A stretch of DNA of 64,000 nt, taken from the NCBI GenBank assembly GCA_038747915.1, contig JBCDJJ010000003.1, forward strand, positions 19,740 through 83,739, read 5' to 3'. The notes below the pieces were generated by a model, which ran no database searches, was not told the DNA's origin, and was given only the letters and a program-made list of their open reading frames with translations. Shown one piece after another: positions 1-64,000 of the stretch. Source of the DNA: Planctomycetota bacterium. GTDB taxonomy: Bacteria; Planctomycetota; Phycisphaerae; Phycisphaerales; UBA1924. Both the position numbers and the translations under genes were made by a program. Position 1 is the first letter of the stretch. Every line of letters starts with the position of its first letter.

Positions 1-1758
1 GCGGACCTCGACGGTCTTGTTGGTGCGGCCCTCGAGACGGGTGAGCGACTGCCGGCGGTGTGAGAGCAGCTCGCCCGCGAGCTTGGGGCTGATGACCATC
101 TCGACGGTGTTGATGCGGTCGACCGCGAGCAATCTGGCGAGCTCGCGGAGCGACTCGCGGGCGATCGAGTCGAGGCGGCGGACCATCGGGCCGCCCTCGG
201 TGAGCCGCTCGAAGTGCTGGCTGCGCATTGAGCCTTTTTGCCGCTGCCGCGTCATCTCGACGATGCCGAACTGGCTGATGGGCAGGACCTTGGTGGCCGA
301 GCGGTCGCTTTTGAGGCAGTCCTGGAAGAGCTTCTCGATGGTCTTGCGGTTGCTGCGCTTCATCATGTCGATGAGATCACAGATGACGAGGCCGCCGACA
401 TCGCGGAGCTTGAGCTGACGGCAGATCTCGGGGACTGCCTCGTTGTTGGTCTTGAAGGCGGTGGTCTCGGCGTCGTTGTTGGAGCGCATGCGACCGGAGT
501 TGACGTCGATCGCGATGACGGCCTCGGTCTCATCGATGATGAGCGAGCCGCCCGAGGGCAGCGGGACACGGCGGGAGAGGATCTGCGAGATCTGATCCTC
601 GACGCCGAAGCTCCAGAACATCGGTGCCTGTTCGTTGTAATGGAACAGGTTGGTGCTGGTGCGCGGGCTGACGATCTTCATGAAGCGCGCGGCGCGCTTC
701 ACAGCGATCTCGTTGTCGATGATGATCTCGTCGATCTCGCTCGTCCACAGGTCGCGGAGCGTGCGCATGAGCAGGTCGGACTCGGCGTAGAGCAGCCGCG
801 GGCGATCGCCGCCCTTATTGAGACGCCGATCGATGTCCTTGCGGAGCCGCTGCAGGTACGCGAGGTCGCGCTTGAGTTCGGTCTTGGTGCGGTCGAGGCC
901 GGCGGTGCGGAGGATAAAGCCGTAGCCTTCGGGCAGCTCGAGTTGATCGAGGATGTCCTTCATCCGCTTGCGGGTGTCCTCGTCTTCGACTTTTCGGGAG
1001 ACGCCGACCTTGTCCATATCGGGCAGCATCACGAGGTAGCGGCCGGGGATGGAGAGGTAGCTCGAGAGGGTGGGTCCCTTGGTGTTGATGCCTTCTTTGA
1101 TGACCTGCACGAGCACCCGCTGCCCCTTCTTGAGGCAGTCTTGGATGGCGGGTCGTTCTCGGCGCGGGGTCTTCTTGCCGATGCGCTCGGTCGTCTCGTC
1201 GGTACCGAAGTACTGGGGGTGCAGGTCGGAGATGTGGAGGAAGCCGTTGGTGTGGTGGCCGAAGTCGACAAACGCGGCTTGGATGGCCGACTCGACGTTG
1301 GTCACGCGGCCGACGTAGATGTTCTGACCGATCGATTCGGTCGCAGCGAACTCGGTGTGAAGCTCCTCGAGGACACCGTCTTGGACGATCGCGACGCGGC
1401 ACTCATCGCCGGGCACGTAGTTGACGAGCATCTTTCGCCCTTTGGGCGAGAGGCGTGTGCGGCGGAGCTTGATGCCGCTCGAGGTCTGCTCGGGCTCGGG
1501 GGATGTGCCCCCGGCGCGGTCACCGGTGGCGGCATCGCCCGTGGTCGCGTCGTTGCTTTGCTCGGCGGCGGCGTCGCTCTTCTTGGTGGAGCGTTTGCGT
1601 CGCGAGCGGGTGCGCTTGGGCTTCGGGTCGGTGGCCGGTGGCGTGGTGGTGTCGCTTGCTTGGGGCGGTGAAGCGGTCGCGTCGGTGGCCGCTGTGCCAT
1701 CGGCTGCGGGCTCGGCGGCTTGGGTGTCGATCTGTGCGGTGTCGGTCGTCGGATCCAT
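1..1758 (-). CDS. rne: Ribonuclease E/G family protein (partial; the 3' end runs off the window start)
   Basis: Minus-strand frame is open from 1758 (ATG) to the window edge. Manual translation gives an S1/RNase E core: VYVGRVTNVESAIQAAFVDFGHHTNGFLHISD and GGLVICDLIDM. There is a T/A/P/K-rich N-terminal extension. Absent from the ORF track because no stop codon lies in the window. Confidence 0.8.
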   Translation of the reverse strand, partial: MDPTTDTAQIDTQAAEPAADGTAATDATASPPQASDTTTPPATDPKPKRTRSRRKRSTKKSDAAAEQSNDATTGDAATGDRAGGTSPEPEQTSSGIKLRRTRLSPKGRKMLVNYVPGDECRVAIVQDGVLEELHTEFAATESIGQNIYVGRVTNVESAIQAAFVDFGHHTNGFLHISDLHPQYFGTDETTERIGKKTPRRERPAIQDCLKKGQRVLVQVIKEGINTKGPTLSSYLSIPGRYLVMLPDMDKVGVSRKVEDEDTRKRMKDILDQLELPEGYGFILRTAGLDRTKTELKRDLAYLQRLRKDIDRRLNKGGDRPRLLYAESDLLMRTLRDLWTSEIDEIIIDNEIAVKRAARFMKIVSPRTSTNLFHYNEQAPMFWSFGVEDQISQILSRRVPLPSGGSLIIDETEAVIAIDVNSGRMRSNNDAETTAFKTNNEAVPEICRQLKLRDVGGLVICDLIDMMKRSNRKTIEKLFQDCLKSDRSATKVLPISQFGIVEMTRQRQKGSMRSQHFERLTEGGPMVRRLDSIARESLRELARLLAVDRINTVEMVISPKLAGELLSHRRQSLTRLEGRTNKTVEVR

Positions 1759-2108
1759 GAGGCTCGCTCCGTGAGATGAGCGAGCGTGGGTGTCAGCCTT
1801 GGCCGTGCGCTCCTTCATCTCGGATCGGTGCGGAGCCACGAAGCTCGGCGCGTCGCCGATGACTCGAGCACCTCACGATCCCGATGATGCACCTTCGGCC
1901 CATGCCGTCCACGCTCGTGTGGGCGGGGCCGGGCGGTATCGATGCGCGCTCTCGGTGGAGCGGGCTGCCCGGCGTCCGGGGGTGATCGTCACCTCGCCCG
2001 GGCCGCCCTGACTTGTCCTGTCCCGAGTGCCGGAGGCGCCGGATCTGCTCACACTGCCGCGTTCACCCCGCGATCATCAGGCGGGTGCGGGTATGGGTCG
2101 CGATCCGA

Positions 2109-3875
2109 TCACCCCGACGCGTCGACGGAACGCCCGTCGAACAGCTCGGGGAATCTCTTCCTGGCCTGATCGCGCAGCAATGCGCTCACCTGCCGTTCGG
2201 AATCGAGCGAGCCCACCCGTCGGGCCAGCCGCTCGCAGCTCTTCACATCGACGCTTCGGATCACCCGCTTGACAAACGGCAGGCGGCTCGGCGTCGCTGA
2301 GAGCGTACGCAGGCCAAGACCGATCAGCAACATGGTGAACACGGGGTCACCGGCGACCTCGCCGCAGCAGCTCACGGGGACGCCGCTGCGGCGCCCGGCC
2401 CGAACAACCTCCTTGATCAGGCGGAGGACCGCGGGATCAGCCGCGGAATAGAGGTGGGCGACCCGCTCGTTCGTGCGGTCGACGGCGAGGGTGTACTGGA
2501 TGAGGTCGTTGGTGCCGATCGAGAAAAAGTCGGCCTCACCGGCGTAAACCGGGGCCATGACCGCGGCGGAGGGCACCTCGACCATCATGCCGAGCGGCAC
2601 CCTTCGATCGAACGCAAGTCCATCCTCCTCAAGGTCTTCCATTACCTCGTGGACGATGAGCTTGGCCTGGCGGAACTCGCTCAGGCTCGTCACGAGAGGG
2701 AACATGATCTTCATCTCACCGAGCGCCGACGCCCGCAGCACGGCTCGGAGGTGCTGCTTGAACATGGTGAGGTTGGTGAGGCAGTAGCGGAGCGAGCGGT
2801 TTCCAAGAAATGGATTCCGCTCGGGCATCATGGCACGTCGCTGGGTGTACTTGTCGGCACCGAGGTCGAAGGTGCGGATGGTGACCGGTCGCCCATCGGC
2901 GGCCTCGACCGCGGCCCGGAGAGCCTCGAACTGCTCGTCTTCGCTCGGTTCGTGGTCGGAGGTGAGCCAGAGGAACTCGGTGCGGAACAGGCCGACGCCC
3001 TCGGCACCGTGCTCGATGACGTGGTGCATCTCACCGGCGAGTTCGATGTTACCGAGCAGCTCGATCCGTTCGCCGTCGGTGGTGATGGCGGGTTCTTCGC
3101 GGAGTTCACCCAGACGTGCGCGGAGTTCTGCGGCTCGGGCCGCGATGCCGTGGTACCGCTCGACGATCTCGTCGGTGGGGCGGATGATGACGAGCCCCTC
3201 GTCGCCGTCGATGATGATGCGGTCGCCCTCGCGGGCGATATCCATGATGGACTCGGTGCCGACCACCGCGGGCAGGCTCAGCGATCGCGCAAAGATGGCG
3301 ACGTGGCTGGTCTCACCACCTGCCTCGGTGGCGAAGGCGACGACGCCATCGGTGCCGAACTGCGCGGTCTGGGTGGGCGTGAGCTCGGCCGCGACGACGA
3401 CGACATCGTGACCCGCCCCAGTGATCTCACGGCGGTGCTCGCCGATGAGGTGGCGGAGCACGCGGTGGTCGAGGTCCCAGACATCGTCGACCTTGGTGCG
3501 GAAGGCGGATTCGGGCATCGAGGCGAAGAGTTCGGCGACCTCGCGGAATCGCTCCTGGACCGCGAGTTCGGCGGAGATGCGCTCGGTGGCGATCCGCTCG
3601 CGGATGGGCTCGATCAGGGTGCGGTCGCGGAGCATGCCCTGGTGGAAGGCGAAGACATCCGCTGCCTCGGTGCCCATCTTCTGCTCGGCGTGCGCACGGA
3701 GTTCATCGAGTTCGGTGAGGGAAGCCGCGATCGCGGCCTCGAACCGTGCCTGCTCGGCCTCGATGGCCTGTGCTGCGATCGTGCGCGAGGCCACCGGACG
3801 CCTGACGTCGTCCAGCACATAGACCCGGCCGACCACAACGCCCGGTGAGACCGCGATGCCGCGAAGCTCATGCAT
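2109..3875 (-). CDS. ptsI: Phosphoenolpyruvate-protein phosphotransferase (PTS enzyme I)
   Basis: 588 aa. N-terminal phosphohistidine domain motif GGETSHVAIFARSLSLPAVVG and C-terminal PEP-utilising motif CGEVAGDP. Confidence 0.85.
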   Translation of the reverse strand: MHELRGIAVSPGVVVGRVYVLDDVRRPVASRTIAAQAIEAEQARFEAAIAASLTELDELRAHAEQKMGTEAADVFAFHQGMLRDRTLIEPIRERIATERISAELAVQERFREVAELFASMPESAFRTKVDDVWDLDHRVLRHLIGEHRREITGAGHDVVVVAAELTPTQTAQFGTDGVVAFATEAGGETSHVAIFARSLSLPAVVGTESIMDIAREGDRIIIDGDEGLVIIRPTDEIVERYHGIAARAAELRARLGELREEPAITTDGERIELLGNIELAGEMHHVIEHGAEGVGLFRTEFLWLTSDHEPSEDEQFEALRAAVEAADGRPVTIRTFDLGADKYTQRRAMMPERNPFLGNRSLRYCLTNLTMFKQHLRAVLRASALGEMKIMFPLVTSLSEFRQAKLIVHEVMEDLEEDGLAFDRRVPLGMMVEVPSAAVMAPVYAGEADFFSIGTNDLIQYTLAVDRTNERVAHLYSAADPAVLRLIKEVVRAGRRSGVPVSCCGEVAGDPVFTMLLIGLGLRTLSATPSRLPFVKRVIRSVDVKSCERLARRVGSLDSERQVSALLRDQARKRFPELFDGRSVDASG

Positions 3876-4075
3876 GCGAAGCGACGGCCTCGGAGGGGCC
3901 GTCCGAAGAAATGCGAGACGACAGATGCTACTGCGAGTCGGCGTGGGTGATTTTGTGGCCTGGCTTGACCGGCGCGCCGATGTATGCTTGACTACTCGCG
4001 GCCGGAGACGGGACGCCTGCGTGCAAACAGGCCGCCCCCCGGCGTTCGCCCAAGCGAACGGAGTGGACCTGCTCG

Positions 4076-5266
4076 ATGTCGGCGGTTGTCGTCGTCTCGG
4101 CGCACACGGTTATTGACATGACAACGCTCACTGGGATCCTGCATTGGCCCGCACGGGCCGAAGGACGCATCCGCCAGCTGAATGGCGATCAAATCCTCGA
4201 GAAGGAGGATGACCCGTTCGTCCCCCTGGCACTCGGGGAGGAGTACCCGCTGCGCAACGGGCAGGAGGTCACCGTCGAGGTGGTCCAGCGCAAGCCCCGC
4301 CGTCGCAAGCGGGCGGATGGCACACCGGCGCCGCGTCACCCGCGGCCGGTGGTCGACCGCGTGCTCGCGATCGAAGGGATCGAGCCTGACGATTACGCGA
4401 AGCGCACGCTCTTTGAAGACCTGGAGTCGGTCGACCCCCAGCCGCGGCTCCACCTCGAGTACCCGGGGTGCCCGCCGGCGTGCCGGCTGATCGACATGTT
4501 CTGCCCGATCGGTCGTGGTCAGCGTGGGCTGATCGTGGCGCCGCCCAAGTCGGGCAAGACGATCCTGCTCAAGCAGATCGCCGAGGCGCTCTCGACGAAC
4601 CACCCGCACCTCGATCTGTACGCGCTGCTCATCGACGAGCGGCCCGAGGAGGTGACCGACTTCAAGCGGTCGACACCCGCCAAGGTGTTCGCGAGTTCGT
4701 CCGATCAAGATGTCGATCGCCACTGCGCGATCGCGCAGATGCTCGTGGAGCGGTGCCGGTTCATGGTCGAGGCCGGGAAGCACGTGGTCGTGCTGATGGA
4801 CTCGCTCACGAGGCTCGGGCGCGCGTTCAACAACTCGAAGAAGTTCGGGAACTCGGGCAAGACGATGTCGGGCGGCATCGACTCGCGGGCGCTCGAGGTA
4901 CCCAAGCGCATCTTTGGTTCGGCCCGCAACACCGAGACCGCGGGCTCGCTCACGGTCATCGCCTCGTGCCTGGTCGACACGGGGAGCCAGGGCGATCAGG
5001 TGATCTTCGAGGAGTTCAAGGGCACGGGGAACATGGAGCTGGTGCTCGACCGCAAGATCGCCGAGCGCCGCGCGTACCCCGCGATCAATCTCGCCGCTTC
5101 GGGCACCCGCAAGGAGCACCTGCTGATGGAGCCCAAGGAGTACGAGACGGTCAACGCGCTCCGCCGGCGGCTGCTCAACATGCCGCCGCACCAGCAGATC
5201 GAGCAGTTGCTTGCAGCGCTGAAGAACTACGAGACCAACGCCCAGCTTGTCGGGCTGACGCGCTGA
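4076..5266 (+). CDS. rho: Transcription termination factor Rho
   Basis: RecA-like core IGRGQRGLIVAPPKSGKTILLKQIAEAL and LIDERPEEVTDFKRS, with an N-terminal CSD-like region. The true start may lie upstream at a non-ATG codon. Confidence 0.85.
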   Translation: MSAVVVVSAHTVIDMTTLTGILHWPARAEGRIRQLNGDQILEKEDDPFVPLALGEEYPLRNGQEVTVEVVQRKPRRRKRADGTPAPRHPRPVVDRVLAIEGIEPDDYAKRTLFEDLESVDPQPRLHLEYPGCPPACRLIDMFCPIGRGQRGLIVAPPKSGKTILLKQIAEALSTNHPHLDLYALLIDERPEEVTDFKRSTPAKVFASSSDQDVDRHCAIAQMLVERCRFMVEAGKHVVVLMDSLTRLGRAFNNSKKFGNSGKTMSGGIDSRALEVPKRIFGSARNTETAGSLTVIASCLVDTGSQGDQVIFEEFKGTGNMELVLDRKIAERRAYPAINLAASGTRKEHLLMEPKEYETVNALRRRLLNMPPHQQIEQLLAALKNYETNAQLVGLTR

Positions 5267-5272
5267 GCGCTG

Positions 5273-6037
5273 ATGGCTGGCGACGAACCCCCGGTGCACA
5301 CGCTGCGTCCGACGACGCGGTTCGCCGGCCGTGCGGAGGACTATGCGGCGCACCGGCCGTCGTACCCGAGTGAAGCGGTCGATGCGATCGTTGATGGACT
5401 AGATCTCCATCTCGCGGTTGATGTGGGCGCCGGGACAGGGATCTTCTCGCGATTGCTCGCGGCGCGGGGGGTGCCGGTGGTCGCGATCGAGCCGAATGCT
5501 GACATGAGCGCCGCCGCGGAAGTGGCATCGGGCATCGATTGGCGCGAGGGCACCGCGGAGCGAACCGGCCTCGCTGAGTGCTGCGCCGATCTTGTGAGCT
5601 GCGCACAGGCCTTTCACTGGTTCGAACCGACCACGGCGCTGGACGAGTTTCATCGGATCCTCCGTCCGGGAGGTCGGCTGGCCCTGATCTGGAACACCCG
5701 GCAGCGCGATGACCCGGTGGGTCAGGCGTACTTCGATGCGATCCTCGCGGTCGGCGGCGACTCGAATGTGGGGAAACGATCGTTCGATGCGGGGTGCATC
5801 GAACGTCCCGAGCTCTTCACGCCGTTCCGCCGCACGAGCGTTGCTCACGAGCACCGGCTTGATCGCGATGGATTGCTCGGCCGGGCGCTGAGCATCTCGT
5901 ATTGCCCGCGGTCGGACGACACAGTGGTCGCCCTCAGAGCGCACATAGACGAAGTGATCGATCGGTTCGGCGACACACACGGGGTGGTCTCGATGCGGTA
6001 CGAGACGGTCGTCTACCGGTGCGAGCGCCGGGTGTGA
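5273..6037 (+). CDS. Class I SAM-dependent methyltransferase
   Basis: Motif I VDVGAGTGIFSRLLAARG. 254 aa. Confidence 0.6.
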   Translation: MAGDEPPVHTLRPTTRFAGRAEDYAAHRPSYPSEAVDAIVDGLDLHLAVDVGAGTGIFSRLLAARGVPVVAIEPNADMSAAAEVASGIDWREGTAERTGLAECCADLVSCAQAFHWFEPTTALDEFHRILRPGGRLALIWNTRQRDDPVGQAYFDAILAVGGDSNVGKRSFDAGCIERPELFTPFRRTSVAHEHRLDRDGLLGRALSISYCPRSDDTVVALRAHIDEVIDRFGDTHGVVSMRYETVVYRCERRV

Positions 6038-7297
6038 TCAGCACCCGCCCAAGGCCATATCGTCGAGCATCGTGCTGAGATCGAAGGCATCGGTCGTGGT
6101 GTTGGTATCCATGTTGGTCGATGCCTCATCCGACTCGATGCCGTGGATGTAGGTCAGCACTTCGAAGGGGTCGTTGCCGAGGCAGGCGTCGTGGGGTACC
6201 GGCCAGAACCACCGGCGCGGCCCCGCGACCACGTTGAAGCCCTCGATGGGGAAGTCGGGGTTGGTGTCGATGATGGAGAGATTGAGGAACGGGGGGAGGT
6301 TGGAGGGTGCGGGGCCCTGGACGCGTCCGCTGTCGAAGCCCTGTGGTGTTGGGAGGACAGCGGGACCGAGAGGGAAGGGGGTCTGCGTGAGTTCGGCCAC
6401 GAAGCGCTGGGTCGCGCCATCCGTTGAGTTCTCACCGGGCCACTGCTGATAGATGCCCGAGCCCGCGACATCGTTGCCGACGGGGAACGGCGCGAGCACG
6501 CGGGTGTCGAACCAGGACCAGTCGATGGCAACCGCGGCCCACTCGCGCCGCGATGGCGTGTTCACGGTGGAGATTGCGGGATCGACGGGGAGCGGTGTGA
6601 GCAGGAAGCGTCCGTTGAGCGGGAAGAAGCTGACCGGGCCGAGAGGTGTGGGCTGGGTGGTGTAGGCCGCGGCATCGCCAAGGATGTACGGGATGAGTGC
6701 GCGCGCGGGCGTGAGCGAGCCGGCGAGCCGCAGTTCGCGGCGCACACACGGGAAGGTGACATCGGTTTGCTCAGCGAGTGTGAGGTCGAAGGAGCGCGGG
6801 CTGCCATCGGCGGGCACGACACCGCTATCAAAGGAGACGTGCTCGCCGGCGAAGCGTGTGTCCAGCGCCAAGCGTTCGCCGAGCACGGTGAGGAAATTGA
6901 CGGCGCTATGCACCTCGTAGACGCCGGTGCCGGTGATGCGATCGCCGGCGAAGTTGGCATCGAGCAAGAGGTTGACCTCGTCGACGCGGAAGCGGGCGAG
7001 GAGGCTCGGTGTCTCGACGAGGTCGGCTTCGGTGAGCGGCTCGCGACGGAGCGAGAGGGTGCCGCGGAGGGCTTCGCTGAAGACATCGGGGATGTCGCAG
7101 GCGACCGAGGTGCTGCGGTAGCTGGATTCGACATCGAGCCTGTAGATCCGGGGGAGTGTGAAGGGCGCGTCCACCGCGGCACCATCCGCCTGGGCGGTGA
7201 TGGTGGGCGTGGGAGCCAGCACACAGGTGCCGAGGGTGAGCGGGATCAATCGGCTGGCGATACGGACCAGGCGAGTGCCGCAGCGTGCGATGAACAT
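6038..7297 (-). CDS. Hypothetical secreted protein
   Basis: Long minus-strand ORF. Internal Met MFIARCGTRLVRIASRLIPLTLGTCVLA looks like a signal peptide. No recognisable domain. Confidence 0.4.
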   Translation of the reverse strand: MFIARCGTRLVRIASRLIPLTLGTCVLAPTPTITAQADGAAVDAPFTLPRIYRLDVESSYRSTSVACDIPDVFSEALRGTLSLRREPLTEADLVETPSLLARFRVDEVNLLLDANFAGDRITGTGVYEVHSAVNFLTVLGERLALDTRFAGEHVSFDSGVVPADGSPRSFDLTLAEQTDVTFPCVRRELRLAGSLTPARALIPYILGDAAAYTTQPTPLGPVSFFPLNGRFLLTPLPVDPAISTVNTPSRREWAAVAIDWSWFDTRVLAPFPVGNDVAGSGIYQQWPGENSTDGATQRFVAELTQTPFPLGPAVLPTPQGFDSGRVQGPAPSNLPPFLNLSIIDTNPDFPIEGFNVVAGPRRWFWPVPHDACLGNDPFEVLTYIHGIESDEASTNMDTNTTTDAFDLSTMLDDMALGGC

Positions 7298-7729
7298 CTC
7301 AGGCTCCTGTCTCTGCGGTCCGGGACCAGTTGGTGACAATACGGGAGCACCGCTATGGCCTGCGGGCGGCCTGATGCTCCGGGCGTGCAACGTGCCAAAG
7401 AGACCGATATTGCACACAGATTCACCGTACCTTCGGCCGGGGCATGTGCAAGAACGCGGGGGTGATCTGCTGGATTCGGGCGATGAGGCCTCGCCGGAGC
7501 AGGTGGCTTACCCGACGACAGCCGAAGAACACGGTGTCGATTCACTCACTCAAGTAGGTGAAGATCGTCCCGGGCTCGCGGTGCGTGAAAACCCATCGGC
7601 TGCCTGTGGGTGAGCATCGGGCGTGTGAGGTGCCCGGTGAGCGCTCCGGCAGTGGCGTGGGCTCATAGCCGATGCGTTCGATGTACGGAGGCTCTCGGCA
7701 TTGCTTCAGGCCAGTGTGAGGCCCCGTGT

Positions 7730-8851
7730 TCACCGCCCGATCAAACTCACGCGATCGTGGCCGAGACGGAGCGGCCGTTCGGGGACGGGGCCACTGGTGT
7801 CGTGGACAGAGAACACGGTGCTCCGGCGCTCGCGGAACTGGTCGGACGCCACGCCTTCGAGACGGCGCGACAGCCACAGCGCGGCTTCGAGTCCCATCTG
7901 CGTCGCATCCTGCCACACGGCGGTGTACTGCGGGAAGGTGTGGAAGCGTGTGTCGCGATCGTCGAAGCCGACCACGCTGAAGTCGCGAGGCACGACAAGG
8001 CCGAGTTCGAGGCAGCGTTGGAGAAGACCCACCGTCGGGATGGGGTTTGTGACGTAGACAGCGGTTGGGGGGTCGTCGAGCGAGAGCATCTTGTCGAGCG
8101 CGCGAGCACCGGTCTGCACCGCGCTCGATGAGGCCTGGATGACGACTCGCTCGTCGTACTCGAGACCGTTGCGCTCGAGACCCTGGCGATAGCCCGCGAG
8201 GCGGTCGGCGTGGTCGTGGTCCATCACATCGTGGATGATCAAGCCGATGCGCCGATGGCCGAGGTGGTGCAGGTGGTTGATCGCGCGGGCGCTATCCGCT
8301 CTGGAGTCGTTGTAGATGAAGTTCAGACGCGGGTCATCGCTGCGGTCGGCAAGGAGCACCGCCTCGATCGGCGACTCGGCGAGTTCTTCGAGCAGCGACG
8401 CGTCGGCCCCGAACGTGCGCACGAGGACGCCAGAGAGGCCTTTGCGTTGCAAAAACTCGGTGAGCGACTCGTCCGGGAATCGATCGTTCTCGGCGTCGAC
8501 GATGGTGAGGGAGTATCGCTGCTCGCGCAGGCCGCTCACGATGCCCGTGATCATCGCCGACTCGAAGTTGCCGAACTGCACATGGGCCGGGACGGAGGGG
8601 TACAGGACACCAACGGCTTTGGTGACCGAGCGTCGGGTGGATCGCTTGCGGTAGTTTGCCTCGGCGGCGTAGGCCAGCACGCGTTCGCGGGTTTCTGGCG
8701 AGACCTCGGGGTGGTTATTGAGCGCTCGAGAGACTGTTGCGACGGACACATCGAGGTCTTCGGCCAGCTGACGGATGCTTGGGCTCTTGGCCCGGATGGT
8801 GCGCAGCACGCTGTTGGTTGCGTTGTGTTTGGACTCGGCTGCGCGTTTCAT
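7730..8851 (-). CDS. LacI family transcriptional regulator
   Basis: N-terminal HTH IRQLAEDLDVSVATVSRALNN followed by a periplasmic-binding-like sugar-binding core. Confidence 0.8.
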   Translation of the reverse strand: MKRAAESKHNATNSVLRTIRAKSPSIRQLAEDLDVSVATVSRALNNHPEVSPETRERVLAYAAEANYRKRSTRRSVTKAVGVLYPSVPAHVQFGNFESAMITGIVSGLREQRYSLTIVDAENDRFPDESLTEFLQRKGLSGVLVRTFGADASLLEELAESPIEAVLLADRSDDPRLNFIYNDSRADSARAINHLHHLGHRRIGLIIHDVMDHDHADRLAGYRQGLERNGLEYDERVVIQASSSAVQTGARALDKMLSLDDPPTAVYVTNPIPTVGLLQRCLELGLVVPRDFSVVGFDDRDTRFHTFPQYTAVWQDATQMGLEAALWLSRRLEGVASDQFRERRSTVFSVHDTSGPVPERPLRLGHDRVSLIGR

Positions 8852-9101
8852 CGTGGCGTTTGAAGACTCCGGTCGCTCATCTTCCGAACGAGCAATCGTA
8901 GCATCGACGTGATGAAACGGAAAAAAATGATGGGAAGTGAAAGTGTTTCATAGCGCATCACAGCACCAGAATCGGCGGTGTCGTCCGAAAAATGCCCCAT
9001 CGAGGCCGAGTTGTGCGTCTCGGTCTGGTGCGCGGCGCGTGTCGGTGTCCATCTCGGGCCGTGCATGTGGTGTTGATGCTGCGGTCAGCTGACCGCGCCG
9101 G

Positions 9102-10415
9102 TCAGGGTGTCTGCGGTGTTTGGGTGGCGATCGTGAACTCGAGGCGGTCGAGGTTGAAGCCGGTGTCCTCTGCACCAACGTTCTTCAGGCGGAGGGTGTG
9201 CTGACCAGGGCGCAACGAGACAGGGAAACGCACCTCGTGCCAGTGCTGCCAGTCGCCGGTGTGGGGTACAGCGATGTCACCGGACACGTCAACGCCGTCG
9301 ATCTCAAGCACGAACGCGCCGCCCTTCGCTCGGGCGGATGAGGCGCGGGCGACAACATCAAATCGTGCAGCATCGTTGTTCGGGGTCACAATGTTGGTGG
9401 TGTAGGTGAGCCACTCGCCTGGCTGGATCCACCCGACGTTGAAGCCGCCTTGATCGTTGGCCTCGATGTCAACAGCCTCGTGCGGGCGGAGCTGACCACC
9501 GAGATTGTCTTGGGTGTTGTCGTGGTACGCGACTCCTTCGCCTCCGTAGTCGAACCGTTCGGCCTCGATCGTGCCTGGGATGGAGGCGGGGGCGCCATCG
9601 AATGCCTGTCGCTGCTCGGCCATGGCGTAGATGCGTACGTAATCAACACGCATCTCCTGCGGGAACACCGATGTCTCATCGGGTGGCCCTGGCCAGCCGC
9701 CAACGGCGACATTGAGCAAGAGGTGGAACGGCTGATCGAATGGAGCGGTCAGTGAGTCCGGCGCAGTCGCGGTGTGCCACTGGGCTGCAAAGACGCGGTG
9801 GTAGAGCGTGTTGTTCAGCCGCCACTCGATTCGGTCGGGGAACCAGTCGATGCTGTAGATGAAGTAGTTATCCGCGAGCGTGCCATCGTGATAATGCCAG
9901 CCCGGGGCGTAGGTGTTGTTGGGCCAGGGATCGCCGAAGTGGATGGCGCCGAGGAGGGCGGTCGCATCGTTCTTGGTCTCAAGGATGTCGATCTCGCCGC
10001 CGAGCGGCCAGTTGCCGTAGGTGTCCTCGGACGGGAGCATCCAGAACGCGGGCCAGATCCCCGTGGTGGCGGGTACTTTCACGCGGGCCTCGATCCGTCC
10101 GTACTGCACATCGACCGCGCCCAGGGTGCGGAGTCTCGCCGAGGTGAACTCTTTGCCACCTTGTGATTCCCGGTGCGCAACGATCACAAGCTCGCCGTTT
10201 CGCACATACGCGTTGCGTTCGTTGTCGGTGTAGTACTGGAGTTCGTTGTTGCCCCATCCTGGGATGCCGTACTCCGTGCCGTCTCCGATCATCGGCTGCC
10301 AGACGGAGGTGTCGAGTGTCTCGAAGTCATCCGCCCACACGAGTTCGGGCTCGTGTGCCTGGGCCAACGCGGACGATGTGGTGATGGCCACGCAAAGCAG
10401 GGTCGAGGGGGTCAC
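9102..10415 (-). CDS. Glycoside hydrolase family 16 (beta-glucanase/laminarinase-like) with C-terminal carbohydrate-binding module
   Basis: GH16 catalytic region GIWPAFWMLPSE...GGEIDILE with a C-terminal CBM-like domain. Likely GTG start at 10415, preceded by GGAG 8 nt upstream, giving signal peptide TPSTLLCVAITTSSALAQA. The ORF-track ATG start at 10751 adds about 110 low-complexity residues. Confidence 0.7.
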   Translation of the reverse strand: MTPSTLLCVAITTSSALAQAHEPELVWADDFETLDTSVWQPMIGDGTEYGIPGWGNNELQYYTDNERNAYVRNGELVIVAHRESQGGKEFTSARLRTLGAVDVQYGRIEARVKVPATTGIWPAFWMLPSEDTYGNWPLGGEIDILETKNDATALLGAIHFGDPWPNNTYAPGWHYHDGTLADNYFIYSIDWFPDRIEWRLNNTLYHRVFAAQWHTATAPDSLTAPFDQPFHLLLNVAVGGWPGPPDETSVFPQEMRVDYVRIYAMAEQRQAFDGAPASIPGTIEAERFDYGGEGVAYHDNTQDNLGGQLRPHEAVDIEANDQGGFNVGWIQPGEWLTYTTNIVTPNNDAARFDVVARASSARAKGGAFVLEIDGVDVSGDIAVPHTGDWQHWHEVRFPVSLRPGQHTLRLKNVGAEDTGFNLDRLEFTIATQTPQTP

Positions 10416-10806
10416 AGTCGGTGCTCCGTGGTGTGCGGTGTGATGATGGGAGGTGGGCGAAGTCAAACGGTGTCGCGGAGTGCTGATGTGTGTTGATCGG
10501 TGGGGCAACGCACGTGGTCGAGAGTGCTGTTCCGTTTGTTTCCGATTCTTTACGAGTTCTGTGCGGGGTGTCAGGCAAGAAGACGATCGAGGCGCGTCCT
10601 GGTGCAATAGATCGTTGGTGCGGGCGTCGAAGGGGGTGTCCTCAAGACGTTTTTTAGACGGACAGAGAGCTTTCACAGCGTTCGTGAATGACCGGAACAT
10701 TTTGGAACAAAAAGACATATATGTCAAAAAATGTTCAAACAATACGGCCACGGTTCAAATCAGGAGTAGACTTGAGCGTGAACGATGTGACATCCCAGGA
10801 TGTGCC

Positions 10807-11871
10807 ATGACAAATAAAACGTTTTATCCAGCATCTGTCCGACGTGGCTTCACGTTGATTGAGTTGCTGGTCGTCGTCGCGGTGATCGCGTTATTGATCG
10901 GTCTTCTGCTCCCGGCCCTTGGGCGAGCGCGTTCGACGGCTCAGCAGATCGGCTGCCTCGCGAACTCGCGGCAGATCGGTGTGGGTGTGCTCGCGTACTC
11001 GGTCGACTCCAACGACCAGACGATGCCGGTGAACTACGTTCCCAAGAACGAGGCGAACCCGGTGCCCATCGCGACGGTGAGTGAGGCGGACTTTCGGGTC
11101 TGGGACTGGGCGTACACGTACGACGCGAACGGTAACCGTGTGGGGACGGGCATCCTGGTCGAGTACCTGGGCGATGTGCGGGCGATCGTGGAGTGTCCGA
11201 CGAACCGGCGTCGTGATCCCGGCGGTGTGCGCGAACCGCTCGACCGTCAGGGCAACAACGACCTCGAGGACATCTATGGCTCGAGCGACCTGAACTTCGA
11301 CTACACGTTCCCGGATGCGACACAGGGCGCGCGCACAACCAATGCCTTCGATGTGTGGCAGCGGGCACACCCGGACGCGTTGACGTCCAGCGGAGGCGGC
11401 GAGGTGCTGAGTCGTGCCGAAGGGCGCGATGCCCGCGAGGCGGGCGAGTTGGTGGCATTCCCCGGACTGCCGATCATGGTTGAGGAGAGCACGCGGTTCA
11501 ACAACCGCAACGCCGCGGGCGGTGTGACCGACGGTCGGTGGGGAACGGACGATGAGATCACCGATCGCCACTTCGGCGGCGGGCACGTGCTGCTGCTGGA
11601 TGGGTCTGTCGTCTTGTACAAGGTGCCGGATCGGATGAGCCCGTCGCTAGATGATGGACGCGCGGTGCCGGCCGTGCGTGATGGGATCAGTGCTCGCGAC
11701 CTGTACGTGCGGGCGGGGCGCCGCGGGGCGTACCACCAGATGTTCGAGCTCAACCACCGTGTCGGCGGAACCTCGATCGACAATGAGGGTGTGTTGGTCT
11801 CCGGCAGCGAGCTGATCTTCAACTCGGGCTACGGCGCGATCAATACGCCCGAGGAACGTCGCGCCGAATAA
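10807..11871 (+). CDS. DUF1559/H-X9-DG protein with prepilin-type N-terminal cleavage/methylation domain
   Basis: [26 protein letters not shown]-terminus, and C-terminal [14 protein letters not shown] (H-X9-DG motif). Confidence 0.75.
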
Positions 11872-12075
11872 CTCGTACTCCTTGTGGCGTGATCGTCGTA
11901 CTGCGCCGCCCTCTGCCAACTCCTCCGATCTCGAAGGATTGTCGGCCGGTCCTGAACCTCTTCTGGCGAGGTCGGCGGCTCCTGCATCGACCGTGTGTCC
12001 CATACCGCTTTACCCATGTGCGTGCGTGGCCCCGAGGTCATGCACCGATCTCCCGATGAAGGAAGGCGAATCGCC

Positions 12076-15000
12076 ATGTCTCCCGCTGTTCGATGGTGCG
12101 TGCTCTGTGTTTCGCTCGGCGTTCTGTTGGTCTCGAGTGTGATGGCTTCGGATGGCGAGCATCCCGCGCAGGCGCGGACGCGCCAGGATCATCCCCCGGC
12201 TCGAGACGTGACGGATGCGTCGAACGCGGCTCTCTACGCGGTGGGGTACTCGCATCTGGATACGCAGTGGCGGTGGGACTTCGTGCAGAGCATCGATGCG
12301 TACCTCCTGGATACGCTCGATCACAACTTCGACTTGTTCGAGCGCTATCCCGAGTACACGTTCAGCTTCACGGGGTCGGTGCGGTACGAGATGATGAAGG
12401 AGTACTACCCGGCGCGGTACGAGCGGCTGAAGTCGTACATCGACGCGGGTCGATGGTTCGTGAGCGGATCATCGGTGGAAGAGGGGGATGTTCTGGTACC
12501 CTCGCCGGAGTCGATCATCCGCCAGGTGCTGTACGGGAACTTGTTCTTTGAGCGTGAGTTCGGGAAGACGAGCACAGATTTCATGCTGCCGGACTGCTTC
12601 GGGTTCCCGTGGTCACTGCCGTCGGCGTGGGCGCACTGCGGTCTGCTCGGGTTTTCGACGCAGAAGCTCACGTGGGGCTCGGCGATCGGGATTCCCTTTG
12701 GGATCGGGGTGTGGGAAGGGCCGGATGGTCACGGTGTGATCGCGGCGCTCAACCCGGGCAGCTACAACGACTCGATCACGGATTACCCGGCGGACCAGGA
12801 CCCCTCGTGGGCCGAACGGATCTCGGTGAACGGCGAGCGTTTCGATCTGCACGCTGATTTTCATTATTACGGTGTGGGGGACATGGGCGGTGCACCGCCG
12901 GAGGCCGCGGTCGTGAACTACACAGAGAGCGGCGGTCGGTCGTCGTCGCTGTACGACGTGATCCTCCCAAGCTCGGACGACCTCTTTGAGGACATTACGC
13001 CGGCGATCCGCGCTCGTCTGCCGCGGCACTCCGGGGACATGCTGCTGACGGAGCACTCGTCAGGCACCCTGACCTCGCAGAGCTACGTGAAGCGCTGGAA
13101 CCGTCATGCCGAGTTGCTGCTCGATGCGGCGGAGCGAGCGAGTGTGGCGGCGTGGTGGTTGGGTTTCGAGGACTCGTCTCGGGAGAAGCTGGAGCGGTCA
13201 TGGGTGCGTACGCTCGCGACACAGATGCACGACATCGTGCCTGGAACGAGTGTGCCGGTGGCCTACACGTACTCGTGGAACGATCAGATCCTGTCGCTGA
13301 ATCTGGCGGCGTCGACGCTCACCTCGTCGGTCGGTGCTGTGGCGTCTCGGCTTGACACGCGCGCGGTGGGCACGCCGGTGGTTGTATTCAATCCGAGTTC
13401 GTTTGCACGACGGGATATCGCACAGGCGCGTGTGGATCTGGGCGGGGCGAGCTATGCGCGCGTGTTCGATCCGGACGGTGTCGAGGTACCGAGTCAGGTG
13501 GTGGAACGAGCTGGATCGATGGCAACGGTGCTCTTCGTCACGGATGCCGAACCGGTGAGCTTCGGTGTGTACGACGTCCGTGGGTCCGACACCGCATTCG
13601 ACGACAACGGTGGGCCGTCGGTCACGCCGGACACGCTCGAGAACGCTCGGTACCGCGTCCGGATCAACGAGGCGGGTGACATCGCGAGTGTGTACGACAA
13701 GTTGAATGGTCGCGAGTTGCTTTCGGCGCCAGCGGGCCTTGTATTCACGTTCGAGCGCCCGCGGGAGTGGCCGGCGTGGAACATGGACTGGAAAGACCGG
13801 CGTCAGCCCCCGTTCGCGCGGGTGGAGGGGCCGGCGACGGTTCGGATTGTGGAGGATGGCCCGGTGCGGGTGGCGCTGGCGATCACGCGTCATGCCCAGA
13901 ACTCCGAGTTCACGCAGACTATCCGGCTGGCCCGTGCCGATGCGGGAGATGTGGTGGAGGTGAAAGCCGATGTCGACTGGCAGTCGACGGAGACGGCGCT
14001 CAAGGCGTCGTTCCCACTGTCGGTGTCGAACCCCGAGGCCACTTACAACCTTGGCCTCGGCACGATCCGGCGTGGCAACAACGACCCCGCGAAGTACGAG
14101 GTGCCATCGCACGAGTGGTTCAATCTGACCGATCGCACCGGTGACTACGGTGTCACGGTGGTGGAGGACAGCAAGTTTGGCTCGGACAAGCCGGCCGATA
14201 ACGAGGTGCGTCTGACACTCCTCTACACCCCTGGCGTGCGGAACGCATACCTCGACCAGCACAGTCAGGATTGGGGATTGCACGAAATCCGGTACGGCGT
14301 GTTCGGCCACACGGGCGACTGGCGTGATGCGGACAGCTACGTGCATGCACGTCATTTCAACCAGCCGGTGCGCACGTTCGTGGTTCCGAAGTCGGACGGA
14401 CCGCTCGGGCGGTCGTTCGGCTTCGTGACACCGAGTGAGCCTCGGGTGGCGGTGCGTGCGCTGAAGCTGGGCGAGCGGCGGGACGTGCTGGTGGTACGGG
14501 TGCGCGAGATGGAGGGGCGTGACGCCGATGGTGTGCGGCTCACGTTTCCATCGCGGGTAGTGTCAGTGCGTGAGGTCGATGGCCAGGAGCGCGCGATCGA
14601 TGGATCGGGCGTGTCGGCGGATGGGCAATCAATCACGTTTTCGCTCTCGCCGTACTTCACCCGAGCGTTCGAGGTCGAACTGGCGCCGCCGAGCGAGTCG
14701 ATGGCCGGCGTGGTGTCAAGACCAGTTTCCCTGCCGCGAGACACGGAGGTCGCGAGTTCGGATGGTGTGTGGTCGGTGCCGCGTGGCATGGATCATGAGG
14801 GCCGGAACTACCCCGTAGAGATGCTTCCTCGGGAGTTGGTCGACGACGGTGTGCGGTTCGAACTCGCGAGTGCCGACGAGGCGCCCGGGCGGGCGGTGGC
14901 GTGCCGTGGCCAGACGATCGAGCTTCCGGATGGAGGAGACCGCGTTCATCTGCTCGCTGCGGCGACCGCGGATGCGGAGGCGACGTTTGCTGTCGGCGGG

Positions 15001-16050
15001 CTCGAGCAGCGGCTCGGTGTTCAACAGTGGACCGGCTTCATCGGGCAATGGGACGACCGTGTGTTCGACACTGTGTTTCCGGTGGTGGACTACATCAACG
15101 AGGGGCGTGTCAAGGCGATCGTGCCGGGGTACATCAAGCGTGACCCGGTGGCGTGGTTCGCGACGCACCGGCACCATCCGGACAATGAGAACGAGGCCTA
15201 CCGGTTCTCGTATCTGTTCCACTACGCACTCGAGCGGCCCGATGGAGCCACGACCCTGACGCTGCCGCACGACGAGCGGATCCGAGTGTTCGCGGTGTCT
15301 GTCGCGGACACATCGGCGGTGACCGCGGACCCAGCGGCGCCGCTGTACGACTCATTTGACGATCGGCCTCGGATCGAGATGCGGCACGACTACGACACCT
15401 TTGGGTACTCGTCGGGCGTGTCGCCGCTGCCGCGCACGCCGTCGCATGATCGTCTGGGTGCGCCGAACGAGGTGACGATCGATCGGGCGGAGCGGTTCGC
15501 TGATCTGTCGATGGGGCCGCCGTCGAGCGATGATCTGGGTGACCGGTCCGTGAGCGGTGCGGTGTACCGGTACTTCGACGTCAAGGGTGAGCTGATGCCG
15601 CACCCGCTCGCCGGCGCGGAGGGCGATACGCTGCCGCGGCTGAACGACGGGGATGTGGCCCGGCACGACGACGACGTCGAGCGCTCCGTATGGTTCGATT
15701 ACCACGGACGCTTCGGCGTGGATCTGGGGCGGGCGGTCTCGATCGACGCCATCAGGGTGTACTCCTGGCATCGCGGTGATCGGGCGCCGCAGGACTTTAC
15801 GGTGTGGGGCTCGAATGCAGAGGAGATGCCAGACCCACTCTTTAGTGTTGCCGAGGGTTCCGGGTGGGAGTTTGTTGCAGCGGTGAACACGCTCGACCTC
15901 GGTCACGGAGGTACGCACGGCAGCGCGATTCGTGGTCGTGATCGGCCGATGGGCCCATACCGTTGGTTGCTGTGGGTCGCGCCCGCGAAGCAATCGGGCA
16001 CATTCTTCTCGGAGATCGACATCGAATCATCGTCCGACGGAGAACGCTGA
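12076..16050 (+). CDS. Glycoside hydrolase family 38 (alpha-mannosidase-like), secreted
   Basis: Signal peptide MSPAVRWCVLCVSLGVLLVSSVMA. GH38 N-domain YTFSFTGSVRYEMMKEYYP...MLPDCFGF. About 1324 aa. SD GGAAGG upstream of the ATG at 12076. Confidence 0.75.
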   Translation: MSPAVRWCVLCVSLGVLLVSSVMASDGEHPAQARTRQDHPPARDVTDASNAALYAVGYSHLDTQWRWDFVQSIDAYLLDTLDHNFDLFERYPEYTFSFTGSVRYEMMKEYYPARYERLKSYIDAGRWFVSGSSVEEGDVLVPSPESIIRQVLYGNLFFEREFGKTSTDFMLPDCFGFPWSLPSAWAHCGLLGFSTQKLTWGSAIGIPFGIGVWEGPDGHGVIAALNPGSYNDSITDYPADQDPSWAERISVNGERFDLHADFHYYGVGDMGGAPPEAAVVNYTESGGRSSSLYDVILPSSDDLFEDITPAIRARLPRHSGDMLLTEHSSGTLTSQSYVKRWNRHAELLLDAAERASVAAWWLGFEDSSREKLERSWVRTLATQMHDIVPGTSVPVAYTYSWNDQILSLNLAASTLTSSVGAVASRLDTRAVGTPVVVFNPSSFARRDIAQARVDLGGASYARVFDPDGVEVPSQVVERAGSMATVLFVTDAEPVSFGVYDVRGSDTAFDDNGGPSVTPDTLENARYRVRINEAGDIASVYDKLNGRELLSAPAGLVFTFERPREWPAWNMDWKDRRQPPFARVEGPATVRIVEDGPVRVALAITRHAQNSEFTQTIRLARADAGDVVEVKADVDWQSTETALKASFPLSVSNPEATYNLGLGTIRRGNNDPAKYEVPSHEWFNLTDRTGDYGVTVVEDSKFGSDKPADNEVRLTLLYTPGVRNAYLDQHSQDWGLHEIRYGVFGHTGDWRDADSYVHARHFNQPVRTFVVPKSDGPLGRSFGFVTPSEPRVAVRALKLGERRDVLVVRVREMEGRDADGVRLTFPSRVVSVREVDGQERAIDGSGVSADGQSITFSLSPYFTRAFEVELAPPSESMAGVVSRPVSLPRDTEVASSDGVWSVPRGMDHEGRNYPVEMLPRELVDDGVRFELASADEAPGRAVACRGQTIELPDGGDRVHLLAAATADAEATFAVGGLEQRLGVQQWTGFIGQWDDRVFDTVFPVVDYINEGRVKAIVPGYIKRDPVAWFATHRHHPDNENEAYRFSYLFHYALERPDGATTLTLPHDERIRVFAVSVADTSAVTADPAAPLYDSFDDRPRIEMRHDYDTFGYSSGVSPLPRTPSHDRLGAPNEVTIDRAERFADLSMGPPSSDDLGDRSVSGAVYRYFDVKGELMPHPLAGAEGDTLPRLNDGDVARHDDDVERSVWFDYHGRFGVDLGRAVSIDAIRVYSWHRGDRAPQDFTVWGSNAEEMPDPLFSVAEGSGWEFVAAVNTLDLGHGGTHGSAIRGRDRPMGPYRWLLWVAPAKQSGTFFSEIDIESSSDGER

Positions 16051-16530
16051 TCGCGCCGTGCGAGGTCTTCGAGCGTTCCTACTCAACTCGTTGTGCGCAG
16101 CCACGGTGTCAGAAGCAGTTGGTGGCATCGCTCGGTGTGGATCGGTGCGCTACCGACTATATCGCTCGCTATGGCGACGATCGCATCCGGCACACCAGGC
16201 ACCGTCGGCACTGCATAACCTGGATGAACACCAATTCGATCGGGCTCGGATCTGACGAGCCCAATATTGAGCGTGCCTTGGTCATCGTCCCAGTGGGTGT
16301 GTCGCTCTGCGAAGAGTTACGCGAGTAGCGCTCGGTCGGCGTTGTAGATGCCAGTGCTGATCTGGTTACGCAGCACGGTCTCGCCGGGCTCGCCGCACTG
16401 TTGCTTGCTCCACCCATGAACAGAAATGGAGCGACGTGACCATATGCAGCAGCATGCAACGATACATCGCCGAGCCGAGCGACGAGATCAATGGGGATGC
16501 CCTAGCGTGATCACACCGACGGTGTATGGG

Positions 16531-17979
16531 TTACGGGCGTGTGACCCCGAGACGTTCGTGGATACGCTCGAGTGGCACGCCCTTCGTCTCCGGCATCACG
16601 AGAACGACCCAGACAAGCTGAGCGATCATGCAGACGGTGTAGAACGCGAACACGTAGCCGCCCGAAAACTCGGCGATCATCGGGAACGTCTGTGAAATGA
16701 TCGCGGCGAATATCCAGTGCGTGAAGCTGCCGAGGGCTTGTCCGCGTGCACGGACTTTGTTGGGAAAAATCTCGCCGAGGAAGACCCAGATGACGGCGCC
16801 TTGGCCGACAGCGTGCGATGCAATGAAGACCATCAAGCTCGCGAATACCACGTATCCGGCGGAGGTATTGGTGAACGTGCGCATGCTCTCGCCAGCATCA
16901 CTGGTCACGAGCTCGCTGAAGGCGAGAAAAGCCGCGGTCGCAGTGCCAAGGCTGAGGATGTACCCGACGGAACCGATGAGCATGAGTTTTTTTCGACCGA
17001 AGCTGTCGATCAGTGCCATGCCGATCATCGTGAACACGAGGTTCATCAGGCCGAGCCCGACAGAGTTGAGTAGTCCGGCGCTTTCTTGGAAACCAGCACT
17101 TCGGAAGATCGTCGGTGCGTAGTAGAGGATCGCGTTGATGCCGCTTAGCTGGTTGAACGCGGCGATTGCCACAGCGAGCAGGATGGGTGTGCTGTATTTT
17201 CTCTGGAAGAGTTTTTCGTGCAGCGCATCTCGATCGAAGTCGATGGATGCCTGGATCTCGCCGATCTCATCCTCGGCCGAGCGGTTCTCGTCGGTCCCGA
17301 CCTGCTTCAGCACTCGGGTGGCCTCGTCGCGTCGGCCGCGTGCTACGAGCCAACGTGGACTCTCGGGGACGGAGAACAGTAAAGCGAAGTAAGCGGCTGC
17401 CGGCACGGCCTCGACGCCGAGCATCCACCGCCAGCCGTAGTCGAGGAACCACGCGCGATACTCGTCGGTGCCGACGGGATGGCCGGTGAGACGTTCGCCG
17501 ACCGTGGCGATGACGAAGTTCGATGCGAATGCGAGCAGGATCCCCAAGACGATGTTGAACTGCGCGAGCGCCACCAGGCGCCCGCGCCGGCGTGCAGGCG
17601 CGATTTCGGCGATGTACATCGGGGCGACGACAGACGCGCCGCCGACCCCGAGGCCGCCGATGAACCGGAAGAGGATGAACGACAGGTCGTTCCAGGCCAG
17701 CGCGCTGCCGAGCGCGGAGACGAAGTAGAGGATGGCCAGCAGGAACATCACCGATCGGCGGCCGACGAGGTCGGCGGGTTTGCCCACCGCGATGGCACCG
17801 ATCACCGTGCCGATCAATGCGCTCGCGACGGCGAAGCCCAATCCGGCGGCATCGAGTTCAAAGACGTCGGCAAGCGCATCGGTCGTGCCCGAGATGACAG
17901 CGGTGTCGAATCCGAACAACAACCCACCGAGCGCCGCGATCACAGCGCAACGCGTTGATGCCAGAGTCGTTGAATTCAT
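16531..17979 (-). CDS. MFS sugar porter family transporter
   Basis: 12-TM protein with sugar-porter signatures GRRSVMFLLAILYFVSALGSA and PESPRWL. Confidence 0.85.
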   Translation of the reverse strand: MNSTTLASTRCAVIAALGGLLFGFDTAVISGTTDALADVFELDAAGLGFAVASALIGTVIGAIAVGKPADLVGRRSVMFLLAILYFVSALGSALAWNDLSFILFRFIGGLGVGGASVVAPMYIAEIAPARRRGRLVALAQFNIVLGILLAFASNFVIATVGERLTGHPVGTDEYRAWFLDYGWRWMLGVEAVPAAAYFALLFSVPESPRWLVARGRRDEATRVLKQVGTDENRSAEDEIGEIQASIDFDRDALHEKLFQRKYSTPILLAVAIAAFNQLSGINAILYYAPTIFRSAGFQESAGLLNSVGLGLMNLVFTMIGMALIDSFGRKKLMLIGSVGYILSLGTATAAFLAFSELVTSDAGESMRTFTNTSAGYVVFASLMVFIASHAVGQGAVIWVFLGEIFPNKVRARGQALGSFTHWIFAAIISQTFPMIAEFSGGYVFAFYTVCMIAQLVWVVLVMPETKGVPLERIHERLGVTRP

Positions 17980-18454
17980 ATTCAGTCTTTCTTTGATTCA
18001 TGACCAGTGTGTGTGGCCCTGAGGCGAGCAGGGATGTCGCTCACCGATGCACGGTGATGTGGCGGGGCACGAAGAGGAGTAGGCCACTGAGCCCAGGAAT
18101 CGTCAATGTGTCCCGTAACAAAATGACGCAAAATGAAGTATAATTCAGAATATGATGTGTATTGCGCATTCAGGCCACATTATCTGGATCAAGAAAAGCG
18201 TTTCACTCTTTGATACGTTCTCAGTTATCGGGGGTGCAGGCATCAATATGGTGCATCCATCAGGCTTAATATCGGTTTTTGAATCATTTGAGTCGTGATG
18301 TATCGTTGTCGTCTTGCATTCCGGTGATTTTACGACATGATACGGTAAAACGTATCTTTTGCAGGGCAACACCGGCAATTCGGTGGAGAGCTGCCGGGTT
18401 CTGCCAGAGATGGGAAACACACCGCGTCAACCCGGAGCCTTGGGGGTTTTTGAT

Positions 18455-19093
18455 ATGAAATCTGTGTTCAGTTCCTGCCTTGCGCTTGGCATTGCCGCGA
18501 CCGCGGCTGCGCAGCCGAACCTCTTGAACAACGCCAGCTTCGAGGACGACCTGTTCTTCGACTTCTCCGATTTGTCGAACTGGAATGTCTTTGCTGACAG
18601 TTTCCTTGGCGCATTCCCGATCGACATCAGCAACGGCACCGGTACCACAGCGAACACCGGCGACAGAGCCCTCGACGTGGTCGTCGATGGCAGCGGTGGG
18701 GCCGGCGGCATCGTTGGTGCTATCCAGGAGGTCTTCGGGGTTGTCGCCGGTACCGAGTACGAGCTCAGTGCGTTCGTGCGGAGCGATGGTCCGTTCACCG
18801 GCGGCCAAGGCGAGATCAACATGGAGTGGTTCAATGCCGCCGGCGACAGTCTCGGCACCGACCAACTGGTGATCACCGGTAATGATCTCACCGATACGTA
18901 CGAGCGATTCGCGGTCCGAGGTTTCGCGCCGACCGATGCTGTCCGTGTGAACGCGTTCTTGGTTGGGATCGTGATCGATGGCGTTGTGAACTACGCGCTC
19001 GACGACGCTGCGTTGGTCGTGATCCCGGCCCCTGCCACCGGGCTCGCCATGCTCGGCATGGGCGGTGTGGTGATCGTTCGCCGCCGCCGCTAG
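18455..19093 (+). CDS. PEP-CTERM sorting-domain secreted protein
   Basis: Signal peptide MKSVFSSCLALGIAATAAAQP and C-terminal PAPATGLAMLGMGGVVIVRRRR (PEP-CTERM-like anchor). Confidence 0.6.
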   Translation: MKSVFSSCLALGIAATAAAQPNLLNNASFEDDLFFDFSDLSNWNVFADSFLGAFPIDISNGTGTTANTGDRALDVVVDGSGGAGGIVGAIQEVFGVVAGTEYELSAFVRSDGPFTGGQGEINMEWFNAAGDSLGTDQLVITGNDLTDTYERFAVRGFAPTDAVRVNAFLVGIVIDGVVNYALDDAALVVIPAPATGLAMLGMGGVVIVRRRR

Positions 19094-19268
19094 TCACTCG
19101 GCCGACCACCTCCCACTCGGTGCGGGCGCGTGATGCGTGTCCGCATCGCTTCTCGTGTCACCTCGTTGGCCAGCGGGTGTGACTCGCGTCTTGATGTCAT
19201 CGCTCAAGTCCGCTCGTCGTTGATTCGAAGCCAGTTCGATCCCCTGAGATCTCTCGGAGCCTGCCCTG

Positions 19269-20078
19269 ATGTCACATCCCAGAACTCTCGTCGCGTGTGT
19301 GCTCGCTGCTGGTGTGTTCGGACTGCCCGCGCAGTCCCAGAATCTGCTCTCAAACCCGAGCTTCGAGACCGTTCTGCCGCCACTCGCGGGCGGTGGGCCG
19401 GCGAACTGGTTCCGATTCAACGGCATGCAGCCGAGCACCGACGAGTTCTTCGGCCCGGCGTTCGACGGCATGGCCACGATCGTGTCCGAGGGCGAGTTCC
19501 TGGGTGATGAGAGCCAGAGTGACAACGGACTCATTCAGAACACGAGCGTGTCCGGTGCTTCGGGTCGGTGCTTCCGATGCTCGGTGTATGCGCGTTCAAC
19601 CTCGCTCAATCCGATTCAACCGAGCAATCTTGACGTGCCGGGATCGCGGGGTCACTTCCCGCTGGTCATCATGGATTTCACGAATTCGAGCGGTAACGTG
19701 ATCGATGGTTTCTCGGTTGGTACGCAGGTCTTCGAGGCTGCGGACGACCCCGTGGATCAGTGGCTGCGCACATCGGTTCAGGCTGTGGCGCCCGAGGGCA
19801 CGGAGGGCATCACCGCGTTCCTGCTATTCATCCAGTTCGACAACTCTGTCGGACAGATGCTGTGGGATCTCGTTGAACTCGTTGAGGTCGACACGCTCCT
19901 GTGCCCTCCGGATTGGGATGACGACGGCGATTTGGATGGTGACGACGTCAGCGGCTTCCTGGTTGACACCGACTTCGATGGAGATGCCCCGGCGGTCGAT
20001 TACAACTGCGATACGTTGTTCGATGCGTTTGACGTGGCGGTCTTCCTCGACGACGTGTTTGTTGGCTGCCCGCTGTGA
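19269..20078 (+). CDS. Secreted protein, paralogous N-domain to 18455..19093, with an acidic Asp-rich C-terminal region
   Basis: Signal peptide. NLLSNPSFETV here versus NLLNNASFEDD in the neighbour. C-terminal DWDDDGDLDGDDVSGFLVDTDFDGD (Ca-binding or dockerin-like; inference). Confidence 0.5.
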   Translation: MSHPRTLVACVLAAGVFGLPAQSQNLLSNPSFETVLPPLAGGGPANWFRFNGMQPSTDEFFGPAFDGMATIVSEGEFLGDESQSDNGLIQNTSVSGASGRCFRCSVYARSTSLNPIQPSNLDVPGSRGHFPLVIMDFTNSSGNVIDGFSVGTQVFEAADDPVDQWLRTSVQAVAPEGTEGITAFLLFIQFDNSVGQMLWDLVELVEVDTLLCPPDWDDDGDLDGDDVSGFLVDTDFDGDAPAVDYNCDTLFDAFDVAVFLDDVFVGCPL

Positions 20079-20742
20079 TATGCCGCTGAGGCGGGAGGCC
20101 CTCGAACGCACGCGTACGACCGGCTGTTGATGACTTCTTCCGCCTCAGAAGTGAGGCGTCTGGAGTTCGGTGTGTCTCCGAACCGTTGCTGGTATCGCAT
20201 GTGCTCACAGCGATTCGAAGAGCACTCATTGAGCGTGGGCTCATCAAGGCCACAATTCGCTCTGATGCTGTCACCGCGGCTATCAGGGTGTTTTCGGAGG
20301 AACTGACCGATCGCGCTCGACGGCTCGACGTTGAGTGAGGTGGATTCCTTTTTTCAATGGTGACGACTTTGTAGAGATCTGCTTGCACTGCGGGCGACTT
20401 CTGCGAGCCGGCTCACACTGGCGGGCGTGACGCTGCGGGCTGACCAATGGTTCATGCGGCACACCGACTCTCGGACGACGCTGAAGCACGACATGGTGCT
20501 CGGGGTGGCCGATACGGCGACAGCTGTCGGGATCGATTGTTGGCCTTGGGTGCCTGCAACGCGTTGCCACCGGGACGCACAGATGCTCGGATCGCACGCG
20601 GGGTCTGTTATCGATGATCGCAGCGAGCCTGCGAGATGACACGAATCATCGCGGATCGGCATCGACGGCGTCGGATCGAGCAGTGGCACGTAGATCTCAG
20701 TGCACGCGAGTGATGGCGACTCGGTGCGTGCTGATGCGCCAG

Positions 20743-20815
20743 TGGAGCGGAGGGGGCTCGAACCCCTAACCCCTGGCTTGCAAAGCCAGTGCTCTCCCAA
20801 TTGAGCTACCGCCCC
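20743..20815 (-). tRNA. tRNA-Ala (anticodon TGC)
   Basis: Reverse complement reads GGGGCGGTAGCTCAATTGGGAGAGCACTGGCTTTGCAAGCCAGGGGTTAGGGGTTCGAGCCCCCTCCGCTCCA. Cloverleaf with G3:U70, anticodon loop TT-TGC-AA, T-loop GGTTCGAGCCC. Confidence 0.8.
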
Positions 20816-20879
20816 GGGTGCGGACAGGCTAGCTCGGCTCGAGCGGCTGGGCGAGCGCGGGGAGTGATTCTGGCGGCGA

Positions 20880-23324
20880 TCAGGCGGCTTCGCGTTCGGC
20901 GCTGTCGTCCTCGGGGAGCTCGGCCACGGCATCGGTTTCGGCATCGGTGGGATCGCCCGGTGTGCCCGGTCCTGGTGGGTCATCCGGCGCCTCGCGCCGG
21001 GCGATGGCAGCGAGGCGGGCTCGGTCGAGCAGCGCGGTGGGATCAAGCACGAGCCAGACCTGGCCGTTGTCGCCGAGGCAGGCACTGGCGACGAGGTCGC
21101 AGTGAGCGAGCCCGTCCTCGATGTGCTCGAGCACGAGCTCTTGCTGACCGAGCACGGTGGTCACGAGCGCCGCAGCGAGCGCATCGTTCTCGCCCATGAG
21201 CAGCGCGACCGCTGGCGAGGAGTCGGGCTCGCCGGCGAGAATCGCGGGGAGGTCGATCACGGAGAAGATTTCTTCGCGGACGCGGAGTGCCGGTTCGCCG
21301 CCGCAGGTATGGAGGCCGTGGTCGTCGACGCGGACGATCTCGCGGATCGCCGAGAGCGGCACAGCGTATCGCGCGCCGCCGATATCGATGACCATGGCGT
21401 CAACCACCGCCCCGCGGACGGGGACCGCGAACGAGACGCACAGCCCACCATCGTCGGCCGCGCCGCATGAGATGCTCACGCCCATCGCTTCGAGCGAGTC
21501 GGCGGCGAGCTTGAGCGGGTGATCCTCGTTTCGCGGGTCGAGTTCGAGGATGGCCTCGGGGAGACCTTTGCCATCATCGGTGATTGTGAAGCGGATCCGG
21601 CTTCCTTCGCTGTGGACCGCGACCTGGATGGTGCCCTGCTCGGGTTTGTCCGCGGTGGCCCGCTCGTCGGTGGTTTCGATGGACGTGGTCGCGCTGTAGC
21701 GGAGAATCTGCAGCAATGCCTCGGCGAATAGCTGGGTGTCGAAGCGATCGATCGGGATCGAACCGCCGATGGTGTTCACGACCACCTCGCGGTCGTTGAT
21801 GCGTGACAGGTCGGTGACCAGCGTGCCGAAGCCCTCGATCGTGTTCCCGATCGGCGCGGTCCTCATAATCTGGACTGCTTGCTGAAGCGTTCGCGTGAGG
21901 CGGTCGACCTCGGCGGTACACCGGTTGAGTTTCTGGCGTGTCTCCTCTGGGGCGCTTTGACTCATCTCGAGCATGGTCTGCGTCGCGAGTCGGAGCATGT
22001 TCTTGGCAACGACGAGCTGGCGTGTCGCATCGATCACGCCGCTCAGTTCAGGATGTGTGATATCGATCGTGGCGTCATGAGACTCGTGGGTGGCGGCGCT
22101 GCCGTGGGGCCCATCATCCGTGGATCCCGATGCGGCGGCCTCGGCCGCGATTTCGTCGAGTCGATCGAGATCGGGCAGCTCTTCAAAGGTTTCGACGACA
22201 CCGTCCAGTTCGAGGACGCGGTCGGGATCGTTGCGATGCCACGCGGTGAGCACGGGGTGCATCGTCTCGCCATTCAGCAGGGTCTCGATCCGCTCGGCGA
22301 ATCGGTTGAGTGGCCATCGGGTTTCCATGCCCACGCGCAAGCCGCTCGCGAGCTGCTCGATGAGTGCTTCGGCGGCGCGGACCCGGACGGTCAGATCGGG
22401 TATCGCTCCGTCTTGCACCGCAAGGGCCCGAACGGCGACCGATGCCAGGGTCTCGAGCAACTGCTTCAGGCTCGGGAACCCGAAGTGATCGGCGGTACGC
22501 ATGAGCCCGTCGGTCATCTCTCGGAGCGACTCGCACGCGTCCTTGCGCGATGAGAGCGCCGCCATGCGCTCCGCGAGTTCGTCGAGCTTCGTCGCGCTCT
22601 CCGAGAGCTCGATCGCGAGGAACTGCACCAGCTCCATCTGTGCGGTGTCGAGTGTGAGGGGGACAGTCCCCCAGTCTTCGGCGTCGTTCGAGCCATCGTC
22701 GTCCCCGGCGTCGTCCGCCATCATGGCAGCGACTTGCTCGGGTGTGAGCATCATCGGCCCACCGCTGGAGAGCGTTGCAGCGGGGTCGGCGTCGACCGGC
22801 GCTGGTGCGGGCTCGGCATCCGCCGGTGGGTCGACCGTGGGAGGATCAACCGCGGATTCCTCAAGATCGGTGTCGGCCGGTGTGCCGTCCGGTTCCTCGG
22901 ATATGAGGTCGGACGCCGACTCGGTAACGGGGGCCTCCTCGGCGACCGACTCGGGTGTCGTATCGATTGTCTCCGGCGCCTCAGCGATCTCTGGCGCCTC
23001 GGTTGTCTCATCGGATGCGGGGAACTCGGATGCGCCAGCGTCCGGTTCGCGCTTGTCGGCGCTGACCTCGTCCGGTTCGTGAGGGTCCTCTGCCGGGGTT
23101 GCCGGATCTGGCGTGGACTCGTCGGTCGGCGCTTCTGGTGGTGTCAGATCGATGGGGTCAACGACCGATTCATCTGTCGCGGGTGCATCCGATGAATCGC
23201 TTGCATCGGGCGGTGCGCCGTCTGCCTGAGGGTCGACTGGCGTCATCTCGGCCGGCGCATCGATCGCCTTGTTGGGCGCGGGCACGTCGGGTGCGGCACC
23301 GTCGGGTGTCGGCGTTTCGCTCAT
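20880..23324 (-). CDS. CheA-like histidine kinase (HPt - HATPase_c - CheW-like) with a roughly 230-aa acidic Pro/Asp/Glu-rich N-terminal extension
   Basis: HPt-like helix region ELVQFLAIELSESATKLDEL, CheA-type kinase core GSRIRFTITDDGKGLP, and C-terminal CheW-like VVDAMVIDIGGARYAVPLSAIREI. No receiver domain, and no cheY/cheW/MCP genes nearby. Confidence 0.8.
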   Translation of the reverse strand: MSETPTPDGAAPDVPAPNKAIDAPAEMTPVDPQADGAPPDASDSSDAPATDESVVDPIDLTPPEAPTDESTPDPATPAEDPHEPDEVSADKREPDAGASEFPASDETTEAPEIAEAPETIDTTPESVAEEAPVTESASDLISEEPDGTPADTDLEESAVDPPTVDPPADAEPAPAPVDADPAATLSSGGPMMLTPEQVAAMMADDAGDDDGSNDAEDWGTVPLTLDTAQMELVQFLAIELSESATKLDELAERMAALSSRKDACESLREMTDGLMRTADHFGFPSLKQLLETLASVAVRALAVQDGAIPDLTVRVRAAEALIEQLASGLRVGMETRWPLNRFAERIETLLNGETMHPVLTAWHRNDPDRVLELDGVVETFEELPDLDRLDEIAAEAAASGSTDDGPHGSAATHESHDATIDITHPELSGVIDATRQLVVAKNMLRLATQTMLEMSQSAPEETRQKLNRCTAEVDRLTRTLQQAVQIMRTAPIGNTIEGFGTLVTDLSRINDREVVVNTIGGSIPIDRFDTQLFAEALLQILRYSATTSIETTDERATADKPEQGTIQVAVHSEGSRIRFTITDDGKGLPEAILELDPRNEDHPLKLAADSLEAMGVSISCGAADDGGLCVSFAVPVRGAVVDAMVIDIGGARYAVPLSAIREIVRVDDHGLHTCGGEPALRVREEIFSVIDLPAILAGEPDSSPAVALLMGENDALAAALVTTVLGQQELVLEHIEDGLAHCDLVASACLGDNGQVWLVLDPTALLDRARLAAIARREAPDDPPGPGTPGDPTDAETDAVAELPEDDSAEREAA

Positions 23325-23672
23325 GTGCGTGTTCCAGTGGACGCGTCGATCAACAGTTCGGACAGAGAGCAGCATCGGTCGGCGCCGGATCAACGAACCA
23401 GTGCGAATCCCATCGCGGCGCGCCTCAAGATTGATTGTGATGATCGCACACCGTTTCGAGTGCGCCCGTCCCTGCAACCGGTGGGCCGCGGGTTGGGTCG
23501 TAGCGAAATCTCGGTGCGGCCCTGGATCAAATCGAAATCAAGCGCGGGAAGTCAGTGAGAGAGGCGGTCGATATCGCTCGCGGCGTTGCCGGCGTGTTGC
23601 CGCGCGGCGCACTCCGCCGGCTCGCGTGAGTTGGGGAGCACAGCACTGGCAGCACTGCAAGGAGCCAGAACC
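23325..23672. promoter_or_regulatory. Divergent intergenic region between the cheA-like gene and gvpA (putative shared promoter/operator region)
   Basis: 348-nt non-coding gap between divergent starts. AGGAG SD sits 8 nt upstream of the gvpA ATG. Confidence 0.3.
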
Positions 23673-23888
23673 ATGGCCAAGGTTCAGAAGACGACGGACT
23701 CCTCGTCGCTGGCGGAAGTCGTGGATCGCATCCTCGACAAAGGCATCGTGATCGATGCCTTCGCCAAGGTTTCGCTGGTCGGCATCGAGCTCGTCTCGGT
23801 CGAGGCCCGCGTGGTGATCGCATCCGTCGAGACGTACCTCAAGTACGCCGAGGCGATCGGTCTGACCACATCGGCGACCGCTGTCTGA
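23673..23888 (+). CDS. gvpA: Gas vesicle structural protein GvpA
   Basis: 71 aa: [63 protein letters not shown]. This is a canonical GvpA sequence. Confidence 0.9.
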
Positions 23889-23944
23889 GGACGGCGACGA
23901 TCGCGCGCGGTTGTTCGGTTCTCCCCGCCGTGCCGCCGCGCTCC

Positions 23945-23977
23945 CCGACGGAGCCTGCGCTCCGCACACTCCGTCGG
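23945..23977 (+). terminator. Hairpin downstream of gvpA (candidate attenuator/partial terminator)
   Basis: 9-bp inverted repeat CCGACGGAG ... CTCCGTCGG with a 15-nt loop, followed by CGTTCGTCC. A gvpA-proximal attenuator would fit the usual excess of GvpA transcript (inference). Confidence 0.25.
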
Positions 23978-24009
23978 CGTTCGTCCCCGCACCCATCGGC
24001 GAGCCTCGC

Positions 24010-24786
24010 ATGAGCGAGTCATCACACCACACCGACTCGGTGGGCGATCTGCTCGCGCGGGTCCGCGCCGAGCGGCTCCGCGCCGCCCAGCAGGCTGCCG
24101 AGCAGCGGCGAGCCTTTCTTGCTGAGCTTCGCAGCAGCGTCGAATCGATCCGGCAGGATGTTCGCGCGGTGGTCGACCGAGCCGCCGAGGACCCGCCCGT
24201 CGTCGAGGAAGCAGCACCAGAGACGGCATCAATGGCATCCGACGCTCAGCCATCCGAGCCACCGATCCTGAACCAGCACATGACCCAGGAGGAGTACCCC
24301 ATGCCGAAGCACACGAAGTCGTCGGCCGCTGCTAAAGAGCAGTTCTTCTCATCCCCCGAGGTGTCCGACGCCTCGGGAGCCGCCGAGGCCCCGGTCGAGT
24401 CACCCAAGAAACGGTTCTACAGCTCTCCCGATGTCGCTGCGATTGATATCGAGGCGGCCGAGCCGATTGATGCTGCCAACTCGCCGAAGCAGCAGTTCTT
24501 CTCGGCCCCGGCGGTTGGTGGTGCCGGCACAGCGCCGACGGCCGCTCCGGACCCTGCGCCGAGCAGCCCGAAGTCGGCATTCTTCTCATCACCCCCGGTC
24601 GGTGGTCAGGCGACGAGCGGTGACGCGACAGCGAAGCAGCAGTTCTTTCGTTCGCCGAGCGTTGACGGTGGCTCGGCCCCATCGACCGACTCGCCGAAGT
24701 CATCGTTCTTCTCCTCTCCGCAGGTTGGTGACTCGGTCGAGCCACCCCGCGACGAGAAGGGACGATTCGTCTCCAAGGTGGCCTGA
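24010..24786 (+). CDS. Repeat protein with six copies of a K-x-x-F-F-S-S-P-x-V motif (GvpC-position protein, novel)
   Basis: N-terminal helical domain DLLARVRAERLRAAQQAAEQRRAFLAELRSSVESIRQD. Repeats KEQFFSSPEV, KKRFYSSPDV, KQQFFSAPAV, KSAFFSSPPV, KQQFFRSPSV and KSSFFSSPQV occur about every 25 aa. Confidence 0.6.
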   Translation: MSESSHHTDSVGDLLARVRAERLRAAQQAAEQRRAFLAELRSSVESIRQDVRAVVDRAAEDPPVVEEAAPETASMASDAQPSEPPILNQHMTQEEYPMPKHTKSSAAAKEQFFSSPEVSDASGAAEAPVESPKKRFYSSPDVAAIDIEAAEPIDAANSPKQQFFSAPAVGGAGTAPTAAPDPAPSSPKSAFFSSPPVGGQATSGDATAKQQFFRSPSVDGGSAPSTDSPKSSFFSSPQVGDSVEPPRDEKGRFVSKVA

Positions 24787-24810
24787 TCCTGTGGCAAAGG
24801 GACAGACACG

Positions 24811-25662
24811 ATGAGCACCGACACCGGATCATCGCGCAACCCGGACCTCTCACGCCGGGTTGCTGACCTGCTCGCCGAGGCACGCCAGGCCCGGCTGGCC
24901 GCGAGCCGTCTCGCCTCCAACGCGCGCCGCGAGGCGCTCGCTGCGATTCGCGAGGAGGTGAGCACAATCCGCTCAGCGAGCGCCGAGGCACTCGCTCGTC
25001 CGGCCACGGAGGCGGTGCCGACAACGGACACGATCGATGTGCCGGTTGACCAAGAGGCCCCGTCGTCTGCGTTGTCAGACGATGTGAGCTCGCCGATCGC
25101 TGGTGAGGATGCAGCCGTTGAGCACGAGGCATCGACGCCTGAAGCGCCCGCGATCCTCGACCCACCTGCGGCGATCGAGTCACCCGCGGTCCCCGAGACG
25201 CCCACTATCCCTGAGTCACCCGCGGTCTCCGAGGCGCCTGTGGTTGCCGAAGCGCCCGCGGCATCCGCGGTACCGACACCGGTCTCCGGGCCGGTTCCGC
25301 CGGCCGAGACACCCGTCGAGCGTGAGGTGTCATCGCCGGAGCCTCCCACACCGCCGGCGTTGCCGGCGCGTGCAGCGAGCGCGCCTTCCGGCGAATCACC
25401 GCCATCAGAAGATCTCAGGGATGAGACCATCTGGGCACTTCCCGAGGTCGCGCCTATCCCGATGAACGCGTCCGCACCATCGCGGCACGCGTCGCCACCT
25501 GTTGCCGCAAACGATTCCCCCGCGCCCAAGACGCCGGCCTCGTCCGAAGATGCGCCGACGGATCCGGGCGCGATCCCATCGCCGCAGACGCTGCCCCCGC
25601 CGTCGGGCCCGTCGGTAATGCCCGCCCCGCCGGCGACGCTTCCACCGATGAAGCGCGCATGA
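24811..25662 (+). CDS. Pro/Ala/Glu-rich low-complexity protein with an N-terminal helical domain paralogous to 24010..24786
   Basis: N-terminus VADLLAEARQARLAASRLASNARREALAAIREEVSTIRS is homologous to the neighbour. It is followed by PESPAVPETPTIPESPAVSEAPVVAEAPA-type repeats. Confidence 0.55.
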   Translation: MSTDTGSSRNPDLSRRVADLLAEARQARLAASRLASNARREALAAIREEVSTIRSASAEALARPATEAVPTTDTIDVPVDQEAPSSALSDDVSSPIAGEDAAVEHEASTPEAPAILDPPAAIESPAVPETPTIPESPAVSEAPVVAEAPAASAVPTPVSGPVPPAETPVEREVSSPEPPTPPALPARAASAPSGESPPSEDLRDETIWALPEVAPIPMNASAPSRHASPPVAANDSPAPKTPASSEDAPTDPGAIPSPQTLPPPSGPSVMPAPPATLPPMKRA

Positions 25663-25805
25663 TGCAGGCAGCGGAGCGCGGCGCCCCCCGCTTTGGGCGG
25701 GAGCCCCGCACAGCCGGATCATGATCGAGCCCGAAGTGAAGACGTTTGGATGAAGCGTCGCGGCGCCGCTCCACTTGTGCCGGTCCGCTGCCGATAACGG
25801 TCGCC

Positions 25806-26795
25806 ATGACCAACGTCGAATCCGAATCCGCGGTCCGGCGCACCCACGCCATCGAGTTCGAGGCCTCCGAGGACTTCGTGCTCACCGCCGAGGTGCAGGC
25901 GATCACCGAGCGAGCCCTGGCGTACCTTGCGGCGGGCTACGGCATTCATCTCGCGGGCCCGGCTGGAACGGGAAAGACAACGCTCGCGTTTCATATCGCG
26001 GCGCAGCTCGGCAACCCGATCACGCTCGTGCACGGCAATGATGAGTTCGGCAGCTCCGACCTCGTCGGCCGTGACACGGGCTACGCGCGCTCGAGCGTGG
26101 TCGACAACTTCATCCACTCGGTGCTCAAGACCGAGGAGCGGGTTGACATCGCCTGGTCGGACAATCGGCTGACCACCTGCTGCGAGCAGGGGCACACGCT
26201 GGTGTACGACGAGTTCAACCGGACGAGCCCCGAGGCCAACAACATCCTGCTGAGCGTGCTCGAGGAGGGCATTCTCGATCTCCCGCGGTCCGACGGCGGC
26301 GAGCAGTACCTCGAGGTGCACCCGAACTTTCGTTGCATCCTGACATCTAATCCTGAGGAGTACGCCGGTGTACATCGGACGCAGGATGCGCTGCTCGACC
26401 GTGTCGTGACGCTCGATGTCGGTCATTACGATGAGGAGACCGAGACGCGGATCACCGCGGCCAAATCAAATCTGGACCTTGTTGATGCGGCCACCATTGT
26501 GGAGTTGGTCCGCACCATGCGGCAGGTGGGCGAGAGCCCGACACGCCCGACGATCCGGGCCGCCATCGCGATCGCACGTGTGTGCGCTGCCAGGGGGGCC
26601 AGCATCGATGCACACGACCGGTTCTTCCGCGCGGTCTGTCATGATGTGCTGCTCGGCGCACTGCGCACGGGCGGGTCCGGCCGCGGGGTGACCGCGAAGA
26701 AACTCGATGAGCTGATCGATCTCGTGCGGCAGGCTCGGGCGGTGGCCCCGCCGAAGCGGCTCGAGCGCACGGAGGCACGCGATGCGGCGGCATGA
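25806..26795 (+). CDS. gvpN: Gas vesicle protein GvpN (AAA+ ATPase)
   Basis: Walker A GPAGTGKTTLAFHIAAQLGNPITLVHGNDEFGSSDLVGRDTGY. GvpN/CbbQ-type AAA. Confidence 0.85.
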   Translation: MTNVESESAVRRTHAIEFEASEDFVLTAEVQAITERALAYLAAGYGIHLAGPAGTGKTTLAFHIAAQLGNPITLVHGNDEFGSSDLVGRDTGYARSSVVDNFIHSVLKTEERVDIAWSDNRLTTCCEQGHTLVYDEFNRTSPEANNILLSVLEEGILDLPRSDGGEQYLEVHPNFRCILTSNPEEYAGVHRTQDALLDRVVTLDVGHYDEETETRITAAKSNLDLVDAATIVELVRTMRQVGESPTRPTIRAAIAIARVCAARGASIDAHDRFFRAVCHDVLLGALRTGGSGRGVTAKKLDELIDLVRQARAVAPPKRLERTEARDAAA

Positions 26796-26825
26796 GTCGA
26801 CGCGATCGCCCCAAGGACGCCTGGC

Positions 26826-27152
26826 ATGAGCGGACCACCACGCGGACTCAACTCGATCAAGACAGCGGCGGGCGCCCGCGGCCGCGGTGCGCGTCTCTCG
26901 TCGATCTACTCGCGCATCCTGACGCTCGAACTCGAGCACGAGCGGCGCGCCATGGAGCGAGAGAACGCCATGCGCCGCGTGAGTTCCGCGGAGATCCGTA
27001 TGAAGCGGATCGAGGCCGAACTCGCGGCCCTTCGCGACCTCGCCGACAGCGCGGCCCGTGACACGGACGCGGCAGACCTTCGTACAGCGGAGATCCGCGA
27101 TGTCAAGCCTGTTGTGATGACCAAGCCCGATCGCGTCCGCCACCGGTACTGA
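26826..27152 (+). CDS. Hypothetical coiled-coil protein (GvpO-position)
   Basis: 108 aa, charged and helical: ELEHERRAMERENAMRRVSSAEIRMKRIEAELAALRDLAD. AAGGA SD 7 nt upstream. Confidence 0.45.
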   Translation: MSGPPRGLNSIKTAAGARGRGARLSSIYSRILTLELEHERRAMERENAMRRVSSAEIRMKRIEAELAALRDLADSAARDTDAADLRTAEIRDVKPVVMTKPDRVRHRY

Positions 27153-27169
27153 ACACGAGAGCGAACCAC

Positions 27170-27487
27170 ATGAAGATCAACTGCATCCACTGCGGGCACA
27201 ACTTCTCGATCGATGCCGCGTACGACGACTACGAGGGTCTCGTCCGGTGTTCGACGTGTGGGGGCTTGCTCGAGATCAAGACATCCAGCGGTGCGTTGCG
27301 CGCCGTTCGCCCCGGCGCCATCCATGGCTCGGCACAACATGCGCCCGCCGAGACATCAACGACCGATCCCGAGGTTGAGCAGATGCGCCGTGAACTCGAG
27401 CGTCTGACGGCGGAGGTCCGCGAGGCGGCAGCGGAGGCGGTCCCGGCTCCCGAGTCGCCGTCGGGCCGTGCGGTCAAGCCGCTCTAA
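27170..27487 (+). CDS. Zinc-ribbon protein
   Basis: 105 aa, with CxxC...CxxC: MKINCIHCGHNF...VRCSTCGGLLEI. Confidence 0.5.
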   Translation: MKINCIHCGHNFSIDAAYDDYEGLVRCSTCGGLLEIKTSSGALRAVRPGAIHGSAQHAPAETSTTDPEVEQMRRELERLTAEVREAAAEAVPAPESPSGRAVKPL

Positions 27488-27536
27488 TGTGATTCATGAA
27501 CTGGCAGGTCACCCCAGCGAGTACGAGCGAGAACCG

Positions 27537-28364
27537 ATGAGCGACGAATTGCATGGCCTGTACTTCTACGGCATCGCACGCGGCGCCACCGTGGCTGAGC
27601 AACTCGCTGGGGCGCCGAGCGGCCTCGACGGGCGCCCGGTGTTCGCGGTTGTTGCGGGCGCACTCGCAGCGATCGTCAGCCTTGCGCCGGATGGCCGTCT
27701 CCGCCCGCAGCGTCGGGCGCTCGGCGCCCATCAGAGCGTGCTCAAGCACATCGGTGCACGCGGGCCAGCTCTGCCGGCATCGTTCGGCGTGATCGCGCCG
27801 AGCAGCGGGGGGCTCGCAGCGGTGCTGCGGGCCAATGCGGACACACTCGACGAGCAGCTCACAGAGACCGCGGGGTGTGTCGAGATGGGTGTGAAGCTCC
27901 GATGGGACGTCGACAACGTATTCGCCGACTTCGTCGATCGGTACGAGGTGCTCCGTGAGGCGCGCGTGGGTATCGCTGAGGGAGCGGCCAGCCGGGACGA
28001 ACTCATCGAGATCGGTCAGTTGTTCGAGCGGCTACAGGGCACCGAGCGCGACGAGGCACTCGCTGCGGTCCGTGGCACGATCGACACGGCCGCGCGCCGG
28101 GTCGTCGCCAACCCGCCGCGAAGCGAGAACGAGGTGCTGAACATCGCGTGCCTGGTTGAGCGCGACCGCGAAGACGGATTCGATGCAGCGGTGCAGCGGG
28201 CCGCGGAGTCGTTCGATGAACGGTTCGCCTTCGAGATTAGTGGGCCATGGCCGCCGTTCAACTTCGTCTCCCTCCGTCTCGAGTTCGATCACGATGCCTC
28301 GGGCGACGAGGCGGCGTTCGAGGTGATCGGTGAGCCGCACGTCGAAGTGAGCGAGGCCGCCTGA
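27537..28364 (+). CDS. gvpF: Gas vesicle protein GvpF/GvpL family
   Basis: LYFYGIARG...HQSVLKHI...PASFGVIAP, the GvpL_GvpF fold signature. Confidence 0.8.
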   Translation: MSDELHGLYFYGIARGATVAEQLAGAPSGLDGRPVFAVVAGALAAIVSLAPDGRLRPQRRALGAHQSVLKHIGARGPALPASFGVIAPSSGGLAAVLRANADTLDEQLTETAGCVEMGVKLRWDVDNVFADFVDRYEVLREARVGIAEGAASRDELIEIGQLFERLQGTERDEALAAVRGTIDTAARRVVANPPRSENEVLNIACLVERDREDGFDAAVQRAAESFDERFAFEISGPWPPFNFVSLRLEFDHDASGDEAAFEVIGEPHVEVSEAA

Positions 28365-28594
28365 TGTTCATCGTCGACGACATCCTGTTCTCTCCCGCGA
28401 AGGGCTTCATGTGGATCATGCGCGAGCTGCACAAGGCGGCGAGTCAGGAGCTCGAGTCCGAGGCGGACCGCATTACAGCGGAGCTCTCGAGTCTGTACAT
28501 GCGGCTCGAGACCGGTGAGATCACCGAGGACGAGTTCGACGAGCGCGAGACCGAGCTGCTCGACCGCCTAGACGAGCTGCAGGCAGAGGAGTAG
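28364..28594 (+). CDS. gvpG: Gas vesicle protein GvpG
   Basis: MFIVDDILFSPAKGFMWIMRELHKAA. Its start overlaps the stop of gvpF (TGATG). Confidence 0.75.
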   Translation: MFIVDDILFSPAKGFMWIMRELHKAASQELESEADRITAELSSLYMRLETGEITEDEFDERETELLDRLDELQAEE

Positions 28595-28599
28595 GCACG

Positions 28600-30582
28600 A
28601 TGTCGAGGGATGCCGGGCGACCCCCGCGATTCATCGAAGACGATCGGCTCGCGATGCTCCTGTTCGGTGGCAAGGGTGGTGTCGGCAAGACGACCTCCGC
28701 TTGCGCCGCAGCGGTGCGCCTCGCGATGGATCGTCCTCAGACGAGCGTCACGCTCATCTCCACCGATCCGGCGCACAGCACGAGCGATTGCCTCGGCGAT
28801 ACGGACGATCTTCCAGAGAACCTCGAGCTTGTCGAGCTTGATTCGGCTGCGGAGCAGGCTGCATTTATCTCCGAGCACGCGGATCAGCTGCGTGAGATCG
28901 CACTCCGCGGCACGTTCTTCGATGAGGAGGATGTCGACACATTCCTCGAACTCGCGGTGCCGGGTGCGGATGAGCTGATGGCGTTCCTGACACTGGCGCA
29001 CCACGCGGAGCGCATCGAGAACTCGCCGGGAGAGCCACGCGTGGTCGTGGTCGACACCGCCCCGACCGGCCACACGCTCCGGCTGCTCGCGATGCCCGAT
29101 CTGGTCGATCGATGGCTCGGCGCACTCGATGCCTTGCTCGCCAAGCACCGGTTCATGGCTTCGGCGTTCGGGTCAACGGGTGTGGATGAGGTCGAGCTGT
29201 TCCTTGCTCGGGTGACCGGGCAGGCCGAGTGCTTTGGCCGATTGTTGCGTGACGGTTCACGGTGTCAGTTCGTGCCGGTGTTCACACCCGAATCGCTCGC
29301 GGTGGCCGAGACGAATCGCTTAGTGACCGAACTCGAGCGGCTGGGCGTGGCATGCGACGAGGCGGTGCTGAACCGGCTTGTGCCGTCAGGTGAAGGCGAC
29401 CTTGGCGAAGCGATTCGCGCCGCGCAGCATCGCCAGCTCTCGGCGCTCGATGATTCGGTGCTCTGCCTCGACATCTGGGGACTGCCGGTGGCCCCGAGCG
29501 AGCCTGTGGGTCGGGCAGCACTTGCATCGTTGTGGGACCCGGGGCTTGCACCGGGCGGCATCACCGCGTGGCTTGCGAGCGATGTCGAACACGAGCCCGC
29601 GGAGGCACCGCGCGTCATGCAGGGCCGCGCATTGTCGCTTGATCCCAAGCGTCGGCTGCTGCTCGTGGCGGGTAAGGGCGGGGTGGGGAAGACGACGGTC
29701 GCATGCGCCGCGGCGATGGCCCTTGCTGCGGCGCGAAAGAAGGGCGATGTGCTCGTCGTCTCAACGGACCCTGCGCACTCGGTGGGTGATTGCTACGGCG
29801 TGTCGCTCACCGGGGAGCCGATCGAGATCGTGCCGCGCCTGCGAGCGATGGAGATCGACGCCGAGGCAGAGTTTGATCGGTTCCGTGAGCAGTACGAGCA
29901 GGAGATCGACGCGGCCCTCGGCTCCCTGATCGAGGGGGGCGACCTGACGTTCGATCGCGAGGCGATGTCTCGACTCGTGGATCTCGCGCCGCCGGGCATC
30001 GATGAGCTGATGGCCCTCGTACGCATCATCGACGAGCTCGACGGGGTCGTCGGCCGCACCATCGTGTTCGATACCGCGCCGACCGGGCACCTGCTCCGCC
30101 TGCTCGAGACGCCGGAGCTGGTCGAGTCGTGGCTAGCCGGCGTCTTCAAGCTCATGCTGAAGTACGAGTCGGTCGTTCGGGTCCCCCGGTTGCGTGATCG
30201 GTTGATCGAGCTGAGCAAGGGGATCAAGTCCGTGCGCACGATGCTGGGCACCGCAAAGTCGTCGTCACTCGTCGCGGTTTCCATCCCCACAAGACTGGCG
30301 GTCGAGGAGCTGAGCGATCTCGCACTCGCGATCCGTTCCATGGGTGTGGCCTTGGCGGGGGTGGTGATCAACCGGTGTACACCGGATGGTGGGGGTGTCA
30401 TCCTGAGCGGACAGGCCGAGGCGGAGCGCCACTGGATCGAGGTGGCCCGACGTGCGGTGCCGGATGCTGCACCGATATGCCTTACATGGGGGGGTGAGCC
30501 GGTGGGGATCGAGCGCCTTGGTGCGCTCGGGCGCGAACTCTTTGCTGTGCACCGTGGTGGTCTGCTTTCCTCAGCCGCATGA
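28600..30582 (+). CDS. Tandem two-domain ArsA/Get3-like P-loop ATPase embedded in the gvp cluster
   Basis: Two halves, each with a deviant Walker A GKGGVGKTT (LLFGGKGGVGKTTSACAAAV and LLVAGKGGVGKTTVACAAAM) and the ArsA/Get3 switch motif DTAPTGHT (twice). Confidence 0.85.
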   Translation: MSRDAGRPPRFIEDDRLAMLLFGGKGGVGKTTSACAAAVRLAMDRPQTSVTLISTDPAHSTSDCLGDTDDLPENLELVELDSAAEQAAFISEHADQLREIALRGTFFDEEDVDTFLELAVPGADELMAFLTLAHHAERIENSPGEPRVVVVDTAPTGHTLRLLAMPDLVDRWLGALDALLAKHRFMASAFGSTGVDEVELFLARVTGQAECFGRLLRDGSRCQFVPVFTPESLAVAETNRLVTELERLGVACDEAVLNRLVPSGEGDLGEAIRAAQHRQLSALDDSVLCLDIWGLPVAPSEPVGRAALASLWDPGLAPGGITAWLASDVEHEPAEAPRVMQGRALSLDPKRRLLLVAGKGGVGKTTVACAAAMALAAARKKGDVLVVSTDPAHSVGDCYGVSLTGEPIEIVPRLRAMEIDAEAEFDRFREQYEQEIDAALGSLIEGGDLTFDREAMSRLVDLAPPGIDELMALVRIIDELDGVVGRTIVFDTAPTGHLLRLLETPELVESWLAGVFKLMLKYESVVRVPRLRDRLIELSKGIKSVRTMLGTAKSSSLVAVSIPTRLAVEELSDLALAIRSMGVALAGVVINRCTPDGGGVILSGQAEAERHWIEVARRAVPDAAPICLTWGGEPVGIERLGALGRELFAVHRGGLLSSAA

Positions 30583-30640
30583 CGAGCCGATAACCGCTAT
30601 CGATCGGTCCCGTGTTGTCGTCCTTTGGGAGTTCGTCTCG

Positions 30641-30874
30641 ATGCCGCGCACGCGTCTTCACCAAGTAGCTCGTTCGTCCGGGAGGGCGCGGTGTATCGAG
30701 CCGCAGGAGACGATCCTGTGCGACGCGCTTGACCGTGTGCTCAGTGTCGGTGTGGCGGCGCGTGGCGACCTCGTGATCGCTGTGGCGGATGTGCCGCTGA
30801 TCAAGCTGAGCCTGGGTGTGTTGCTGGCCTCGGTCGAGACCGCCGAGGGCCGGATCGAGAGGGGGACACGATGA
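30641..30874 (+). CDS. Small GvpA-family protein (GvpS/GvpM-like), not called in the ORF track as a separate gene
   Basis: 77 aa: ILCDALDRVLSVGVAARGDLVIAVADVPLIKLSLGVLLASVETAEG matches the GvpA/J/M/S core (LxxxLDRxLxxGVxxxGDxxIxxxxVxLxxLxLxxxxASVE). ATGA overlap with the gvpK start. Confidence 0.6.
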   Translation: MPRTRLHQVARSSGRARCIEPQETILCDALDRVLSVGVAARGDLVIAVADVPLIKLSLGVLLASVETAEGRIERGTR

Positions 30875-31218
30875 CCCGATGCCCGACCGAACTCGAACCG
30901 CTGCTCTCGGCGCTGGAAGACGTGACCGCGGTGGACGACTCCGAGGCGGATGCCTCGCCGCGGCTCAACGTCGACCCCGCGGATGTGAAAAAGGGGCTCG
31001 GTCAGCTCGTGCTGACCGTGGTCCGGCTGCTGCACGAGCTGCTCGAGCGTCAGGCGATCCGTCGGATCGAGTCGGGCTCGCTGACCGATGACGAGGCCGA
31101 CCGACTCGGCACGACGATGAAGCTCCAAGCCGAGGAGATCGAGAAGCTCGCCGGCTACTTCGGGCTGCGCACCGAAGATCTGAACATGGACCTCGGCCCC
31201 CTCGGCAAGTTGATGTAA
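30871..31218 (+). CDS. gvpK: Gas vesicle protein GvpK
   Basis: GLGQLVLTVVRLLHELLERQAIRRIESGSLTDDEADRLG. Confidence 0.85.
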   Translation: MTRCPTELEPLLSALEDVTAVDDSEADASPRLNVDPADVKKGLGQLVLTVVRLLHELLERQAIRRIESGSLTDDEADRLGTTMKLQAEEIEKLAGYFGLRTEDLNMDLGPLGKLM

Positions 31219-31228
31219 GGCGCGTGCG

Positions 31229-31621
31229 ATGGCGATTCAGCAGGGTGGCCCGACCCACCTGAGCACAACCAACATCGCGGACCTACTCGAGCGTGTGCTC
31301 GACAAGGGTGTGGTCATCGCGGGTGATGTCAAGCTCAAGCTGCTCGACATTGAACTTCTCACGATTCAGCTCCGTTTGGTGGTGTGCTCGGTCGACAAGG
31401 CGCAGCAGATGGGCATCGACTGGTGGTCGCAGACCAAATCGCTGTGCGCACCGGAGGAGACACCACCGATCGAGGCGGGTACAGAGGCCGAGACCAAGCC
31501 CGCGCTGCCGTCGCCCGAAGAGCACGAGGCGCTGCAGCAACGAGTGGAGGAGCTTCAACAGCAACTCGAGCAGATCCAAACCGAGCAGCAGACCCCCTGG
31601 CGGAGACCCAAGACCCCATGA
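31229..31621 (+). CDS. gvpJ: Gas vesicle protein GvpJ (GvpA family)
   Basis: LADLLERVLDKGVVIAGDVKLKLLDIELLTIQLRLVVCSVDKAQQMGIDWW. Confidence 0.85.
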   Translation: MAIQQGGPTHLSTTNIADLLERVLDKGVVIAGDVKLKLLDIELLTIQLRLVVCSVDKAQQMGIDWWSQTKSLCAPEETPPIEAGTEAETKPALPSPEEHEALQQRVEELQQQLEQIQTEQQTPWRRPKTP

Positions 31622-32247
31622 TCGCCCGTGAGGCGCCCGGAGAGCGCCGACTCGTTGTCATCCCGATGCTGCACACCGAGACGGACCTCGGCGAGCTATC
31701 AGACCGTGTTCGGCGTGAGACCGTCGCCCATGCCGGTCGACGAGCGTGGGAGCGCAAGCAGCGTGCGATCGAGCGGCTATGGAGCGAGATCACCGAATGG
31801 TCGGAGCGTGTTGCGATCCCTGAGGCCGGCATGCGGCTCTACCAGGATGGTCTGCCGGTCTGCGGACCGGGCGAGCGCGATGTCACGCGCACCATCGTGG
31901 AGGATCTCGGTACACGCGGGAGCCTGAACCATCGCATCCTGCTGAGTCTCATCGAGCGCGGGGCGACGCTCGAGGGCACCGAGTCGCCAGAGTTGCTGCT
32001 CGCCGAGTATCGCTTGGCCCGGGGCGAGGCGGAGCAGGATGGTGATGGCACCCCCGCTGCGCACGATCTGCTCGAGCAACGTGACCGGTTCATCGCGCAG
32101 CGCATCGATGCCACGCTCGAGCCTCACCAGGTCGGCGTGCTGTTCATCGGGTATTTGCACAACATCCCGCCGCACCTGCCCGCAGGCATCACGGTCGAGC
32201 ACCCCTTCGACGTTGCCGAGGCCCTCAGCCAAGGAGCACACGCATGA
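31618..32247 (+). CDS. Hypothetical gvp-cluster protein
   Basis: 209 aa, coupled by ATGA overlaps to gvpJ upstream and hsp20 downstream. No recognised motif. Confidence 0.5.
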   Translation: MIAREAPGERRLVVIPMLHTETDLGELSDRVRRETVAHAGRRAWERKQRAIERLWSEITEWSERVAIPEAGMRLYQDGLPVCGPGERDVTRTIVEDLGTRGSLNHRILLSLIERGATLEGTESPELLLAEYRLARGEAEQDGDGTPAAHDLLEQRDRFIAQRIDATLEPHQVGVLFIGYLHNIPPHLPAGITVEHPFDVAEALSQGAHA

Positions 32248-32780
32248 GCACCGCCAACACCCCACCCGGATCGTCCGGCCACCCGTCGGGCGGCCAGCCC
32301 GCAGGGTTCCTTGATGGTCTAACTCGGCTGCTTCACACGATCGGCGAGCTCGCGGACAAGGGTGCCGAGCTGAAAGAGTCCGGACTGTTCGAGACAGAGT
32401 CGGGCAAGCAGGGCCGCGTGAACGTCGGCTTCTCGATCCGCACCGCGGGGACCGGTCAACCGGGCGAGGGCGGGCTCAAGGTCGAGCCGTTTGGCAACGT
32501 GCGGCGCAACCGCGAGACGGGCGAGGCGGAACTCGCTGCGGTGCGCGAACCGATCGTCGATGTGTTCGACGAGGAGGGCGAAGCGCTGCGTGTGGTGGCC
32601 GAACTGCCCGGTATCGATGAGAGCCAGGTGACTCTCCGCGCCGATGGGCGCACGCTCGTGCTCGAGGCCGAGGATGGCTCGAAGCGCTACCACGCCGAGG
32701 TCGAGCTCCCCCGCGAGGTGCGCGTGGAGGAGGCATCGATCTCGTGCAATAACGGGATCGCGGAGATCACCTTTTCTTGA
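32244..32780 (+). CDS. Hsp20/alpha-crystallin family protein (GvpH-like position)
   Basis: ACD: ALRVVAELPGIDESQVTLRADGRTLVLEAE...YHAEVELPREV...GIAEITF. AAGGAG SD. Confidence 0.85.
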   Translation: MSTANTPPGSSGHPSGGQPAGFLDGLTRLLHTIGELADKGAELKESGLFETESGKQGRVNVGFSIRTAGTGQPGEGGLKVEPFGNVRRNRETGEAELAAVREPIVDVFDEEGEALRVVAELPGIDESQVTLRADGRTLVLEAEDGSKRYHAEVELPREVRVEEASISCNNGIAEITFS

Positions 32781-32816
32781 GCGTGTGGACCACGCCTGTA
32801 TCACGATGAGTCGGAG

Positions 32817-34979
32817 ATGCGCCGGATGATCCGCAAGAGCCCTCCCGCAGCCGAGCTGACCCGCCGGGTCGCCGAGGCCCAGCCGAAGGATGTTGGCCGC
32901 GCCATCGCGCGCCTCGATCCCTCGGATCTGCGTGAGCTCGGTCTCGCGACGGGCGACACCGTCGAGGTGGTCGGTGCGCGGACGACCGTGTGCCGAGCGC
33001 TGCCGACACGGAAGTCCGACCGGTCCGCCGGCTCGGTTCACATCGATGGGATGACGCGCGAGAACGCGCGCGTCGGTGTCGATGCGGAGGTGGCGATTCG
33101 GCCGGTGCCGTGCCCACGGGCCGAGCGTGTGGTTCTTGAGCCAGAGGCCCGCCGCCCCGATGGGAAGGAGCTGGCGTACATCGCATCGCTGCTCGATGGG
33201 CTGCCGGTTTCGTCTGGTGACCGCGTGCGGGTGAACACCTTCGGTAATCGCCCGATGCACTTCCGTGTGAAGCGCACGATGCCGGATACGGCGTGCGTCG
33301 TCGCCTCGAGCACCGCGCTGGAACTCGTGGGCGGGTCATCGAGTAGCAGCCGAGCGAAGCGGGACGCACCCGCTGCAACGCCGGCGAGCGTCTCGTACGA
33401 GGATGTCGGTGGTCTGGGCAAGCAGGTGCATCGCATCCGGGAGACGATCGAGCTCCCGCTGCGCTTCCCCGAGGTGTTCGATCGCTTGGGGATCGATCCG
33501 CCTAAGGGCGTGCTGCTGCACGGCCCGCCCGGGTGCGGCAAGACACTCATCGCCCGCGCGATCGCGCACGAGACCAATGCCAACTTCTTCGTGATCTCCG
33601 GGCCCGAGATCGTACACAAGCACTACGGCGAGTCGGAGGCCAATCTCCGCAAGGTGTGGGCCGAGGCGACGCGTCAGGGTCCATCGATCGTGTTCATCGA
33701 CGAGATCGACTCGATCGCGCCCAAGCGGGAGCAGACACAGGGCGAGGTGGAGAAGCGGATCGTCGCGACGCTTCTTACCTTGATGGACGGGCTCGAAGCC
33801 CGGCGGGGTGTTGTCGTGCTCGCTGCGACTAACCTGCCGAACAACCTCGACCCCGCCCTGCGGCGACCCGGGCGATTTGACCGGGAGATCGAGATCCCGG
33901 TGCCCGACGCGATCGGTCGTGGTGAGATCCTCGATGTGCATACGCGCGGCATGCCGCTCGCGGCCGATGTTGATCTGGATCGAGTCGCCCAGATTACACA
34001 CGGGTGCGTCGGGGCCGATCTCGAGTCACTGTGCCGTGAGGCAGCGATGCACTGTCTCCGCCAGATCATGGGGGAGATCGACTTCGTCACCGGTGATGTG
34101 CCCTACGAGAAGCTCGCCTCGCTCACGGTCTCGATGAACGATTTCGTGGCCGCGTTCGCCGAGGTCACGCCGAGCGCTCTGCGTGAGGTATTCGTCGAGA
34201 CACCGCGTGTGTCGTGGGACGATGTCGGCGGTCTCGAGGATGTAAAAGCCAAACTGGTTGAATCGGTCGACTGGCCCGTGCGGCACGCAGCACTCTTTGA
34301 AGAGGCGAAGCTCCGTCCACCCCGCGGTGTGATGCTCGCCGGCCCTCCGGGTGTGGGGAAGACGCTGATCGCCAAGGCCACCGCGAGCCAGCTCGGCGCC
34401 AACTTCATCTCGGTGAAAGGCCCGGAGCTGCTGTCGCAGTTTGTGGGCGAGTCGGAGCGAGCGATGCGCGAGGTGTTCCGAAAGGCGCGGCTGGCCTCGC
34501 CATGTGTGATTTTCCTTGACGAGGCGGATGCGCTGCTGCCTAAACGCTCCGGTTCAGCGACCGATGGCGGCGTGCGCGAGCGTGTGGCGGCTCAATTCCT
34601 CACGGAGATGGACGGCATCGAGGAGCTGCGCGGCGTGCTTGTGCTCGCGGCGACGAATCGGCTGGACATCATCGATCCTGCGGCGCTCCGGCCGGGACGG
34701 TTCGATCACGTGATCGAGCTCGGCCTGCCGACACCGGTCGATCGCGAACGCATCTTCGCGGTCCATCTGCGCGATCGCCCGACGGGCACGGCAGTCACAG
34801 CTGAAGTGCTGGCGGAGCTCGCCGGCGATGTGAGCGGAGCAGAGATCGCGGGTGTGTGCGACCGGGCCGCGATGCTCGCGGTGCGAGACAGCGTGTCGGG
34901 CGGTGCCCCGATCCGAATGACGCTCGAACACTTCCGGGGCGCAATGCGCGACATCCTCGGCGTGGAGATCGAATCATGA
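32817..34979 (+). CDS. CDC48/VAT-type AAA+ ATPase (N-domain plus D1 and D2)
   Basis: CDC48 N-domain TRRVAEAQPKDVGRAIARLDPSDLRELGLATGDTVEVVG. Two Walker A motifs, GPPGCGKTLIARAIAHE and GPPGVGKTLIAKATAS, plus two second-region-of-homology segments. Confidence 0.85.
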   Translation: MRRMIRKSPPAAELTRRVAEAQPKDVGRAIARLDPSDLRELGLATGDTVEVVGARTTVCRALPTRKSDRSAGSVHIDGMTRENARVGVDAEVAIRPVPCPRAERVVLEPEARRPDGKELAYIASLLDGLPVSSGDRVRVNTFGNRPMHFRVKRTMPDTACVVASSTALELVGGSSSSSRAKRDAPAATPASVSYEDVGGLGKQVHRIRETIELPLRFPEVFDRLGIDPPKGVLLHGPPGCGKTLIARAIAHETNANFFVISGPEIVHKHYGESEANLRKVWAEATRQGPSIVFIDEIDSIAPKREQTQGEVEKRIVATLLTLMDGLEARRGVVVLAATNLPNNLDPALRRPGRFDREIEIPVPDAIGRGEILDVHTRGMPLAADVDLDRVAQITHGCVGADLESLCREAAMHCLRQIMGEIDFVTGDVPYEKLASLTVSMNDFVAAFAEVTPSALREVFVETPRVSWDDVGGLEDVKAKLVESVDWPVRHAALFEEAKLRPPRGVMLAGPPGVGKTLIAKATASQLGANFISVKGPELLSQFVGESERAMREVFRKARLASPCVIFLDEADALLPKRSGSATDGGVRERVAAQFLTEMDGIEELRGVLVLAATNRLDIIDPAALRPGRFDHVIELGLPTPVDRERIFAVHLRDRPTGTAVTAEVLAELAGDVSGAEIAGVCDRAAMLAVRDSVSGGAPIRMTLEHFRGAMRDILGVEIES

Positions 34980-35806
34980 ACCAATCTGGTGGTCCTGCCG
35001 TCAAGTCGCGGTTTGCGGTCGAGCCCAAGCCGGAGTCGTCGCCGTCGCCTATCTACGCAGCGGCGCTGCTACCGCCGGATGCGCCCGCGATCGAGGCACC
35101 GGGGATCGAGCAAGGCCTGACGCTCCGCACGGTGGAGATCGGCGGGTGGTGTGCGTTTGCAGGTGTGGTTGGCCTCTCGATGTTCATGGGCGACGACGCC
35201 GAGCAACGGCTCCAAGACCCTGCGTGGCTCACCCCGCGTGCGATCGCGCACGAGCGGGCACTGCTCGAGGCCCGGACACACGTCGACCTGCTCCCGCTCC
35301 CATTCGGCACGGTGTTCCACTCGCTCGACTCGCTCGCAGACCGGTGCGATCGTCACGCCGAGGTACTCGCCGACTTCTTCGCCAGAACCTGCGGCGCCTC
35401 CGAATGGTGCATCAAGGTGACAGCGAGCCGGCGTGACGCGATCGAGCACGAGGTCGAGTCGCGTTTAAACCTCGAAGTCGGGGCCGAGGCGAGCGGCGCC
35501 GCGTACCTCCGCGCTCAGGCACGTCGCCGCGCGATCGAGACCGAGGTGCTCCACGATCTCTCGGCCTTCGCCGATGAACAGGCCGACCGGCTCGATGCGA
35601 TCGCTCGCGATAGCTCGGATCGGCGTCAGACATCGGGAGAGCCCGACATCGAGACACTCGCGCACTGGGCATTCCTTGTCGATCGCCGCGAGAGCGAGCG
35701 GGTGTCCGAGCTCACGCGAGAGATCAACCACGGTGCGCCCTCCGGCGTGCGTTTCGATCTCGCGGGCCCGTTCCCGCCGTACAGCTTCACCCCACGGTTG
35801 AGCTGA
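34976..35806 (+). CDS. Gas vesicle protein GvpF/GvpL family (second copy)
   Basis: WLTPRAIAHERALLEARTHVDLLPLPFGTVFHSL. ATGA overlap with the cdc48-like stop. Confidence 0.75.
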   Translation: MNQSGGPAVKSRFAVEPKPESSPSPIYAAALLPPDAPAIEAPGIEQGLTLRTVEIGGWCAFAGVVGLSMFMGDDAEQRLQDPAWLTPRAIAHERALLEARTHVDLLPLPFGTVFHSLDSLADRCDRHAEVLADFFARTCGASEWCIKVTASRRDAIEHEVESRLNLEVGAEASGAAYLRAQARRRAIETEVLHDLSAFADEQADRLDAIARDSSDRRQTSGEPDIETLAHWAFLVDRRESERVSELTREINHGAPSGVRFDLAGPFPPYSFTPRLS

Positions 35807-35841
35807 GCGCCAGACCCGCCACATCAAGGTATCTGTTCGAT

Positions 35842-35904
35842 GTTGTGTATCGCACAACGTTCGGCGCATGAAAACACTGCACTCCCTTGTGCGGGCGTGC
35901 AGTG
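35842..35904. terminator. Two hairpins in the convergent gap between gvpF2 and pyp (candidate bidirectional terminators)
   Basis: GTTGTG-TATCG-CACAAC at 35842-35858, and CACTGCAC...GTGCAGTG (8-bp arms) at 35875-35904. No clear U-tract. Confidence 0.25.
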
Positions 35905-35944
35905 TGCGGGTGTGTGTCGGGGAGTCGTGGCCGAGGTTCCGGGC

Positions 35945-36349
35945 TCAGCCGGCGACTTTGACGAAGATCCAGTTCGTCTTACTGGCCGGATCGCGGTAGA
36001 GGTGGATGTTGACCGCGGTGGGCTTCATCTTGAAGGTGAAGGTGTAGGGGAAGGCGAGGTTGAGCTGATCGGCGGCGACGCCCTTCTTGAACGAGCCGAA
36101 GAAGAGGCCGTTGTTCGAGCAGGGGGCGACCTGGGTGAAGAAGTTGCGGCCCTCGGCCTGGCTGGCGGGGATGCCAGCGAGGTTCTGCTCGTACTGGTTG
36201 TAAAGCAGGATCTTGCCGGCTTCGTCGGTCTTGATGATCCCGAAGTCGTAGCCGTCCGCGTCGCCGCGGGAGAGGTTTCCGAGTCGAGAGAACAGTTCGT
36301 CGGGGACAAAGGTGCCGTTCTGGCTGGCGGTGTTCATCATGACGCTCAT
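35945..36349 (-). CDS. pyp: Photoactive yellow protein (PAS-domain blue-light photoreceptor)
   Basis: FGIIKTDEAGKILLYNQYEQNLAGIPASQAEGRNFFTQVAPCSNNGLFFGSFKKGVAADQLNLAFPYTFTFKMKPTAVNIHLYRDPASKTNWIFVKV. It has the NFF..VAPC chromophore-Cys motif and close colinearity with Halorhodospira PYP. Confidence 0.85.
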   Translation of the reverse strand: MSVMMNTASQNGTFVPDELFSRLGNLSRGDADGYDFGIIKTDEAGKILLYNQYEQNLAGIPASQAEGRNFFTQVAPCSNNGLFFGSFKKGVAADQLNLAFPYTFTFKMKPTAVNIHLYRDPASKTNWIFVKVAG

Positions 36350-36690
36350 TCGTGTGCTCCTTGATTCAGATGCTCTTTCCATTCGGCCCGCATGACGGGC
36401 TTGTCGTCCACGATCTCGAGCGAGATCGACTTCTCGGAGAACTGCGCATCCAGGTGCTCAGCGAGCTGATTCACCTGCACGAGCAGGGCGGCGGCGGTCG
36501 ATCCGTCGGCATCGGCGATGCCTCCGAATCGCTGGTAGAGGTCGCAGAGCTGCGCCTCCAGACTACGGACCATGTTGAGAATCCCGTCGGCATCGCACAC
36601 ACCGATCTGGCTCGCGAGCTGCTCACGCTCGGCGTAGATCGATTCGAGCTGGTGCAGCGTGCCGCCGGTCTCGTTGCTGATGTTCTGCAT
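36346..36690 (-). CDS. Hypothetical protein co-operonic with pyp
   Basis: 114 aa. Its stop overlaps the pyp start by 4 nt. No recognisable domain. Confidence 0.5.
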   Translation of the reverse strand: MQNISNETGGTLHQLESIYAEREQLASQIGVCDADGILNMVRSLEAQLCDLYQRFGGIADADGSTAAALLVQVNQLAEHLDAQFSEKSISLEIVDDKPVMRAEWKEHLNQGAHE

Positions 36691-36723
36691 TCGATGTTCC
36701 TCGTGTATCGTGGCCCGAGCGGA

Positions 36724-37134
36724 TCAGGCGGCCTTGGCCCGATCCACTCGGTCGGAGATGAACGTGACGATCGTGTCAACGTCTTCCGGATCCGCGTGCT
36801 GCTCGACCACGTCGATCAGCACACTGATCCCCGAACCACGGAGCATGGACGGCTGGTCGGGCTGACCAGTCCGGAACATCGCGTAGTTCATCTTGGTGTT
36901 CAGGCCCATCCACTGGGTCTTGAAATCGATGAAGTAGGAGGCCGCGATCGAGCGGTGCTCCTCCTCCTCGTCCGTCGACTGGAGATCATGCACGACCTTG
37001 TCACGAAGGCTGTTCACCCACTGACGGGTCTCGCTGATCGCGCCCGAGTCGAATCCTTCCACTTCGATGGCGCCGTTCACGCGCTCATCGAAGGTTGCAG
37101 CGTTGAGCTGCTCAATCAAGCTACTTGCGTTCAT
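36724..37134 (-). CDS. Hypothetical protein, first gene of the pyp operon
   Basis: 136 aa, acidic. No recognisable domain. Confidence 0.5.
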   Translation of the reverse strand: MNASSLIEQLNAATFDERVNGAIEVEGFDSGAISETRQWVNSLRDKVVHDLQSTDEEEEHRSIAASYFIDFKTQWMGLNTKMNYAMFRTGQPDQPSMLRGSGISVLIDVVEQHADPEDVDTIVTFISDRVDRAKAA

Positions 37135-37405
37135 GGGGCTTCTCCGATGGGTTGGCTCACCACAGGACTGAGGAGTTGGTCGGTCGAGGCGCCTCGCTCG
37201 TTCATCTCAACGACAACCCTTCATGCAAATCGATGTAAATCCCCAAGGACCGGGGAGCACCCGTATGCCGTCGCGCACCGATCGACCGGCAATCGAACCA
37301 CGGAGCACGAAGCACACCGTGAAGGGTCGCTTCCTCTCATCGAGCGCACCCGAGAGGCCGATAGCACAGACGCGCACGCCGGGCGACGAGACGCGAGTGA
37401 CCGAG

Positions 37406-38848
37406 ATGCCACCCAAAGCTATCTGCACCCACGAGGTCATCCGTGAGCGGCTCTACAACTCGCTTACGTCGAGCCCGGCGCCGGTCTTCTTCTTCGGTGA
37501 GAGCGCCATCCCCGGGCCGTCGATCTGGACCGCAGCGCGGAAGTGGGTGTCGATGTTCCGGCACCTCGGCGTGGCGCCGGGCGAGCGCGTCGTGCTCTCC
37601 CTTGATCCGGGGCCAGGGTTTCTCGCAGCACTCGTCGCTGGAATCTGGGAGGAGTTCACGCTCGTGCTCCCGGGCTTCGGTGATCGGCCGGAAGAAGTCG
37701 CCGACGAGACCAAGGCCCGCCTGATCCTCGACGAGGAGACCACCGCCGGGCGTCCGGGCACCGTCACGCAGATGCCCTTGTTCGTGACCGAACCCACTCC
37801 CGCTGCACGGTTTCTACTCCGATCGAGCGGCACGAGCGGTCGCTCGGACCGCTTCGTCGCGCTCTCGAACGAGAACATCCTGGCGGTGGCTGAGAGCCAC
37901 CAGTACGCCGTCCCGCCCGAGGGTAGCGTGGCGCTCTCGCTCCTCCCCTGGAACCACGCCTTCGGGCTGGTGCTCGAGCTGCTCCCGGCGCTCTGGTCGA
38001 CCACCATGTTCGTGCGCACACAGGATGCCGCGCGTGACCCAGCCATCGCGCTCGAATGGTCGAACAGGTTTGATGTCCGGTGGGCAAACATGGTGCCGCT
38101 GCAGGCGGCGCGGCTCGCCGCGTCATCGGGCGGGCTCGCATGGCTGCGTGGGCTCGACGGCGGCATCGTTGGTGGAGCGCCCGTCGATGGTGCGCTCGCC
38201 GATGTGCTCGCGACCACCAAGCTCCGTCCCGGGTACGGTCAGACCGAGGCATCACCGGGCATCACGCTCGGCGAGCCCGGCGAGTGGGGGGACCGGTGCA
38301 TCGGTCAGCCGGTCGGGTGCGAGACAGAGATCACACCAGATGGTGAACTCGTCGTGACGGGACCGAACGTCTGCCTTGGTGTGTGGGAACACGGGGCCCT
38401 GACCGAGTTCGATCCCAATCGCGCACTGCACACAGGCGATCTCGTCGAGCGTCTGCCCTCGGGCTCACTCGCCTTCGTGGGTCGGACCGATCATCGCTTC
38501 AAGCTGTCCAACGGCCGGTTGGTGGACGCACCGGCGCTCGAGCGCGACCTCGACGGCGTGGTGCTGCTGCCGGATGAGGGCGGCGCCGGCGTTGTCCTGG
38601 CCCTCGAGCCCGGGGCCGACGCCGGGCCCGATGTGCTGGAGTATCTCGGACGCATCCCAGCACGCACGATTCGGCTTGCCGAGGCGGCGCCCAGAACACG
38701 AAAGGGTGAGATCGATCGCCGAGCGCTCCAAGAGCGCATCCGATCCAACGACACACCACGGAGCACGCATGATCCCAGCGAGCACGCGTCCAACGACACG
38801 CCGGCCGATCTCGGTGACGCCACCATCGACTCACGCCGAGCCGCCTGA
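37406..38848 (+). CDS. pcl: AMP-dependent synthetase/ligase; candidate 4-coumarate-CoA ligase for PYP chromophore activation
   Basis: AMP-binding motif LLRSSGTSGRSDRFVALS. Position beside pyp and the ammonia-lyase mirrors pyp-pcl-tal clusters. Confidence 0.7.
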   Translation: MPPKAICTHEVIRERLYNSLTSSPAPVFFFGESAIPGPSIWTAARKWVSMFRHLGVAPGERVVLSLDPGPGFLAALVAGIWEEFTLVLPGFGDRPEEVADETKARLILDEETTAGRPGTVTQMPLFVTEPTPAARFLLRSSGTSGRSDRFVALSNENILAVAESHQYAVPPEGSVALSLLPWNHAFGLVLELLPALWSTTMFVRTQDAARDPAIALEWSNRFDVRWANMVPLQAARLAASSGGLAWLRGLDGGIVGGAPVDGALADVLATTKLRPGYGQTEASPGITLGEPGEWGDRCIGQPVGCETEITPDGELVVTGPNVCLGVWEHGALTEFDPNRALHTGDLVERLPSGSLAFVGRTDHRFKLSNGRLVDAPALERDLDGVVLLPDEGGAGVVLALEPGADAGPDVLEYLGRIPARTIRLAEAAPRTRKGEIDRRALQERIRSNDTPRSTHDPSEHASNDTPADLGDATIDSRRAA

Positions 38849-40358
38849 AGATGGCCTGCTCCAGCTCGGCCCGGATCACAGGCTGTACCCCGAGGATGTC
38901 GTCGCGGCGTCGTACCAAGCTCGACCGGCGCTCTGTCTAAGCGAGGCAGCAACCCAGGCGATCATCAGCGCGCACGCGGCGCTCGAACGGCTGGTCGAGC
39001 AGGGTCGCGAGATCTACGGCCTCACGACTGGCTTTGGACCCTTCGTCGCGTGCCGTGCCTCGACCGATCCAAGCCGCCAGGGGCTCGGGCTGATCAATCA
39101 CCTCGCCTCGGGGTGGGGTGACCCGGCACCAGCCGAGATCGTTCGAGCCGCGATGATTCTCCGTGCCCAGACCGTCGCGCAAGGCTTCTCTGGCATCGAG
39201 CCGAGGGTCGCTGAGGCGTTCGTCGAGCTGATCACAGCCGGTGTGGCGCCGGCGGTCCCGGAGATCGGGAGCGTTGGCGCGTCGGGCGACCTCATCCCCC
39301 TCGCCCACGTCGTGCAGTGCCTGGCGGGTCGTGGCGAGGCGCTCGATGCCGAGGATGCACTCGTCCCAGCGGCGAAGGCCCTTGCCAGTGCTGGGCTCGA
39401 ACCGACCGAACTCGGCGCCCGCGATGCGCTCTCGCTCGTCAACGGCACCGCGTTCATGACCGCCTACGCGGTCCACGCACTGATCGCTGCGGAACGGGTG
39501 CTCGATCGCGCCGAAGAACTCACCGCGTGGATCTACCGCCTCTTCGCCGCCCGAACCCAACCGCTCGACGACCGCTTGCACTCGGCCCGCGGGCACGCCG
39601 GGCAGCGCGCCGCTGCAGCACGGATCACCGGGCACATCGATGCGCACGGCGGCGTCGTCCCCGATGAGCACAGACCGCTCCAAGAGGTGTATTCCGTGCG
39701 GTGCGCACCCCAGTGGCTGGGCGCGGCCCGCGAGCAGTTGGCCCACGCACGCCGACTCATCGAGGTCGAGATCAACGGTATCTCAGACAACCCGGTGGTC
39801 ATCGCTGCGAACCACGCGCACGGCACGTCCGACGATGTGATCCATGGCGGCAACTTCCAGGGCACGCAGATCGCCTTCGCCACCGACGCGATCAACACCG
39901 CGCTGGTGCATACCGCGTTGCTCGCCGAGCGCCAGATCGACGTGCTGAGCAATCCCGAACTCAATATGGGCGCGCCGCTCCTGCTTGCCCGAGAGCCCGG
40001 GCCTGATGCGGGCATCGCGGGCGTACAGATCACCGCCACGGCGCTCGTCGCCGAGATGCGGCTCGGCGCGCAGCCCGCAGCGATCGCCTCGATCCCGACC
40101 AACGGGCGAAACCAGGATGTGGTCAGCATGGGCACCGTCGCGGCACGGAACGCGCACGCACAGGTCGATCGGGCAGCCGGCGTGCTCGCTGCGTGCGCAC
40201 TCGCCGCCGCGCAGCTCGACCATCGCCGACGCACAGGGCTCGCACCCGGCCCGTCGGCCGATGGGCCACGCTGGGCCGAGGTCTACACGCCGTTCGAGGC
40301 CGATCGTCCAACGCGTCGAGACCTCCAGAGGCTGTCCCAAGCGATCCTGACCGATTGA
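38769..40358 (+). CDS. tal: Aromatic amino-acid ammonia-lyase (HAL/TAL family); candidate tyrosine ammonia-lyase
   Basis: MIO-forming triad GSVGASGDLIPLAHV, plus IYGLTTGFG and NGTAFMTAYA. Start uncertain: an in-frame GTG at 38816 is an alternative, and the ORF overlaps the pcl 3' end. Confidence 0.8.
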   Translation: MIPASTRPTTRRPISVTPPSTHAEPPEDGLLQLGPDHRLYPEDVVAASYQARPALCLSEAATQAIISAHAALERLVEQGREIYGLTTGFGPFVACRASTDPSRQGLGLINHLASGWGDPAPAEIVRAAMILRAQTVAQGFSGIEPRVAEAFVELITAGVAPAVPEIGSVGASGDLIPLAHVVQCLAGRGEALDAEDALVPAAKALASAGLEPTELGARDALSLVNGTAFMTAYAVHALIAAERVLDRAEELTAWIYRLFAARTQPLDDRLHSARGHAGQRAAAARITGHIDAHGGVVPDEHRPLQEVYSVRCAPQWLGAAREQLAHARRLIEVEINGISDNPVVIAANHAHGTSDDVIHGGNFQGTQIAFATDAINTALVHTALLAERQIDVLSNPELNMGAPLLLAREPGPDAGIAGVQITATALVAEMRLGAQPAAIASIPTNGRNQDVVSMGTVAARNAHAQVDRAAGVLAACALAAAQLDHRRRTGLAPGPSADGPRWAEVYTPFEADRPTRRDLQRLSQAILTD

Positions 40359-40409
40359 CCAACCGGGAAGCTGTGAATCCACCGAGAAACCGTCACGAAG
40401 TATATCAAT

Positions 40410-41258
40410 ATGATATACTTGGATACGAAGAATGTCCGGCCACGGCCTGTAATCCTTGTTCTGTGGATGGCCTTCGCTATCCCCCTCGCAGTGGGGGGCT
40501 GCCTCGGCCCACGGCTGTCAGGAGGACCGGCGTTGGAGCCAAGCGATGATCCCGCCTCGTTCATGTCGCCGACTCGCGTGATCGATTCTGATGCTCCGGT
40601 GATTCGCGAGACGGCCGCGTCGATTGTTGAAGGCCTCGAGTCGGATATCGAGCGTGCTGTGGCGATCCATGACTTCGTGCGCGATGAGATCGACTTTGGT
40701 TGGCAAGTGTCTTTTTATGAGAGCAGAGCGAGTGAGGTACTTCAGGCCGGGATTGGGTACTGCAACACCAAGTCGACCCTGTTCATTGCGTTGCTGCGTT
40801 CTCAGGGGATTCCTGCGCGACACATGTTTGTTGACCTTGATTCGAAGCTCCTCGCGGGGGTAGTCAATCCGGGTACGCCGTACGTGGACCACTCCTACGC
40901 AGAGGTGTATCTGAATGGCGAGTGGATACGGACCGACAGCTATGTGGTTGATCGGCCGCTCTTTGACGCCGCCCAGAAGCGCCTTGAAGCAGAGGGTCGG
41001 CTCATTGGATACGGCGTCCATGCGAACGGAACCATCGACTGGTCTGGTACTGCGGACGCGTTTAGCCAGTTCGTCGATGATGGATCGAGTCCTCACTTCA
41101 CAACACGGTCGTACGGGATTCATAGCGATGTGATCTCTTTCTACAGAGACGAACCAGACACCTGGAACGAACTCAGCCTCGGCATGCGAGTGCTCATGCG
41201 GGTCGCAGCGCCGCAAGCAAATCGTGCTGCAGACCGGCTTCGAACCGAGGGAGGCTGA
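40410..41258 (+). CDS. Transglutaminase-like domain lipoprotein
   Basis: Lipobox LAVGGC. Transglutaminase core GYCNTKSTLFIALLRSQGIPARHMFV. Confidence 0.7.
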   Translation: MIYLDTKNVRPRPVILVLWMAFAIPLAVGGCLGPRLSGGPALEPSDDPASFMSPTRVIDSDAPVIRETAASIVEGLESDIERAVAIHDFVRDEIDFGWQVSFYESRASEVLQAGIGYCNTKSTLFIALLRSQGIPARHMFVDLDSKLLAGVVNPGTPYVDHSYAEVYLNGEWIRTDSYVVDRPLFDAAQKRLEAEGRLIGYGVHANGTIDWSGTADAFSQFVDDGSSPHFTTRSYGIHSDVISFYRDEPDTWNELSLGMRVLMRVAAPQANRAADRLRTEGG

Positions 41259-41262
41259 GTCG

Positions 41263-41727
41263 ATGTTGTCGAATTCATCGCGGGTCGCTGCCGCGGGACC
41301 GAACCGTGACTTCCGGCACTCGACGAGAACGTCCGCTTCTGCTGCTGCGATATGGCGTGTCTGGACCGAGGTAGGACGGTGGCCGTTCTGGGATCCGGAG
41401 ATCGTCGCGGCCGAGCTTGATGGAGCCTTTACTTGTGGAGTGACGGGGACGCTGAAACCTCGCGTCGGCCGGAAGAGCCGGTTTCGTATCACAGCTATTG
41501 AGTCTGGTCGATCCTACACGCTCGCGATGCGAATCCCCTTCGGGTCCTTGATCATGGAGCGTTCGATCGATTCTGAGTCACCGACGGTGTTCACGCACCG
41601 TGTCAGATTCGACGGACTGTCGTCGCCCCTCTTCGCGGCGCTGCTCGGCCCGAACTTCCGGCGTGTTCTGCCAGGGGTCATGGATAACGTCGCGATGCTC
41701 GCCGAGGGCCGTATCCTTCATCAGTGA
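41263..41727 (+). CDS. Hypothetical protein (possible SRPBCC fold)
   Basis: About 155 aa. Weak resemblance to polyketide-cyclase/AHSA1-like proteins. Start chosen at the second Met to avoid overlap. Confidence 0.35.
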   Translation: MLSNSSRVAAAGPNRDFRHSTRTSASAAAIWRVWTEVGRWPFWDPEIVAAELDGAFTCGVTGTLKPRVGRKSRFRITAIESGRSYTLAMRIPFGSLIMERSIDSESPTVFTHRVRFDGLSSPLFAALLGPNFRRVLPGVMDNVAMLAEGRILHQ

Positions 41728-41729
41728 TA

Positions 41730-42272
41730 TCAGCCCCCAAGCCTCGCGAGCATGTCGTCGCACCATTGGATCGTTGCGCGGCAGAGGCGATCACCAAGTT
41801 CCGCGGTCATCAGCCGTTGCGCAGCAGAAAAAGCTGAGGCATCTTCGGTCCTGAGCCGGTGCTGAATCGACTGTAGACGATCCAGGCCCTCAATATGATG
41901 CTCTCGATACGCTCGAATATGGCTGACGAGCGAGTCGCGATCTTGGTGGCCGCCAAAGAAGATCTTCATGGCGAATTCGTTGCGGGTCAGAGTCGGCGCG
42001 AAGTCCTGTGCAAGCCAGTCGCGGAGGTGCTCGAGACCGCGTGCTGTCGGCTTCATGACTCTTCGCGAGGGATGATCGCCATCCGACCCCGCCTGTTCCC
42101 GAATCAGTCCTTCTCCCTCGAGACGATGGAGCGTGGGGTAGATCGATCCAAAGCTCTCATTCCAGAACATTCCAACTGAACTCTGGATTCGCTCGCGTAG
42201 GTCGTAGCCGGACATCGGCTCGATAGAGAGCCAGCCGAGGATCGCATATCTGGTCGCAGATGGCCGCGGCAT
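41730..42272 (-). CDS. PadR family transcriptional regulator
   Basis: TRYAILGWLSIEPMSGYDLRERIQ...SIYPTLHRLEGEGLI winged helix. Confidence 0.8.
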   Translation of the reverse strand: MPRPSATRYAILGWLSIEPMSGYDLRERIQSSVGMFWNESFGSIYPTLHRLEGEGLIREQAGSDGDHPSRRVMKPTARGLEHLRDWLAQDFAPTLTRNEFAMKIFFGGHQDRDSLVSHIRAYREHHIEGLDRLQSIQHRLRTEDASAFSAAQRLMTAELGDRLCRATIQWCDDMLARLGG

Positions 42273-42408
42273 CTGCTGATGATATGAAGTGAGCTGTGCT
42301 TCATGGCCGTGTGTTCTTGTGCCCCCGCGTCAAGTACGCGCTCAATATGGGCCAAACAGAGGAACGACCCACAAGAAGGACCCGACTTGTCGGGCTCTTC
42401 CACGCCGC

Positions 42409-45099
42409 TTACGACTCAGCGCTTTGCACCGGTTCAGAATCAGTGAGAAGCGCCGGCGATGCCGCCGGCACGCCGGCTCGCCCATCACGTCGTTCGATGC
42501 CGAGTGTCCCGAGGTGATCGTGCCACGCCTGCTCGTGTACCTGCCAGAAGTGCTCGAAGCTATTGGCGATATCGAAGTGTTCCATCGAGTGCGATGCATC
42601 CGCGCCCATCTGCCGGCGGAGTTCATGGTCGCAGATCAGCGTCGTGAGCCGATCGACCCACGCCGACGAGTCGTCCGGCCGCAGCACATGGCCCGTCTCG
42701 CCGTCGCGGACGACCTCCTTCGGGCCACCGATGTCCGAAACGAGCACCGGCAGCCCAGAACTCTGGCTCTCCATCACCACCTGCCCGAGCGTGTCCGTCG
42801 TCGAGGGGAACACGAAGAGGTCGGCCGAGGCGTAGAGCGTGCTCAGCTCCTGCCCGAGCCGGAAGCCGAGGAAGTGCGCATCCTTGCCCTTGAGTTCCTG
42901 CTCCATCCGCTTGCGGTAGGGGCCATCGCCGACCACCACGAGATCCGCATCTACTCCGCGACGACGAAGCTCGGCGTGTACCTTCTTCCACACGTTCACA
43001 AGCAGCGGGATGTTCTTCTCCACGCTCACACGGCCGACGTACAGCACCTTCACCGACTCGCGCGCGATCCCACGGTGACCCTCCGCTGCGATCTTCTCCC
43101 ATACCGTCTCATCGCGGAAGCCCCGATTGAACTTGCTGGTCTCGAGACCGGGCATCAGCCGCACGATCCGCTCGCGTGGCATGCCGAGCTTCGCGAGCGC
43201 CTGCACGTAGTCGTGCGAGCGCGTGAAGATCGCCGAGAACGGGTCGTAGAAGAACTTCATGTACGCCTCGCACATCTTGGTGAAGGCGTGATCATCGAAC
43301 AGGCGGTCGACGTAGGCCGGGAAGTCGGTGTGGTACACACCCAGCACCGGCACCCGGAGCATCTTCGCCGCGACAAAGCCGCACAGCCCGACCGGGCCGG
43401 GTGTCGAGATATGGATCACATCCGGCTGATGCTTGTCGATGTGCCGGAGGATCTTCATGATCGGGGGCAGCACGATCTCCAGATGCTCGTACTTCGGCAT
43501 CTTGGTCGAGAACACCGGCTCGAGGTTGAAGATATTGCTCCACGGCGGCACCTCGAACCCGGTCGACGTGATCACCTGCAGGTCGCGACCCGTCGTGAGC
43601 GCACGGTGGGCCACGTTCTGGATGAACCGGCACACGCCGTTCACATCACCGAGGGTGTCAGTGAACAGGCTCACACGCATCGGGCGTTCGAGCACACTCA
43701 CGCCCGTGCCGGGCTCGGCAGTTTCGTGCTCGAGCTTCTCGAGCATGTTCCGCTCCTTGTTCTGATAGAAGAGGCTGAACAAGTACGGCAACTGCGCCGC
43801 GTGTACCACAAGGTAGCTCAGCAGGTGATCGACGATCTGCACCTTGTTCCGATTCCGGAGCGACCGCACCGCGCCCGAGGCCATCGCCTCGTTGATCGCC
43901 GAGCACAGGTCGTCCACGAAGGCCGCCATCTCATCGTGCTGACTGAGCGGTGCACCGGTATCCCACATCGCCGGATCGAGCCGGTCTTTCAGATTCGGGT
44001 ACTTCTCGAGCACCGGACCAAGATGTGCCTTGAGCGATGCGAGCACCGGGAGTGGCTTCTTGCGCCGGGGGTTGAGCCGCCGCTTGAGCTCGCCGGCGGC
44101 CAGCGCCACCTTGCTCGGCGGCGGGATCACCGCGCCCGCGAACCGCGCCATCTTCGCCGCGAGATAGTGCAGCCGCGGCTCCGGGAACCGAGGCTGCCGC
44201 TGGGCCACAAAGTGGGCCGTCACCGTCGCGAGCTGGTGCGCGAGCAGCGATGCGTGGCCCGCCCGCCCGCCAACCACCGCCCGCCCGCTCATCACCCGCC
44301 GAAGAAACTCGTCCGGCGAGATCACCTTGCTCTTGTGATCACCCACCACGCCGGTCCACGTCCGCCCGATGTTCAGCAGGCCGTGGTCGTCCGAGCCCGC
44401 GGTGGTCGCTTTGTGCCATGCCCGGTTCCAGAGTGGCTCGATCCTGTGCTGCTCACCCAGCTGCTGAAGCCGCGCGGGCGTGAGCGAGTCGATGTACCGC
44501 TCGACCACGCGGCGGTGCGTCGACGCGTGCGCACCGTTGAGCACCTCCCACCCCTTGAACAGCAGCGCGCACCGCTCCAGGTGCCACGCGCGGAGCTTGC
44601 CGTTCTGTACATACAGCGGGTGGGCGAACGCGTGCGCAATCTGGTGCTCCGCCAGCCACGCTGCAAAGTGATACACGTCCTCCCGGAGGCCGAGTGACTC
44701 GAGCTCATCGTGCAGATCCGGCGTGATACCCCACACCGTCACGTGCAGCTTGCACCGATCCTCGGGGAAGAAGACCGTCACTTCCTCTCCGAGGATGAAG
44801 TCCTGGAAGCCGCGCTCCACGAGTTCGATCCCGCCGGAGATCTGGTCGTGGTCGGTGATCGTCACCAGATCCATCCCCCGCGCCTTGGCCTGGTCGTAGA
44901 CCTTCTCAGGCGGGGAATAGCACTCATGCATATCGGAAAACAGGAGTCCGACCGCGCGATTCACCGGCTCGTTCGACGCGTAGGAGTGACAGTGCATGTC
45001 CATCCGCGTCAGACCGGTCGGGAAATCGCCCGGTTCGACTACGCCCAGCTCGTCAAGAGCCGCCCTCGGTCGGTTCAGATTCCAGTTTGCGTGCGGCAT
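42409..45099 (-). CDS. PHP-domain / glycosyltransferase family 4 fusion protein
   Basis: N-terminal PHP motif MDMHCHSYASNEP...ITDHD. C-terminal GT4: VLYVGRVSVEKNIPLL...FVFPSTTDTLGQVVMESQSSGLPVLVSDIGG. Confidence 0.7.
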   Translation of the reverse strand: MPHANWNLNRPRAALDELGVVEPGDFPTGLTRMDMHCHSYASNEPVNRAVGLLFSDMHECYSPPEKVYDQAKARGMDLVTITDHDQISGGIELVERGFQDFILGEEVTVFFPEDRCKLHVTVWGITPDLHDELESLGLREDVYHFAAWLAEHQIAHAFAHPLYVQNGKLRAWHLERCALLFKGWEVLNGAHASTHRRVVERYIDSLTPARLQQLGEQHRIEPLWNRAWHKATTAGSDDHGLLNIGRTWTGVVGDHKSKVISPDEFLRRVMSGRAVVGGRAGHASLLAHQLATVTAHFVAQRQPRFPEPRLHYLAAKMARFAGAVIPPPSKVALAAGELKRRLNPRRKKPLPVLASLKAHLGPVLEKYPNLKDRLDPAMWDTGAPLSQHDEMAAFVDDLCSAINEAMASGAVRSLRNRNKVQIVDHLLSYLVVHAAQLPYLFSLFYQNKERNMLEKLEHETAEPGTGVSVLERPMRVSLFTDTLGDVNGVCRFIQNVAHRALTTGRDLQVITSTGFEVPPWSNIFNLEPVFSTKMPKYEHLEIVLPPIMKILRHIDKHQPDVIHISTPGPVGLCGFVAAKMLRVPVLGVYHTDFPAYVDRLFDDHAFTKMCEAYMKFFYDPFSAIFTRSHDYVQALAKLGMPRERIVRLMPGLETSKFNRGFRDETVWEKIAAEGHRGIARESVKVLYVGRVSVEKNIPLLVNVWKKVHAELRRRGVDADLVVVGDGPYRKRMEQELKGKDAHFLGFRLGQELSTLYASADLFVFPSTTDTLGQVVMESQSSGLPVLVSDIGGPKEVVRDGETGHVLRPDDSSAWVDRLTTLICDHELRRQMGADASHSMEHFDIANSFEHFWQVHEQAWHDHLGTLGIERRDGRAGVPAASPALLTDSEPVQSAES

Positions 45100-45227
45100 A
45101 TCACTCTCGGGAATAGGCAGCGACGAGGAAGTGTTGGTAGACCGATCGGTTTAGTTGGGATCGGCCCGGTGTTCGGCGTCCGGTCCACTGTATTCTCAAA
45201 CCCCGGATCCTTGCCAAGGAGACTCCC

Positions 45228-45764
45228 ATGCCACGTCTGCCCGTTGTCGACCCCGCCACCGCCACCGGCCCCGTCAAAGAGATCTTCGACGGCCCGCTCA
45301 AGGGCATGCACATCAACTTGTTCAAGGGCATGGCCAACAGCCCGACCGGCCTCAAGGCCTATCTCGGTCTCGCCGAGGCGCTCGCGGCCGGTTCGCTGAG
45401 TGACAAGGAAAAAGAAACCATCGCCCTCGTCATTGGTGAGGCCAACAGCTGCGATTATTGCGTTGCGGCCCACACCATGCTGGGCAAGAAGGCCGGTCTC
45501 ACCGAAGACCAGACCGTCGCCGCCCGCAAGGGTGAACTGAGCGACGATGCGAAACTGGCAGAACTCGTGAACTTCACACGGGCCATCGTCGAGAAAAAAG
45601 GCTTCGTCGACGAGGCAGATGTCGACGCTTTCAAGTCGGTTGGGTACTCCGATGCGAACATCGTCGAGGTCGTCGTGACGTTCACGCTGAATACCTACAC
45701 CAATTACTTCAACCACCTCAACGCGACCGAGGTTGATTTCCCGGCCGTCCCCGCCCTCGCGTAA
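45228..45764 (+). CDS. Carboxymuconolactone decarboxylase/AhpD-like family protein
   Basis: CxxC-like core NSCDYCVAAHT. Confidence 0.75.
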   Translation: MPRLPVVDPATATGPVKEIFDGPLKGMHINLFKGMANSPTGLKAYLGLAEALAAGSLSDKEKETIALVIGEANSCDYCVAAHTMLGKKAGLTEDQTVAARKGELSDDAKLAELVNFTRAIVEKKGFVDEADVDAFKSVGYSDANIVEVVVTFTLNTYTNYFNHLNATEVDFPAVPALA

Positions 45765-45851
45765 ATCGTCAGATCTTCACGCACACCGTCTGAGCCCGGA
45801 GGCCCACGCCTCCGGGCGGTGCTGCGCGCACACCCGGGTACAGTGCATCGT

Positions 45852-46415
45852 ATGACGACGCGCACCGCGCACATCGCCTGCTACTCCGGGTCGTTCGATC
45901 CGCCCACGCTGGGCCACCTCGATGTGATCCGCCGCGGACGCCGCATTTTCGACGAGATCGTCGTCGCGATCGGGCAGAACCCCGCGAAGTCCACGCTGTT
46001 CTCAGCCGACGAGCGGCAGGCCCTGATGCAGACGCTCGTCTCCGAGATCGAGGCCGAGGAGCCCGGTGAGGGTCTCACACGTGTCGAGCGGTTCGACGGG
46101 CTGACCGTCGAGTTTGCGCGCGCCCAGGGTGCCTCGGTCCTGCTCCGCGGCGTCCGAAACCTCTCCGATCTCACCAACGAGCTGCAGATGGCGACCACCA
46201 ACGAGCGCGTCGGCGGGATGGAAACGGTGTTCGTGGGTGCGGGTGGTGACTTCGCCTATATCTCGTCCACGCTCATCCGCCAGATCACCGCCATGGCGGA
46301 CGATCTCGCCAAGCTCGAGGCGTTGTGCCCGCCACTCGTTATCGAGGCCCTGCGTGCCAAGAAAGCTGCGAATCACGAGCTCCTCCGCGATCTGCTGGAT
46401 GGTGCGAGCGGGTGA
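45852..46415 (+). CDS. coaD: Pantetheine-phosphate adenylyltransferase
   Basis: AHIACYSGSFDPPTLGHLDVIRRG (T/HxGH nucleotidyltransferase motif) and ISSTLIRQ. Confidence 0.85.
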   Translation: MTTRTAHIACYSGSFDPPTLGHLDVIRRGRRIFDEIVVAIGQNPAKSTLFSADERQALMQTLVSEIEAEEPGEGLTRVERFDGLTVEFARAQGASVLLRGVRNLSDLTNELQMATTNERVGGMETVFVGAGGDFAYISSTLIRQITAMADDLAKLEALCPPLVIEALRAKKAANHELLRDLLDGASG

Positions 46416-46442
46416 ATACACCGCCGGTATAGGCTCGCGTCC

Positions 46443-47126
46443 ATGCTCGACGTCCGCGTGATCAGCATCGGCGCTCTGGACGCCCACCCCGAGTGGGGCG
46501 AGGGCAATCCAGTGCGCACCGCGCACGCCACCACCACGCTCGTGCGCTCGGGTGATCGCATCATCCTGGTTGATCCGGCCCTCCCGCCGCAGATCCTGGC
46601 AGCGAGGCTCGGTGAACGGGCCGGCCTCGAAGCCGGCGCGGTCACCGACGTGTTCCTCACCTGTTTCCGCCCTGATGTCCGCCGCGGACTGGAAGCCTTC
46701 GACGGCGCCAACTGGCTGGTGAGCGAGGCCGAGCGGGAATCGGTCGGCGTGTCCATGGTCCAGGCCTATCAGCGGGCCGAGGAGGCAGCCGACACCGAGC
46801 TCGCCGATCAGCTCAAACGGGATATCGGGCTTCTCCACCGATGCACCGCCGCGCCCGATCGCCTCGCCGACCACATCGACCTCTTCCCGCTGCCCGGTGT
46901 CACGCCGGGTCTGTGCGGCCTGCTCATCGCTGAGCGCCGACGGACGGTGCTGGTGACCGGCGATGCGGTGGCCACTCTCGAACATCTCGAGGCGGGGCGC
47001 GTGGTCCGGTGGGCCGCAGATGTCGAGCGGGCCCGAGAATCGTTCGCGGAGGCGGTGGAGATCGCCGATGTGCTGGTGCCCGGTCGCGACAACGTGCTGA
47101 TCAACCCGACCCGTGGTGCGTTCTGA
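46443..47126 (+). CDS. Hypothetical protein (possible MBL-fold)
   Basis: 227 aa. Only weak MBL-like features. Uncertain. Confidence 0.35.
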   Translation: MLDVRVISIGALDAHPEWGEGNPVRTAHATTTLVRSGDRIILVDPALPPQILAARLGERAGLEAGAVTDVFLTCFRPDVRRGLEAFDGANWLVSEAERESVGVSMVQAYQRAEEAADTELADQLKRDIGLLHRCTAAPDRLADHIDLFPLPGVTPGLCGLLIAERRRTVLVTGDAVATLEHLEAGRVVRWAADVERARESFAEAVEIADVLVPGRDNVLINPTRGAF

Positions 47127-47147
47127 TACGAAAGGCGCGGAGGAGCC

Positions 47148-49106
47148 ATGTCCCAGGTTCGAACCGATCACCGTGGCACTTGGTGTTCTGCGGCCATGCT
47201 CGTGGCTCTTGCGGTCCTCGCACTGCCGGGCACACAGCTCGCCGGTGCGCACCAGCCACAAGGCCCGCCGATCTCGACCGACGGTGCGAAGGTCCAGGCC
47301 GAGTTCGAAGCCGGACTCCGGCTCGGCGCACGCGCCGCGAGCGTGCGCGCGCGGCTGGCCGTCGCGCCGATGGTCGTGATCGTGTCGGATCCGCGGACCT
47401 ACCTCGCGGTGCTCGAGCAGTGGTCGATCGAGCGACGGTTCCCCGTGCTGATCGACGATGGGACGATGGGCGCACGCGACGACATCGCCCGCTTCGTGCG
47501 CGCTTTCGAGCCCGAACGGGTTGTCCTGCATCCACCTGCTGGGATCGTCGATCGTCCGCTTCCCGATGCGGCCGAGCGGGTGATCCGCTCGGCCTGGAAC
47601 GGTGATGACGATACGACCACCCGCGAAGCGTGGAACACCGTCGGCCTCACACCCATGGGCATCGTGGTGGCGAGCGATGACGATCCCGCATGGACCGCAG
47701 CGATCGCCCTCGCCGCTGGACGCGGTCAGCCGATTGCCTGGGTTGGCGCCATCGGGACGTCACTCAACGGCTCGCTCCGCGAGGCGTCCATCGATCAACT
47801 CCGCACCGCCGCAACGCGCGCAGCGGACGCGCACGAACTCGCGTGGCAAGGCCTCGGCGACGATGTTGATGCCGTCACCCTGTGCCTCACGCTCCCCTCG
47901 GGCACGGGCGGCGGGCCGCTCGCCCTCACCGATGTGCTGCCACGGCACGAATCGGGCGATCGATGGGCGTTCGCGGGGCTCATCGCCGGTTCCGAGGCCG
48001 AGGCGGCTTATGACGCGATGTGCGCGCTCTTCCTGCGCGCCGAGCGCGCCTGGATGTTCGATGGGTACCCGGCTTCCTTTGCGGCGCCGTATCAGCTCGG
48101 CGGTGTCGAGTCGGTGTTCGATCAACTCAAGATCGACGCCCAGGTCTTCCCATCCTCTTCGGCCGACCGGTGGCGCGCGCTCACGCGGCGTGGTGTTGAT
48201 GCCGGGCTGATCCACGTGAACACCAGGGGGCAGTCCACCTGGTTCGACCTCGAGCCCGGCCGGCTGACATCCGATGAGCTACCGATGCTGCGTCGGCCCG
48301 CTGCGGTGCATTTCATCCACTCGTTCTCCGCGCGATCGATGGGCGATCGCCGCACGCTCGGTCGGCGATGGCTCGACGCGGGCGCGTTCTCGTACACGGG
48401 TTCGGTGCACGAGCCGCTGCTGTCGGCCTTCGTGCCGGCCGAGGTGCTGGTCCGGCGACTCGGCGGAGGCATGCCGATCGGCGCCGCCATGCGGATCGAC
48501 GGCGCGGGTGCCTGGAAGATCAACCTGTTTGGTGACCCGCTCTGGATGTTGGTCGGCCCGCACCCGGGGCGCGCGGAAGTCGATGCCAGGCTGGATGGGG
48601 TGCCGAGCGCCGATGCGGTGTTCGCCGATGCCCTTCGAGGCCAGGACTTCGCGCGTGCTGCACGCCTGCTCGTCATGCTTGGCCGCGACGATGATGTCAC
48701 GCAGCTCGTGACCGCGATCGATGTTGATGAGAACACCGTGGTTTCGCCCGAGCTGGCCGTAGAGGCATTCGGCGCCGCGGTGCGCACGGGCCGGGGAGAG
48801 CTCGCGGCATCGCTCTTCGAGCGCATGCCCCCAGACTCCCAGCGTGAACCGGGCGTCGCCGCGATGCTGTGGACCGCGCTCGCGGATGAGTTCCGACCCG
48901 GCGGCGATGCGACCATGCTCGCGCTCATGAGCGCCCACGTGCCCGATGCCGACCTCCCGATGAATGCCAAGCGACTCGAGCCGCACCTCCGGCGGGCGCT
49001 CGGCGGCGCGGCGGTCCGCGCGATGTACGAGCGACTGATCGAGCAGACGGAGTCGGAGGGCCTCCGGGCTCGTCTCCGCCGCGCCGCGGGGATCAACGAG
49101 CCGTGA
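47148..49106 (+). CDS. Hypothetical secreted protein
   Basis: Signal peptide WCSAAMLVALAVLALPGTQLAGA. 652 aa. No recognised domain. Confidence 0.45.
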   Translation: MSQVRTDHRGTWCSAAMLVALAVLALPGTQLAGAHQPQGPPISTDGAKVQAEFEAGLRLGARAASVRARLAVAPMVVIVSDPRTYLAVLEQWSIERRFPVLIDDGTMGARDDIARFVRAFEPERVVLHPPAGIVDRPLPDAAERVIRSAWNGDDDTTTREAWNTVGLTPMGIVVASDDDPAWTAAIALAAGRGQPIAWVGAIGTSLNGSLREASIDQLRTAATRAADAHELAWQGLGDDVDAVTLCLTLPSGTGGGPLALTDVLPRHESGDRWAFAGLIAGSEAEAAYDAMCALFLRAERAWMFDGYPASFAAPYQLGGVESVFDQLKIDAQVFPSSSADRWRALTRRGVDAGLIHVNTRGQSTWFDLEPGRLTSDELPMLRRPAAVHFIHSFSARSMGDRRTLGRRWLDAGAFSYTGSVHEPLLSAFVPAEVLVRRLGGGMPIGAAMRIDGAGAWKINLFGDPLWMLVGPHPGRAEVDARLDGVPSADAVFADALRGQDFARAARLLVMLGRDDDVTQLVTAIDVDENTVVSPELAVEAFGAAVRTGRGELAASLFERMPPDSQREPGVAAMLWTALADEFRPGGDATMLALMSAHVPDADLPMNAKRLEPHLRRALGGAAVRAMYERLIEQTESEGLRARLRRAAGINEP

Positions 49107-49350
49107 CCGAGGTGGTGTCCCACCGGCTCGATGCCTTGGTCGGTGCATGGCGGGTCGAGCGACGCACCCCCCAGGGCATCATCGCGTGCGGAGCCGCACA
49201 GGTTGTCGTGTCGCCGACCGATCCGAGCACACTCGACTACACGGAGTCAGGTCAGCGTACGGACAGCACTTCCACGCTCGGGTACACACGTCGATACCAC
49301 ATCACCCCGGCTGATTCGGTCAGCGCTGCGTGCCCCCCGAGGTGCCGTGG

Positions 49351-49441
49351 TCTGGAGGATGCCGAAGGCATCCGAAGGCCACGCGAGAGCGGGGGCACTC
49401 AAGACGTATCGCGGCCCTCGCTTCGCTTAGACCACAGCACC
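49351..49441. repeat. Conserved intergenic structured element, copy A (palindrome GGATGCC-GAA-GGCATCC plus a distal conserved box)
   Basis: 37-nt block TCTGGAGGATGCCGAAGGCATCCGAAGGCYACGCGA is identical to copy B at 56981. A variable ~40-nt middle separates it from a shared distal block TYAGACCACRGCACC. Confidence 0.5.
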
Positions 49442-49760
49442 TGTGCAAGGTCCGATTCCAGATTGTGGTGGCACGGAGTCCGCATCGATCTGGCCGATGC
49501 CCCGTACTCATTCACGGTGGTCTTACGGCAAAGATTGATGACACATGGCATCGTCTGGGCGGGCGACGCCTGCTGCAGCAACGATCGCTACCGCTGGATC
49601 GCAGCAATGAACTCAGATCGCCAGATCAGGGTGCGGTGCCGCGTCCGCGGGCCACAGAAAAATGATCGACTCATGATCGCACTGAGTCGACGCTGAATGC
49701 TCCGTCGAGCGTGCCCGCCCGACGGAGCGGTTGATGTGCCGGCCGATCAAGGAAAGTGCG

Positions 49761-50678
49761 TCAGGGAAGAATGACCGAGTCGATCACGTGCACCACGCCG
49801 TTGGCGGCCTCGATGTCGGTGCTCAGGATGGACGCACCGCCGATGGTTGCCCCGGCGTTCGAGACGGAGACCGGCGCAGAGAAGCCCGAGGCGGTGGTCA
49901 CGGTTCTGAGATGCACGACCTGGTCCGCGTATACGCGACCGGGCACCACGTGCGCCTTGAGAATGCTCTCGAGCGTCTGACGGTTCTGCGGCTTGAGCAG
50001 ATCCTCCACGGTACCAGCGGGCAGCTTCGCGAACGCAGCATCGGTCGGCGCGAACACGGTGTACGGCTCGTCGCCGGTGAGCACCGGGGCAAGGCCCGCT
50101 GCGCCGGCCGCTGCGAGCAGCGTCGAGAACTGCCCCGCGTCGGTCGCGACCTCGACGATGTTCCGCTGCTCGGGCAGCAGCACCGTATCGATCACGTGGA
50201 CCACGCCGTTCGAGGCCTCGATATCCACCGCGGTCACGCGCGCATTGTCGATCGCGACACCGGCCGAGCCGCCAGCGGCGATGTCGACCCGCTGGCCGTT
50301 CACCGTCGTCGCGTTCGAGAGCTCAACCACCTGCTTCGCCTTCACCGTCTGCGGCACCACGTGGTAGGTCAGGATCGCCTTGAGCTGATCGTGGTTCTCC
50401 GGCCTCAGCAGGTTCTCCACGGTGCCCGCGGGGAGCTTGGCGAACGCAGCATTGGTCGGCGCGAAGACGGTGAACGATCCCTCACCGTCGAGCACGGAGT
50501 CCAGACCCGCGGTCTGCAGCGCGGTCACGAGCGTGGAGAAGTTCGGATCGCCCGCTGCGATCGAGGTGATCGAGGGGATCGAATGCGCGGAAGACGATGA
50601 CGATGTGCCGCACCCGTGAGCGAGCGCGAAGGGGGCGCTCGCTGAGAGCGCAGCAACAACAACGAGGGACTTCAACAT
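49761..50678 (-). CDS. Fasciclin (FAS1) domain protein, two FAS1 repeats, secreted
   Basis: FTVFAPTNAAFAKLPAGTVENLL and YTVFAPTDAAFAKLPAGTVEDLL. Signal peptide. Confidence 0.8.
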   Translation of the reverse strand: MLKSLVVVAALSASAPFALAHGCGTSSSSSAHSIPSITSIAAGDPNFSTLVTALQTAGLDSVLDGEGSFTVFAPTNAAFAKLPAGTVENLLRPENHDQLKAILTYHVVPQTVKAKQVVELSNATTVNGQRVDIAAGGSAGVAIDNARVTAVDIEASNGVVHVIDTVLLPEQRNIVEVATDAGQFSTLLAAAGAAGLAPVLTGDEPYTVFAPTDAAFAKLPAGTVEDLLKPQNRQTLESILKAHVVPGRVYADQVVHLRTVTTASGFSAPVSVSNAGATIGGASILSTDIEAANGVVHVIDSVILP

Positions 50679-50858
50679 GACAACTCCTTAGCAGTGTGAA
50701 CAGCACCCGGCGGCTCGGGCGAAGAGTGCCGCCGGCCGCGCACACCGGAGTTCGGCGCGCACGACCGCGCGGATGCTCAGCCCCGCAAACTGCTTGTCGG
50801 TCCGGCACGTCGCGTGCGGAGGAACACGCGAGCGGTGCTTCTGATCTCCCTGTAACCG

Positions 50859-53800
50859 CTACTGCGTCAGCACCCAGTACGACGCATCGACCGCACCAAC
50901 ACGGGTGTTCTCGGTGCCCCGAGGGAGCAGACCCGAGGCCGAGTACGGGCGATCCCCACGGTTCACCACGACGACGACCCGATCGCCGTTGAGCGCACGT
51001 TCGAAGGCGAACACATCGTCACGGCCCGTATCAAGGTGCCGCACCGACCCGAACCGCAGGATCGGTCCGAGCGTCTCGTCGCGACGGAGCGTGAACCACT
51101 CGGCGTACCGCTCGTACCACCCAGGAATGTGGTTGTCGTCGGGGTTCTCCATCGCGCCGAGCTCGGGCCACGGTGTGGGCTTGCGGTCGGTCGGGTCATC
51201 GGCGCCCCACGCCCCGAGCTCGTCGGCGTAGTAGATCATCGGGGCGCCCAGGTAGGTCGCCTGGATCGCGATGCCGAGCACCGAGAGTTCGAAGTGGGCT
51301 TCGGTGGGTCGTGAGCCGTCGTAGTGCGGCCCGTTGTCCTGCGGGCGGTTGCCCTGGTCGTAATCGCGCCCGGGGTTGAAGAGCTGGCTCACCCACCGAT
51401 CGGTGTCGTGGCTTGCGAAGAGGTTTTGGTGGATGAGGTTGATCTCGGCAGCATCATCGAACGCTTCGGTCTCCAGGCGGCGCGCCAGGTCGTAGCTGGT
51501 GGTGCCCGGCCGGATACCGAGCCAGTCGCCGAAGGCCATCGCGAAGGGGTAGTGCATGTGAGTGTCGAAGTGGATGCCCGAGTTGATCACCGGGTCGGCC
51601 TCATGGTCGGACCAGATCTCCGCGATAATCACCGCGTCGTGGTTGATGCTCTTGACGAGTCTCCGCCAGTCCTCCCAGAACGGCAGGCCGATGTCGAGCG
51701 GCACATCGAGCCGCCACCCGTCGATGCCGTCGGACGGATCGCCATCGTTGTTCGGATCCATCCACCGCCGCGTGACCGCGAAGATGTGGTCCTTCACCTC
51801 GGGTACCAGGTCGCCCGTCGCGGTCTGCTTGAACTTGGGCAGCCACCCGTCCGGACCATCCCACGCGCGCCAGGACTCGAGCGCACCACTCTGCTCGTTG
51901 TATTCGGCGTAGAACCAGTCGGCGTAGGGCGACCGGTTGCCCTTCTCGATGATGTCCTGCCACGCCCAGAACTCGCGGCCGGTGTGGTTCCACACACCGT
52001 CGATCACCACACGGATGCCGTGCGCACGGGCAGCGGGCAAGAACTCGTCGATGAAGTACCGGTCAGCGGGTGTCCACCCCCACGTGCTCGGGTCCGCTGG
52101 GTTTTCGCCCTCGGGGTACTCAAAGACCGGCCCGACTCGGCCGGCAGTCGCGGGCGTGCCGAAATTGTCGTCGATGTGGTGGTAGGCCGTGGCGTCGTAC
52201 TTGTGCATCGAGTCGCCCTCGAACACCGGGTTGAAGTAGATCGCCGTCACGCCGAGGTCTTTGAGGTAGCCCAGCTTCTCCTGCACGCCCTGCAGGTCGC
52301 CGCCGTACCGGCGATCCCACACCACGTGGTAGAGATCACCGCCCTGGCGCTCCGGCATCGGGTGTCCGAGCGGCGTGCCCGTGCGCTCGTGCCAGGCGGT
52401 TCGCTCGTCGTTGTCGATCGAGTACCAGTCGGCGGCCCACTCCTCGAAGAAGATGGACGGCCGGCTCGGATCGTTGAGCGGGTTCCCGTTGCGGAACCGC
52501 TCCGCGAAGATCTGATACCACACCGCGCCCTTCGCCCAGTCTGGCAGATCGATCCCGGGCTCGAGCGGCGCCGTGAACCAGTCGGTCGTGAACGATGCGT
52601 CGCCGTCCTTCAGCTCGAAGCGGTAGGTCACACCGCCAGGGGCATCGCGCGGCATGTCGAGCATCGCGCGCGCACGCCACCGGTCGAAACCGTCCGCTGT
52701 GTGATCCTGGTGCAACGGCACACGGATCGTCTCGGGCTCCGACCGGGCGGTCCCGGGGAACGCGACGAGCGTGATCGACTCCACATCGCCCGAGAGCGTG
52801 GTGATGGCGGCATCAAAGAGACCGAGCCCATCGGAGACCGCCGTGAAGTCGCCGGGCAGGTCCGGCGTGTGGCGCACGCCCGCACCGTTGATGTGACCCG
52901 GCGCGGCCGGCCCAAGCTCTTCGGCGGTCGGCCCAGCGATCACGACGGATCGGTCGGATGCCGGGTCGGCGATCCGCCGGCTGCCGTCGATCAAGAAGCC
53001 GTACTCGAACGTCCCGGGCGGCAGGTCGACAATCGCGCGGTACGTGCCGTCGATGTCGGGCAGCATCGGGATCGCGCGATCCGAGGTGGGTGGCGCCCAC
53101 GCGTTGAAATCACCGATCAGGTGGACCGTCTCGGGGAGCGGCTGGCCGTGGTCGCGGGGTGTGTAGGTGAAGCGTCGCCAGTGGCCAGCATGAAGGATCC
53201 CGTCCTCGCTCGTCCGGACGAGCGCACCGTCGCGCACTTGAATGACGTGCTCACCGCGGGGCACGTCGACCGGCTCGCCTTCCATAACGGTTCGATCGTC
53301 CAGAGCGAACGTGACCCGGGCGGTCGCGGGCGTGAGCGCGGACACAAGTGCCCGAAACACGCCGTCACCCTGGTGCTCGAAATCAGAGAACGAGACGGTG
53401 CGCGGAGCGACCGCGGAGAGCTGGTGCGCTTCGTAGATGCGAAGCATGCCCGTGACCGACCCAATGGTCCCTTCACGAGGCATGGTGCCGCTTTGGCCTT
53501 CCCACAGCCCGAGTTCCCAGTCCAGCAGTGTGCCACCTCGGGTGGCTTCGATGTGAAGCTGCCCAGCCGATTGATCGAACGCAATCGCTGTCTCTTGGAA
53601 GTCGCAGGCCTGCTCGACCACAGTTGAGGCATCCGTGTCATCGGTTGGAACCACGATGTTGGAGGTGCATGACACACCGGGTCGATCCGGGAAGCGAGTC
53701 GTGAGCTGCGCGCGCACGCCAGCGTTCTCGACGCCGGAGTTGGTCAAGCTTTGCGTGTAATCGATGACGAATGGCTGTCCAGCAGATGGCGTGCCGAGGA

Positions 53801-54230
53801 CCCGCGCCACAACGAAGGGCTTGTCGATCGACGCCACCACACGCGACCACCGCGCGTCGTTGACATCCAGCTCGATGCGGAGCTTCGCGAGCGCCGGTAC
53901 ATCGAGCAGAATGTCACCGCCCGGCTGAACGAGCGAACCATCGCCCGCGTCACCGAGATGACCTGCGCCCCAGTCGCCGTTGCGCACAAATTTAAAGCGG
54001 TGCTCGCCGGGCGGCACGATCCGCTCCAGGCCGAACCGGCCCGTGTGCCCCTGCACCGGCGTCATCTCCCAGTCGACATCCACGGTATTCCACCCGTTGA
54101 AGGTGCCGGCGAGCCGCCAGATCGACTGGGCGACCGCGCCCGGCGCCGACGCGACCGTGAACAGCGCCGCGATGCACGCAAAGACAGCAGCGAGACGCCG
54201 CTCGGATAGAAAGCGACCACAGTGGGGCAT
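50859..54230 (-). CDS. Glycoside hydrolase family 13 (alpha-amylase/pullulanase-like) multi-domain secreted enzyme
   Basis: GH13 regions LKDLGVTAIYFNPVF, GIRVVIDGVWNHTG and IDGWRLDVPLDI. Signal peptide. 1123 aa. Confidence 0.8.
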   Translation of the reverse strand: MPHCGRFLSERRLAAVFACIAALFTVASAPGAVAQSIWRLAGTFNGWNTVDVDWEMTPVQGHTGRFGLERIVPPGEHRFKFVRNGDWGAGHLGDAGDGSLVQPGGDILLDVPALAKLRIELDVNDARWSRVVASIDKPFVVARVLGTPSAGQPFVIDYTQSLTNSGVENAGVRAQLTTRFPDRPGVSCTSNIVVPTDDTDASTVVEQACDFQETAIAFDQSAGQLHIEATRGGTLLDWELGLWEGQSGTMPREGTIGSVTGMLRIYEAHQLSAVAPRTVSFSDFEHQGDGVFRALVSALTPATARVTFALDDRTVMEGEPVDVPRGEHVIQVRDGALVRTSEDGILHAGHWRRFTYTPRDHGQPLPETVHLIGDFNAWAPPTSDRAIPMLPDIDGTYRAIVDLPPGTFEYGFLIDGSRRIADPASDRSVVIAGPTAEELGPAAPGHINGAGVRHTPDLPGDFTAVSDGLGLFDAAITTLSGDVESITLVAFPGTARSEPETIRVPLHQDHTADGFDRWRARAMLDMPRDAPGGVTYRFELKDGDASFTTDWFTAPLEPGIDLPDWAKGAVWYQIFAERFRNGNPLNDPSRPSIFFEEWAADWYSIDNDERTAWHERTGTPLGHPMPERQGGDLYHVVWDRRYGGDLQGVQEKLGYLKDLGVTAIYFNPVFEGDSMHKYDATAYHHIDDNFGTPATAGRVGPVFEYPEGENPADPSTWGWTPADRYFIDEFLPAARAHGIRVVIDGVWNHTGREFWAWQDIIEKGNRSPYADWFYAEYNEQSGALESWRAWDGPDGWLPKFKQTATGDLVPEVKDHIFAVTRRWMDPNNDGDPSDGIDGWRLDVPLDIGLPFWEDWRRLVKSINHDAVIIAEIWSDHEADPVINSGIHFDTHMHYPFAMAFGDWLGIRPGTTSYDLARRLETEAFDDAAEINLIHQNLFASHDTDRWVSQLFNPGRDYDQGNRPQDNGPHYDGSRPTEAHFELSVLGIAIQATYLGAPMIYYADELGAWGADDPTDRKPTPWPELGAMENPDDNHIPGWYERYAEWFTLRRDETLGPILRFGSVRHLDTGRDDVFAFERALNGDRVVVVVNRGDRPYSASGLLPRGTENTRVGAVDASYWVLTQ

Positions 54231-54314
54231 GGTGATGCTCCTTTGGGAAAGTCGTGACCTCTTGCTCTCTCGAACGCCGGAACGAGCCGGCGGCGAGTTG
54301 TGTTCGCCCTGACT

Positions 54315-55361
54315 CTAGCCTTCAACCGGCCTGCAGGACTCGCGCGGCACCAGCGAGACGTCGACCACCTCGCTGATCCGCTGACCCGAGGCGAACTCGA
54401 GCTTCTTCTCGACGATGTCGATCATCTGCCGGGCCGCGACCGCGCCGACGTCGAAGAAGTTCATCCGGATGGTCGTGAGTGGCGGATCCGCGAGTGGGGC
54501 GGTGGCGATGTCGTCGCACCCGAGCACGGAGACATCCACACCCGGTTTCAACCCACGTTCACGCAGGGATTGGTACACGCCGAGGGCCATCTTGTCGTTC
54601 GCCGCGAAGATCGCGGTGAGCTTGGGATCGCGCTCCAGCAGCTCATCGGCCGCAAGCTTGCCCGTCTCGGCTTGCAGCTGCCCGTCGACGATCATCGAAG
54701 AACTCGTCGCTACCCCGTGCTCCTTGAGCGTCTCCACGAACGCCGCGGTGAGCTCAGCAGAGGTGAGCACGACATCGCGCGGCCCGGACACGTGCCCGAT
54801 GCGGTGGTGCCCGAGTTCGATCAGGTAGCTCGCTGCGAGTTGACCCGCGCCGCTGTAGTCACAGACCACATGGTGCAGGTCGAGTTTCTCGAGCCGGTTG
54901 TTGACGAGGATGAGCGGCCGGTCAGACTCGGCAAAGTCCTCGAGCCACTCGTGCTCCGCGGTCGCACCCACGAAGAGGATCGCATCAACCGCGTTCTCCT
55001 CGACGATCGTGAGGTACTCCTTGCGGCGGATGTAGTCCCGCCGGGCGACCTCGAGGAGGATGCGGTAGCCCCGGTCCGCAGCGGACTCGTAGATCCCGGA
55101 GATGATCTCGCCGAAGTAGGCATCCGCGAACGCGTGCTGCAGAGCGGGCACCAGCACCGCGAGTGTGTTGGCACGCCGGTTGGGCAAGCCGCGCGCCAAT
55201 CGGGACGGTGTGTAGTGCAGCTTCTCGATGGCGGCCCGCACACGCTGACGTGTCGGCTCACTGATCCGCTGATCGTTGCCATTGATGACCAGCGAGACCG
55301 TGGTGAGGCTCACGCCAGACTCGCGGGCGACGTCTCGGATGTTGGCGCGTCGCTTGCCCAT
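54315..55361 (-). CDS. LacI family transcriptional regulator
   Basis: MGKRRANIRDVARESGVSLTTVSLVING HTH. Start chosen at the internal Met. Confidence 0.75.
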   Translation of the reverse strand: MGKRRANIRDVARESGVSLTTVSLVINGNDQRISEPTRQRVRAAIEKLHYTPSRLARGLPNRRANTLAVLVPALQHAFADAYFGEIISGIYESAADRGYRILLEVARRDYIRRKEYLTIVEENAVDAILFVGATAEHEWLEDFAESDRPLILVNNRLEKLDLHHVVCDYSGAGQLAASYLIELGHHRIGHVSGPRDVVLTSAELTAAFVETLKEHGVATSSSMIVDGQLQAETGKLAADELLERDPKLTAIFAANDKMALGVYQSLRERGLKPGVDVSVLGCDDIATAPLADPPLTTIRMNFFDVGAVAARQMIDIVEKKLEFASGQRISEVVDVSLVPRESCRPVEG

Positions 55362-55657
55362 AGGGGGGGATTTCCGGCGGCGGTCGGAGGGTGGGGGAGC
55401 TGGAGAAGCCATCAGAGTAGGTCCTCTGTCGTGATTGTGTGCGCGTGGGGTGTCTGTTTGGCAGAAGGGATGGAATTTTTCGTCGACGAAAGTCATTAAA
55501 ACGCTTGATCAGACCGATATGGAAGCTAGAATTGTAAAGCGTTTTACTCTGTAGTACGACGCGACGTGTTCTCCGGTTGCCCTCGAGCAAGACAAATCGT
55601 GAAGACGAGGCCAGCGAGCCGGTCCACGACCGGTCGCCTCTGAATTGGAGCTGCGCT

Positions 55658-56779
55658 ATGACCACGCCCATTCGCTCGAACGCACGCACCCGAGTCCAGA
55701 CATTCGGGTTCACCCTTATTGAACTGCTTGTCGTGGTCGCGGTGATCGCGCTGCTCATCGGTCTCCTGCTTCCCGCGCTCGGCCAGGCCCGGAGCGCTGC
55801 GTTCAAGGCCGTGACCCAGGGCAACCTGCGGCAGCTGGTGATCAACATGAACCTCTACGCCGGCGACAACGACGAGGCGTACCCGACGCTGCCACCGCCC
55901 TCGTCGGTCAACAGCGATCTGATCATCACGCACTGGAACACGCCGGCCCGCTCCCGTCCAGGCCCCACCGGCGATGGCACCGGGTGGGAGACGTTCGCCA
56001 CGGGCGATGGGTCCGCTGGTCAGCAGCCCGGCATGGCCGGCTACGGTGGATTCGCCGGGTTCTTCTCGCTCAAACAGCGCAGCGAGGTGAACACCGGTCT
56101 GGTCGACGACGCAGCCGAGGACGGTCAGATGGTCGTCTACACCGGCTTCGACGGCCCGGTTGCCGAGACCGAGGTTCGCGACAGCGACCCGCTCATGCGG
56201 CCGTACATGCCGGACCTGGCAGCACACGAGATCTTGCAGTCCCCCGCGGACGTGATCGACGGTGAAGTCTCGACCGCTGCGGATGCCAGTGATCGGAACC
56301 AGCAGGCGGTCCGCGTCCGCAGCATCGGCGACCTCTCCTACGCCAACACCCTGACCTTCGATGATCCGAACGACGGCCCGTCCTGGGAGAACAACGTCGT
56401 CTGGCACAACATCAGCTTCCTCTTCATCGCCGGACTCAACCGTAGCTCCGCGGGCTCCCTGGCATTCATCGGTGATGAGTCCAACTGGAACGACATCGGT
56501 GGCGGCAGCTACGCGACGGATCTTGGCACGCTCCGTCACAACGCCGGCAATGTGTCGGGCGCGGAAGACATCGAGCCCGGCTACTCCGAGGATGACAACT
56601 TCGGAGCTCAGGGCGGCCACTTCGCCTACACAGATGGCAGTGTCGTCTTCCTCCGCCAGGAATCAAAGCGCAACGCCCTCGGTGATGTGGTTGTCTACCC
56701 CCACGAAGAGGTCTTCATCGAAGAGATCAACCGCCGCAAGCGTCCTGGCGGGACGACCACGGTGCAGACGATCGACTGA
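55658..56779 (+). CDS. DUF1559/H-X9-DG protein with prepilin-type N-terminal domain
   Basis: [32 protein letters not shown], and C-terminal HFAYTDGSV. GGAG SD. Confidence 0.75.
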   Translation: MTTPIRSNARTRVQTFGFTLIELLVVVAVIALLIGLLLPALGQARSAAFKAVTQGNLRQLVINMNLYAGDNDEAYPTLPPPSSVNSDLIITHWNTPARSRPGPTGDGTGWETFATGDGSAGQQPGMAGYGGFAGFFSLKQRSEVNTGLVDDAAEDGQMVVYTGFDGPVAETEVRDSDPLMRPYMPDLAAHEILQSPADVIDGEVSTAADASDRNQQAVRVRSIGDLSYANTLTFDDPNDGPSWENNVVWHNISFLFIAGLNRSSAGSLAFIGDESNWNDIGGGSYATDLGTLRHNAGNVSGAEDIEPGYSEDDNFGAQGGHFAYTDGSVVFLRQESKRNALGDVVVYPHEEVFIEEINRRKRPGGTTTVQTID

Positions 56780-56980
56780 GCAATACACCTCGGTCGAGGT
56801 CGACTCACCGGTCTGAGTCGTCATAGACCAACCTGCTTGAACGAGCAGGAGAACACGCGGCGTTCGGCCTCACCGGGCGGAACGCCGTTTTTCATTGGAG
56901 TGTCTGTCTCCTACCGGATGATGGCATCAGGTCAGTGCGCGATCCAGATGGTCGAGCACCGTGCGTGTTTGATCTCGTCG

Positions 56981-57073
56981 TCTGGAGGATGCCGAAGGCA
57001 TCCGAAGGCTACGCGAATGCTGCTCGTCTTGCTGTGCGCTGTATGCCCTTCGCGTGGCTCAGACCACGGCACC
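56981..57073. repeat. Conserved intergenic structured element, copy B
   Basis: Same 37-nt block and distal box as copy A. Sits in the convergent gap between the 55658..56779 and 57265..58596 genes. Confidence 0.5.
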
Positions 57074-57264
57074 GAGCGCGAACATGATCCAGCAGACGTT
57101 CTAGCGCAGACCACGTCAACTTGTCTCGCCAATCAGTGGCGTGATCAGCCGACTCCTGGGCTTGGGTGCCACTGGCGGCTTGCCCGCCAGTGTTCAAGGA
57201 CTTCGATGTTCGCACTGGTGGGCAAGCCACCAGTGGCACCCGCAACGAATTGACTTGGAACGCG

Positions 57265-58596
57265 CTAGTTGTCTCCGCACACACTCCCGAAGGCGACTAA
57301 GACGCTGAAGAAGTCGCTCACGCCGACGAACCCATCGCCGTCGAGGTCGGCGCCGTCGTTGGGCGGCTCTGCTGGCGAGCCGAAGGCGACCAGCATCATG
57401 AGGAAGTCTTCCGCATCGACAAAGAGATCGCCGTTTGTGTCGCCGGGGCAACGCGGCCCGAGACTCGGCGTGCGGTTGAGCGCCGGATAGGCCTGGAGCG
57501 CGGTCGAGGTCGTTGCGATGAAGTCCGGCAGGCCATCCGCGTCGAGGTCCGGCAACGACACATCGAAGGTGCGCTCGGGTGTTGTGACCTCTTGAACAAC
57601 CAGCCCATCCTCGGCATTGCGAAGCAGTGTGTACCCTTCCTCACCCGCCAGACTCACCACCAGGTCGGGGCGGGTGTCTTGGTCGAGGTCGACAACGCGC
57701 ACTCGTGTCGGCTGCTGGCCGACGAATGGGCGGCCCTGTGAGATGAGTGCGCCATTCTCATCGGCATCGAAACGCTCGATCGAGCCGGCAGAGTTGAGTG
57801 TCACCACGAGATCGTCCCGCGCATCGCGCGAGAGGTCCGTCGCCATCAGGTGCCGCGGTCGTCGTCCCGTTGCGAGCGACTGTGACTCGCTCGTGAACAC
57901 GCCGGCGCCATCACCGAGCCAGATCGACACTCGATCCGTCAGCTCGCTCGAGATCGCGAGGTCATTCACCTCGTCGCGGTCGAAGTCGCCGATCGCGATG
58001 CCAGCGGGTGTGATCACGCCGGTGATGGTCGGCTCGAGAGCCAGCGTGCCGGTGCCGTCGTTGAAGGCGATCGCGAAGCCGGCGAGGTCGATCAGCGTGA
58101 CCGCCAGATCGATCGACCCGTCGCCGTCGAGGTCGCCCGCAGCGATCGCGGTAGGCACGCCGGGCAGCTGAATCTGCTGAATGAAAAGGAGGGTGTCCGC
58201 CTCGGTCCGCTCGAGAATCATGATCCGCTTGCCCGCGGCTGTGATGACGACCAATTCGGACTGCCCGTCACCATCCACGTCGGCGGCGATCGCAGCGGTC
58301 GGCATCGCGCCGAGGGCGAGCGATGGAAGTACCGACACGCCCCCGGAGCCCGTCGCCAGCATCGGCCCCACCGCAGAGAGCGATGGGTGCATCACGGCGA
58401 CCAGGTCCGGCCGGCCCGGGGCCACGAGCACGGGCGCATCGCCGCCCGGCGCGAGCGTGTTGATGTTCGGCTGATGGACGAGGGTGAACGGGTCCTGTGC
58501 GCACACGATCGCGCTGCCGAGACAAGCGGCGAGCACCAGGCACACCAGGATGCGAGCCTTGGGGCGTTCCACGCGCGGCTCTCCTCCGCGCGACAA
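57265..58596 (-). CDS. FG-GAP/VCBS repeat secreted protein with a C-terminal dockerin-like Asp-rich segment
   Basis: Signal peptide. Repeated DxDGDG motifs (DVDGDGQSELVV, DLDGDGSIDLAV). C-terminus DTNGDLFVDAEDF...DLDGDGFVGVSDF. Confidence 0.6.
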   Translation of the reverse strand: MSRGGEPRVERPKARILVCLVLAACLGSAIVCAQDPFTLVHQPNINTLAPGGDAPVLVAPGRPDLVAVMHPSLSAVGPMLATGSGGVSVLPSLALGAMPTAAIAADVDGDGQSELVVITAAGKRIMILERTEADTLLFIQQIQLPGVPTAIAAGDLDGDGSIDLAVTLIDLAGFAIAFNDGTGTLALEPTITGVITPAGIAIGDFDRDEVNDLAISSELTDRVSIWLGDGAGVFTSESQSLATGRRPRHLMATDLSRDARDDLVVTLNSAGSIERFDADENGALISQGRPFVGQQPTRVRVVDLDQDTRPDLVVSLAGEEGYTLLRNAEDGLVVQEVTTPERTFDVSLPDLDADGLPDFIATTSTALQAYPALNRTPSLGPRCPGDTNGDLFVDAEDFLMMLVAFGSPAEPPNDGADLDGDGFVGVSDFFSVLVAFGSVCGDN

Positions 58597-58756
58597 TCGC
58601 GCGGCCGTCTCCGACGGTACGGCGAATCATCGACCGAGTGGGCACGAGATCCCCAGTCACGGCGCCCCACCCCTCGAGATGCGCCGGATGTGCCCCAAGG
58701 CCGCGTCCGAGAATGCCCGCAGCGTCCGAAAACCACCGCTCGGTACACTCCACGCC

Positions 58757-59509
58757 ATGATCGGCAGAGAGAGACGGAGCCGGAGAAACGCAGCCTGCGG
58801 CTTGGCCCTGTGCGCCGGGGCGGCGATCGCCCAGCCCGACCCGACGCCACCACCAGTCGAGCCTCCGCCACCCGTGATCCCGGCGCCGCATCCAACACTC
58901 ACCGAGGTGATGTTCAACGTACCCCGCGGGGCCGAGGGTGATGCCACCGGCGATGGCTCCCGTGACGCAGCGGGCGACGAGTTCGTCGAGCTCTACAACC
59001 CGCACGACGAGCCGATCGACCTCCGCGGGTACACCCTCACCAACTGGCTCACGACCGACGATGAGAAGGAGAAACGAGGTGTGCGGTTCACCTTCCCGAG
59101 GTTTCGGCTCGGCCCGGGCGAGACCGTCGTCGTGTTCAACGGCGTCGAAAGCCGCATCGGCGGAGCCGTTGGCTCGCCGGCGCGCGCCCCGCGTCAACCC
59201 AACGCGAGTTTCGGCAGCGCCTGGGTGTTCCGCATGGGCAACACCTCGGCGAACAACTCGTTCAACAACAACTCCGATTTCGTGTTGCTCACCTCGGCCG
59301 ACGGCGAGCCGATCGAGGCCGTCGCATGGGGCAACACGACCTGGCCGCAGATCGAGGAGGCGCTGCGGATCGCTGACGTCGGCAAGAACCCGGGGGGCTC
59401 CGCCGTGCGCACGGACGTGAACAACACCGACATGTGGCCGCACGTCGATGTGGATGGACGGACCTTCTCGCCGGGCGAGCAGGTGAGTGAGGTGGTCAGC
59501 GGCCCGTGA
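58757..59509 (+). CDS. Lamin-tail-domain (LTD) secreted protein
   Basis: Signal peptide, then EFVELYNPHDEPIDLRGYTL (LTD signature). Confidence 0.65.
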   Translation: MIGRERRSRRNAACGLALCAGAAIAQPDPTPPPVEPPPPVIPAPHPTLTEVMFNVPRGAEGDATGDGSRDAAGDEFVELYNPHDEPIDLRGYTLTNWLTTDDEKEKRGVRFTFPRFRLGPGETVVVFNGVESRIGGAVGSPARAPRQPNASFGSAWVFRMGNTSANNSFNNNSDFVLLTSADGEPIEAVAWGNTTWPQIEEALRIADVGKNPGGSAVRTDVNNTDMWPHVDVDGRTFSPGEQVSEVVSGP

Positions 59510-59688
59510 CCACGAAGGAACTCAACACCGCTGCTGCTCCAGGACGAACGCGTCGTGATGTCCCCCGTATCGGCTCTCCAGCGTCGCGCTGATCTCTCTA
59601 TCCTTTGGTGACGACGACCTCCCCGCTGAAGCACGACTCGACGTCATCGGGTTCGGAGATCCGCGTTTTTCCGGCTCGGCCCGGGTTC

Positions 59689-59871
59689 TCACTTCCGCTT
59701 GATCTTGTGCAGCGTGTGCTTGCGCAGCCGCGGGCAGTACTTGCTGAAGCCGTCCTTGAGCTTCTCGTCGATCCCGCCCTTGACGTTGATCGAGGTGCGG
59801 TAGTTCAGATCGCCGGTCTCCGAGCACTGGAGCCAGACGTACTCGCGGGCGTCGCCCTTCTTCTTGGCCAT
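59689..59871 (-). CDS. rpmG: 50S ribosomal protein L33
   Basis: [32 protein letters not shown]... Confidence 0.85.
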
Positions 59872-59981
59872 GGCGGTAGTCCTGTGGTCGGGCGCCGAGC
59901 CCCTGATGTGGGCGGCGCAGCGTGCGGTGAAAAACGCTCGCGCCCGCGGTCGAGCGAGCGCGAGTGGTGGGTGGACTGGGT

Positions 59982-61184
59982 TTACTCGACGATCGCGGTC
60001 ACCACGCCCGAGCCGACCGTGCGGCCGCCCTCACGGATGGCGAAGCGGAGGCCCTCTTCCATGGCGATCGGCTTCTCGTTCAGGTCCACGGAGATCGTCA
60101 CGTTATCGCCGGGCATGCACATCTCGGCGCCGCCCTTGAGCTCGACCGAGCCGGTCACATCGGTGGTACGGAAGTAGAACTGCGGCTTGTACCCGGTGAA
60201 GAACGGGGTGTGGCGACCGCCCTCTTCCTTGGTCAGCACGTAGATCTCGCCCTCGAACTTGGTGTGCGGCGTGATCGAGCCGGGCTTGCAGAGCACCTGC
60301 CCACGCTGAACCATGTCCTTCTCGATGCCGCGGAGGAGCGTGCCGCAGTTGTCGCCGGCCTGGGCCTCGTCGAGCGTCTTGTTGAACATCTCGACACCGG
60401 TGATGGTCGTCTTCTGGGCTTCCTTGGTCAGACCGATGATCTCGGCCTCGTCGCCGACCTTGAGCGTGCCACGCTCGACACGGCCGGTGGTCACCGTGCC
60501 GCGACCCTTGATCGAGAACACATCCTCGATGGCCAGCAGGAAGGGCTTGTCGGTCTCACGCTCGGGCTCGGGGATGAAGTTGTCGAGCGCATCGAAGAGC
60601 TCGTCGACGCCCTTCGACGCGGCATCGTCGGTCGGGTTCTCCATCGTGGCCTTGGCCTGCACATGCACCACCGGGCAGTCGTCGCCGGGGAATTCGTACT
60701 TGTTGAGCAGCTCACGGACCTCCATCTCGACGAGCTCCAGGAGCTCCTCGTCGTCGACGAGGTCGACCTTGTTGAGCGCGACCACGATGTAGGGCACGCC
60801 CACCTGGCGGGCCAGCAGCACGTGCTCGCGGGTCTGCGGCATCGGGCCGTCCGCAGCGGACACCACGAGGATCGCACCGTCCATCTGGGCGGCACCGGTG
60901 ATCATGTTCTTCACGAAGTCGGCGTGGCCCGGGCAGTCCACGTGGGCGTAGTGCCGGGTGTCGGTCTCGTACTCCACGTGCGACGAGTGGATCGTCACCG
61001 TCTTCGAGGAGTCGCGGACGGTGCCGCCCTTGGTGATCTCGGCGTAGCTCTTGATCTCGCCGCCGTGCTTGGCCGCCGAGCGGGCCACCAGGGCCGCGGT
61101 GAGGGTGGACTTGCCGTGGTCGATGTGACCGATCGTGCCAACGTTGACGTGGGGCTTGGTGCGCTCGAAGGTGCCCTTGGCCAT
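59982..61184 (-). CDS. tuf: Elongation factor Tu
   Basis: [32 protein letters not shown]...[28 protein letters not shown]. Confidence 0.95.
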
Positions 61185-61346
61185 GAGAGTTGCCTCCGCC
61201 GGCCCAGCGCCGGCTCGATGCTCAATCGTGAACCGTCAGGCAGGCCCCGCTCGAACGTGTCGAGGGCGAACGCTTGCCAGAACGAAGTGTGCGACGCCGC
61301 CCGAACCGTTCGGGTCGGCTCCAAGAAACGGCGGACAGGCCGCCAC

Positions 61347-61418
61347 AGCCATCGATGGGACTTGAACCCATGACCTCACCCTTACCAAGGGTGTGCTCTA
61401 CCACTGAGCTACGATGGC
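61347..61418 (-). tRNA. tRNA-Thr (anticodon GGT)
   Basis: Reverse complement GCCATCGTAGCTCAGTGGTAGAGCACACCCTTGGTAAGGGTGAGGTCATGGGTTCAAGTCCCATCGATGGCT. Anticodon loop TT-GGT-AA. Upstream of tuf, as in thrT-tufB arrangements. Confidence 0.8.
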
Positions 61419-61586
61419 AGCGCCGGACCCACCGCCCGGGCGGACCGAAGAGCGTAGTGGAGGCGGCAAGAGGCGACAAGTCAAGTCACGCGCGGGTCCG
61501 ACCCCCATCAGTCCCCAACCATCAACGCGATGGCACCGGCCCACTCCCGAGGACCACACCGGGCCCGCTCCGCTACCGTCTGAATC

Positions 61587-62063
61587 ATGCAGATTCTCTT
61601 CATCGTGATCGCCATGGCGGTGGGGGGGCTGCTGCCCTTCCAGGCCGCAGCGAACCGGGCCTTCGGCCTCGCGGCGGGCAGCGGGTGGTACGCCGCCATC
61701 TGGAATTTCGTGCTCGGCGGCACCGCGCTCGTCGCCATCACGCTGGTGCAGCTCAGGTCCGGCACCATCGCCAGTGGGCCCGACATCTCCGGGCTCCGCA
61801 CCGTGCCGTGGTGGGGCTGGCTCGGCGGCCTGGTTGGGGCCACGCTGGTGTTCACCGCGCTCAGTCTCGTCCACCGCATCGGGGCGATCGCGCTGCTTGG
61901 CGCGCTCGCTGCCGGACAGATCATCAGCGCCGCCATCGTCGACCACTTCGCCCTGGTGAACGTGCCAGAGCGATCACTCACGCCCGGCCGGCTCCTGGGG
62001 CTGGCCCTGCTGCTCGGCGGTGTGATCGTGTTCGCGTTGTCGGATCGCGCCGGCGAGGGCTGA
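61587..62063 (+). CDS. DMT-superfamily small membrane protein (DUF606/YdcZ-like)
   Basis: 158 aa, about 5 TM helices: GLLPFQAAANRAFGLAAGSGWYAAIWNFVLGG. Confidence 0.55.
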   Translation: MQILFIVIAMAVGGLLPFQAAANRAFGLAAGSGWYAAIWNFVLGGTALVAITLVQLRSGTIASGPDISGLRTVPWWGWLGGLVGATLVFTALSLVHRIGAIALLGALAAGQIISAAIVDHFALVNVPERSLTPGRLLGLALLLGGVIVFALSDRAGEG

Positions 62064-62084
62064 TGCGCTCGCCGGATTGAGTGT

Positions 62085-63842
62085 TCACTCCGCGGTGGTG
62101 ACCCGAGCCCGCGGGTCATCGCTCACCAGGTGATTGAGCATGGTGCCGATGAGTGCAGCGGTCTGCGCCTCGTCGGCGCCGTTGCCGGGCGTGGCGCCAT
62201 CGCCCACGACCATCACGCTCGGCGTGATGTTCACACCGCGCTCGCCCACAACCTTGAGGAGTTCGATGACCGCCGCGTTGCCCGAGCCGATCTGCTCGGC
62301 GATCAGGCGGAACGCCTCGGCCTGGGCGGTGGCTGCGATCTCGATCGACTCCGCCTCCGCCTGGGCCGCGATGATCCGCTGCTGTTTGGATTGCTCGGCG
62401 ATCTGCACCTCGTACTGGGCGGTCGCGAGGCGGCGTTCTTCCTCGGCTTCCTGCTCGGTGCGCGTCAGCGCTTTGCGTTGTTCCGCGGCTCGCTGCTGTT
62501 CCTGGAAGGTCACCTGCTGCTGAAGGGCGATTTCGCGGTCCCGCTGCGTCTTAAGCAGCTCGCCCAGTGTTTCTTCGTTGCCGACATCGCCGATGCTGAC
62601 GCGGTTAATCGTCACGCCGACACGCGCCATCTCGTCGGCGATCATCACGAGCGACTGCCGCTCCTGCTGGGAACGTTGATTGACGTAGTCGAGGGCCTTG
62701 ACGCTCTCGGCGTTGTTCCGGAAGACGCTTCGCACGACCGAGTTGAGCTTGCTTAGCACCTTGGCCGACGAGCTGCCGTAGTTCGCCACCACGATCGGCG
62801 CATCCTGCGGCCGGATGCGGTACTCGATGCGCACATCGACCGGGAACGTGAAGCCATCACTCGTGCGGACCTCGATCGGTCGTGCTTCGGAGGTGAACGT
62901 GCGCGACCTCGGATCGGCTCGATCCGCGAACGCGTCGCGTGATGCTCCTGCCGCGGGTGCGCTGGTCGGCACCCGCCCTCTCTGATCAAGTTCCCTGACG
63001 CGCGGTGTGCCCCTCACACTGACCGCATCCTCGACGACGACCCCGCCGGCGTTTGCATTCGCCGTAAATCGCACGATGGTCTCGCCTGTGAAGACCATGG
63101 TGACCGCGAAGGCCAGCGGGTTGAGAGGGTGTTTGCCCTTGGAGAGAGGGATCGCACGAATACCCTTCTCGCCCTCGTCTGCAAGGATCACGCTCTCGCC
63201 ACCGTCGACAGGGACTCGCTCGATAGATGGAGCGCCACCAAAGTTTGCGCCCACAACAGCGACGAATGCTTCGGGCACATCCACGGCATCTGCAATGCTC
63301 ACCTTGAAGAGTTCGGTGTTGATGCGGTGCTTGCCAGGTGTTAAGACATTTGATTGCGGTCCTTTCCGACCCATTCCCTCGGTCAGGAAGTACACCGGGT
63401 CGTTGATGAACCGGCGGAACTCCTCCGGAGAAACCTCGGGCGCAAAGAGCTGCCCGGGCTCGAGCGGTAACCCATCGCGTGCTTCGACCAAGCCCACCAT
63501 GTCCTGCGGGATCTCGATCAGCGGCACGGTGTTCACATCGAACAGCACCGGCCACAGCCAGAAGTGCCACCCGGGTGACAGCACATTCGCCTGGATGCCC
63601 ATCTCTCCGGCCGTCGCGATGATCGCTCCGCCCTCGAGCCGCGGCCCGAGCGCGTTCTTGCGGACCAGGCCCACCTCATCGGCACCCACATACCGCACAG
63701 AGCTGAGCCCGACGCCGGCGAACAGGACGAGCAGCGCAAGAACGCCGCCCGCTGCCCGGACCGATTTCTGCGGCACCGAGGTGGTCAACGCCACCACGCC
63801 CGCGGCCAGAAACACACCGACAATCACGGAGATCCAACCCAT
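62085..63842 (-). CDS. SPFH/band-7 (flotillin-like) membrane protein
   Basis: N-terminal TM, then SPFH core and a long Ala/Glu/Gln coiled-coil: QQRAAEQRKALTRTEQEAEEERRLATAQYEVQIAEQSKQQRIIAAQAEAE. Confidence 0.75.
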   Translation of the reverse strand: MGWISVIVGVFLAAGVVALTTSVPQKSVRAAGGVLALLVLFAGVGLSSVRYVGADEVGLVRKNALGPRLEGGAIIATAGEMGIQANVLSPGWHFWLWPVLFDVNTVPLIEIPQDMVGLVEARDGLPLEPGQLFAPEVSPEEFRRFINDPVYFLTEGMGRKGPQSNVLTPGKHRINTELFKVSIADAVDVPEAFVAVVGANFGGAPSIERVPVDGGESVILADEGEKGIRAIPLSKGKHPLNPLAFAVTMVFTGETIVRFTANANAGGVVVEDAVSVRGTPRVRELDQRGRVPTSAPAAGASRDAFADRADPRSRTFTSEARPIEVRTSDGFTFPVDVRIEYRIRPQDAPIVVANYGSSSAKVLSKLNSVVRSVFRNNAESVKALDYVNQRSQQERQSLVMIADEMARVGVTINRVSIGDVGNEETLGELLKTQRDREIALQQQVTFQEQQRAAEQRKALTRTEQEAEEERRLATAQYEVQIAEQSKQQRIIAAQAEAESIEIAATAQAEAFRLIAEQIGSGNAAVIELLKVVGERGVNITPSVMVVGDGATPGNGADEAQTAALIGTMLNHLVSDDPRARVTTAE

Positions 63843-64000
63843 CGCCAGCTCCTCTCGCCGTTCTGAGGTTCTTGGGGGTACGGGTTGTACCCGCCTGGCT
63901 CTTCGGAGGTTGGGATGTCGGGTTTCACACCACGCGAACGGCGCACAAAAACGCCCCAGTTGAGGCTGGGGCGATCATCGAGGTCGGTGGCGGAGGCATC

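What the first reader, a model, noticed from the sequence alone, without database searches (positions are those of the whole stretch)
35945..37134. PYP is the last gene of a three-gene operon with two unknown small proteins
On the minus strand a 136-aa acidic protein (36724..37134) and a 114-aa protein (36346..36690) precede pyp. The second ORF's stop overlaps the pyp start codon by 4 nt, so the three are almost certainly co-translated. Neither has a recognisable domain. PYP normally lacks a known dedicated partner except in Ppr-type fusions. These could be the downstream signal-transduction partners that couple PYP photochemistry to the neighbouring gvp genes.
Basis: partly seen in the sequence, partly recalled or inferred. 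Interest (0 to 1): 0.7.

Follow-up and report, generated by a model that had tools for sequence, protein, structure and literature searches.

The report
Conserved two-protein companion set for PYP
The two small unknown genes upstream of the blue-light sensor gene pyp are real and belong to two undescribed protein families that travel with pyp in several bacterial phyla and are sometimes fused to PYP-like or CheA-like proteins, so they are strong candidates for the missing signalling partners of this model photoreceptor.

Summary
ORF1 (136 aa), ORF2 (114 aa) and pyp (134 aa) lie head-to-tail on the minus strand. Each has a Shine-Dalgarno-like purine-rich motif, ORF2 and pyp share an ATGA stop/start overlap, and a hairpin plus U-tract follows pyp. 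Neither ORF matches Pfam, NCBIfam or PDB sequences, but an exhaustive HMMER search found 272 relatives.

ORF1-ORF2-pyp(-pcl-tal) recurs in Planctomycetota MAGs. Rearranged forms occur in a high-GC Myxococcaceae-type locus and a Bacteroidota MAG. In all 18 PYP-containing loci of this clade, an ORF2 N-terminal hairpin gene sits directly upstream of pyp.

Fusion proteins join the parts as CheA-like–ORF1, ORF1–ORF2N and (ORF2N)n–PYP-like. I therefore read ORF2 as the PYP-proximal partner and ORF1 as an adaptor to CheA-like or MCP scaffolds. That step is inferred.

Only 6 of 21 loci carry gvp genes, so the gas-vesicle link is a local output and not the core. Neither ORF is homologous to PBP, the one known PYP-binding protein, from Rhodobacter capsulatus (hhalign probability ≤0.3%).

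Verdict: two new PYP-linked families and a testable route to PYP signalling. No binding has been shown.

The parts
36724..37134 (-). ORF1: 136-aa acidic all-helical protein, founding member of an undescribed family (core motif YIELKSxWIxLNTxxNY)
   Evidence: ORF and GC3 0.81. No Pfam or NCBIfam hit. 45-sequence alignment A2 with invariant W75. AF2 model pLDDT 96, six helices. Syntenic homologues at E down to 1e-51. Fused to ORF2N or to CheA-like P3-P4-P5 in other organisms.
36346..36690 (-). ORF2: 114-aa acidic protein. It has an N-terminal ~50-aa helical hairpin (ORF2N, QLxxLYAERExL..G.SDA..I..MVRSLExQLxDLY), then a third helix and a C-terminal beta-hairpin (..KSVxxE....PVLRAxW).
   Evidence: ORF and GC3 0.80. 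No Pfam or NCBIfam hit. Alignment A1. AF2 model pLDDT 73: H5-29, H34-55, H64-81, E86-94, E97-105. The hairpin occurs directly upstream of pyp in all 18 PYP-containing loci of this clade and as tandem repeats fused to PYP-like domains.
35945..36349 (-). pyp: photoactive yellow protein, 134 aa. Its start overlaps the ORF2 stop (ATGA).
   Evidence: TIGR02373 hit at 2.8e-30 (105 bits, below cut-off 143) and Pfam PAS. Cys69/Tyr42/Glu46 equivalents align with H. halophila PYP. 59-74% identical PYPs occur in other Planctomycetota.
35870..35905 (-). Hairpin plus UUUU downstream of pyp, a probable operon terminator facing the end of gvpL/F
   Evidence: strand folding MFE -29.1 kcal/mol, z = -3.07. Not called by the strict consensus scan, because its loop exceeds 8 nt and it has only 4 U.
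37223..38848 (+). pcl: p-coumarate-CoA ligase-like AMP-binding enzyme, divergent from ORF1. The true start is probably near 37406.
   Evidence: Pfam AMP-binding 1.4e-20. Homologues follow pyp in L008, L009, L011, L012, L014, L015, L021, L023, L024, L026 and L027 (in L026 by Pfam AMP-binding in the gene calls, not by the pCL search) and align only from about residue 55-77.
38574..40358 (+). tal: aromatic amino-acid (tyrosine) ammonia-lyase for chromophore synthesis. The longest-ORF start is probably too far upstream.
   Evidence: Pfam Lyase_aromatic 4e-136. Conserved next to pcl and pyp in most related loci.
23586..35806 (+). Gas-vesicle gene cluster (gvpA-like, GvpN-like AAA, GvpF/L, GvpG, ArsA-like, GvpJ/A, GvpK, GvpA, GvpH, CDC48-like AAA, GvpL/F), convergent with the pyp operon
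   Evidence: Pfam hits. A gvp cluster lies next to the module in only a subset of related loci: L001, L010, L012, L017, L024.
20880..23477 (-). CheA-like protein (P3/P4/P5-type C-terminus, long acidic N-terminus), divergent from the gvp cluster. It is the candidate docking scaffold for ORF1.
   Evidence: Pfam HATPase_c + CheW. Matches CheA structures at E = 4e-22, but the N-box reads QILRYSATTSIE against HLVRNSLDHGIE and the ATP-lid region is shortened. Related CheA-like genes sit beside ORF1-ORF2-pyp in L003/L007, L011, L013 and L026 and are fused to ORF1 in P0083, P0123, P0141 and P0145.

Best explanation
ORF1, ORF2 and pyp form one photosensory operon.

**Chromophore supply.** TAL and pCL, transcribed divergently, make p-coumarate and attach it to PYP Cys69.

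**ORF2.** It is made in fixed proportion with PYP through translational coupling. It is the PYP-proximal partner. Its N-terminal helical hairpin is the element that always accompanies this clade of PYP, and it probably self-associates (helix-loop-helix-like) and binds PYP or holds it in a complex.

**ORF1.** This compact helical bundle is an adaptor that links ORF2/PYP to a chemotaxis-type scaffold. Here that scaffold is the CheA-like, probably non-catalytic protein at 20880..23477. In other genomes it is a sensor-less MCP or a CheA-like protein.

**Proposed signal path.** Light-driven changes in PYP would pass along PYP -> ORF2 -> ORF1 -> CheA-like/MCP complex. In this genome the likely downstream target is gas-vesicle formation, that is light-dependent buoyancy. 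In others it is motility, a hybrid histidine kinase or c-di-GMP turnover.

**Shown:** gene reality, operon anatomy, conservation, fusions.

**Inferred:** every physical contact, the direction of signalling and the output.
For: **1. Operon anatomy.**
- Shine-Dalgarno-like motifs precede all three genes, and ORF2 and pyp share an ATGA overlap.
- The 4-nt overlap is conserved in L003, L024, L026 and L027.
- A terminator-like hairpin follows pyp.

**2. Synteny.**
- Of 15 GTDB species genomes found with an ORF1 pattern, 11 carry ORF2(N) and pyp next to ORF1, and 1 more is cut at a contig end with an ORF2 fragment.
- Of 4 loci seeded from PYP instead, 4 of 4 have an ORF2N gene directly upstream of pyp and 3 of 4 have ORF1 within 4 kb.
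- The triad also occurs in a 71% GC Myxococcaceae-type locus as MCP-ORF2N-PYP-ORF1-hybrid HK.

**3. Fusions among the 150 best cluster representatives other than the window's own two proteins.**
- 28 are (ORF2N)n::PYP-like.
- 14 combine ORF1 and ORF2N in one protein. One of these, P0004, is probably a mis-called ORF2-pyp-ORF1 operon.
- 4 are ORF1::CheA-like (P3-P4-P5), with the ORF1 domain scoring E = 1e-37 to 1e-41.
- No genuine ORF1::PYP fusion was seen, which gives the order CheA-like–ORF1–ORF2N–PYP.
- L027 has an ORF1::ORF2N fusion overlapping the pyp start. L028 has pCL-TAL-ORF1::CheA.

**4. Structure.**
- ORF1 gives a confident helical bundle (pLDDT 96).

**5. Precedent.** R. capsulatus PBP, a small acidic protein encoded directly upstream of pyp beside a gvp cluster, binds photoactivated PYP (10.1101/2021.06.01.446672; locus).

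**6. Charge.** ORF1 and ORF2 have pI about 4.5 and PYP 7.8.
Against: - No experiment or complex prediction was possible, so every contact is inferred from gene order and fusions.
- All loci were reached through ORF1, or through PYPs most like this one, so the association holds for this PYP clade only. R. capsulatus has neither family. H. halophila-type loci were not examined.
- Three ORF1 loci (L010, L013, L017) have pcl and/or tal but no ORF2 or pyp within 8 kb. L001 has ORF2-tal without pyp in 20 kb. This would also fit a role tied to chromophore supply.
- In the (ORF2N)n::PYP-like fusions the chromophore cysteine is almost always replaced: Ser or Gly in 16 of 28, Cys in 1. The fused domain is therefore not a working light sensor, and the fusion is weaker as evidence of a contact with true PYP.
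- The CheA-like neighbour lacks the catalytic N-box residues, so the biochemical output is unclear.
- ORF1 shows no similarity to Hpt domains, and its fold search returns only generic helical bundles.
Confidence: 0.55

Rival explanations
1. ORF1 and ORF2 are maturation or assembly factors for holo-PYP. They would hold apo-PYP or deliver p-coumaroyl-CoA, working with TAL and pCL, and would not be signal transducers.
For: pcl and tal are the most constant neighbours. ORF1-pcl-tal occurs without pyp in L010 and L017, ORF2-tal in L001, and pcl-tal-ORF1::CheA in L028.
Against: From established knowledge (Kyndt et al. 2003, cited in PMC9664959), TAL and pCL alone suffice for heterologous holo-PYP production. 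Fusion of ORF1 to CheA-like cores, and of ORF2N repeats to PYP-like domains that lack the chromophore cysteine, makes little sense for a loading factor.
Confidence: 0.15
2. ORF2N hairpin proteins (with ORF1) are structural scaffolds that cluster or localise PYP, for example into a filament or polar patch, without relaying the signal themselves.
For: Proteins with up to about 12 tandem hairpins exist (P0006). 18 representatives consist of hairpin repeats only. The ORF2 monomer model is not compact (pTM 0.34), and its weak analogues are dimerising helix-loop-helix hairpins.
Against: Fusion of ORF1 to CheA-like proteins and constant proximity to MCP, CheA-like, HK or GGDEF genes point to signalling. 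A scaffold role and a transducer role do not exclude each other.
Confidence: 0.15
3. The two proteins are gas-vesicle accessory or regulatory proteins that happen to share an operon with pyp.
For: In the window, L001, L010, L012, L017 and L024 the module abuts a gvp cluster.
Against: Fifteen of the 21 distinct loci carrying these families, including L003/L007, L008, L011, L023, L026, L027 and L030, have no gvp gene within reach, although several contigs are short. Neither protein hits any Gvp Pfam family. The R. capsulatus gvp/pyp locus lacks both families.
Confidence: 0.04
4. The ORFs are chance open frames in GC-rich DNA or annotation artefacts.
For: High-GC DNA produces long spurious ORFs. 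One such ORF (36352..37446, +) overlaps this region.
Against: The codon-position GC is that of real genes. There are 272 relatives at E <= 1e-3. Synteny and amino-acid conservation hold across phyla.
Confidence: 0.01

Closest known systems
PYP-binding protein PBP of Rhodobacter capsulatus (RCAP_rcc01067)
   Same: A small acidic protein (142 aa, 16 kDa) encoded immediately upstream of pyp, in a locus that also holds pcl, tal and a convergent gvp cluster. PBP binds photoactivated PYP (10.1101/2021.06.01.446672). It is predicted to have N-terminal helices plus beta-strands, as ORF2 is.
   Different: No sequence relationship: hhalign probability is 0.3% against the ORF2 family and 0.1% against the ORF1 family, and no HMM hit occurs anywhere in the R. 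capsulatus locus. Rc-PYP belongs to clade A of Xing et al. (PMC9664959); the window's PYP looks closer to the Salinibacter/Leptospira type (APCSNN and FPYTF motifs), by eye only.
PAS sensor plus sensor-less chemoreceptor pairs (CetB/CetA of Campylobacter; the model proposed for Leptospira PYP + MCP in PMC9664959)
   Same: A stand-alone PAS/PYP sensor is encoded beside chemotaxis-type signalling proteins that have no sensory domain of their own. MCPsignal-only genes flank the module in L023, L025 and L030, and CheA-like genes in the window, L003, L011, L013 and L026.
   Different: Here two extra conserved proteins lie between sensor and scaffold. The CheA-like partner appears catalytically degenerate.
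CheA P1 (Hpt) domain
   Same: In P0083, P0123 and P0145 the ORF1 domain occupies the N-terminal position in front of P3-P4-P5, where P1/P2 sit in CheA. It is a helical bundle of similar size.
Ppr/Ppd-type PYP fusion proteins
   Same: A PYP or PYP-like domain is covalently joined to other signalling modules.
   Different: In Ppr and Ppd the partners are bacteriophytochrome with kinase or GGDEF/EAL domains. Here the partner is a tandem array of a new ~50-aa hairpin placed N-terminal to the PYP-like domain, and that domain usually lacks Cys69.

Membership tests
Photoactive yellow protein (TIGR02373 / PAS_PYP), for the third gene | Chromophore-binding Cys69 in the APC motif, plus Tyr42 and Glu46 | tested here: met
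   Alignment with H. halophila PYP..ILLYNQYEQN.. and ..VAPCSNN...
Photoactive yellow protein (TIGR02373 / PAS_PYP), for the third gene | Score above the curated family cut-off | tested here: not met
   105 bits against a cut-off of 143.05, so this is a divergent clade. NCBI names it only 'PAS domain-containing protein' (P0174).
Photoactive yellow protein (TIGR02373 / PAS_PYP), for the third gene | Chromophore genes tal and pcl nearby | tested here: met
   AMP-binding ligase at 37223..38848 and aromatic ammonia-lyase at 38574..40358.
PBP (R. capsulatus PYP-binding protein), for ORF2 or ORF1 | Sequence homology to RCAP_rcc01067 | tested here: not met
   hhalign probability 0.3% (A1) and 0.1% (A2). 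HMM search of the whole R. capsulatus locus gives noise only.
PBP (R. capsulatus PYP-binding protein), for ORF2 or ORF1 | Small acidic protein encoded directly upstream of pyp | tested here: met
   ORF2: 114 aa, pI 4.5, stop overlapping the pyp start. PBP: 142 aa, 24 nt upstream of Rc pyp.
PBP (R. capsulatus PYP-binding protein), for ORF2 or ORF1 | Light-dependent binding to PYP | not testable with these tools
   Needs purified proteins.
Hpt / CheA P1 domain, for ORF1 | Conserved phospho-accepting His in an HxxKG-type helix | tested here: not met
   No invariant or near-invariant His in 45 sequences. The conserved positions are W75, K72, N79, T80, S104, I122, L126 and P129.
Hpt / CheA P1 domain, for ORF1 | Profile or fold similarity to Hpt | tested here: not met
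Gas-vesicle (Gvp) proteins, for ORF1 and ORF2 | Match to a Gvp family model, or strict co-occurrence with gvp clusters | tested here: not met
   No Pfam hit. 15 of the 21 distinct loci carrying these families have no gvp gene in reach.
CheA histidine kinase, for the neighbour at 20880..23477 | P3-P4-P5 architecture | tested here: met
   HATPase_c + CheW. E = 4e-22 to E. coli CheA, covering dimerisation, ATPase and CheW-like regions.
CheA histidine kinase, for the neighbour at 20880..23477 | Catalytic N-box (H..N..DHG) and the F/G2 ATP lid | tested here: not met
   HLVRNSLDHGIE aligns to QILRYSATTSIE, and the lid region is shortened. The G1 motif DDGxG is kept.

The most novel reading that the evidence does not exclude
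The ORF2 N-terminal hairpin is the dedicated PYP-docking motif of a whole PYP clade found in Planctomycetota, Myxococcota and Bacteroidota. ORF1 is a new adaptor domain that plugs the PYP-ORF2 complex into non-catalytic CheA-like/MCP arrays. This would be a complete, previously unrecognised photosensory pathway. In this planctomycete it would switch gas-vesicle formation and so give light-controlled buoyancy.
Probability: 0.3. Interest if true: 0.85.

Novelty: new variant of a known kind. Interest (0 to 1): 0.72.

Why it matters
PYP has been a textbook model photoreceptor for decades. Yet how single-domain PYPs pass on their signal is still called unknown in the 2022 family survey (PMC9664959) and in a 2026 paper (PMC13250908). 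The only reported binder, PBP, is confined to the Rhodobacter type.

This work defines two protein families that are unannotated in Pfam and NCBIfam. They are linked to pyp by operon structure, by synteny across phyla and by a chain of domain fusions (CheA-like–ORF1–ORF2N–PYP-like). That yields specific, cheap experiments: pairwise binding in dark and light. It also suggests that PYP signalling in these lineages runs through chemotaxis-like scaffolds.

The work further shows that the PYP-gas vesicle neighbourhood arose in two distantly related lineages (Alphaproteobacteria and Planctomycetota) with unrelated upstream partner genes. This supports light-regulated buoyancy as a recurring use of PYP.

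Tried and rejected
- **Pfam and NCBIfam scans of ORF1 and ORF2:** nothing at E <= 0.1.
- **Word-indexed homology search:** ORF1 found only itself and ORF2 found one relative. This gave a misleading impression of orphans, which the exhaustive HMMER search corrected.
- **Translating ORF1 through ORF2 as one reference:** A typed concatenation with X was accepted.
- **PDB sequence-profile searches with both families:** only coiled-coil or designed-protein noise.
- **Foldseek against afdb50:** intended to find R. capsulatus PBP by fold, but the library is unavailable.
- **ORF1 as an Hpt domain:** rejected. No ORF1-like region was found in the N-terminus of the window's CheA-like protein.
- **ORF2 or ORF1 as PBP:** rejected after recovering the R. 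capsulatus locus.
- **PYP profile search to reach Rc-PYP:** it was not among the 120 hits listed.
- **Plasmid collection:** ORF2 has no match, and the plasmid PYPs are of other types.
- **Genome scan with the full ORF1 alignment:** A 10-sequence core alignment worked.
- **Consensus promoter and terminator scan of the operon:** no calls.
- **PBP sequence from the paper's supplement:** held only as an image.
Full report
**1. What is in the sequence**

The window comes from a Planctomycetota MAG. NCBI names ORF1 and ORF2 'hypothetical protein' AAGI30_00905 and AAGI30_00900.

Three ORFs follow each other on the minus strand:

| Gene | Coordinates | Length |
|---|---|---|
| ORF1 | 37134..36724 | 136 aa |
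| ORF2 | 36690..36346 | 114 aa |
| pyp | 36349..35945 | 134 aa |

- Each start is preceded by a purine-rich ribosome-binding motif: GGAGAA 37145..37140, GAGGAA 36702..36697 and AAGGAG 36362..36357 (read).
- A stable hairpin followed by UUUU lies after pyp (about 35905..35870, -29.1 kcal/mol, z = -3.07). The strict consensus scan did not call it.
- Codon-position GC content is that of real genes: GC3 is 0.81 for ORF1 and 0.80 for ORF2, with GC2 0.39 and 0.36. The long antisense ORF 36352..37446 has a shadow-ORF pattern.
- An independent gene caller made the same three calls.

The third gene is a PYP. TIGR02373 gives 2.8e-30, although its 105 bits fall below the curated cut-off of 143. Tyr42, Glu46 and Cys69 equivalents are present.

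**2. Surroundings**

- Divergent from ORF1 are an AMP-binding ligase (pcl, 37223..38848) and an aromatic ammonia-lyase (tal, 38574..40358). These are the two chromophore genes.
- Convergent with pyp is a gas-vesicle cluster on the plus strand, 23586..35806. It holds GvpA/J-type proteins, GvpN-like AAA, GvpF/L, GvpG, ArsA-like, GvpK, GvpH, a CDC48-like AAA and GvpL/F.
- At the far side of that cluster, again divergent, is a CheA-like gene at 20880..23477 with HATPase_c and CheW domains.

**3. The two small proteins are not orphans**

- Pfam, NCBIfam and PDB sequence profiles give nothing.
- The word-indexed search found almost nothing.
- An exhaustive HMMER search with ORF1 and ORF2 concatenated found 272 cluster representatives at E <= 1e-3 and 71 at E <= 1e-10.

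Both families align well.

- ORF1 has a core AxxYIELKSxWIxLNTxxNYxxFRxG...ITxFLAxP with an invariant Trp (A2).
- ORF2 has an N-terminal hairpin motif, QLxxLYAERExL..G.SDA..I..MVRSLExQLxDLY, called ORF2N here. A C-terminal part ending ..KSVxxE....PVLRAxW follows it (A1).

The AlphaFold2 models differ in quality.

- ORF1 is a very confident six-helix bundle (pLDDT 96, pTM 0.87).
- ORF2 has three helices plus a beta-hairpin, at pLDDT 73 and pTM 0.34. This is what one expects of a protein that folds in a complex.

**4. Conservation next to pyp**

A pattern scan of one genome per GTDB species with the ORF1 core returned 15 loci. Fourteen are Planctomycetota (Phycisphaerae, Isosphaeraceae/Singulisphaera and unclassified MAGs). 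One is labelled a Janthinobacterium MAG.

I scanned six-frame translations with HMMs built from A1 and A2, and with the window's PYP, pCL, TAL and Gvp proteins. The arrangements were:

| Arrangement | Loci |
|---|---|
| ORF1-ORF2-PYP, usually followed by pCL and TAL | L007, L008, L009 (duplicated ORF2-PYP), L011, L012, L014, L015, L020, L021 |
| ORF1 divergent from ORF2N-PYP | L016, L018 |
| ORF1 divergent from an ORF2 fragment at the contig end, no PYP visible | L019 |
| ORF1 with pcl and/or tal, no ORF2 or PYP within 8 kb | L010, L013, L017 |

I then started from PYPs of this clade, picking them for long contigs and different taxon labels:

| Locus | Source | Arrangement |
|---|---|---|
| L023 | Tepidisphaerales | ORF2-PYP-pCL-TAL, with a divergent MCP-HDOD-ORF1 operon |
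| L024 | Tara Oceans | ORF1-ORF2-PYP-pCL-TAL with a convergent gvp cluster, i.e. the window's gene order and convergent gvp cluster, except that pcl-tal follow pyp instead of diverging from ORF1 |
| L025 | Bacteroidota MAG | A 61-aa single hairpin directly upstream of PYP, with an MCP nearby |
| L026 | — | CheA-like gene divergent from ORF1-ORF2-PYP-pCL-TAL |

Two more loci extend the range.

- L030 has 71% GC, and its ORF1 cluster includes a Myxococcaceae MAG protein. It reads sensor-less MCP – ORF2N repeats – PYP – ORF1 – hybrid histidine kinase – response regulator, with tal and pcl divergent.
- The only relative found by the word-indexed search (L001) has ORF2 upstream of tal beside a gvp cluster and an MCP. 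It has no pyp in its 20 kb.

Overall, every PYP-containing locus of this clade that I examined (18 distinct loci) has an ORF2N-bearing gene directly upstream of pyp. The 4-nt stop/start overlap recurs in L003, L024, L026 and L027.

There is a caveat. These loci were reached through ORF1 or through the most similar PYPs. The statement therefore concerns this PYP clade, not all PYPs.

**5. Domain fusions**

I classified the 150 best representatives other than the window's own two proteins:

| Architecture | Count |
|---|---|
| ORF1 alone | 55 |
| ORF2 (N + C) | 24 (+2 with an N-terminal extension) |
| ORF1 and ORF2N in one protein | 14 |
| Hairpin repeats only | 18 |
| 2 to about 12 hairpins followed by a C-terminal PYP-like domain | 28 |
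| ORF1 fused in front of a CheA-type core (H-kinase_dim/HATPase_c/CheW) | 4 |
| Two tandem ORF1 domains | 2 |
| ORF1 plus other sequence (>200 aa) | 3 |

- The ORF1+ORF2N proteins usually end in a short beta-hairpin like ORF2. One of them, P0004, is probably a mis-called ORF2-pyp-ORF1 operon.
- Genomic context agrees. L027 is ORF1::ORF2N overlapping the start of a true pyp, followed by pcl and a PAS-GGDEF-EAL gene. L028 is pcl-tal-ORF1::CheA.
- L022 has a 1266-aa (ORF2N)x12::PYP-like protein followed by two true PYPs.
- No genuine ORF1::PYP fusion appeared. The fusions therefore form a chain: CheA-like – ORF1 – ORF2N – PYP(-like).
- One complication: the fused PYP-like domains nearly always lack the chromophore cysteine. 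Of 28, 10 have Ser, 6 Gly and 1 Cys, and the rest have another residue or an unrecognised motif.

**6. How it most likely works**

The following is shown:

- real genes and a three-gene operon;
- conserved translational coupling of ORF2 and pyp;
- synteny across phyla;
- fusion architectures.

The following is inferred:

- ORF2 binds PYP, with its hairpin as the recognition or oligomerisation element.
- ORF1 bridges ORF2 to a chemotaxis-type scaffold.
- Light-induced changes in PYP are passed along that chain.

In the window the scaffold candidate is the CheA-like protein at 20880..23477. Aligned to E. coli CheA (8c5v), its N-box HLVRNSLDHGIE reads QILRYSATTSIE and the ATP-lid region is shortened, although DDGxG is kept. 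It is therefore probably non-catalytic.

The output then remains open. The position of both the operon and the CheA-like gene around the gvp cluster makes light-dependent buoyancy the natural guess for this organism. Elsewhere the neighbours are MCPs, a hybrid kinase or a GGDEF-EAL protein, and only 6 of 21 distinct loci show gvp genes. Gas vesicles are thus one output among several.

**7. Comparison with what is known**

The single experimental precedent is R. capsulatus PBP (RCAP_rcc01067). It is a 142-residue acidic dimer encoded next to pyp, and it binds the UV-generated long-lived state of Rc-PYP (10.1101/2021.06.01.446672).

- The PBP sequence is only an image in the paper. I recovered the locus through an exact look-up of Rc-PYP.
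- A 142-aa, 16.0-kDa protein is encoded 24 nt upstream of pyp. Two unknown genes and pcl follow pyp, then a convergent gvp cluster. Upstream lie tal, gvpA, a small MCPsignal protein and a PAS protein.
- The layout logic matches the window, but PBP is unrelated to either family. hhalign probability is 0.3% for ORF2 and 0.1% for ORF1, and no HMM hit occurs in the locus.
- The 2022 census of the PYP family reports pcl/tal, MCP, GGDEF and kinase neighbours. It mentions neither Planctomycetota nor these proteins (PMC9664959).
- The PYP-gvp neighbourhood was already noted for R. capsulatus and Loktanella (PMC3646047, citing Kyndt et al. 2004).

**8. Verdict**

'Partners of PYP' is well supported by comparative evidence but unproven biochemically. 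'Coupling to gvp' is a local feature and not the core of the system.

The two proteins found two undescribed families. Together with a CheA-like or MCP scaffold they look like a new variant of a photoreceptor-adaptor module. This is of real interest, because it makes the old question of PYP's downstream partners directly testable for a whole clade.

Noticed in passing
window 20880..23477 (-): A CheA-like protein (HATPase_c + CheW) whose N-box lacks the catalytic His/Asn/Asp-His-Gly residues (QILRYSATTSIE) and whose ATP-lid region is shortened, so it is probably a pseudokinase. Similar CheA-like genes flank the ORF1-ORF2-pyp operon in L003/L007, L011, L013 and L026. By eye, the Hpt-like helix upstream has Asp (Asn in L003) where the phospho-His would be.
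   Followed up: partly
L022:643-4443 and 4464-5969; representatives P0006-P0010 and others: Large proteins carry up to about 12 tandem ORF2N hairpins and a C-terminal PYP-like domain in which Cys69 is replaced (mostly Ser or Gly). In L022 such a protein is followed by two true PYPs with N-terminal extensions. The contig is very acidic with 64% GC, so possibly from a halophile; taxon not verified.
   Followed up: partly
L029 (Rhodobacter capsulatus, GCA_000506425.2) 5104-19086: The R. capsulatus pyp locus reads PBP-pyp-two unknown genes-pcl with a convergent gvp cluster, and tal, gvpA, a 184-aa MCPsignal-only protein and a PAS protein upstream. The logic matches the window, but the small protein upstream of pyp is unrelated.
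   Followed up: partly
L010:8001-15339 and L017:7905-16158: ORF1-pcl-tal sits directly beside a gvp cluster with no ORF2 or pyp within 8 kb. Either pyp lies elsewhere in those genomes or ORF1 can work without it.
   Followed up: no
window 41730..42272 (-) and 40410..41258 (+): A PadR-family regulator and a transglutaminase-like protein lie just downstream of tal. Some PadR regulators respond to phenolic acids such as p-coumarate (from general knowledge). No link was tested.
   Followed up: no
window 37223..37405 and 38574..38848: The longest-ORF starts of pcl and tal are probably too far upstream. Homologues align only from about residue 55-77 of pCL and about 89-122 of TAL. The real ORF1/pcl divergent promoter region may therefore be about 270 bp, and the apparent 275-nt pcl/tal overlap is probably not real.
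   Followed up: partly
window 28600..30582 (+) and 32817..34979 (+): The gvp cluster contains a duplicated ArsA-type ATPase and a CDC48-type double-AAA ATPase. The same pair occurs in the gvp cluster of L001, and the CDC48-type gene alone is visible at L010, L012, L017 and L024, where the flank ends before the ArsA position.
   Followed up: no
L009:5209-9175: A tandem duplication: ORF2-PYP followed by ORF1-ORF2-PYP-pcl-tal in one Phycisphaerales MAG.
   Followed up: no
L021 (MAG labelled Janthinobacterium lividum) 7311-9527: ORF1-ORF2N-PYP-pcl lies on a 10-kb contig of a betaproteobacterial MAG. It is the only non-Planctomycetota hit of the genome scan and could be horizontal transfer or a binning error.
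   Followed up: no
protein P0004 (430 aa): A representative that reads ORF2-like N-terminus, then out-of-frame PYP-like low-complexity sequence, then an ORF1-like C-terminus. It is probably a mis-called ORF2-pyp-ORF1 operon in a high-GC genome and would be another gene order.
   Followed up: no

Follow-up and report, generated by a model that had tools for sequence, protein, structure and literature searches.

Does a ligase gene and lyase gene pair read divergently from pyp supply the p-coumaroyl chromophore of photoactive yellow protein (PYP), and what do the neighbouring genes encode? These questions are raised by a locus from a Planctomycetota MAG that lies within a 64,000-nt stretch of DNA (the window). 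It was work on H. halophila that made the pyp-pcl-tal module known, and about 1000 PYP homologues were surveyed between 2022 and 2025. Every test run supports the sequence-only reading of the pair as tal and pcl for the PYP chromophore, and the two genes very probably form the chromophore-supply module of a PYP system (Table 1). The literature has established both the pyp-pcl-tal operon and its enzymology (PMC12826048, PMC9664959), and the window locus is an ordinary new instance of this known system. In a 2025 survey, just 5% of predicted pyp operons contained TAL, with an annotation that the survey called uncertain (PMC12826048); the TAL of the window is unambiguous and makes the locus a clean example from Planctomycetota.

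Table 1. Features of the pyp-pcl-tal locus and its surroundings, in window coordinates.
Feature	Position	Strand	Basis or remark
CheA-like protein (HATPase_c + CheW-like), divergent from gvpA	20880..23537	-	Domain matches
Gas-vesicle cluster, convergent on pyp	23559..35806	+	GvpA, GvpN, GvpF/L, ArsA-like ATPase, GvpJ-like, GvpK, GvpH-like, CDC48-type AAA, GvpL
pyp, 134-aa photoactive yellow protein, chromophore acceptor	35945..36349	-	E 1e-26 to H. halophila PYP structures
ORF114, uncharacterised	36346..36690	-	TGA stop overlaps pyp ATG (ATGA 36349-36346)
ORF136, uncharacterised six-helix-bundle protein, first gene of pyp operon	36724..37134	-	AF2 model
Divergent intergenic region ORF136/pcl	37135..37405	.	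271 nt, GC 63%
pcl, 480-aa adenylate-forming (ANL) ligase, putative p-coumarate:CoA ligase	37406..38848	+	PF00501, motifs, fold, linkage
A3/P-loop motif SSGTSG, ligase aa 140-145	37823..37840	+	Sequence read
A10-like motif KGEIDRR (K433-G434 invariant in family)	38702..38722	+	Homologue alignment
GGAG Shine-Dalgarno (SD) of tal, 5 nt ahead of ATG 38769	38760..38763	+	Sequence read
Two-frame region, Pcl tail aa 455-480 / TAL aa 1-27	38769..38848	+	80 nt
tal, 529-aa MIO-dependent lyase that reads as tyrosine ammonia-lyase	38769..40358	+	PF00221, RsTAL match, active-site residues
Selectivity switch His111-Leu112 (= RsTAL His89-Leu90)	39099..39104	+	Alignment to 2o6y
MIO-forming Ala-Ser-Gly triad, lyase aa 171-173, within GSVGASGDLIPLAH	39279..39287	+	GSVGASGDL context

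The lyase and ligase genes

The lyase is encoded in a reading frame open from 38403 to the stop at 40358 and matches Pfam Lyase_aromatic (PF00221) far beyond chance (E 4e-136, over positions 3-451 of a 466-position profile). Its best match in the PDB is the TAL of R. sphaeroides (RsTAL, 2o6y; E 9e-79), at moderate identity and with the gapped alignment covering lyase residues 55-526. The MIO-forming triad noted from the sequence alone is present. The residue singled out beforehand as deciding between Tyr and His was read from the alignment to 2o6y, on which RsTAL numbering was verified: LINHLASGWG of the window lyase aligns to LVHHLASGVG of RsTAL, giving His followed by Leu, as in a TAL. The HAL of P. 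putida (1gkm), in contrast, has Ser-His at this switch (LSHAAG), and PAL carries Phe-Leu. Fifteen active-site positions of RsTAL were compared, and the window lyase has the identical residue at every one, including Tyr60, Asn203, Tyr300, Arg303, Asn432, Asn435 and Gln436 (RsTAL numbering). Given these identities, the His89-Leu90 switch among them, the lyase reads as a tyrosine ammonia-lyase and not as a HAL, with a probable preference for Tyr. The His-Leu switch is also present in 30 of the 39 PYP-linked lyases of related loci. Relative to RsTAL, the window lyase has a non-conserved N-terminal extension of about 30 aa, which overlaps pcl.

The start of pcl at 37406 is also NCBI's start for the MAG protein (P0001; 480 aa, 100% identical). 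Its product matches Pfam AMP-binding (PF00501) far beyond chance (E 1.4e-20) and carries motifs A3, A7 and A8 and an A10-like Lys (SSGTSG, GYGQTE, HTGDL...GRTDHRFK and K433-G434); these are the P-loop, the GYGxTE motif, the GD/GR.D..K hinge region and the C-terminal catalytic Lys of an ANL enzyme. SSGTSG, already pointed out in the sequence-only reading, has TSGTTG as its family consensus, with a Gly invariant in 120 of 120 homologues. One alignment showed Glu at the A10 position, as if the catalytic Lys had been lost; this was rejected because the Lys-Gly two residues earlier is invariant in the same 120 homologues. The A10 region of the window ligase follows the pattern K-G-x-[VIL]-D-R in place of the usual S-G-K-I-x-R.

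The AF2 model of the ligase (pLDDT 85.4) shows a two-domain ANL fold, and feruloyl-CoA synthetase (8wev) and 4-coumarate:CoA ligase (5bst) are among its top PDB neighbours. These plant and bacterial enzymes share the fold (TM 0.62-0.71) and the P-loop, GYGxTE and GD...GR.D..K motifs with the window ligase, but their identity to it is only 20-23%. Substrates of ANL enzymes are not told apart by structural similarity. None of the curated NCBIfam families fits the ligase (best 55 bits, against cut-offs of at least 317), and no Pcl-specific NCBIfam model matches it or any of five other PYP-linked ligases. Based on its motifs, fold and linkage, we infer that the window enzyme is a p-coumarate:CoA ligase, both the activity and the use of p-coumarate being putative across its whole clade, as is orthology to the proven Pcl enzymes of H. 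halophila and R. capsulatus. This clade is only 24-27% identical to a second, proteobacterial/Bdellovibrio type of PYP-linked ligase.

Linkage to pyp and alternative roles of the pair

In the proposed pathway, the MIO group of TAL would form autocatalytically from Ala171-Ser172-Gly173, and the enzyme would convert L-tyrosine into trans-p-coumarate by deamination. His111 would read the phenolic OH, so that the substrate would be tyrosine and not histidine or phenylalanine. Pcl would then adenylate p-coumarate and transfer it to CoA, and p-coumaroyl-CoA would acylate Cys77 of apo-PYP to form the blue-light-absorbing holo-protein. The same logic, from Tyr via p-coumarate and p-coumaroyl-CoA to holo-PYP, applies in H. 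halophila, where genes for an AMP-forming ligase, a MIO ammonia-lyase and a PYP whose thioester site is Cys69 are likewise clustered (PMC12826048). There pcl-tal lies downstream of pyp, whereas in the window the two genes are divergent from the minus-strand pyp operon, as was noted from the sequence alone, with pyp encoded 1 kb away on the opposite strand. The window pyp also differs in being third in its operon, after two uncharacterised genes, and in its host, a Planctomycetota MAG.

The acceptor itself keeps the equivalents of Tyr42, Glu46 and Cys69 in an alignment with H. halophila PYP, the last being Cys77 (nt 36121-36119). Two residues that line the pocket in H. halophila, Thr50 and Arg52, are not kept; the window PYP has Ala and Ile in their place, and its clade mostly Ala and Val. 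It scores 104.7 bits against TIGR02373, below the equivalog cut-off of 143.05. NCBI names it 'PAS domain-containing protein', and relatives that are 66-73% identical are named PYP.

The linkage was followed across PYP loci of GTDB species genomes (n = 79, from the best 80 matches kept, which include neither H. halophila nor Rhodobacter). Among the matches listed, ligase homologues adjoin pyp and/or tal in 37 of the 79 loci, in many phyla; ligase and lyase both lie within 10 kb of pyp in 28, the ligase only in 9 and the lyase only in 10. Four Armatimonadota loci (L025, L030, L048 and L055) encode Pcl and TAL fused in one ORF of about 985 aa, and two of three top ligase homologues chosen at random from the protein database are divergent from pyp (L081 and L082). 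The ligase clade, including these natural fusions, bears only generic names in the records examined and could serve for one-gene production of holo-PYP.

Two other roles were weighed for the pair. The lyase could act as a histidine ammonia-lyase in histidine catabolism, and the ligase could be a generic acyl-CoA ligase, with their adjacency to pyp a coincidence. The highest-scoring NCBIfam models of the lyase are indeed the HAL models PRK09367 and hutH (TIGR01225), and the weak family matches of the ligase are to MenE and fatty-acid CoA ligases. However, both HAL scores are below the curated cut-offs (389 bits against 524, and 367.2 bits against the equivalog cut-off of 539.15), the switch is His-Leu and not Ser-His, and ligase and lyase genes occur together next to pyp in different phyla, with four loci encoding them as a fusion. 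The sequence-only reading had named HAL-like selectivity residues with a hut context in relatives, or a ligase of the fatty-acyl-CoA type, as evidence against a chromophore pair. None of these was found: hutU, hutI and hutG are absent near the window tal, relatives show no hut context, and no curated family of fatty-acyl-CoA ligases takes in the window ligase, whose true relatives are PYP-linked. Histidine catabolism is largely refuted and has almost no probability.

TAL and a CoA ligase also feed secondary metabolism in actinomycetes and Bacteroidota, and the pair could therefore supply a p-coumaroyl-CoA starter for an aryl polyene, a flavonoid-type polyketide or similar, and not PYP. The FlxA and BagA TAL models do match the lyase, but their scores (282 and 219 bits) are far under the respective cut-offs of 700 and 1000, and no PKS or aryl-polyene genes occur in the window region examined. 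The conserved partner across the 79 loci, among the matches listed, is pyp, and we consider a metabolite starter very unlikely.

The overlap of pcl and tal

The overlap between pcl and tal described in the sequence-only reading is real. The pcl stop is TGA 38846-38848, and tal has just two usable starts, ATG 38769 (80-nt overlap) and GTG 38814 (35-nt overlap); a start downstream of the pcl stop is impossible because the conserved lyase core begins at about aa 31. Translation of tal most likely begins at ATG 38769, served by a GGAG of its own; codons 1-27 of tal would then lie within the final 26 codons of pcl. As this ATG is preceded by an SD, the non-ATG start suggested earlier need not be invoked. 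A GGAGCAC..ATG context also precedes tal in two related loci (L007 and L008). Translational coupling from pcl to tal, the other earlier suggestion, is not conserved: seven close relatives have a pcl-tal spacer of 12-54 nt and a tal with its own SD, and an 80-nt overlap is poor geometry for termination-reinitiation. No RNA structure was detected around the tal start (z = -0.25).

Comparison with relatives indicates that the overlap is lineage-specific. Past K433, the Pcl tail runs for 48 aa here, whereas most relatives have 14-28 aa; in the AF2 model pLDDT falls below 50 over residues 454-480, and the tail is predicted to be disordered as well as lineage-specific and non-conserved. Codon-position GC in the overlap is 0.69/0.59/0.74, against a coding pattern of 0.72/0.52/0.81, with the pcl frame fitting slightly better. 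An origin of the tail in a 45-nt duplication was not concluded, since a 14-nt repeat (TCCAACGACACACC at 38744 and TCCAACGACACGCC at 38789, with one mismatch), the only one present, is too little.

The overlap might instead be non-biological, the product of a 1-nt indel somewhere from about 38735 to 38768, due either to faulty assembly or to a recent frameshift. In that case pcl would originally have ended at TGA 38770-38772, overlapping the start of tal in a classic ATGA junction. The third frame does contain this TGA (38770, within 'cATGAtc'), and a stop there would leave a 23-aa tail after K433, within the range of the relatives; an ATGA junction also occurs in the same locus between ORF114 and pyp, and the source sequence is a MAG. 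Against an indel, the extended tail ends in Ala-Ala, as do 8 of 20 Pcl homologues, the codon-position GC of the overlap resembles the pcl-frame coding pattern, and one further locus (L005) independently has a pcl/tal overlap of 203 nt. We therefore regard the indel as unlikely and treat the overlap as a genuine feature of this lineage.

The pyp operon and its gas-vesicle neighbourhood

The genes beside pcl and tal that are conserved upstream of pyp, ORF114 and ORF136, are more interesting than the chromophore pair itself. The minus-strand operon runs from ORF136 through ORF114 to pyp. ORF114 has no match in Pfam/NCBIfam; 27 of the 79 PYP loci (among the matches listed) have a homologue of it upstream of pyp, and an ATGA/GTGA junction with pyp is kept in 10 of those 27. 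Through this conserved junction ORF114 is apparently translationally coupled to pyp. ORF136 also falls in no Pfam/NCBIfam family, and a PDB fold search with its AF2 model (pLDDT 94.6) gave no match. It matches 387 cluster representatives. Homology of ORF136 to the PYP-binding protein of R. capsulatus was considered and set aside; cluster look-ups for family members of 141-145 aa returned only the name 'hypothetical protein'. In long family members, the ORF136 domain forms the N-terminus of CheA-like proteins with HATPase_c and CheW domains, and in other phyla CheA-like proteins with an ORF136-type N-terminus are encoded beside pyp-tal-pcl. The window also encodes a CheA-like protein, at the head of the gas-vesicle cluster. 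Its residues 483-837 align (E 1e-26) to the stretch of one of those CheA-like proteins (P0276) that lies C-terminal to the ORF136-like domain; an ORF136-like domain is absent from the window CheA-like protein itself (E 0.23).

Both Rhodobacter capsulatus and Loktanella have a gas-vesicle cluster adjoining pyp (PMC3646047, citing Kyndt 2004), and in the window pyp is again beside gvp, in a different phylum. The link is found in the window and seven related loci, from Planctomycetota (Phycisphaerae) and one Silvanigrellales MAG. The chromophore genes in themselves matter little; the locus once more places PYP against gas-vesicle genes. Because the Pcl-TAL-PYP unit adjoins the gas-vesicle cluster, light-controlled buoyancy is its likely output. 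The pyp operon may hold signalling partners of PYP in ORF114 and ORF136. We tentatively propose, as a possibility about which we have some doubt, a split relay from PYP via ORF114/ORF136 to the CheA-like protein that would set gas-vesicle formation, and thus buoyancy, under blue-light control. The signal-transduction chain of PYP is described as an open gap (PMC12826048), and if ORF114, ORF136 and the CheA-like protein do turn out to be partners of PYP, they would be of far greater importance than the chromophore genes. A downstream PadR regulator was considered as a conserved p-coumarate sensor and rejected, having no homologue in related loci.

The intergenic region between ORF136 and pcl is one nucleotide shorter than the 272 nt first given. 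That it is one regulatory region serving both operons, as was also stated, is pure supposition: a scan of the region for sigma-70-like promoters and terminators detected none, an Rfam search of 35500-41500 gave no match, and an 8-mer comparison with the regions upstream of ORF136 in relatives returned only GC-rich chance words and no shared motif. Repeats within the region are short and weak. Its sole AT-rich patch is a tandem 10-mer, ATGCAAATCG/ATGTAAATCC, at 37223-37242.

The pcl-tal pair and its linkage to pyp

The genes pcl and tal, encoding a ligase and an ammonia-lyase respectively, lie beside a minus-strand trio comprising pyp, the gene for a photoactive yellow protein (PYP) homologue, and two uncharacterised genes, ORF136 and ORF114. 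The sequence-only reading took pcl and tal for the PYP chromophore pathway, encoded divergently from the pyp operon; this finding is right and well supported, as a fresh case of an already known system. Both motifs it cited are present: SSGTSG at residues 140-145 of the ligase (nt 37823-37840), and the ASG triad within GSVGASGDLIPLAH of the lyase (residues 171-173, nt 39279-39287). Its sole numerical slip was the intergenic length, given as 272 nt. The window belongs to a Planctomycetota MAG and is 65% GC; an NCBI MAG protein encoded on an 83.7-kb contig matches the ligase at 100% identity. The PYP homologue shares 38% identity with H. halophila PYP (PDB match E 1e-26) and retains Tyr42, Glu46, and Cys69 (Cys77 in its own numbering), with Thr50 replaced by Ala and Arg52 by Ile, as in most of its clade. 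Its score falls under the TIGR02373 cut-off, hence its bland name at NCBI.

Features of the locus and related features in other PYP loci (L handles) or proteins (P handles)
Feature	Position	Strand	Remarks
CheA-like protein	20880-23537	-	Divergent from gvpA; HATPase_c + CheW-like; long acidic N-terminus
Gas-vesicle cluster	23559-35806	+	Complete; abuts pyp operon, convergent on pyp; GvpA, GvpN, GvpF/L, ArsA-like ATPase, GvpJ-like, GvpK, GvpH-like, CDC48-type double AAA protein, GvpL
pyp	36349->35945	-	Divergent from ligase
ORF114	36690->36346	-	Divergent from ligase
ORF136	37134->36724	-	Divergent from ligase
Divergent interval	37135-37405		271 nt, between minus-strand trio and ligase
pcl	37406 (ATG) to 38848 (TGA)	+	480 aa; Pfam AMP-binding E 1.4e-20
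tal	Open 38403 to 40358	+	Frame other than pcl; Pfam Lyase_aromatic E 4e-136
PadR-family regulator	41730-42272	-	PadR + Vir_act_alpha_C; 1.4 kb downstream of tal
Ala-Ala gene ends	20880 (-), 26795, 28364, 30582, 36724 (-), 38848
Pcl-TAL fusion ORFs	L025:12455-15409; L030:10357-13326; L048:3265-6084; L055:1430-4351
ORF136-domain proteins	L025:11020-12519; L046:2940-4397; L069:12043-13473; L037:10431-11867; P0276, P0295, P0326, P0342

In a search of all PDB sequences, the top match of the window lyase was Rhodobacter sphaeroides tyrosine ammonia-lyase (RsTAL, 2o6y; E 9e-79), with the histidine ammonia-lyase (HAL) of P. putida ranking behind it (E 5e-68). The window sequence 'LINHLASGWG' aligns with 'LVHHLASGVG' of RsTAL, keeping His89-Leu90, where HAL has Ser-His. 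The window protein was further aligned with 37 lyases of PYP loci and the RsTAL sequence (39 sequences in all), the numbering being checked against the PDB-search alignment. All 15 active-site positions examined are identical to RsTAL (Tyr60, Phe66, Gly67, His89, Leu90, Ala149-Ser150-Gly151, Leu153, Asn203, Tyr300, Arg303, Asn432, Asn435, and Gln436, in RsTAL numbering). His-Leu occupies the selectivity switch in 30 of the 39, window and RsTAL included; eight, all of a proteobacterial/Bdellovibrio clade, have Tyr-Leu with Glu432, and one has Phe-Leu. The lyase scores below threshold against the curated NCBIfam HutH model (367 bits, cut-off 539), and the curated FlxA and BagA TAL models likewise do not claim it. 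HAL-like switch residues and a hut context would speak against a TAL; the switch reads His-Leu as in RsTAL, and no hut genes lie near the lyase. By predicted activity, judged from these residues, the window lyase is a TAL.

No curated family claims the window ligase (best NCBIfam match 55 bits, cut-off 317), and its best PDB sequence match covers a partial stretch (E 1e-8). Its relatives form a large coherent set with E-values of 1e-78 to 1e-104 and 38-45% identity; they occur in Planctomycetota, Salinibacter, and many metagenomes, under no more specific name than 'acyl-CoA synthetase' or 'class I adenylate-forming enzyme'. In 120 relatives compared, the ANL motifs TSGTTG, [VL]LPW.HAFGL, GYGQTEASPG, and GD...GR.D..FK are kept and the A10-region Lys-Gly pair is invariant. 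An apparent Lys-to-Glu change of the catalytic residue in one pairwise alignment is an artefact, since the invariant Lys sits two residues upstream. The AlphaFold2 model (43 sequences, pLDDT 85.4) has the two-domain ANL fold; Foldseek places feruloyl-CoA synthetase and 4-coumarate:CoA ligase among its nearest structures, together with other enzymes that adenylate aryl acids or amino acids. The model is consistent with a p-coumarate ligase, without discriminating between substrates.

A PYP-alignment scan of GTDB species genomes yielded 79 loci (from the best 80 matches), with which the window proteins were compared by tblastn within 10 kb of pyp. Homologues of both enzymes are near pyp in 28 of these 79 listed loci, the ligase without the lyase in nine, the lyase without the ligase in ten, and neither in 32; many contigs are short. 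In the closest relatives (Phycisphaerae/Planctomycetota, L001-L009), all five genes share a strand in the order ORF136-ORF114-pyp-pcl-tal, and a gas-vesicle cluster in convergent orientation comes next. The divergent arrangement seen here is therefore due to a local rearrangement of pcl-tal. Two unrelated contigs, L081 and L082, likewise have pyp and pcl in divergent orientation. In four Fimbriimonadaceae/Armatimonadota loci, a single Pcl-TAL ORF of about 985 aa adjoins pyp, a Rosetta-stone fusion that ties the ligase and lyase activities together. The literature fits a pyp-linked role of pcl-tal: the pyp-pcl-tal operon and its enzyme activities are already established (PMC12826048), PYP homologues are on record from Planctomycetota, and in surveys about 30% of pyp genes have pCL nearby and 5-10% have TAL (PMC12826048, PMC9664959).

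Lyases with Tyr-Leu and Glu in place of Asn432 (L022, L026, L028, L029, L037, L046, L047, and L052; hosts Proteobacteria, Bdellovibrionota, and Erythrobacter) make up a second clade of PYP-linked lyases. Their partner ligases are likewise of a second type (EGYGLTEAGPG), shorter than the window ligase and just 24-27% identical to it.

The pcl/tal junction

The conserved lyase core begins near residue 31 (LQLGPD...), so the only possible tal starts are ATG 38769 and GTG 38814, both upstream of the pcl stop. GGAG precedes ATG 38769 at 5-nt spacing, a GGAGCAC..ATG context also stands before tal in L007 and L008, and the N-terminal length from this ATG agrees with relatives. Given the start positions, this Shine-Dalgarno (SD) context, and the N-terminal length, the overlap is most likely 80 nt, from ATG 38769. 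The overlap noted in the sequence-only reading holds up, but the translational coupling drawn from it is less likely: with an SD of its own and an 80-nt overlap, independent initiation of tal is more plausible than termination-reinitiation. Nothing stands out in the RNA structure around the tal start.

The overlap is not conserved and is a lineage-specific curiosity: 12-54 nt separate the pcl stop from the tal ATG in L001, L003, L004, L007, L008, L009, and L035, and L005 is the only relative with an overlap (203 nt). It arises because the window Pcl has a longer tail, with 48 residues after the invariant Lys433 versus 14-28 in most relatives; in the AlphaFold2 model, exactly residues 454-480 fall under pLDDT 50. 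Possibly the overlap is an artefact of a single-base indel just upstream of 38770, by assembly error or recent frameshift: a third-frame TGA stands at 38770 (in 'cATGAtc'), and a one-base indel would yield a textbook ATGA junction and a Pcl tail of normal length. However, the long tail still terminates in the clade-typical Ala-Ala, and the codon-position GC of the overlap fits the pcl frame.

ORF114, ORF136, and the CheA-like protein

The ORF114 TGA overlaps the pyp ATG (ATGA, 36349-36346), with GGAG 7 nt upstream. An ATGA or GTGA junction with an AGGAGA motif is kept in ten related loci (L001, L002, L007, L008, L009, L011, L016, L019, L040, and L043), so the conserved translational coupling here is that of ORF114 to pyp, not pcl to tal. 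ORF114 has no family match; its homologues precede pyp in 27 of the 79 listed loci.

ORF136 likewise matches no family, Pfam included. Its confident model (pLDDT 94.6) is a six-helix bundle for which a PDB fold search gave no significant match, and it has 387 cluster representatives in a library of 1.8 billion proteins. Long members from other phyla carry an N-terminal ORF136 domain followed by HATPase_c and CheW-like domains (CheA-like), some encoded adjoining pyp/tal/pcl, and members of roughly 480 aa adjoining pyp in L037, L046, and L069 have a C-terminal CheW-like domain. ORF136 is a candidate PYP signalling partner. Residues 483-837 of the window CheA-like protein, from which an ORF136-like domain is absent, align with the part of fusion P0276 that follows its ORF136 domain (E 1e-26), which suggests that this protein and ORF136 correspond to the fused architecture divided over two genes. 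L043 has a CheA-like homologue encoded between pyp and gvpA. Ppr is a precedent for a PYP-family link to CheW (PMC2993699), R. capsulatus has a 142-aa PYP-binding protein encoded adjacent to pyp, and searching the text of two recent PYP surveys turned up no mention of ORF114 or ORF136 (PMC12826048, PMC9664959). These genes and that for the CheA-like protein are the part of the locus that deserves attention beyond the chromophore genes.

Intergenic region and flanking genes

The sequence-only reading had the divergent interval serve both operons, and it is a reasonable putative regulator of both. Within its 271 nt, no sigma-70-like promoter and no Rfam match were found, repeats are weak, and no words are shared with the regions upstream of ORF136 in relatives. 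Its sole AT-rich feature, the tandem 10-mer ATGCAAATCG/ATGTAAATCC at 37223-37242, was not found in relatives and could be a candidate operator or promoter element. The PadR family includes p-coumarate sensors; a search of related PYP loci for homologues of the PadR-family regulator found none, so its proximity to tal is probably coincidental.

Genes for gas-vesicle proteins (gvp) adjoining pyp are known in R. capsulatus and Loktanella (PMC3646047). Linkage occurs in eight of the 79 listed loci, seven from Planctomycetota and one from Silvanigrellales (L001, L004, L006, L007, L008, L016, L043, and L077), and this recurrence broadens the association already described in Rhodobacter capsulatus. 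Of about 20 proteins encoded in the gvp-pyp region, six have Ala-Ala as their last residues (the CheA-like protein, GvpN, GvpF, the ArsA-like ATPase, ORF136, and Pcl), compared with none of about 23 window proteins outside it. The same ending, found in 15 of 24 ORF136 homologues and eight of 20 Pcl homologues, may serve as an SsrA/ClpXP-type degron at the C-terminus.

Follow-up and report, generated by a model that had tools for sequence, protein, structure and literature searches.

A repeated intergenic element with terminal inverted repeats and a variable interior in a planctomycete genome

The window analyzed in this work, a 64-kb stretch of a planctomycete genome, contains two copies of a short structured element which is bounded by terminal inverted repeats and lies in gaps between convergent genes. 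The explanation that we favor, with a probability of about one half, is that the element is a dispersed repeat of the MITE/REP type, specific to the lineage of its host, an uncultured planctomycete related to the Phycisphaerae. Most likely it represents a new family of the general MITE/REP kind, neither a member of a named family nor a new kind of system. The inverted-repeat ends, the location in convergent-gene gaps, the implied presence of more than two copies and the mosaic intergenic context argue for this assignment. The element is placed outside the named families because target-site duplications around the two copies and a parent IS in the sequences searched were not found, and because it does not conform to the tagged-palindrome definition of REP sequences. 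Two copies are directly visible, and a third one is deduced from assembly breaks.

The orfs of the window (G+C content of 65%) match exactly the NCBI proteins MEM1164800-850 of a Planctomycetota bacterium MAG (locus tags AAGI30_, contig of 83.7 kb). A reading of the DNA made from the sequence alone (referred to below as the sequence-only reading) had drawn attention to a two-copy conserved block with a palindrome and had interpreted it as a structured sRNA, a REP-like element or a protein-binding site. That interpretation is partly supported by the present analysis: the REP-like option fits best, and the discrete sRNA has gained no positive support.

Sequence and predicted fold of the element

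The palindrome GGATGCC-GAA-GGCATCC, the core of the block described previously, is exact at two sites only in 64 kb. With up to three mismatches allowed (<=3) five matches have been found in 64 kb, i.e. each of the two sites read on both strands, plus a site at position 3644 with three mismatches, against 0.35 expected, and 0/100 shuffles reached five. The palindrome is embedded in a 5' block, CGTsGTCTGGAGGATGCCGAAGGCATCCGAAGGCyACGCGA, which occurs at 49346-49386 and 56976-57016 with 39/41 identical positions (blastn E = 9e-14). The blastn score and the shuffling result bear out the earlier statement that the similarity is not a matter of chance. The strict identity over 37 nt claimed for this block does not hold, as the longest exact run common to both copies is 30 nt (49350-49379), followed by a C/T difference, which the sequence-only reading had written as Y, and then by ACGCGA; the block as such stands, over a length of 41 nt. 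Within the conserved 5' module the motif CCGAAGGC forms a direct repeat, occurring twice, 10 nt apart.

The 3' modules (49413-49441 and 57045-57073) are identical in 23 of 29 positions and include the distal box AGACCACrGCACC at 49429-49441 and 57061-57073. The middle parts (49387-49412 and 57017-57044) match in approximately 7 of 28 aligned columns, which corresponds to the random level, and their local alignment is not significant either in the direct (p = 0.5) or in the reverse-complement orientation (p = 0.07). The idea of a flip/flop relation, in which one P3 tip would be the inversion of the other, was rejected on the latter value. The switch from identity to random-level similarity is sharp and falls at 49386/49387. 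The layout proposed previously, with a conserved hairpin, a variable middle and a conserved distal box, is likewise confirmed. Both copies have the same orientation and form direct repeats about 7.6 kb apart. Their similarity ends at the end of the right repeat (49441/57073). On the upstream side a weak extra similarity (CCGGmTGAT..GGTCAGyGC; local alignment p ~0.02) has been detected between 49286-49333 and 56907-56942, at differing distances from the element, and could represent either a preferred insertion context or an older, decayed homology.

The terminal inverted repeats were absent from the earlier description of the element. The left 14 nt of copy 1 (49341-49354, GGTGCCGTGGTCTG) are the perfect reverse complement of the right box of copy 2 (57060-57073, CAGACCACGGCACC), and it is from this correspondence that the element is seen to be bounded by inverted repeats. 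Each copy has one decayed arm, which is the right one in copy 1 (TAGACCACAGCACC) and the left one in copy 2, where the outer 5 nt are decayed (GATCTCGTCGTCTG). Of the 14 positions in the arms, 13 can pair in copy 1, one of them as G.U, and 11 can pair in copy 2. No target-site duplication was found around copy 1 (flanks ...GCCCCCCGA / TGTGCAAGG...) or around copy 2 (flanks ...GCGTGTTT / GAGCGCGAA...). An additional partial right-repeat box downstream of copy 2 (CAGACCACGTCAAC) may be a solo-end remnant. The coordinates of all these features are collected in Table 1.

Table 1 Coordinates of the element, its parts and adjacent features in the 64-kb window
Feature	Position	Strand	Description
Copy 1 of the element	49341..49441	+	101 nt, from left to right terminal inverted repeat
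Copy 2 of the element	56971..57073	+	103 nt
Conserved 5' module, copy 1	49341..49386	+	46 nt: left repeat + GA + P2 + GAAGGCyACGCGA
Left terminal inverted repeat, copy 1	49341..49354	+	GGTGCCGTGGTCTG, 5' strand of P1, 14 nt
P2 hairpin, copy 1	49357..49373	+	perfect 7-3-7, GGATGCC-GAA-GGCATCC
P2 hairpin, copy 2	56987..57003	+	7/7 pairs identical to copy 1
Variable P3 tip, copy 1	49387..49412	+	unrelated to the tip of copy 2
Variable P3 tip, copy 2	57017..57044	+	28 nt vs 26 nt in copy 1
Conserved 3' module, copy 1	49413..49441	+	29 nt: 3' strand of the P3 base + right inverted repeat
Right terminal inverted repeat, copy 1	49428..49441	+	TAGACCACAGCACC, 2 differences from consensus
Right terminal inverted repeat, copy 2	57060..57073	+	CAGACCACGGCACC, intact, 14 nt
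Extra partial right-repeat box	57107..57120	+	CAGACCACGTCAAC, 46 nt downstream of copy 2; 2 mismatches to the repeat on the - strand
Intrinsic terminator of the prepilin-type gene	56857-56894		GCGGCGUUC...GAACGCCGUUUUU / GCGGCGUUC...GAACGCCG + U5; -25 kcal/mol, z = -4.6

For the + strand RNA of both copies the same Y-shaped three-way fold is predicted, composed of the stems P1, P2 and P3. In P1 the terminal repeats pair with each other, P2 corresponds to the perfect hairpin of 7 bp capped by a GAA loop, and P3 consists of a conserved base of 11 pairs (GGCyACGCGAr / yTCGCkTkGCT) and a tip that is not conserved. The predicted energy of the fold is -54.5 kcal/mol (z = -5.4) for copy 1 and -43.0 kcal/mol (z = -2.35) for copy 2. 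In the two-copy alignment 90.6% of the cells pair in the Y fold, as compared with 28-39% after the 3' partners have been shifted by 1-3 columns. One compensatory pair was observed (G-C vs A-U, columns 47/79), which is statistically uninformative with two sequences, since 254 of 500 shuffles equal the result. Five G.U pairs, which become C.A mismatches on the other strand, favor folding of the + strand, so that copy 2 folds better as the + strand (-51.5 vs -41.1 kcal/mol for the - strand); for copy 1 the relation is the reverse (-62.7 kcal/mol for the - strand vs -57.3 kcal/mol for the + strand). The G.U pairs of the predicted structures are a hint of selection at the level of the single strand, not of the DNA duplex, and in this respect speak against a dispersed repeat.

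An ATG within P2 (GGAGGATGCC) opens short orfs in both copies: 49360-49431, starting with MPKASEGHARAG... (23 aa), and 56990-57088, starting with MPKASEGYANAA... (32 aa). Their translation is unlikely, as no spacer separates GGAGG from the ATG and the two tails show no relationship. Orfs crossing the element run in different frames in copy 1 and copy 2, so the peptides shared between them are by-products of the repeat, as the sequence-only reading had supposed in calling them spurious.

Implied further copy and search for relatives

The Logan assembly of SRR22824304 contains the same organism, and its contigs are derived from a k = 31 de Bruijn graph. In Logan contigs each 31-mer occurs once (PMC12424806). 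Two of the contigs terminate inside copy 1. Contig L076, which carries the upstream gene, ends at 49370, i.e. 29 nt past the repeat start at 49341, and its last 30 nt, GGTGCCGTGGTCTGGAGGATGCCGAAGGCA, start exactly at the left terminal repeat. Contig L026, which carries the fasciclin gene, starts at 49357, i.e. 29 nt before 49386; its initial 30 nt run precisely to 49386, where conservation ceases and the variable tip follows. The two ends therefore indicate that the 31-mers 49341-49371 and 49356-49386 occur in a second context. Copy 2 cannot cause these breaks because it differs from copy 1 at 49349, at 49380 and in the outer repeat, so that the exact run shared by the copies is only 30 nt and no 31-mer is common to them. 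Elsewhere this low-coverage assembly is interrupted roughly once per 3 kb, and at this density the probability that two breaks would fall by chance at both predicted nucleotides is ~1e-7. At least one more locus with a 46-nt 5' module identical to that of copy 1, with another left flank and with another continuation after 49386, is thus implied in SRR22824304. The end of L076 also sets the left boundary of the element at the repeat start, 49341. The sequence-only reading had counted a lack of additional copies against its own proposal; the contig ends imply that a further copy exists.

The contigs of the organism in SRR22824304 (L026, L076, L077, L078 and L079) are only 2.5-7.5 kb long. Their breaks are located in unique genes (e.g. 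between 52064 and 52215, in the amylase gene), at the tRNA-Thr gene (61383) and at the repeat, and L079, which carries the last gene, ends inside the window. In L076 the Logan gene caller has annotated a spurious partial orf of 89 aa (7261-7527) which extends into copy 1.

No relative of the element has been detected elsewhere. At the gathering threshold Rfam yielded two tRNAs only in the whole window and no match at the element to any family, Y RNA included. At E <= 10 the surroundings of the copies gave only C/D-box snoRNA noise of 13-19 bits (the archaeal model ~18 bits), while gathering scores amount to 40-100. ARAGORN reported no tRNA or tmRNA at the element, and a tRNA-like nature of the latter was rejected on the results of both programs. 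A covariance model built from the two copies and run on the window with the filters off scored 110.8 bits for copy 1 and 111.9 bits for copy 2. Only these two known copies were retrieved when the window and four other loci were scanned, the latter being the nearest-relative loci L074 and L075 and two chance loci from Planctomycetota.

A pattern allowing any P2 stem was searched in 185,579 species genomes (one genome for each species, the host MAG not being among these) and retrieved 25 loci, none of them with a complementary stem or a distal box; they are therefore considered chance matches. A three-box pattern with variable gaps gave 0 matches in IMG/VR and 47 in JGI metagenomes, all of them chance matches and most in a coding-like context. 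A full-text literature search for the palindrome string yielded no match.

The flanking proteins are similarly isolated. The best homologs of the upstream 652-aa protein, from Phycisphaerae MAGs, are <=45% identical, and for every flanking protein the 90% cluster comprises the host MAG and one Logan sample only. In GCA_942490855, the best relative with a long contig, the ortholog of the 652-aa protein is followed directly by a rotamase gene, with no gap and no element, and in the relative L074 the gene order is kept up to the 622-aa ortholog and is different thereafter. As far as these sequence comparisons reach, the element is most likely lineage-specific, with no detectable relative elsewhere.

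Genomic setting of the two copies

Both copies lie in convergent (3'-3') gaps about 7.6 kb apart, as had been described, and no CDS is annotated in either gap, since the NCBI protein accessions are consecutive over both of them (840 to 841 and 844 to 845). The gap with copy 1 (654 nt) separates a conserved hypothetical gene, 47148-49106(+), from the fasciclin gene, 49761-50678(-). The gap with copy 2 (485 nt) separates the prepilin-type gene, 55658-56779(+), from the FG-GAP/dockerin gene, 57265-58572(-). The fasciclin, alpha-amylase, LacI and prepilin genes form the block enclosed between the two copies.

The prepilin-type gene has its own intrinsic terminator (Table 1), located between its stop codon and copy 2, 77 nt upstream of the latter; copy 2 is therefore not the terminator of that gene. 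This terminator also documents that the host planctomycete uses standard rho-independent terminators. At the element itself a scan found no U-tract terminator, the sequence after P2 being GAAGGC (+ strand) or UCCAGACC (- strand), and an intrinsic terminator was accordingly rejected as an explanation of the element. Upstream of the two copies, no sigma-70-like promoter was detected. A Pfam search of the 64-kb window revealed no transposase, integrase, reverse transcriptase, RAYT or Cas domain.

The gap with copy 2 is a mosaic of structured pieces comprising the element, the box at 57107-57120 and a 78-nt hairpin. Mosaic intergenic regions in which different repeat families are interleaved have been described for REP-type repeats (PMC3733652). 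The 78-nt hairpin (57164-57241) is situated just past the 3' end of the FG-GAP gene and has 29-nt arms with 93% complementarity (-64 to -69 kcal/mol, z -8 to -9). Its termini, GGTGCC.../...GGCACC, equal the outer hexamer of the inverted repeats of the element. The Logan contig L077 ends at 57214, within this hairpin, which may be another repeat family; alternatively, the end of L077 may reflect a coverage dropout.

Comparison with known systems and competing explanations

Bacterial MITEs such as Correia/NEMIS of Neisseria, RUP of pneumococci, ERIC of enterobacteria and Nezha of cyanobacteria resemble the element in being ~100 bp long, non-coding and equipped with terminal inverted repeats. They are likewise intergenic, located especially at gene 3' ends, and adopt a stable fold when transcribed, as predicted for the element. 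With its 101-103 nt the element falls within the size range of MITEs (<300 bp, non-coding), its 14-nt arms correspond to their terminal inverted repeats, and more than two copies of it are implied by the contig ends. Two features of MITEs are missing: target-site duplications flank neither copy, and the window, the GTDB species genomes, the JGI metagenomes and IMG/VR yielded no parent IS and no transposase sharing the ends of the element. The interiors of MITEs are homogeneous, whereas that of the element is wholly different between the copies from a sharp common boundary onwards. MITE families usually amplify from one deletion derivative, which makes the boundary at 49386/49387 unusual for a MITE; it fits a designed variable module at least as well.

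REP and REPIN sequences are GTAG- or CGTC-tagged imperfect palindromes of 20-40 bp with the tag unpaired, the CGTC families having a stem of 8-9 bp and a loop of 4-5 nt, and REP families have been reported in the PVC superphylum (Di Nocera et al. 2013, PMC3733652). The element shares with them the short perfect palindrome core, the location in convergent gaps and a gap in which structured pieces are mixed. Its palindrome, however, has 17 nt and no adjacent GTAG or CGTC, the sequence CGTC being found 7 nt upstream of the stem in copy 2 and CGTG in copy 1. The stem of 7 bp with a 3-nt loop also departs from the dimensions of the CGTC families, and the element is a three-helix unit of 100 nt rather than a hairpin or a hairpin dimer. 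No gene for a RAYT (Y1 transposase) is present in the 64-kb window.

Several other systems were considered and rejected. Integron attC sites are similar in their complementary conserved ends, variable centre and single-strand fold, and in that the structure of the middle part is better conserved than its sequence. Yet neither R''/L'' and L'/R' boxes nor a GTTRRRY core were found at either end of the element. Only ~7-nt boxes are conserved in attC, while the element has an identical 46-nt stretch and an extra internal perfect hairpin; moreover, attC sites adjoin short cassettes and intI, whereas the element adjoins ordinary chromosomal genes. The attC reading was rejected on the lack of the GTTRRRY core, cassettes and intI at the element, and a dif site on its defining features; we take the element to be unlike the consensus of either.

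The likeness to the hammerhead ribozyme is superficial. The order P1 - GA - P2 - GAA - P3 - P1 recalls stem I - CUGANGA - stem II - GAAA - stem III, but the core reads CUGGA in place of CUGANGA, G replaces A15.1 and no Rfam hammerhead match was obtained at E <= 10, hence its rejection. A retron msr-msd, in which a1/a2 inverted repeats enclose msr/msd next to a reverse transcriptase gene, was rejected because, although the outer stem is present, no reverse transcriptase domain is encoded in the neighboring orfs or in the other orfs of the window.

If the element is a dispersed repeat, its copies would be spread or exchanged by a trans-acting transposase or recombinase that recognizes the ends and is not encoded in the window, and they would persist between convergent genes, where insertions are least harmful. 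The single + strand, either as read-through RNA or as DNA during replication or transposition, would fold into the Y-shaped three-way junction, and in RNA this fold could incidentally serve as a 3' stability or processing structure. Mobility is thus a property that we infer, as is any effect at the RNA level, be it stabilization, processing or control of 3'-end read-through.

The main rival of the dispersed repeat is a structured RNA, which we consider possible though hardly the probable answer. The element would then act as RNA made from the + strand, either as a family of sRNA genes or as a 3'-end element working in cis; it would be Y-shaped, with P2 and the junction forming an invariant handle that binds a protein or another RNA, and with the P3 tip carrying information specific for each copy. 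The common fold with z = -5.4 and -2.35, the 90.6% pairing against 28-39% after sliding, and the conserved P3 base with its compensatory pair speak for it, as do the better folding of the + strand in copy 2 (-51.5 vs -41.1 kcal/mol), the same orientation of the copies and the identical 5' module sharply delimited from a tip that is free to vary. Against it, the - strand folds better in copy 1 (-62.7 vs -57.3 kcal/mol), and with two sequences the observed covariation score is reached by 254/500 shuffles. Rfam offers nothing at the element even at E <= 10 beyond the archaeal C/D-box noise of ~18 bits, and the covariance model has no match in the nearest-relative loci. Neither a sigma-70-like promoter near the copies nor a terminator after the element was found, and copy 2 is located behind a canonical terminator, so that it would be transcribed by read-through only. 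For a discrete structured sRNA in particular, as envisaged by the sequence-only reading, the missing Rfam match, promoter and U-tract at the element, together with a single compensatory pair, are unfavorable.

A binding or recombination site in duplex DNA and a decayed duplication are both less likely than a structured RNA or a dispersed repeat. As a DNA site, the 17-bp palindrome or the CCGAAGGC direct repeat (10-bp spacing) would serve as the target of a dimeric regulator, a nucleoid protein or a site-specific recombinase, and the two direct copies could delimit the 7.6-kb fasciclin / alpha-amylase / LacI / prepilin block as a recombination unit; we regard this as improbable. The palindrome is indeed perfect and identical in both copies, and the direct repeats bracket a sugar-utilization-like block with a LacI regulator, which is variable inasmuch as the gene order in L074 differs after the 622-aa ortholog. 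But both copies are placed at gene 3' ends and not in promoter regions, no integrase or recombinase is encoded in the 7.6 kb, and the conservation (46 + 29 nt plus the inverted ends) exceeds that of a binding site. The absence of dif/attC likeness and of a GTTRRRY core from the copies weighs in the same direction, and the implied further copy does not fit a single att-like pair. It is just as doubtful that the copies are a functionless relic, i.e. an old local duplication of ~100-170 bp which has decayed while gene conversion re-homogenized the 41-nt block. Such an origin would agree with the two directly visible copies, 7.6 kb apart in the same orientation, and with the weak extra upstream similarity (p ~0.02). 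It is contradicted by the Logan contig ends, which call for a further locus bearing the block in its copy-1 variant, by the conservation of the 3' module, which lies apart from the supposed conversion tract, and by the coincidence of the conserved and variable parts with the structural modules and the inverted-repeat ends.

An unlikely but more far-reaching explanation is that the copies belong to a previously undescribed family of Y-shaped RNA or DNA elements folding as single strands, in which a constant 46-nt handle together with a conserved closing stem exposes a hypervariable tip of ~27 nt. By analogy with attC sites or guide-RNA scaffolds, and with the same low probability, such elements might be programmable or cassette-like and used by a recombinase or an RNA-binding protein in Phycisphaerae-like planctomycetes. 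This explanation is kept alive by the sharp boundary at 49386/49387 between the copies, which is implied again by the Logan break. If the repeat were confirmed genome-wide, the layout of an identical handle with an unrelated tip would merit a closer look for an RNA- or recombination-based function.

On the present evidence the element is an ordinary lineage-restricted intergenic repeat which opens no long-standing question. If confirmed genome-wide, it would join the small number of short dispersed repeat families described so far in Planctomycetota, here in a Phycisphaerae-like lineage, and as a marker could help to recognize assembly breaks, to type strains and to follow genome plasticity in these bacteria.

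Two other features of the window are recorded here. The region ~25700-35800 contains a gas-vesicle cluster with two GvpL/GvpF proteins, a GvpH-like protein, an AAA_5 ATPase, an ArsA-like ATPase and a CDC48-type AAA+ ATPase, which is notable for a Phycisphaerae-like MAG. The regions 7730-16050 and 50859-56779 are similarly organized, each with LacI (-), a glycoside hydrolase (-), which is either GH16+CBM6 or an alpha-amylase family enzyme, and a prepilin-type/DUF1559 protein (+), and the prepilin N-termini of the two loci display 76% DNA identity over 86 nt.
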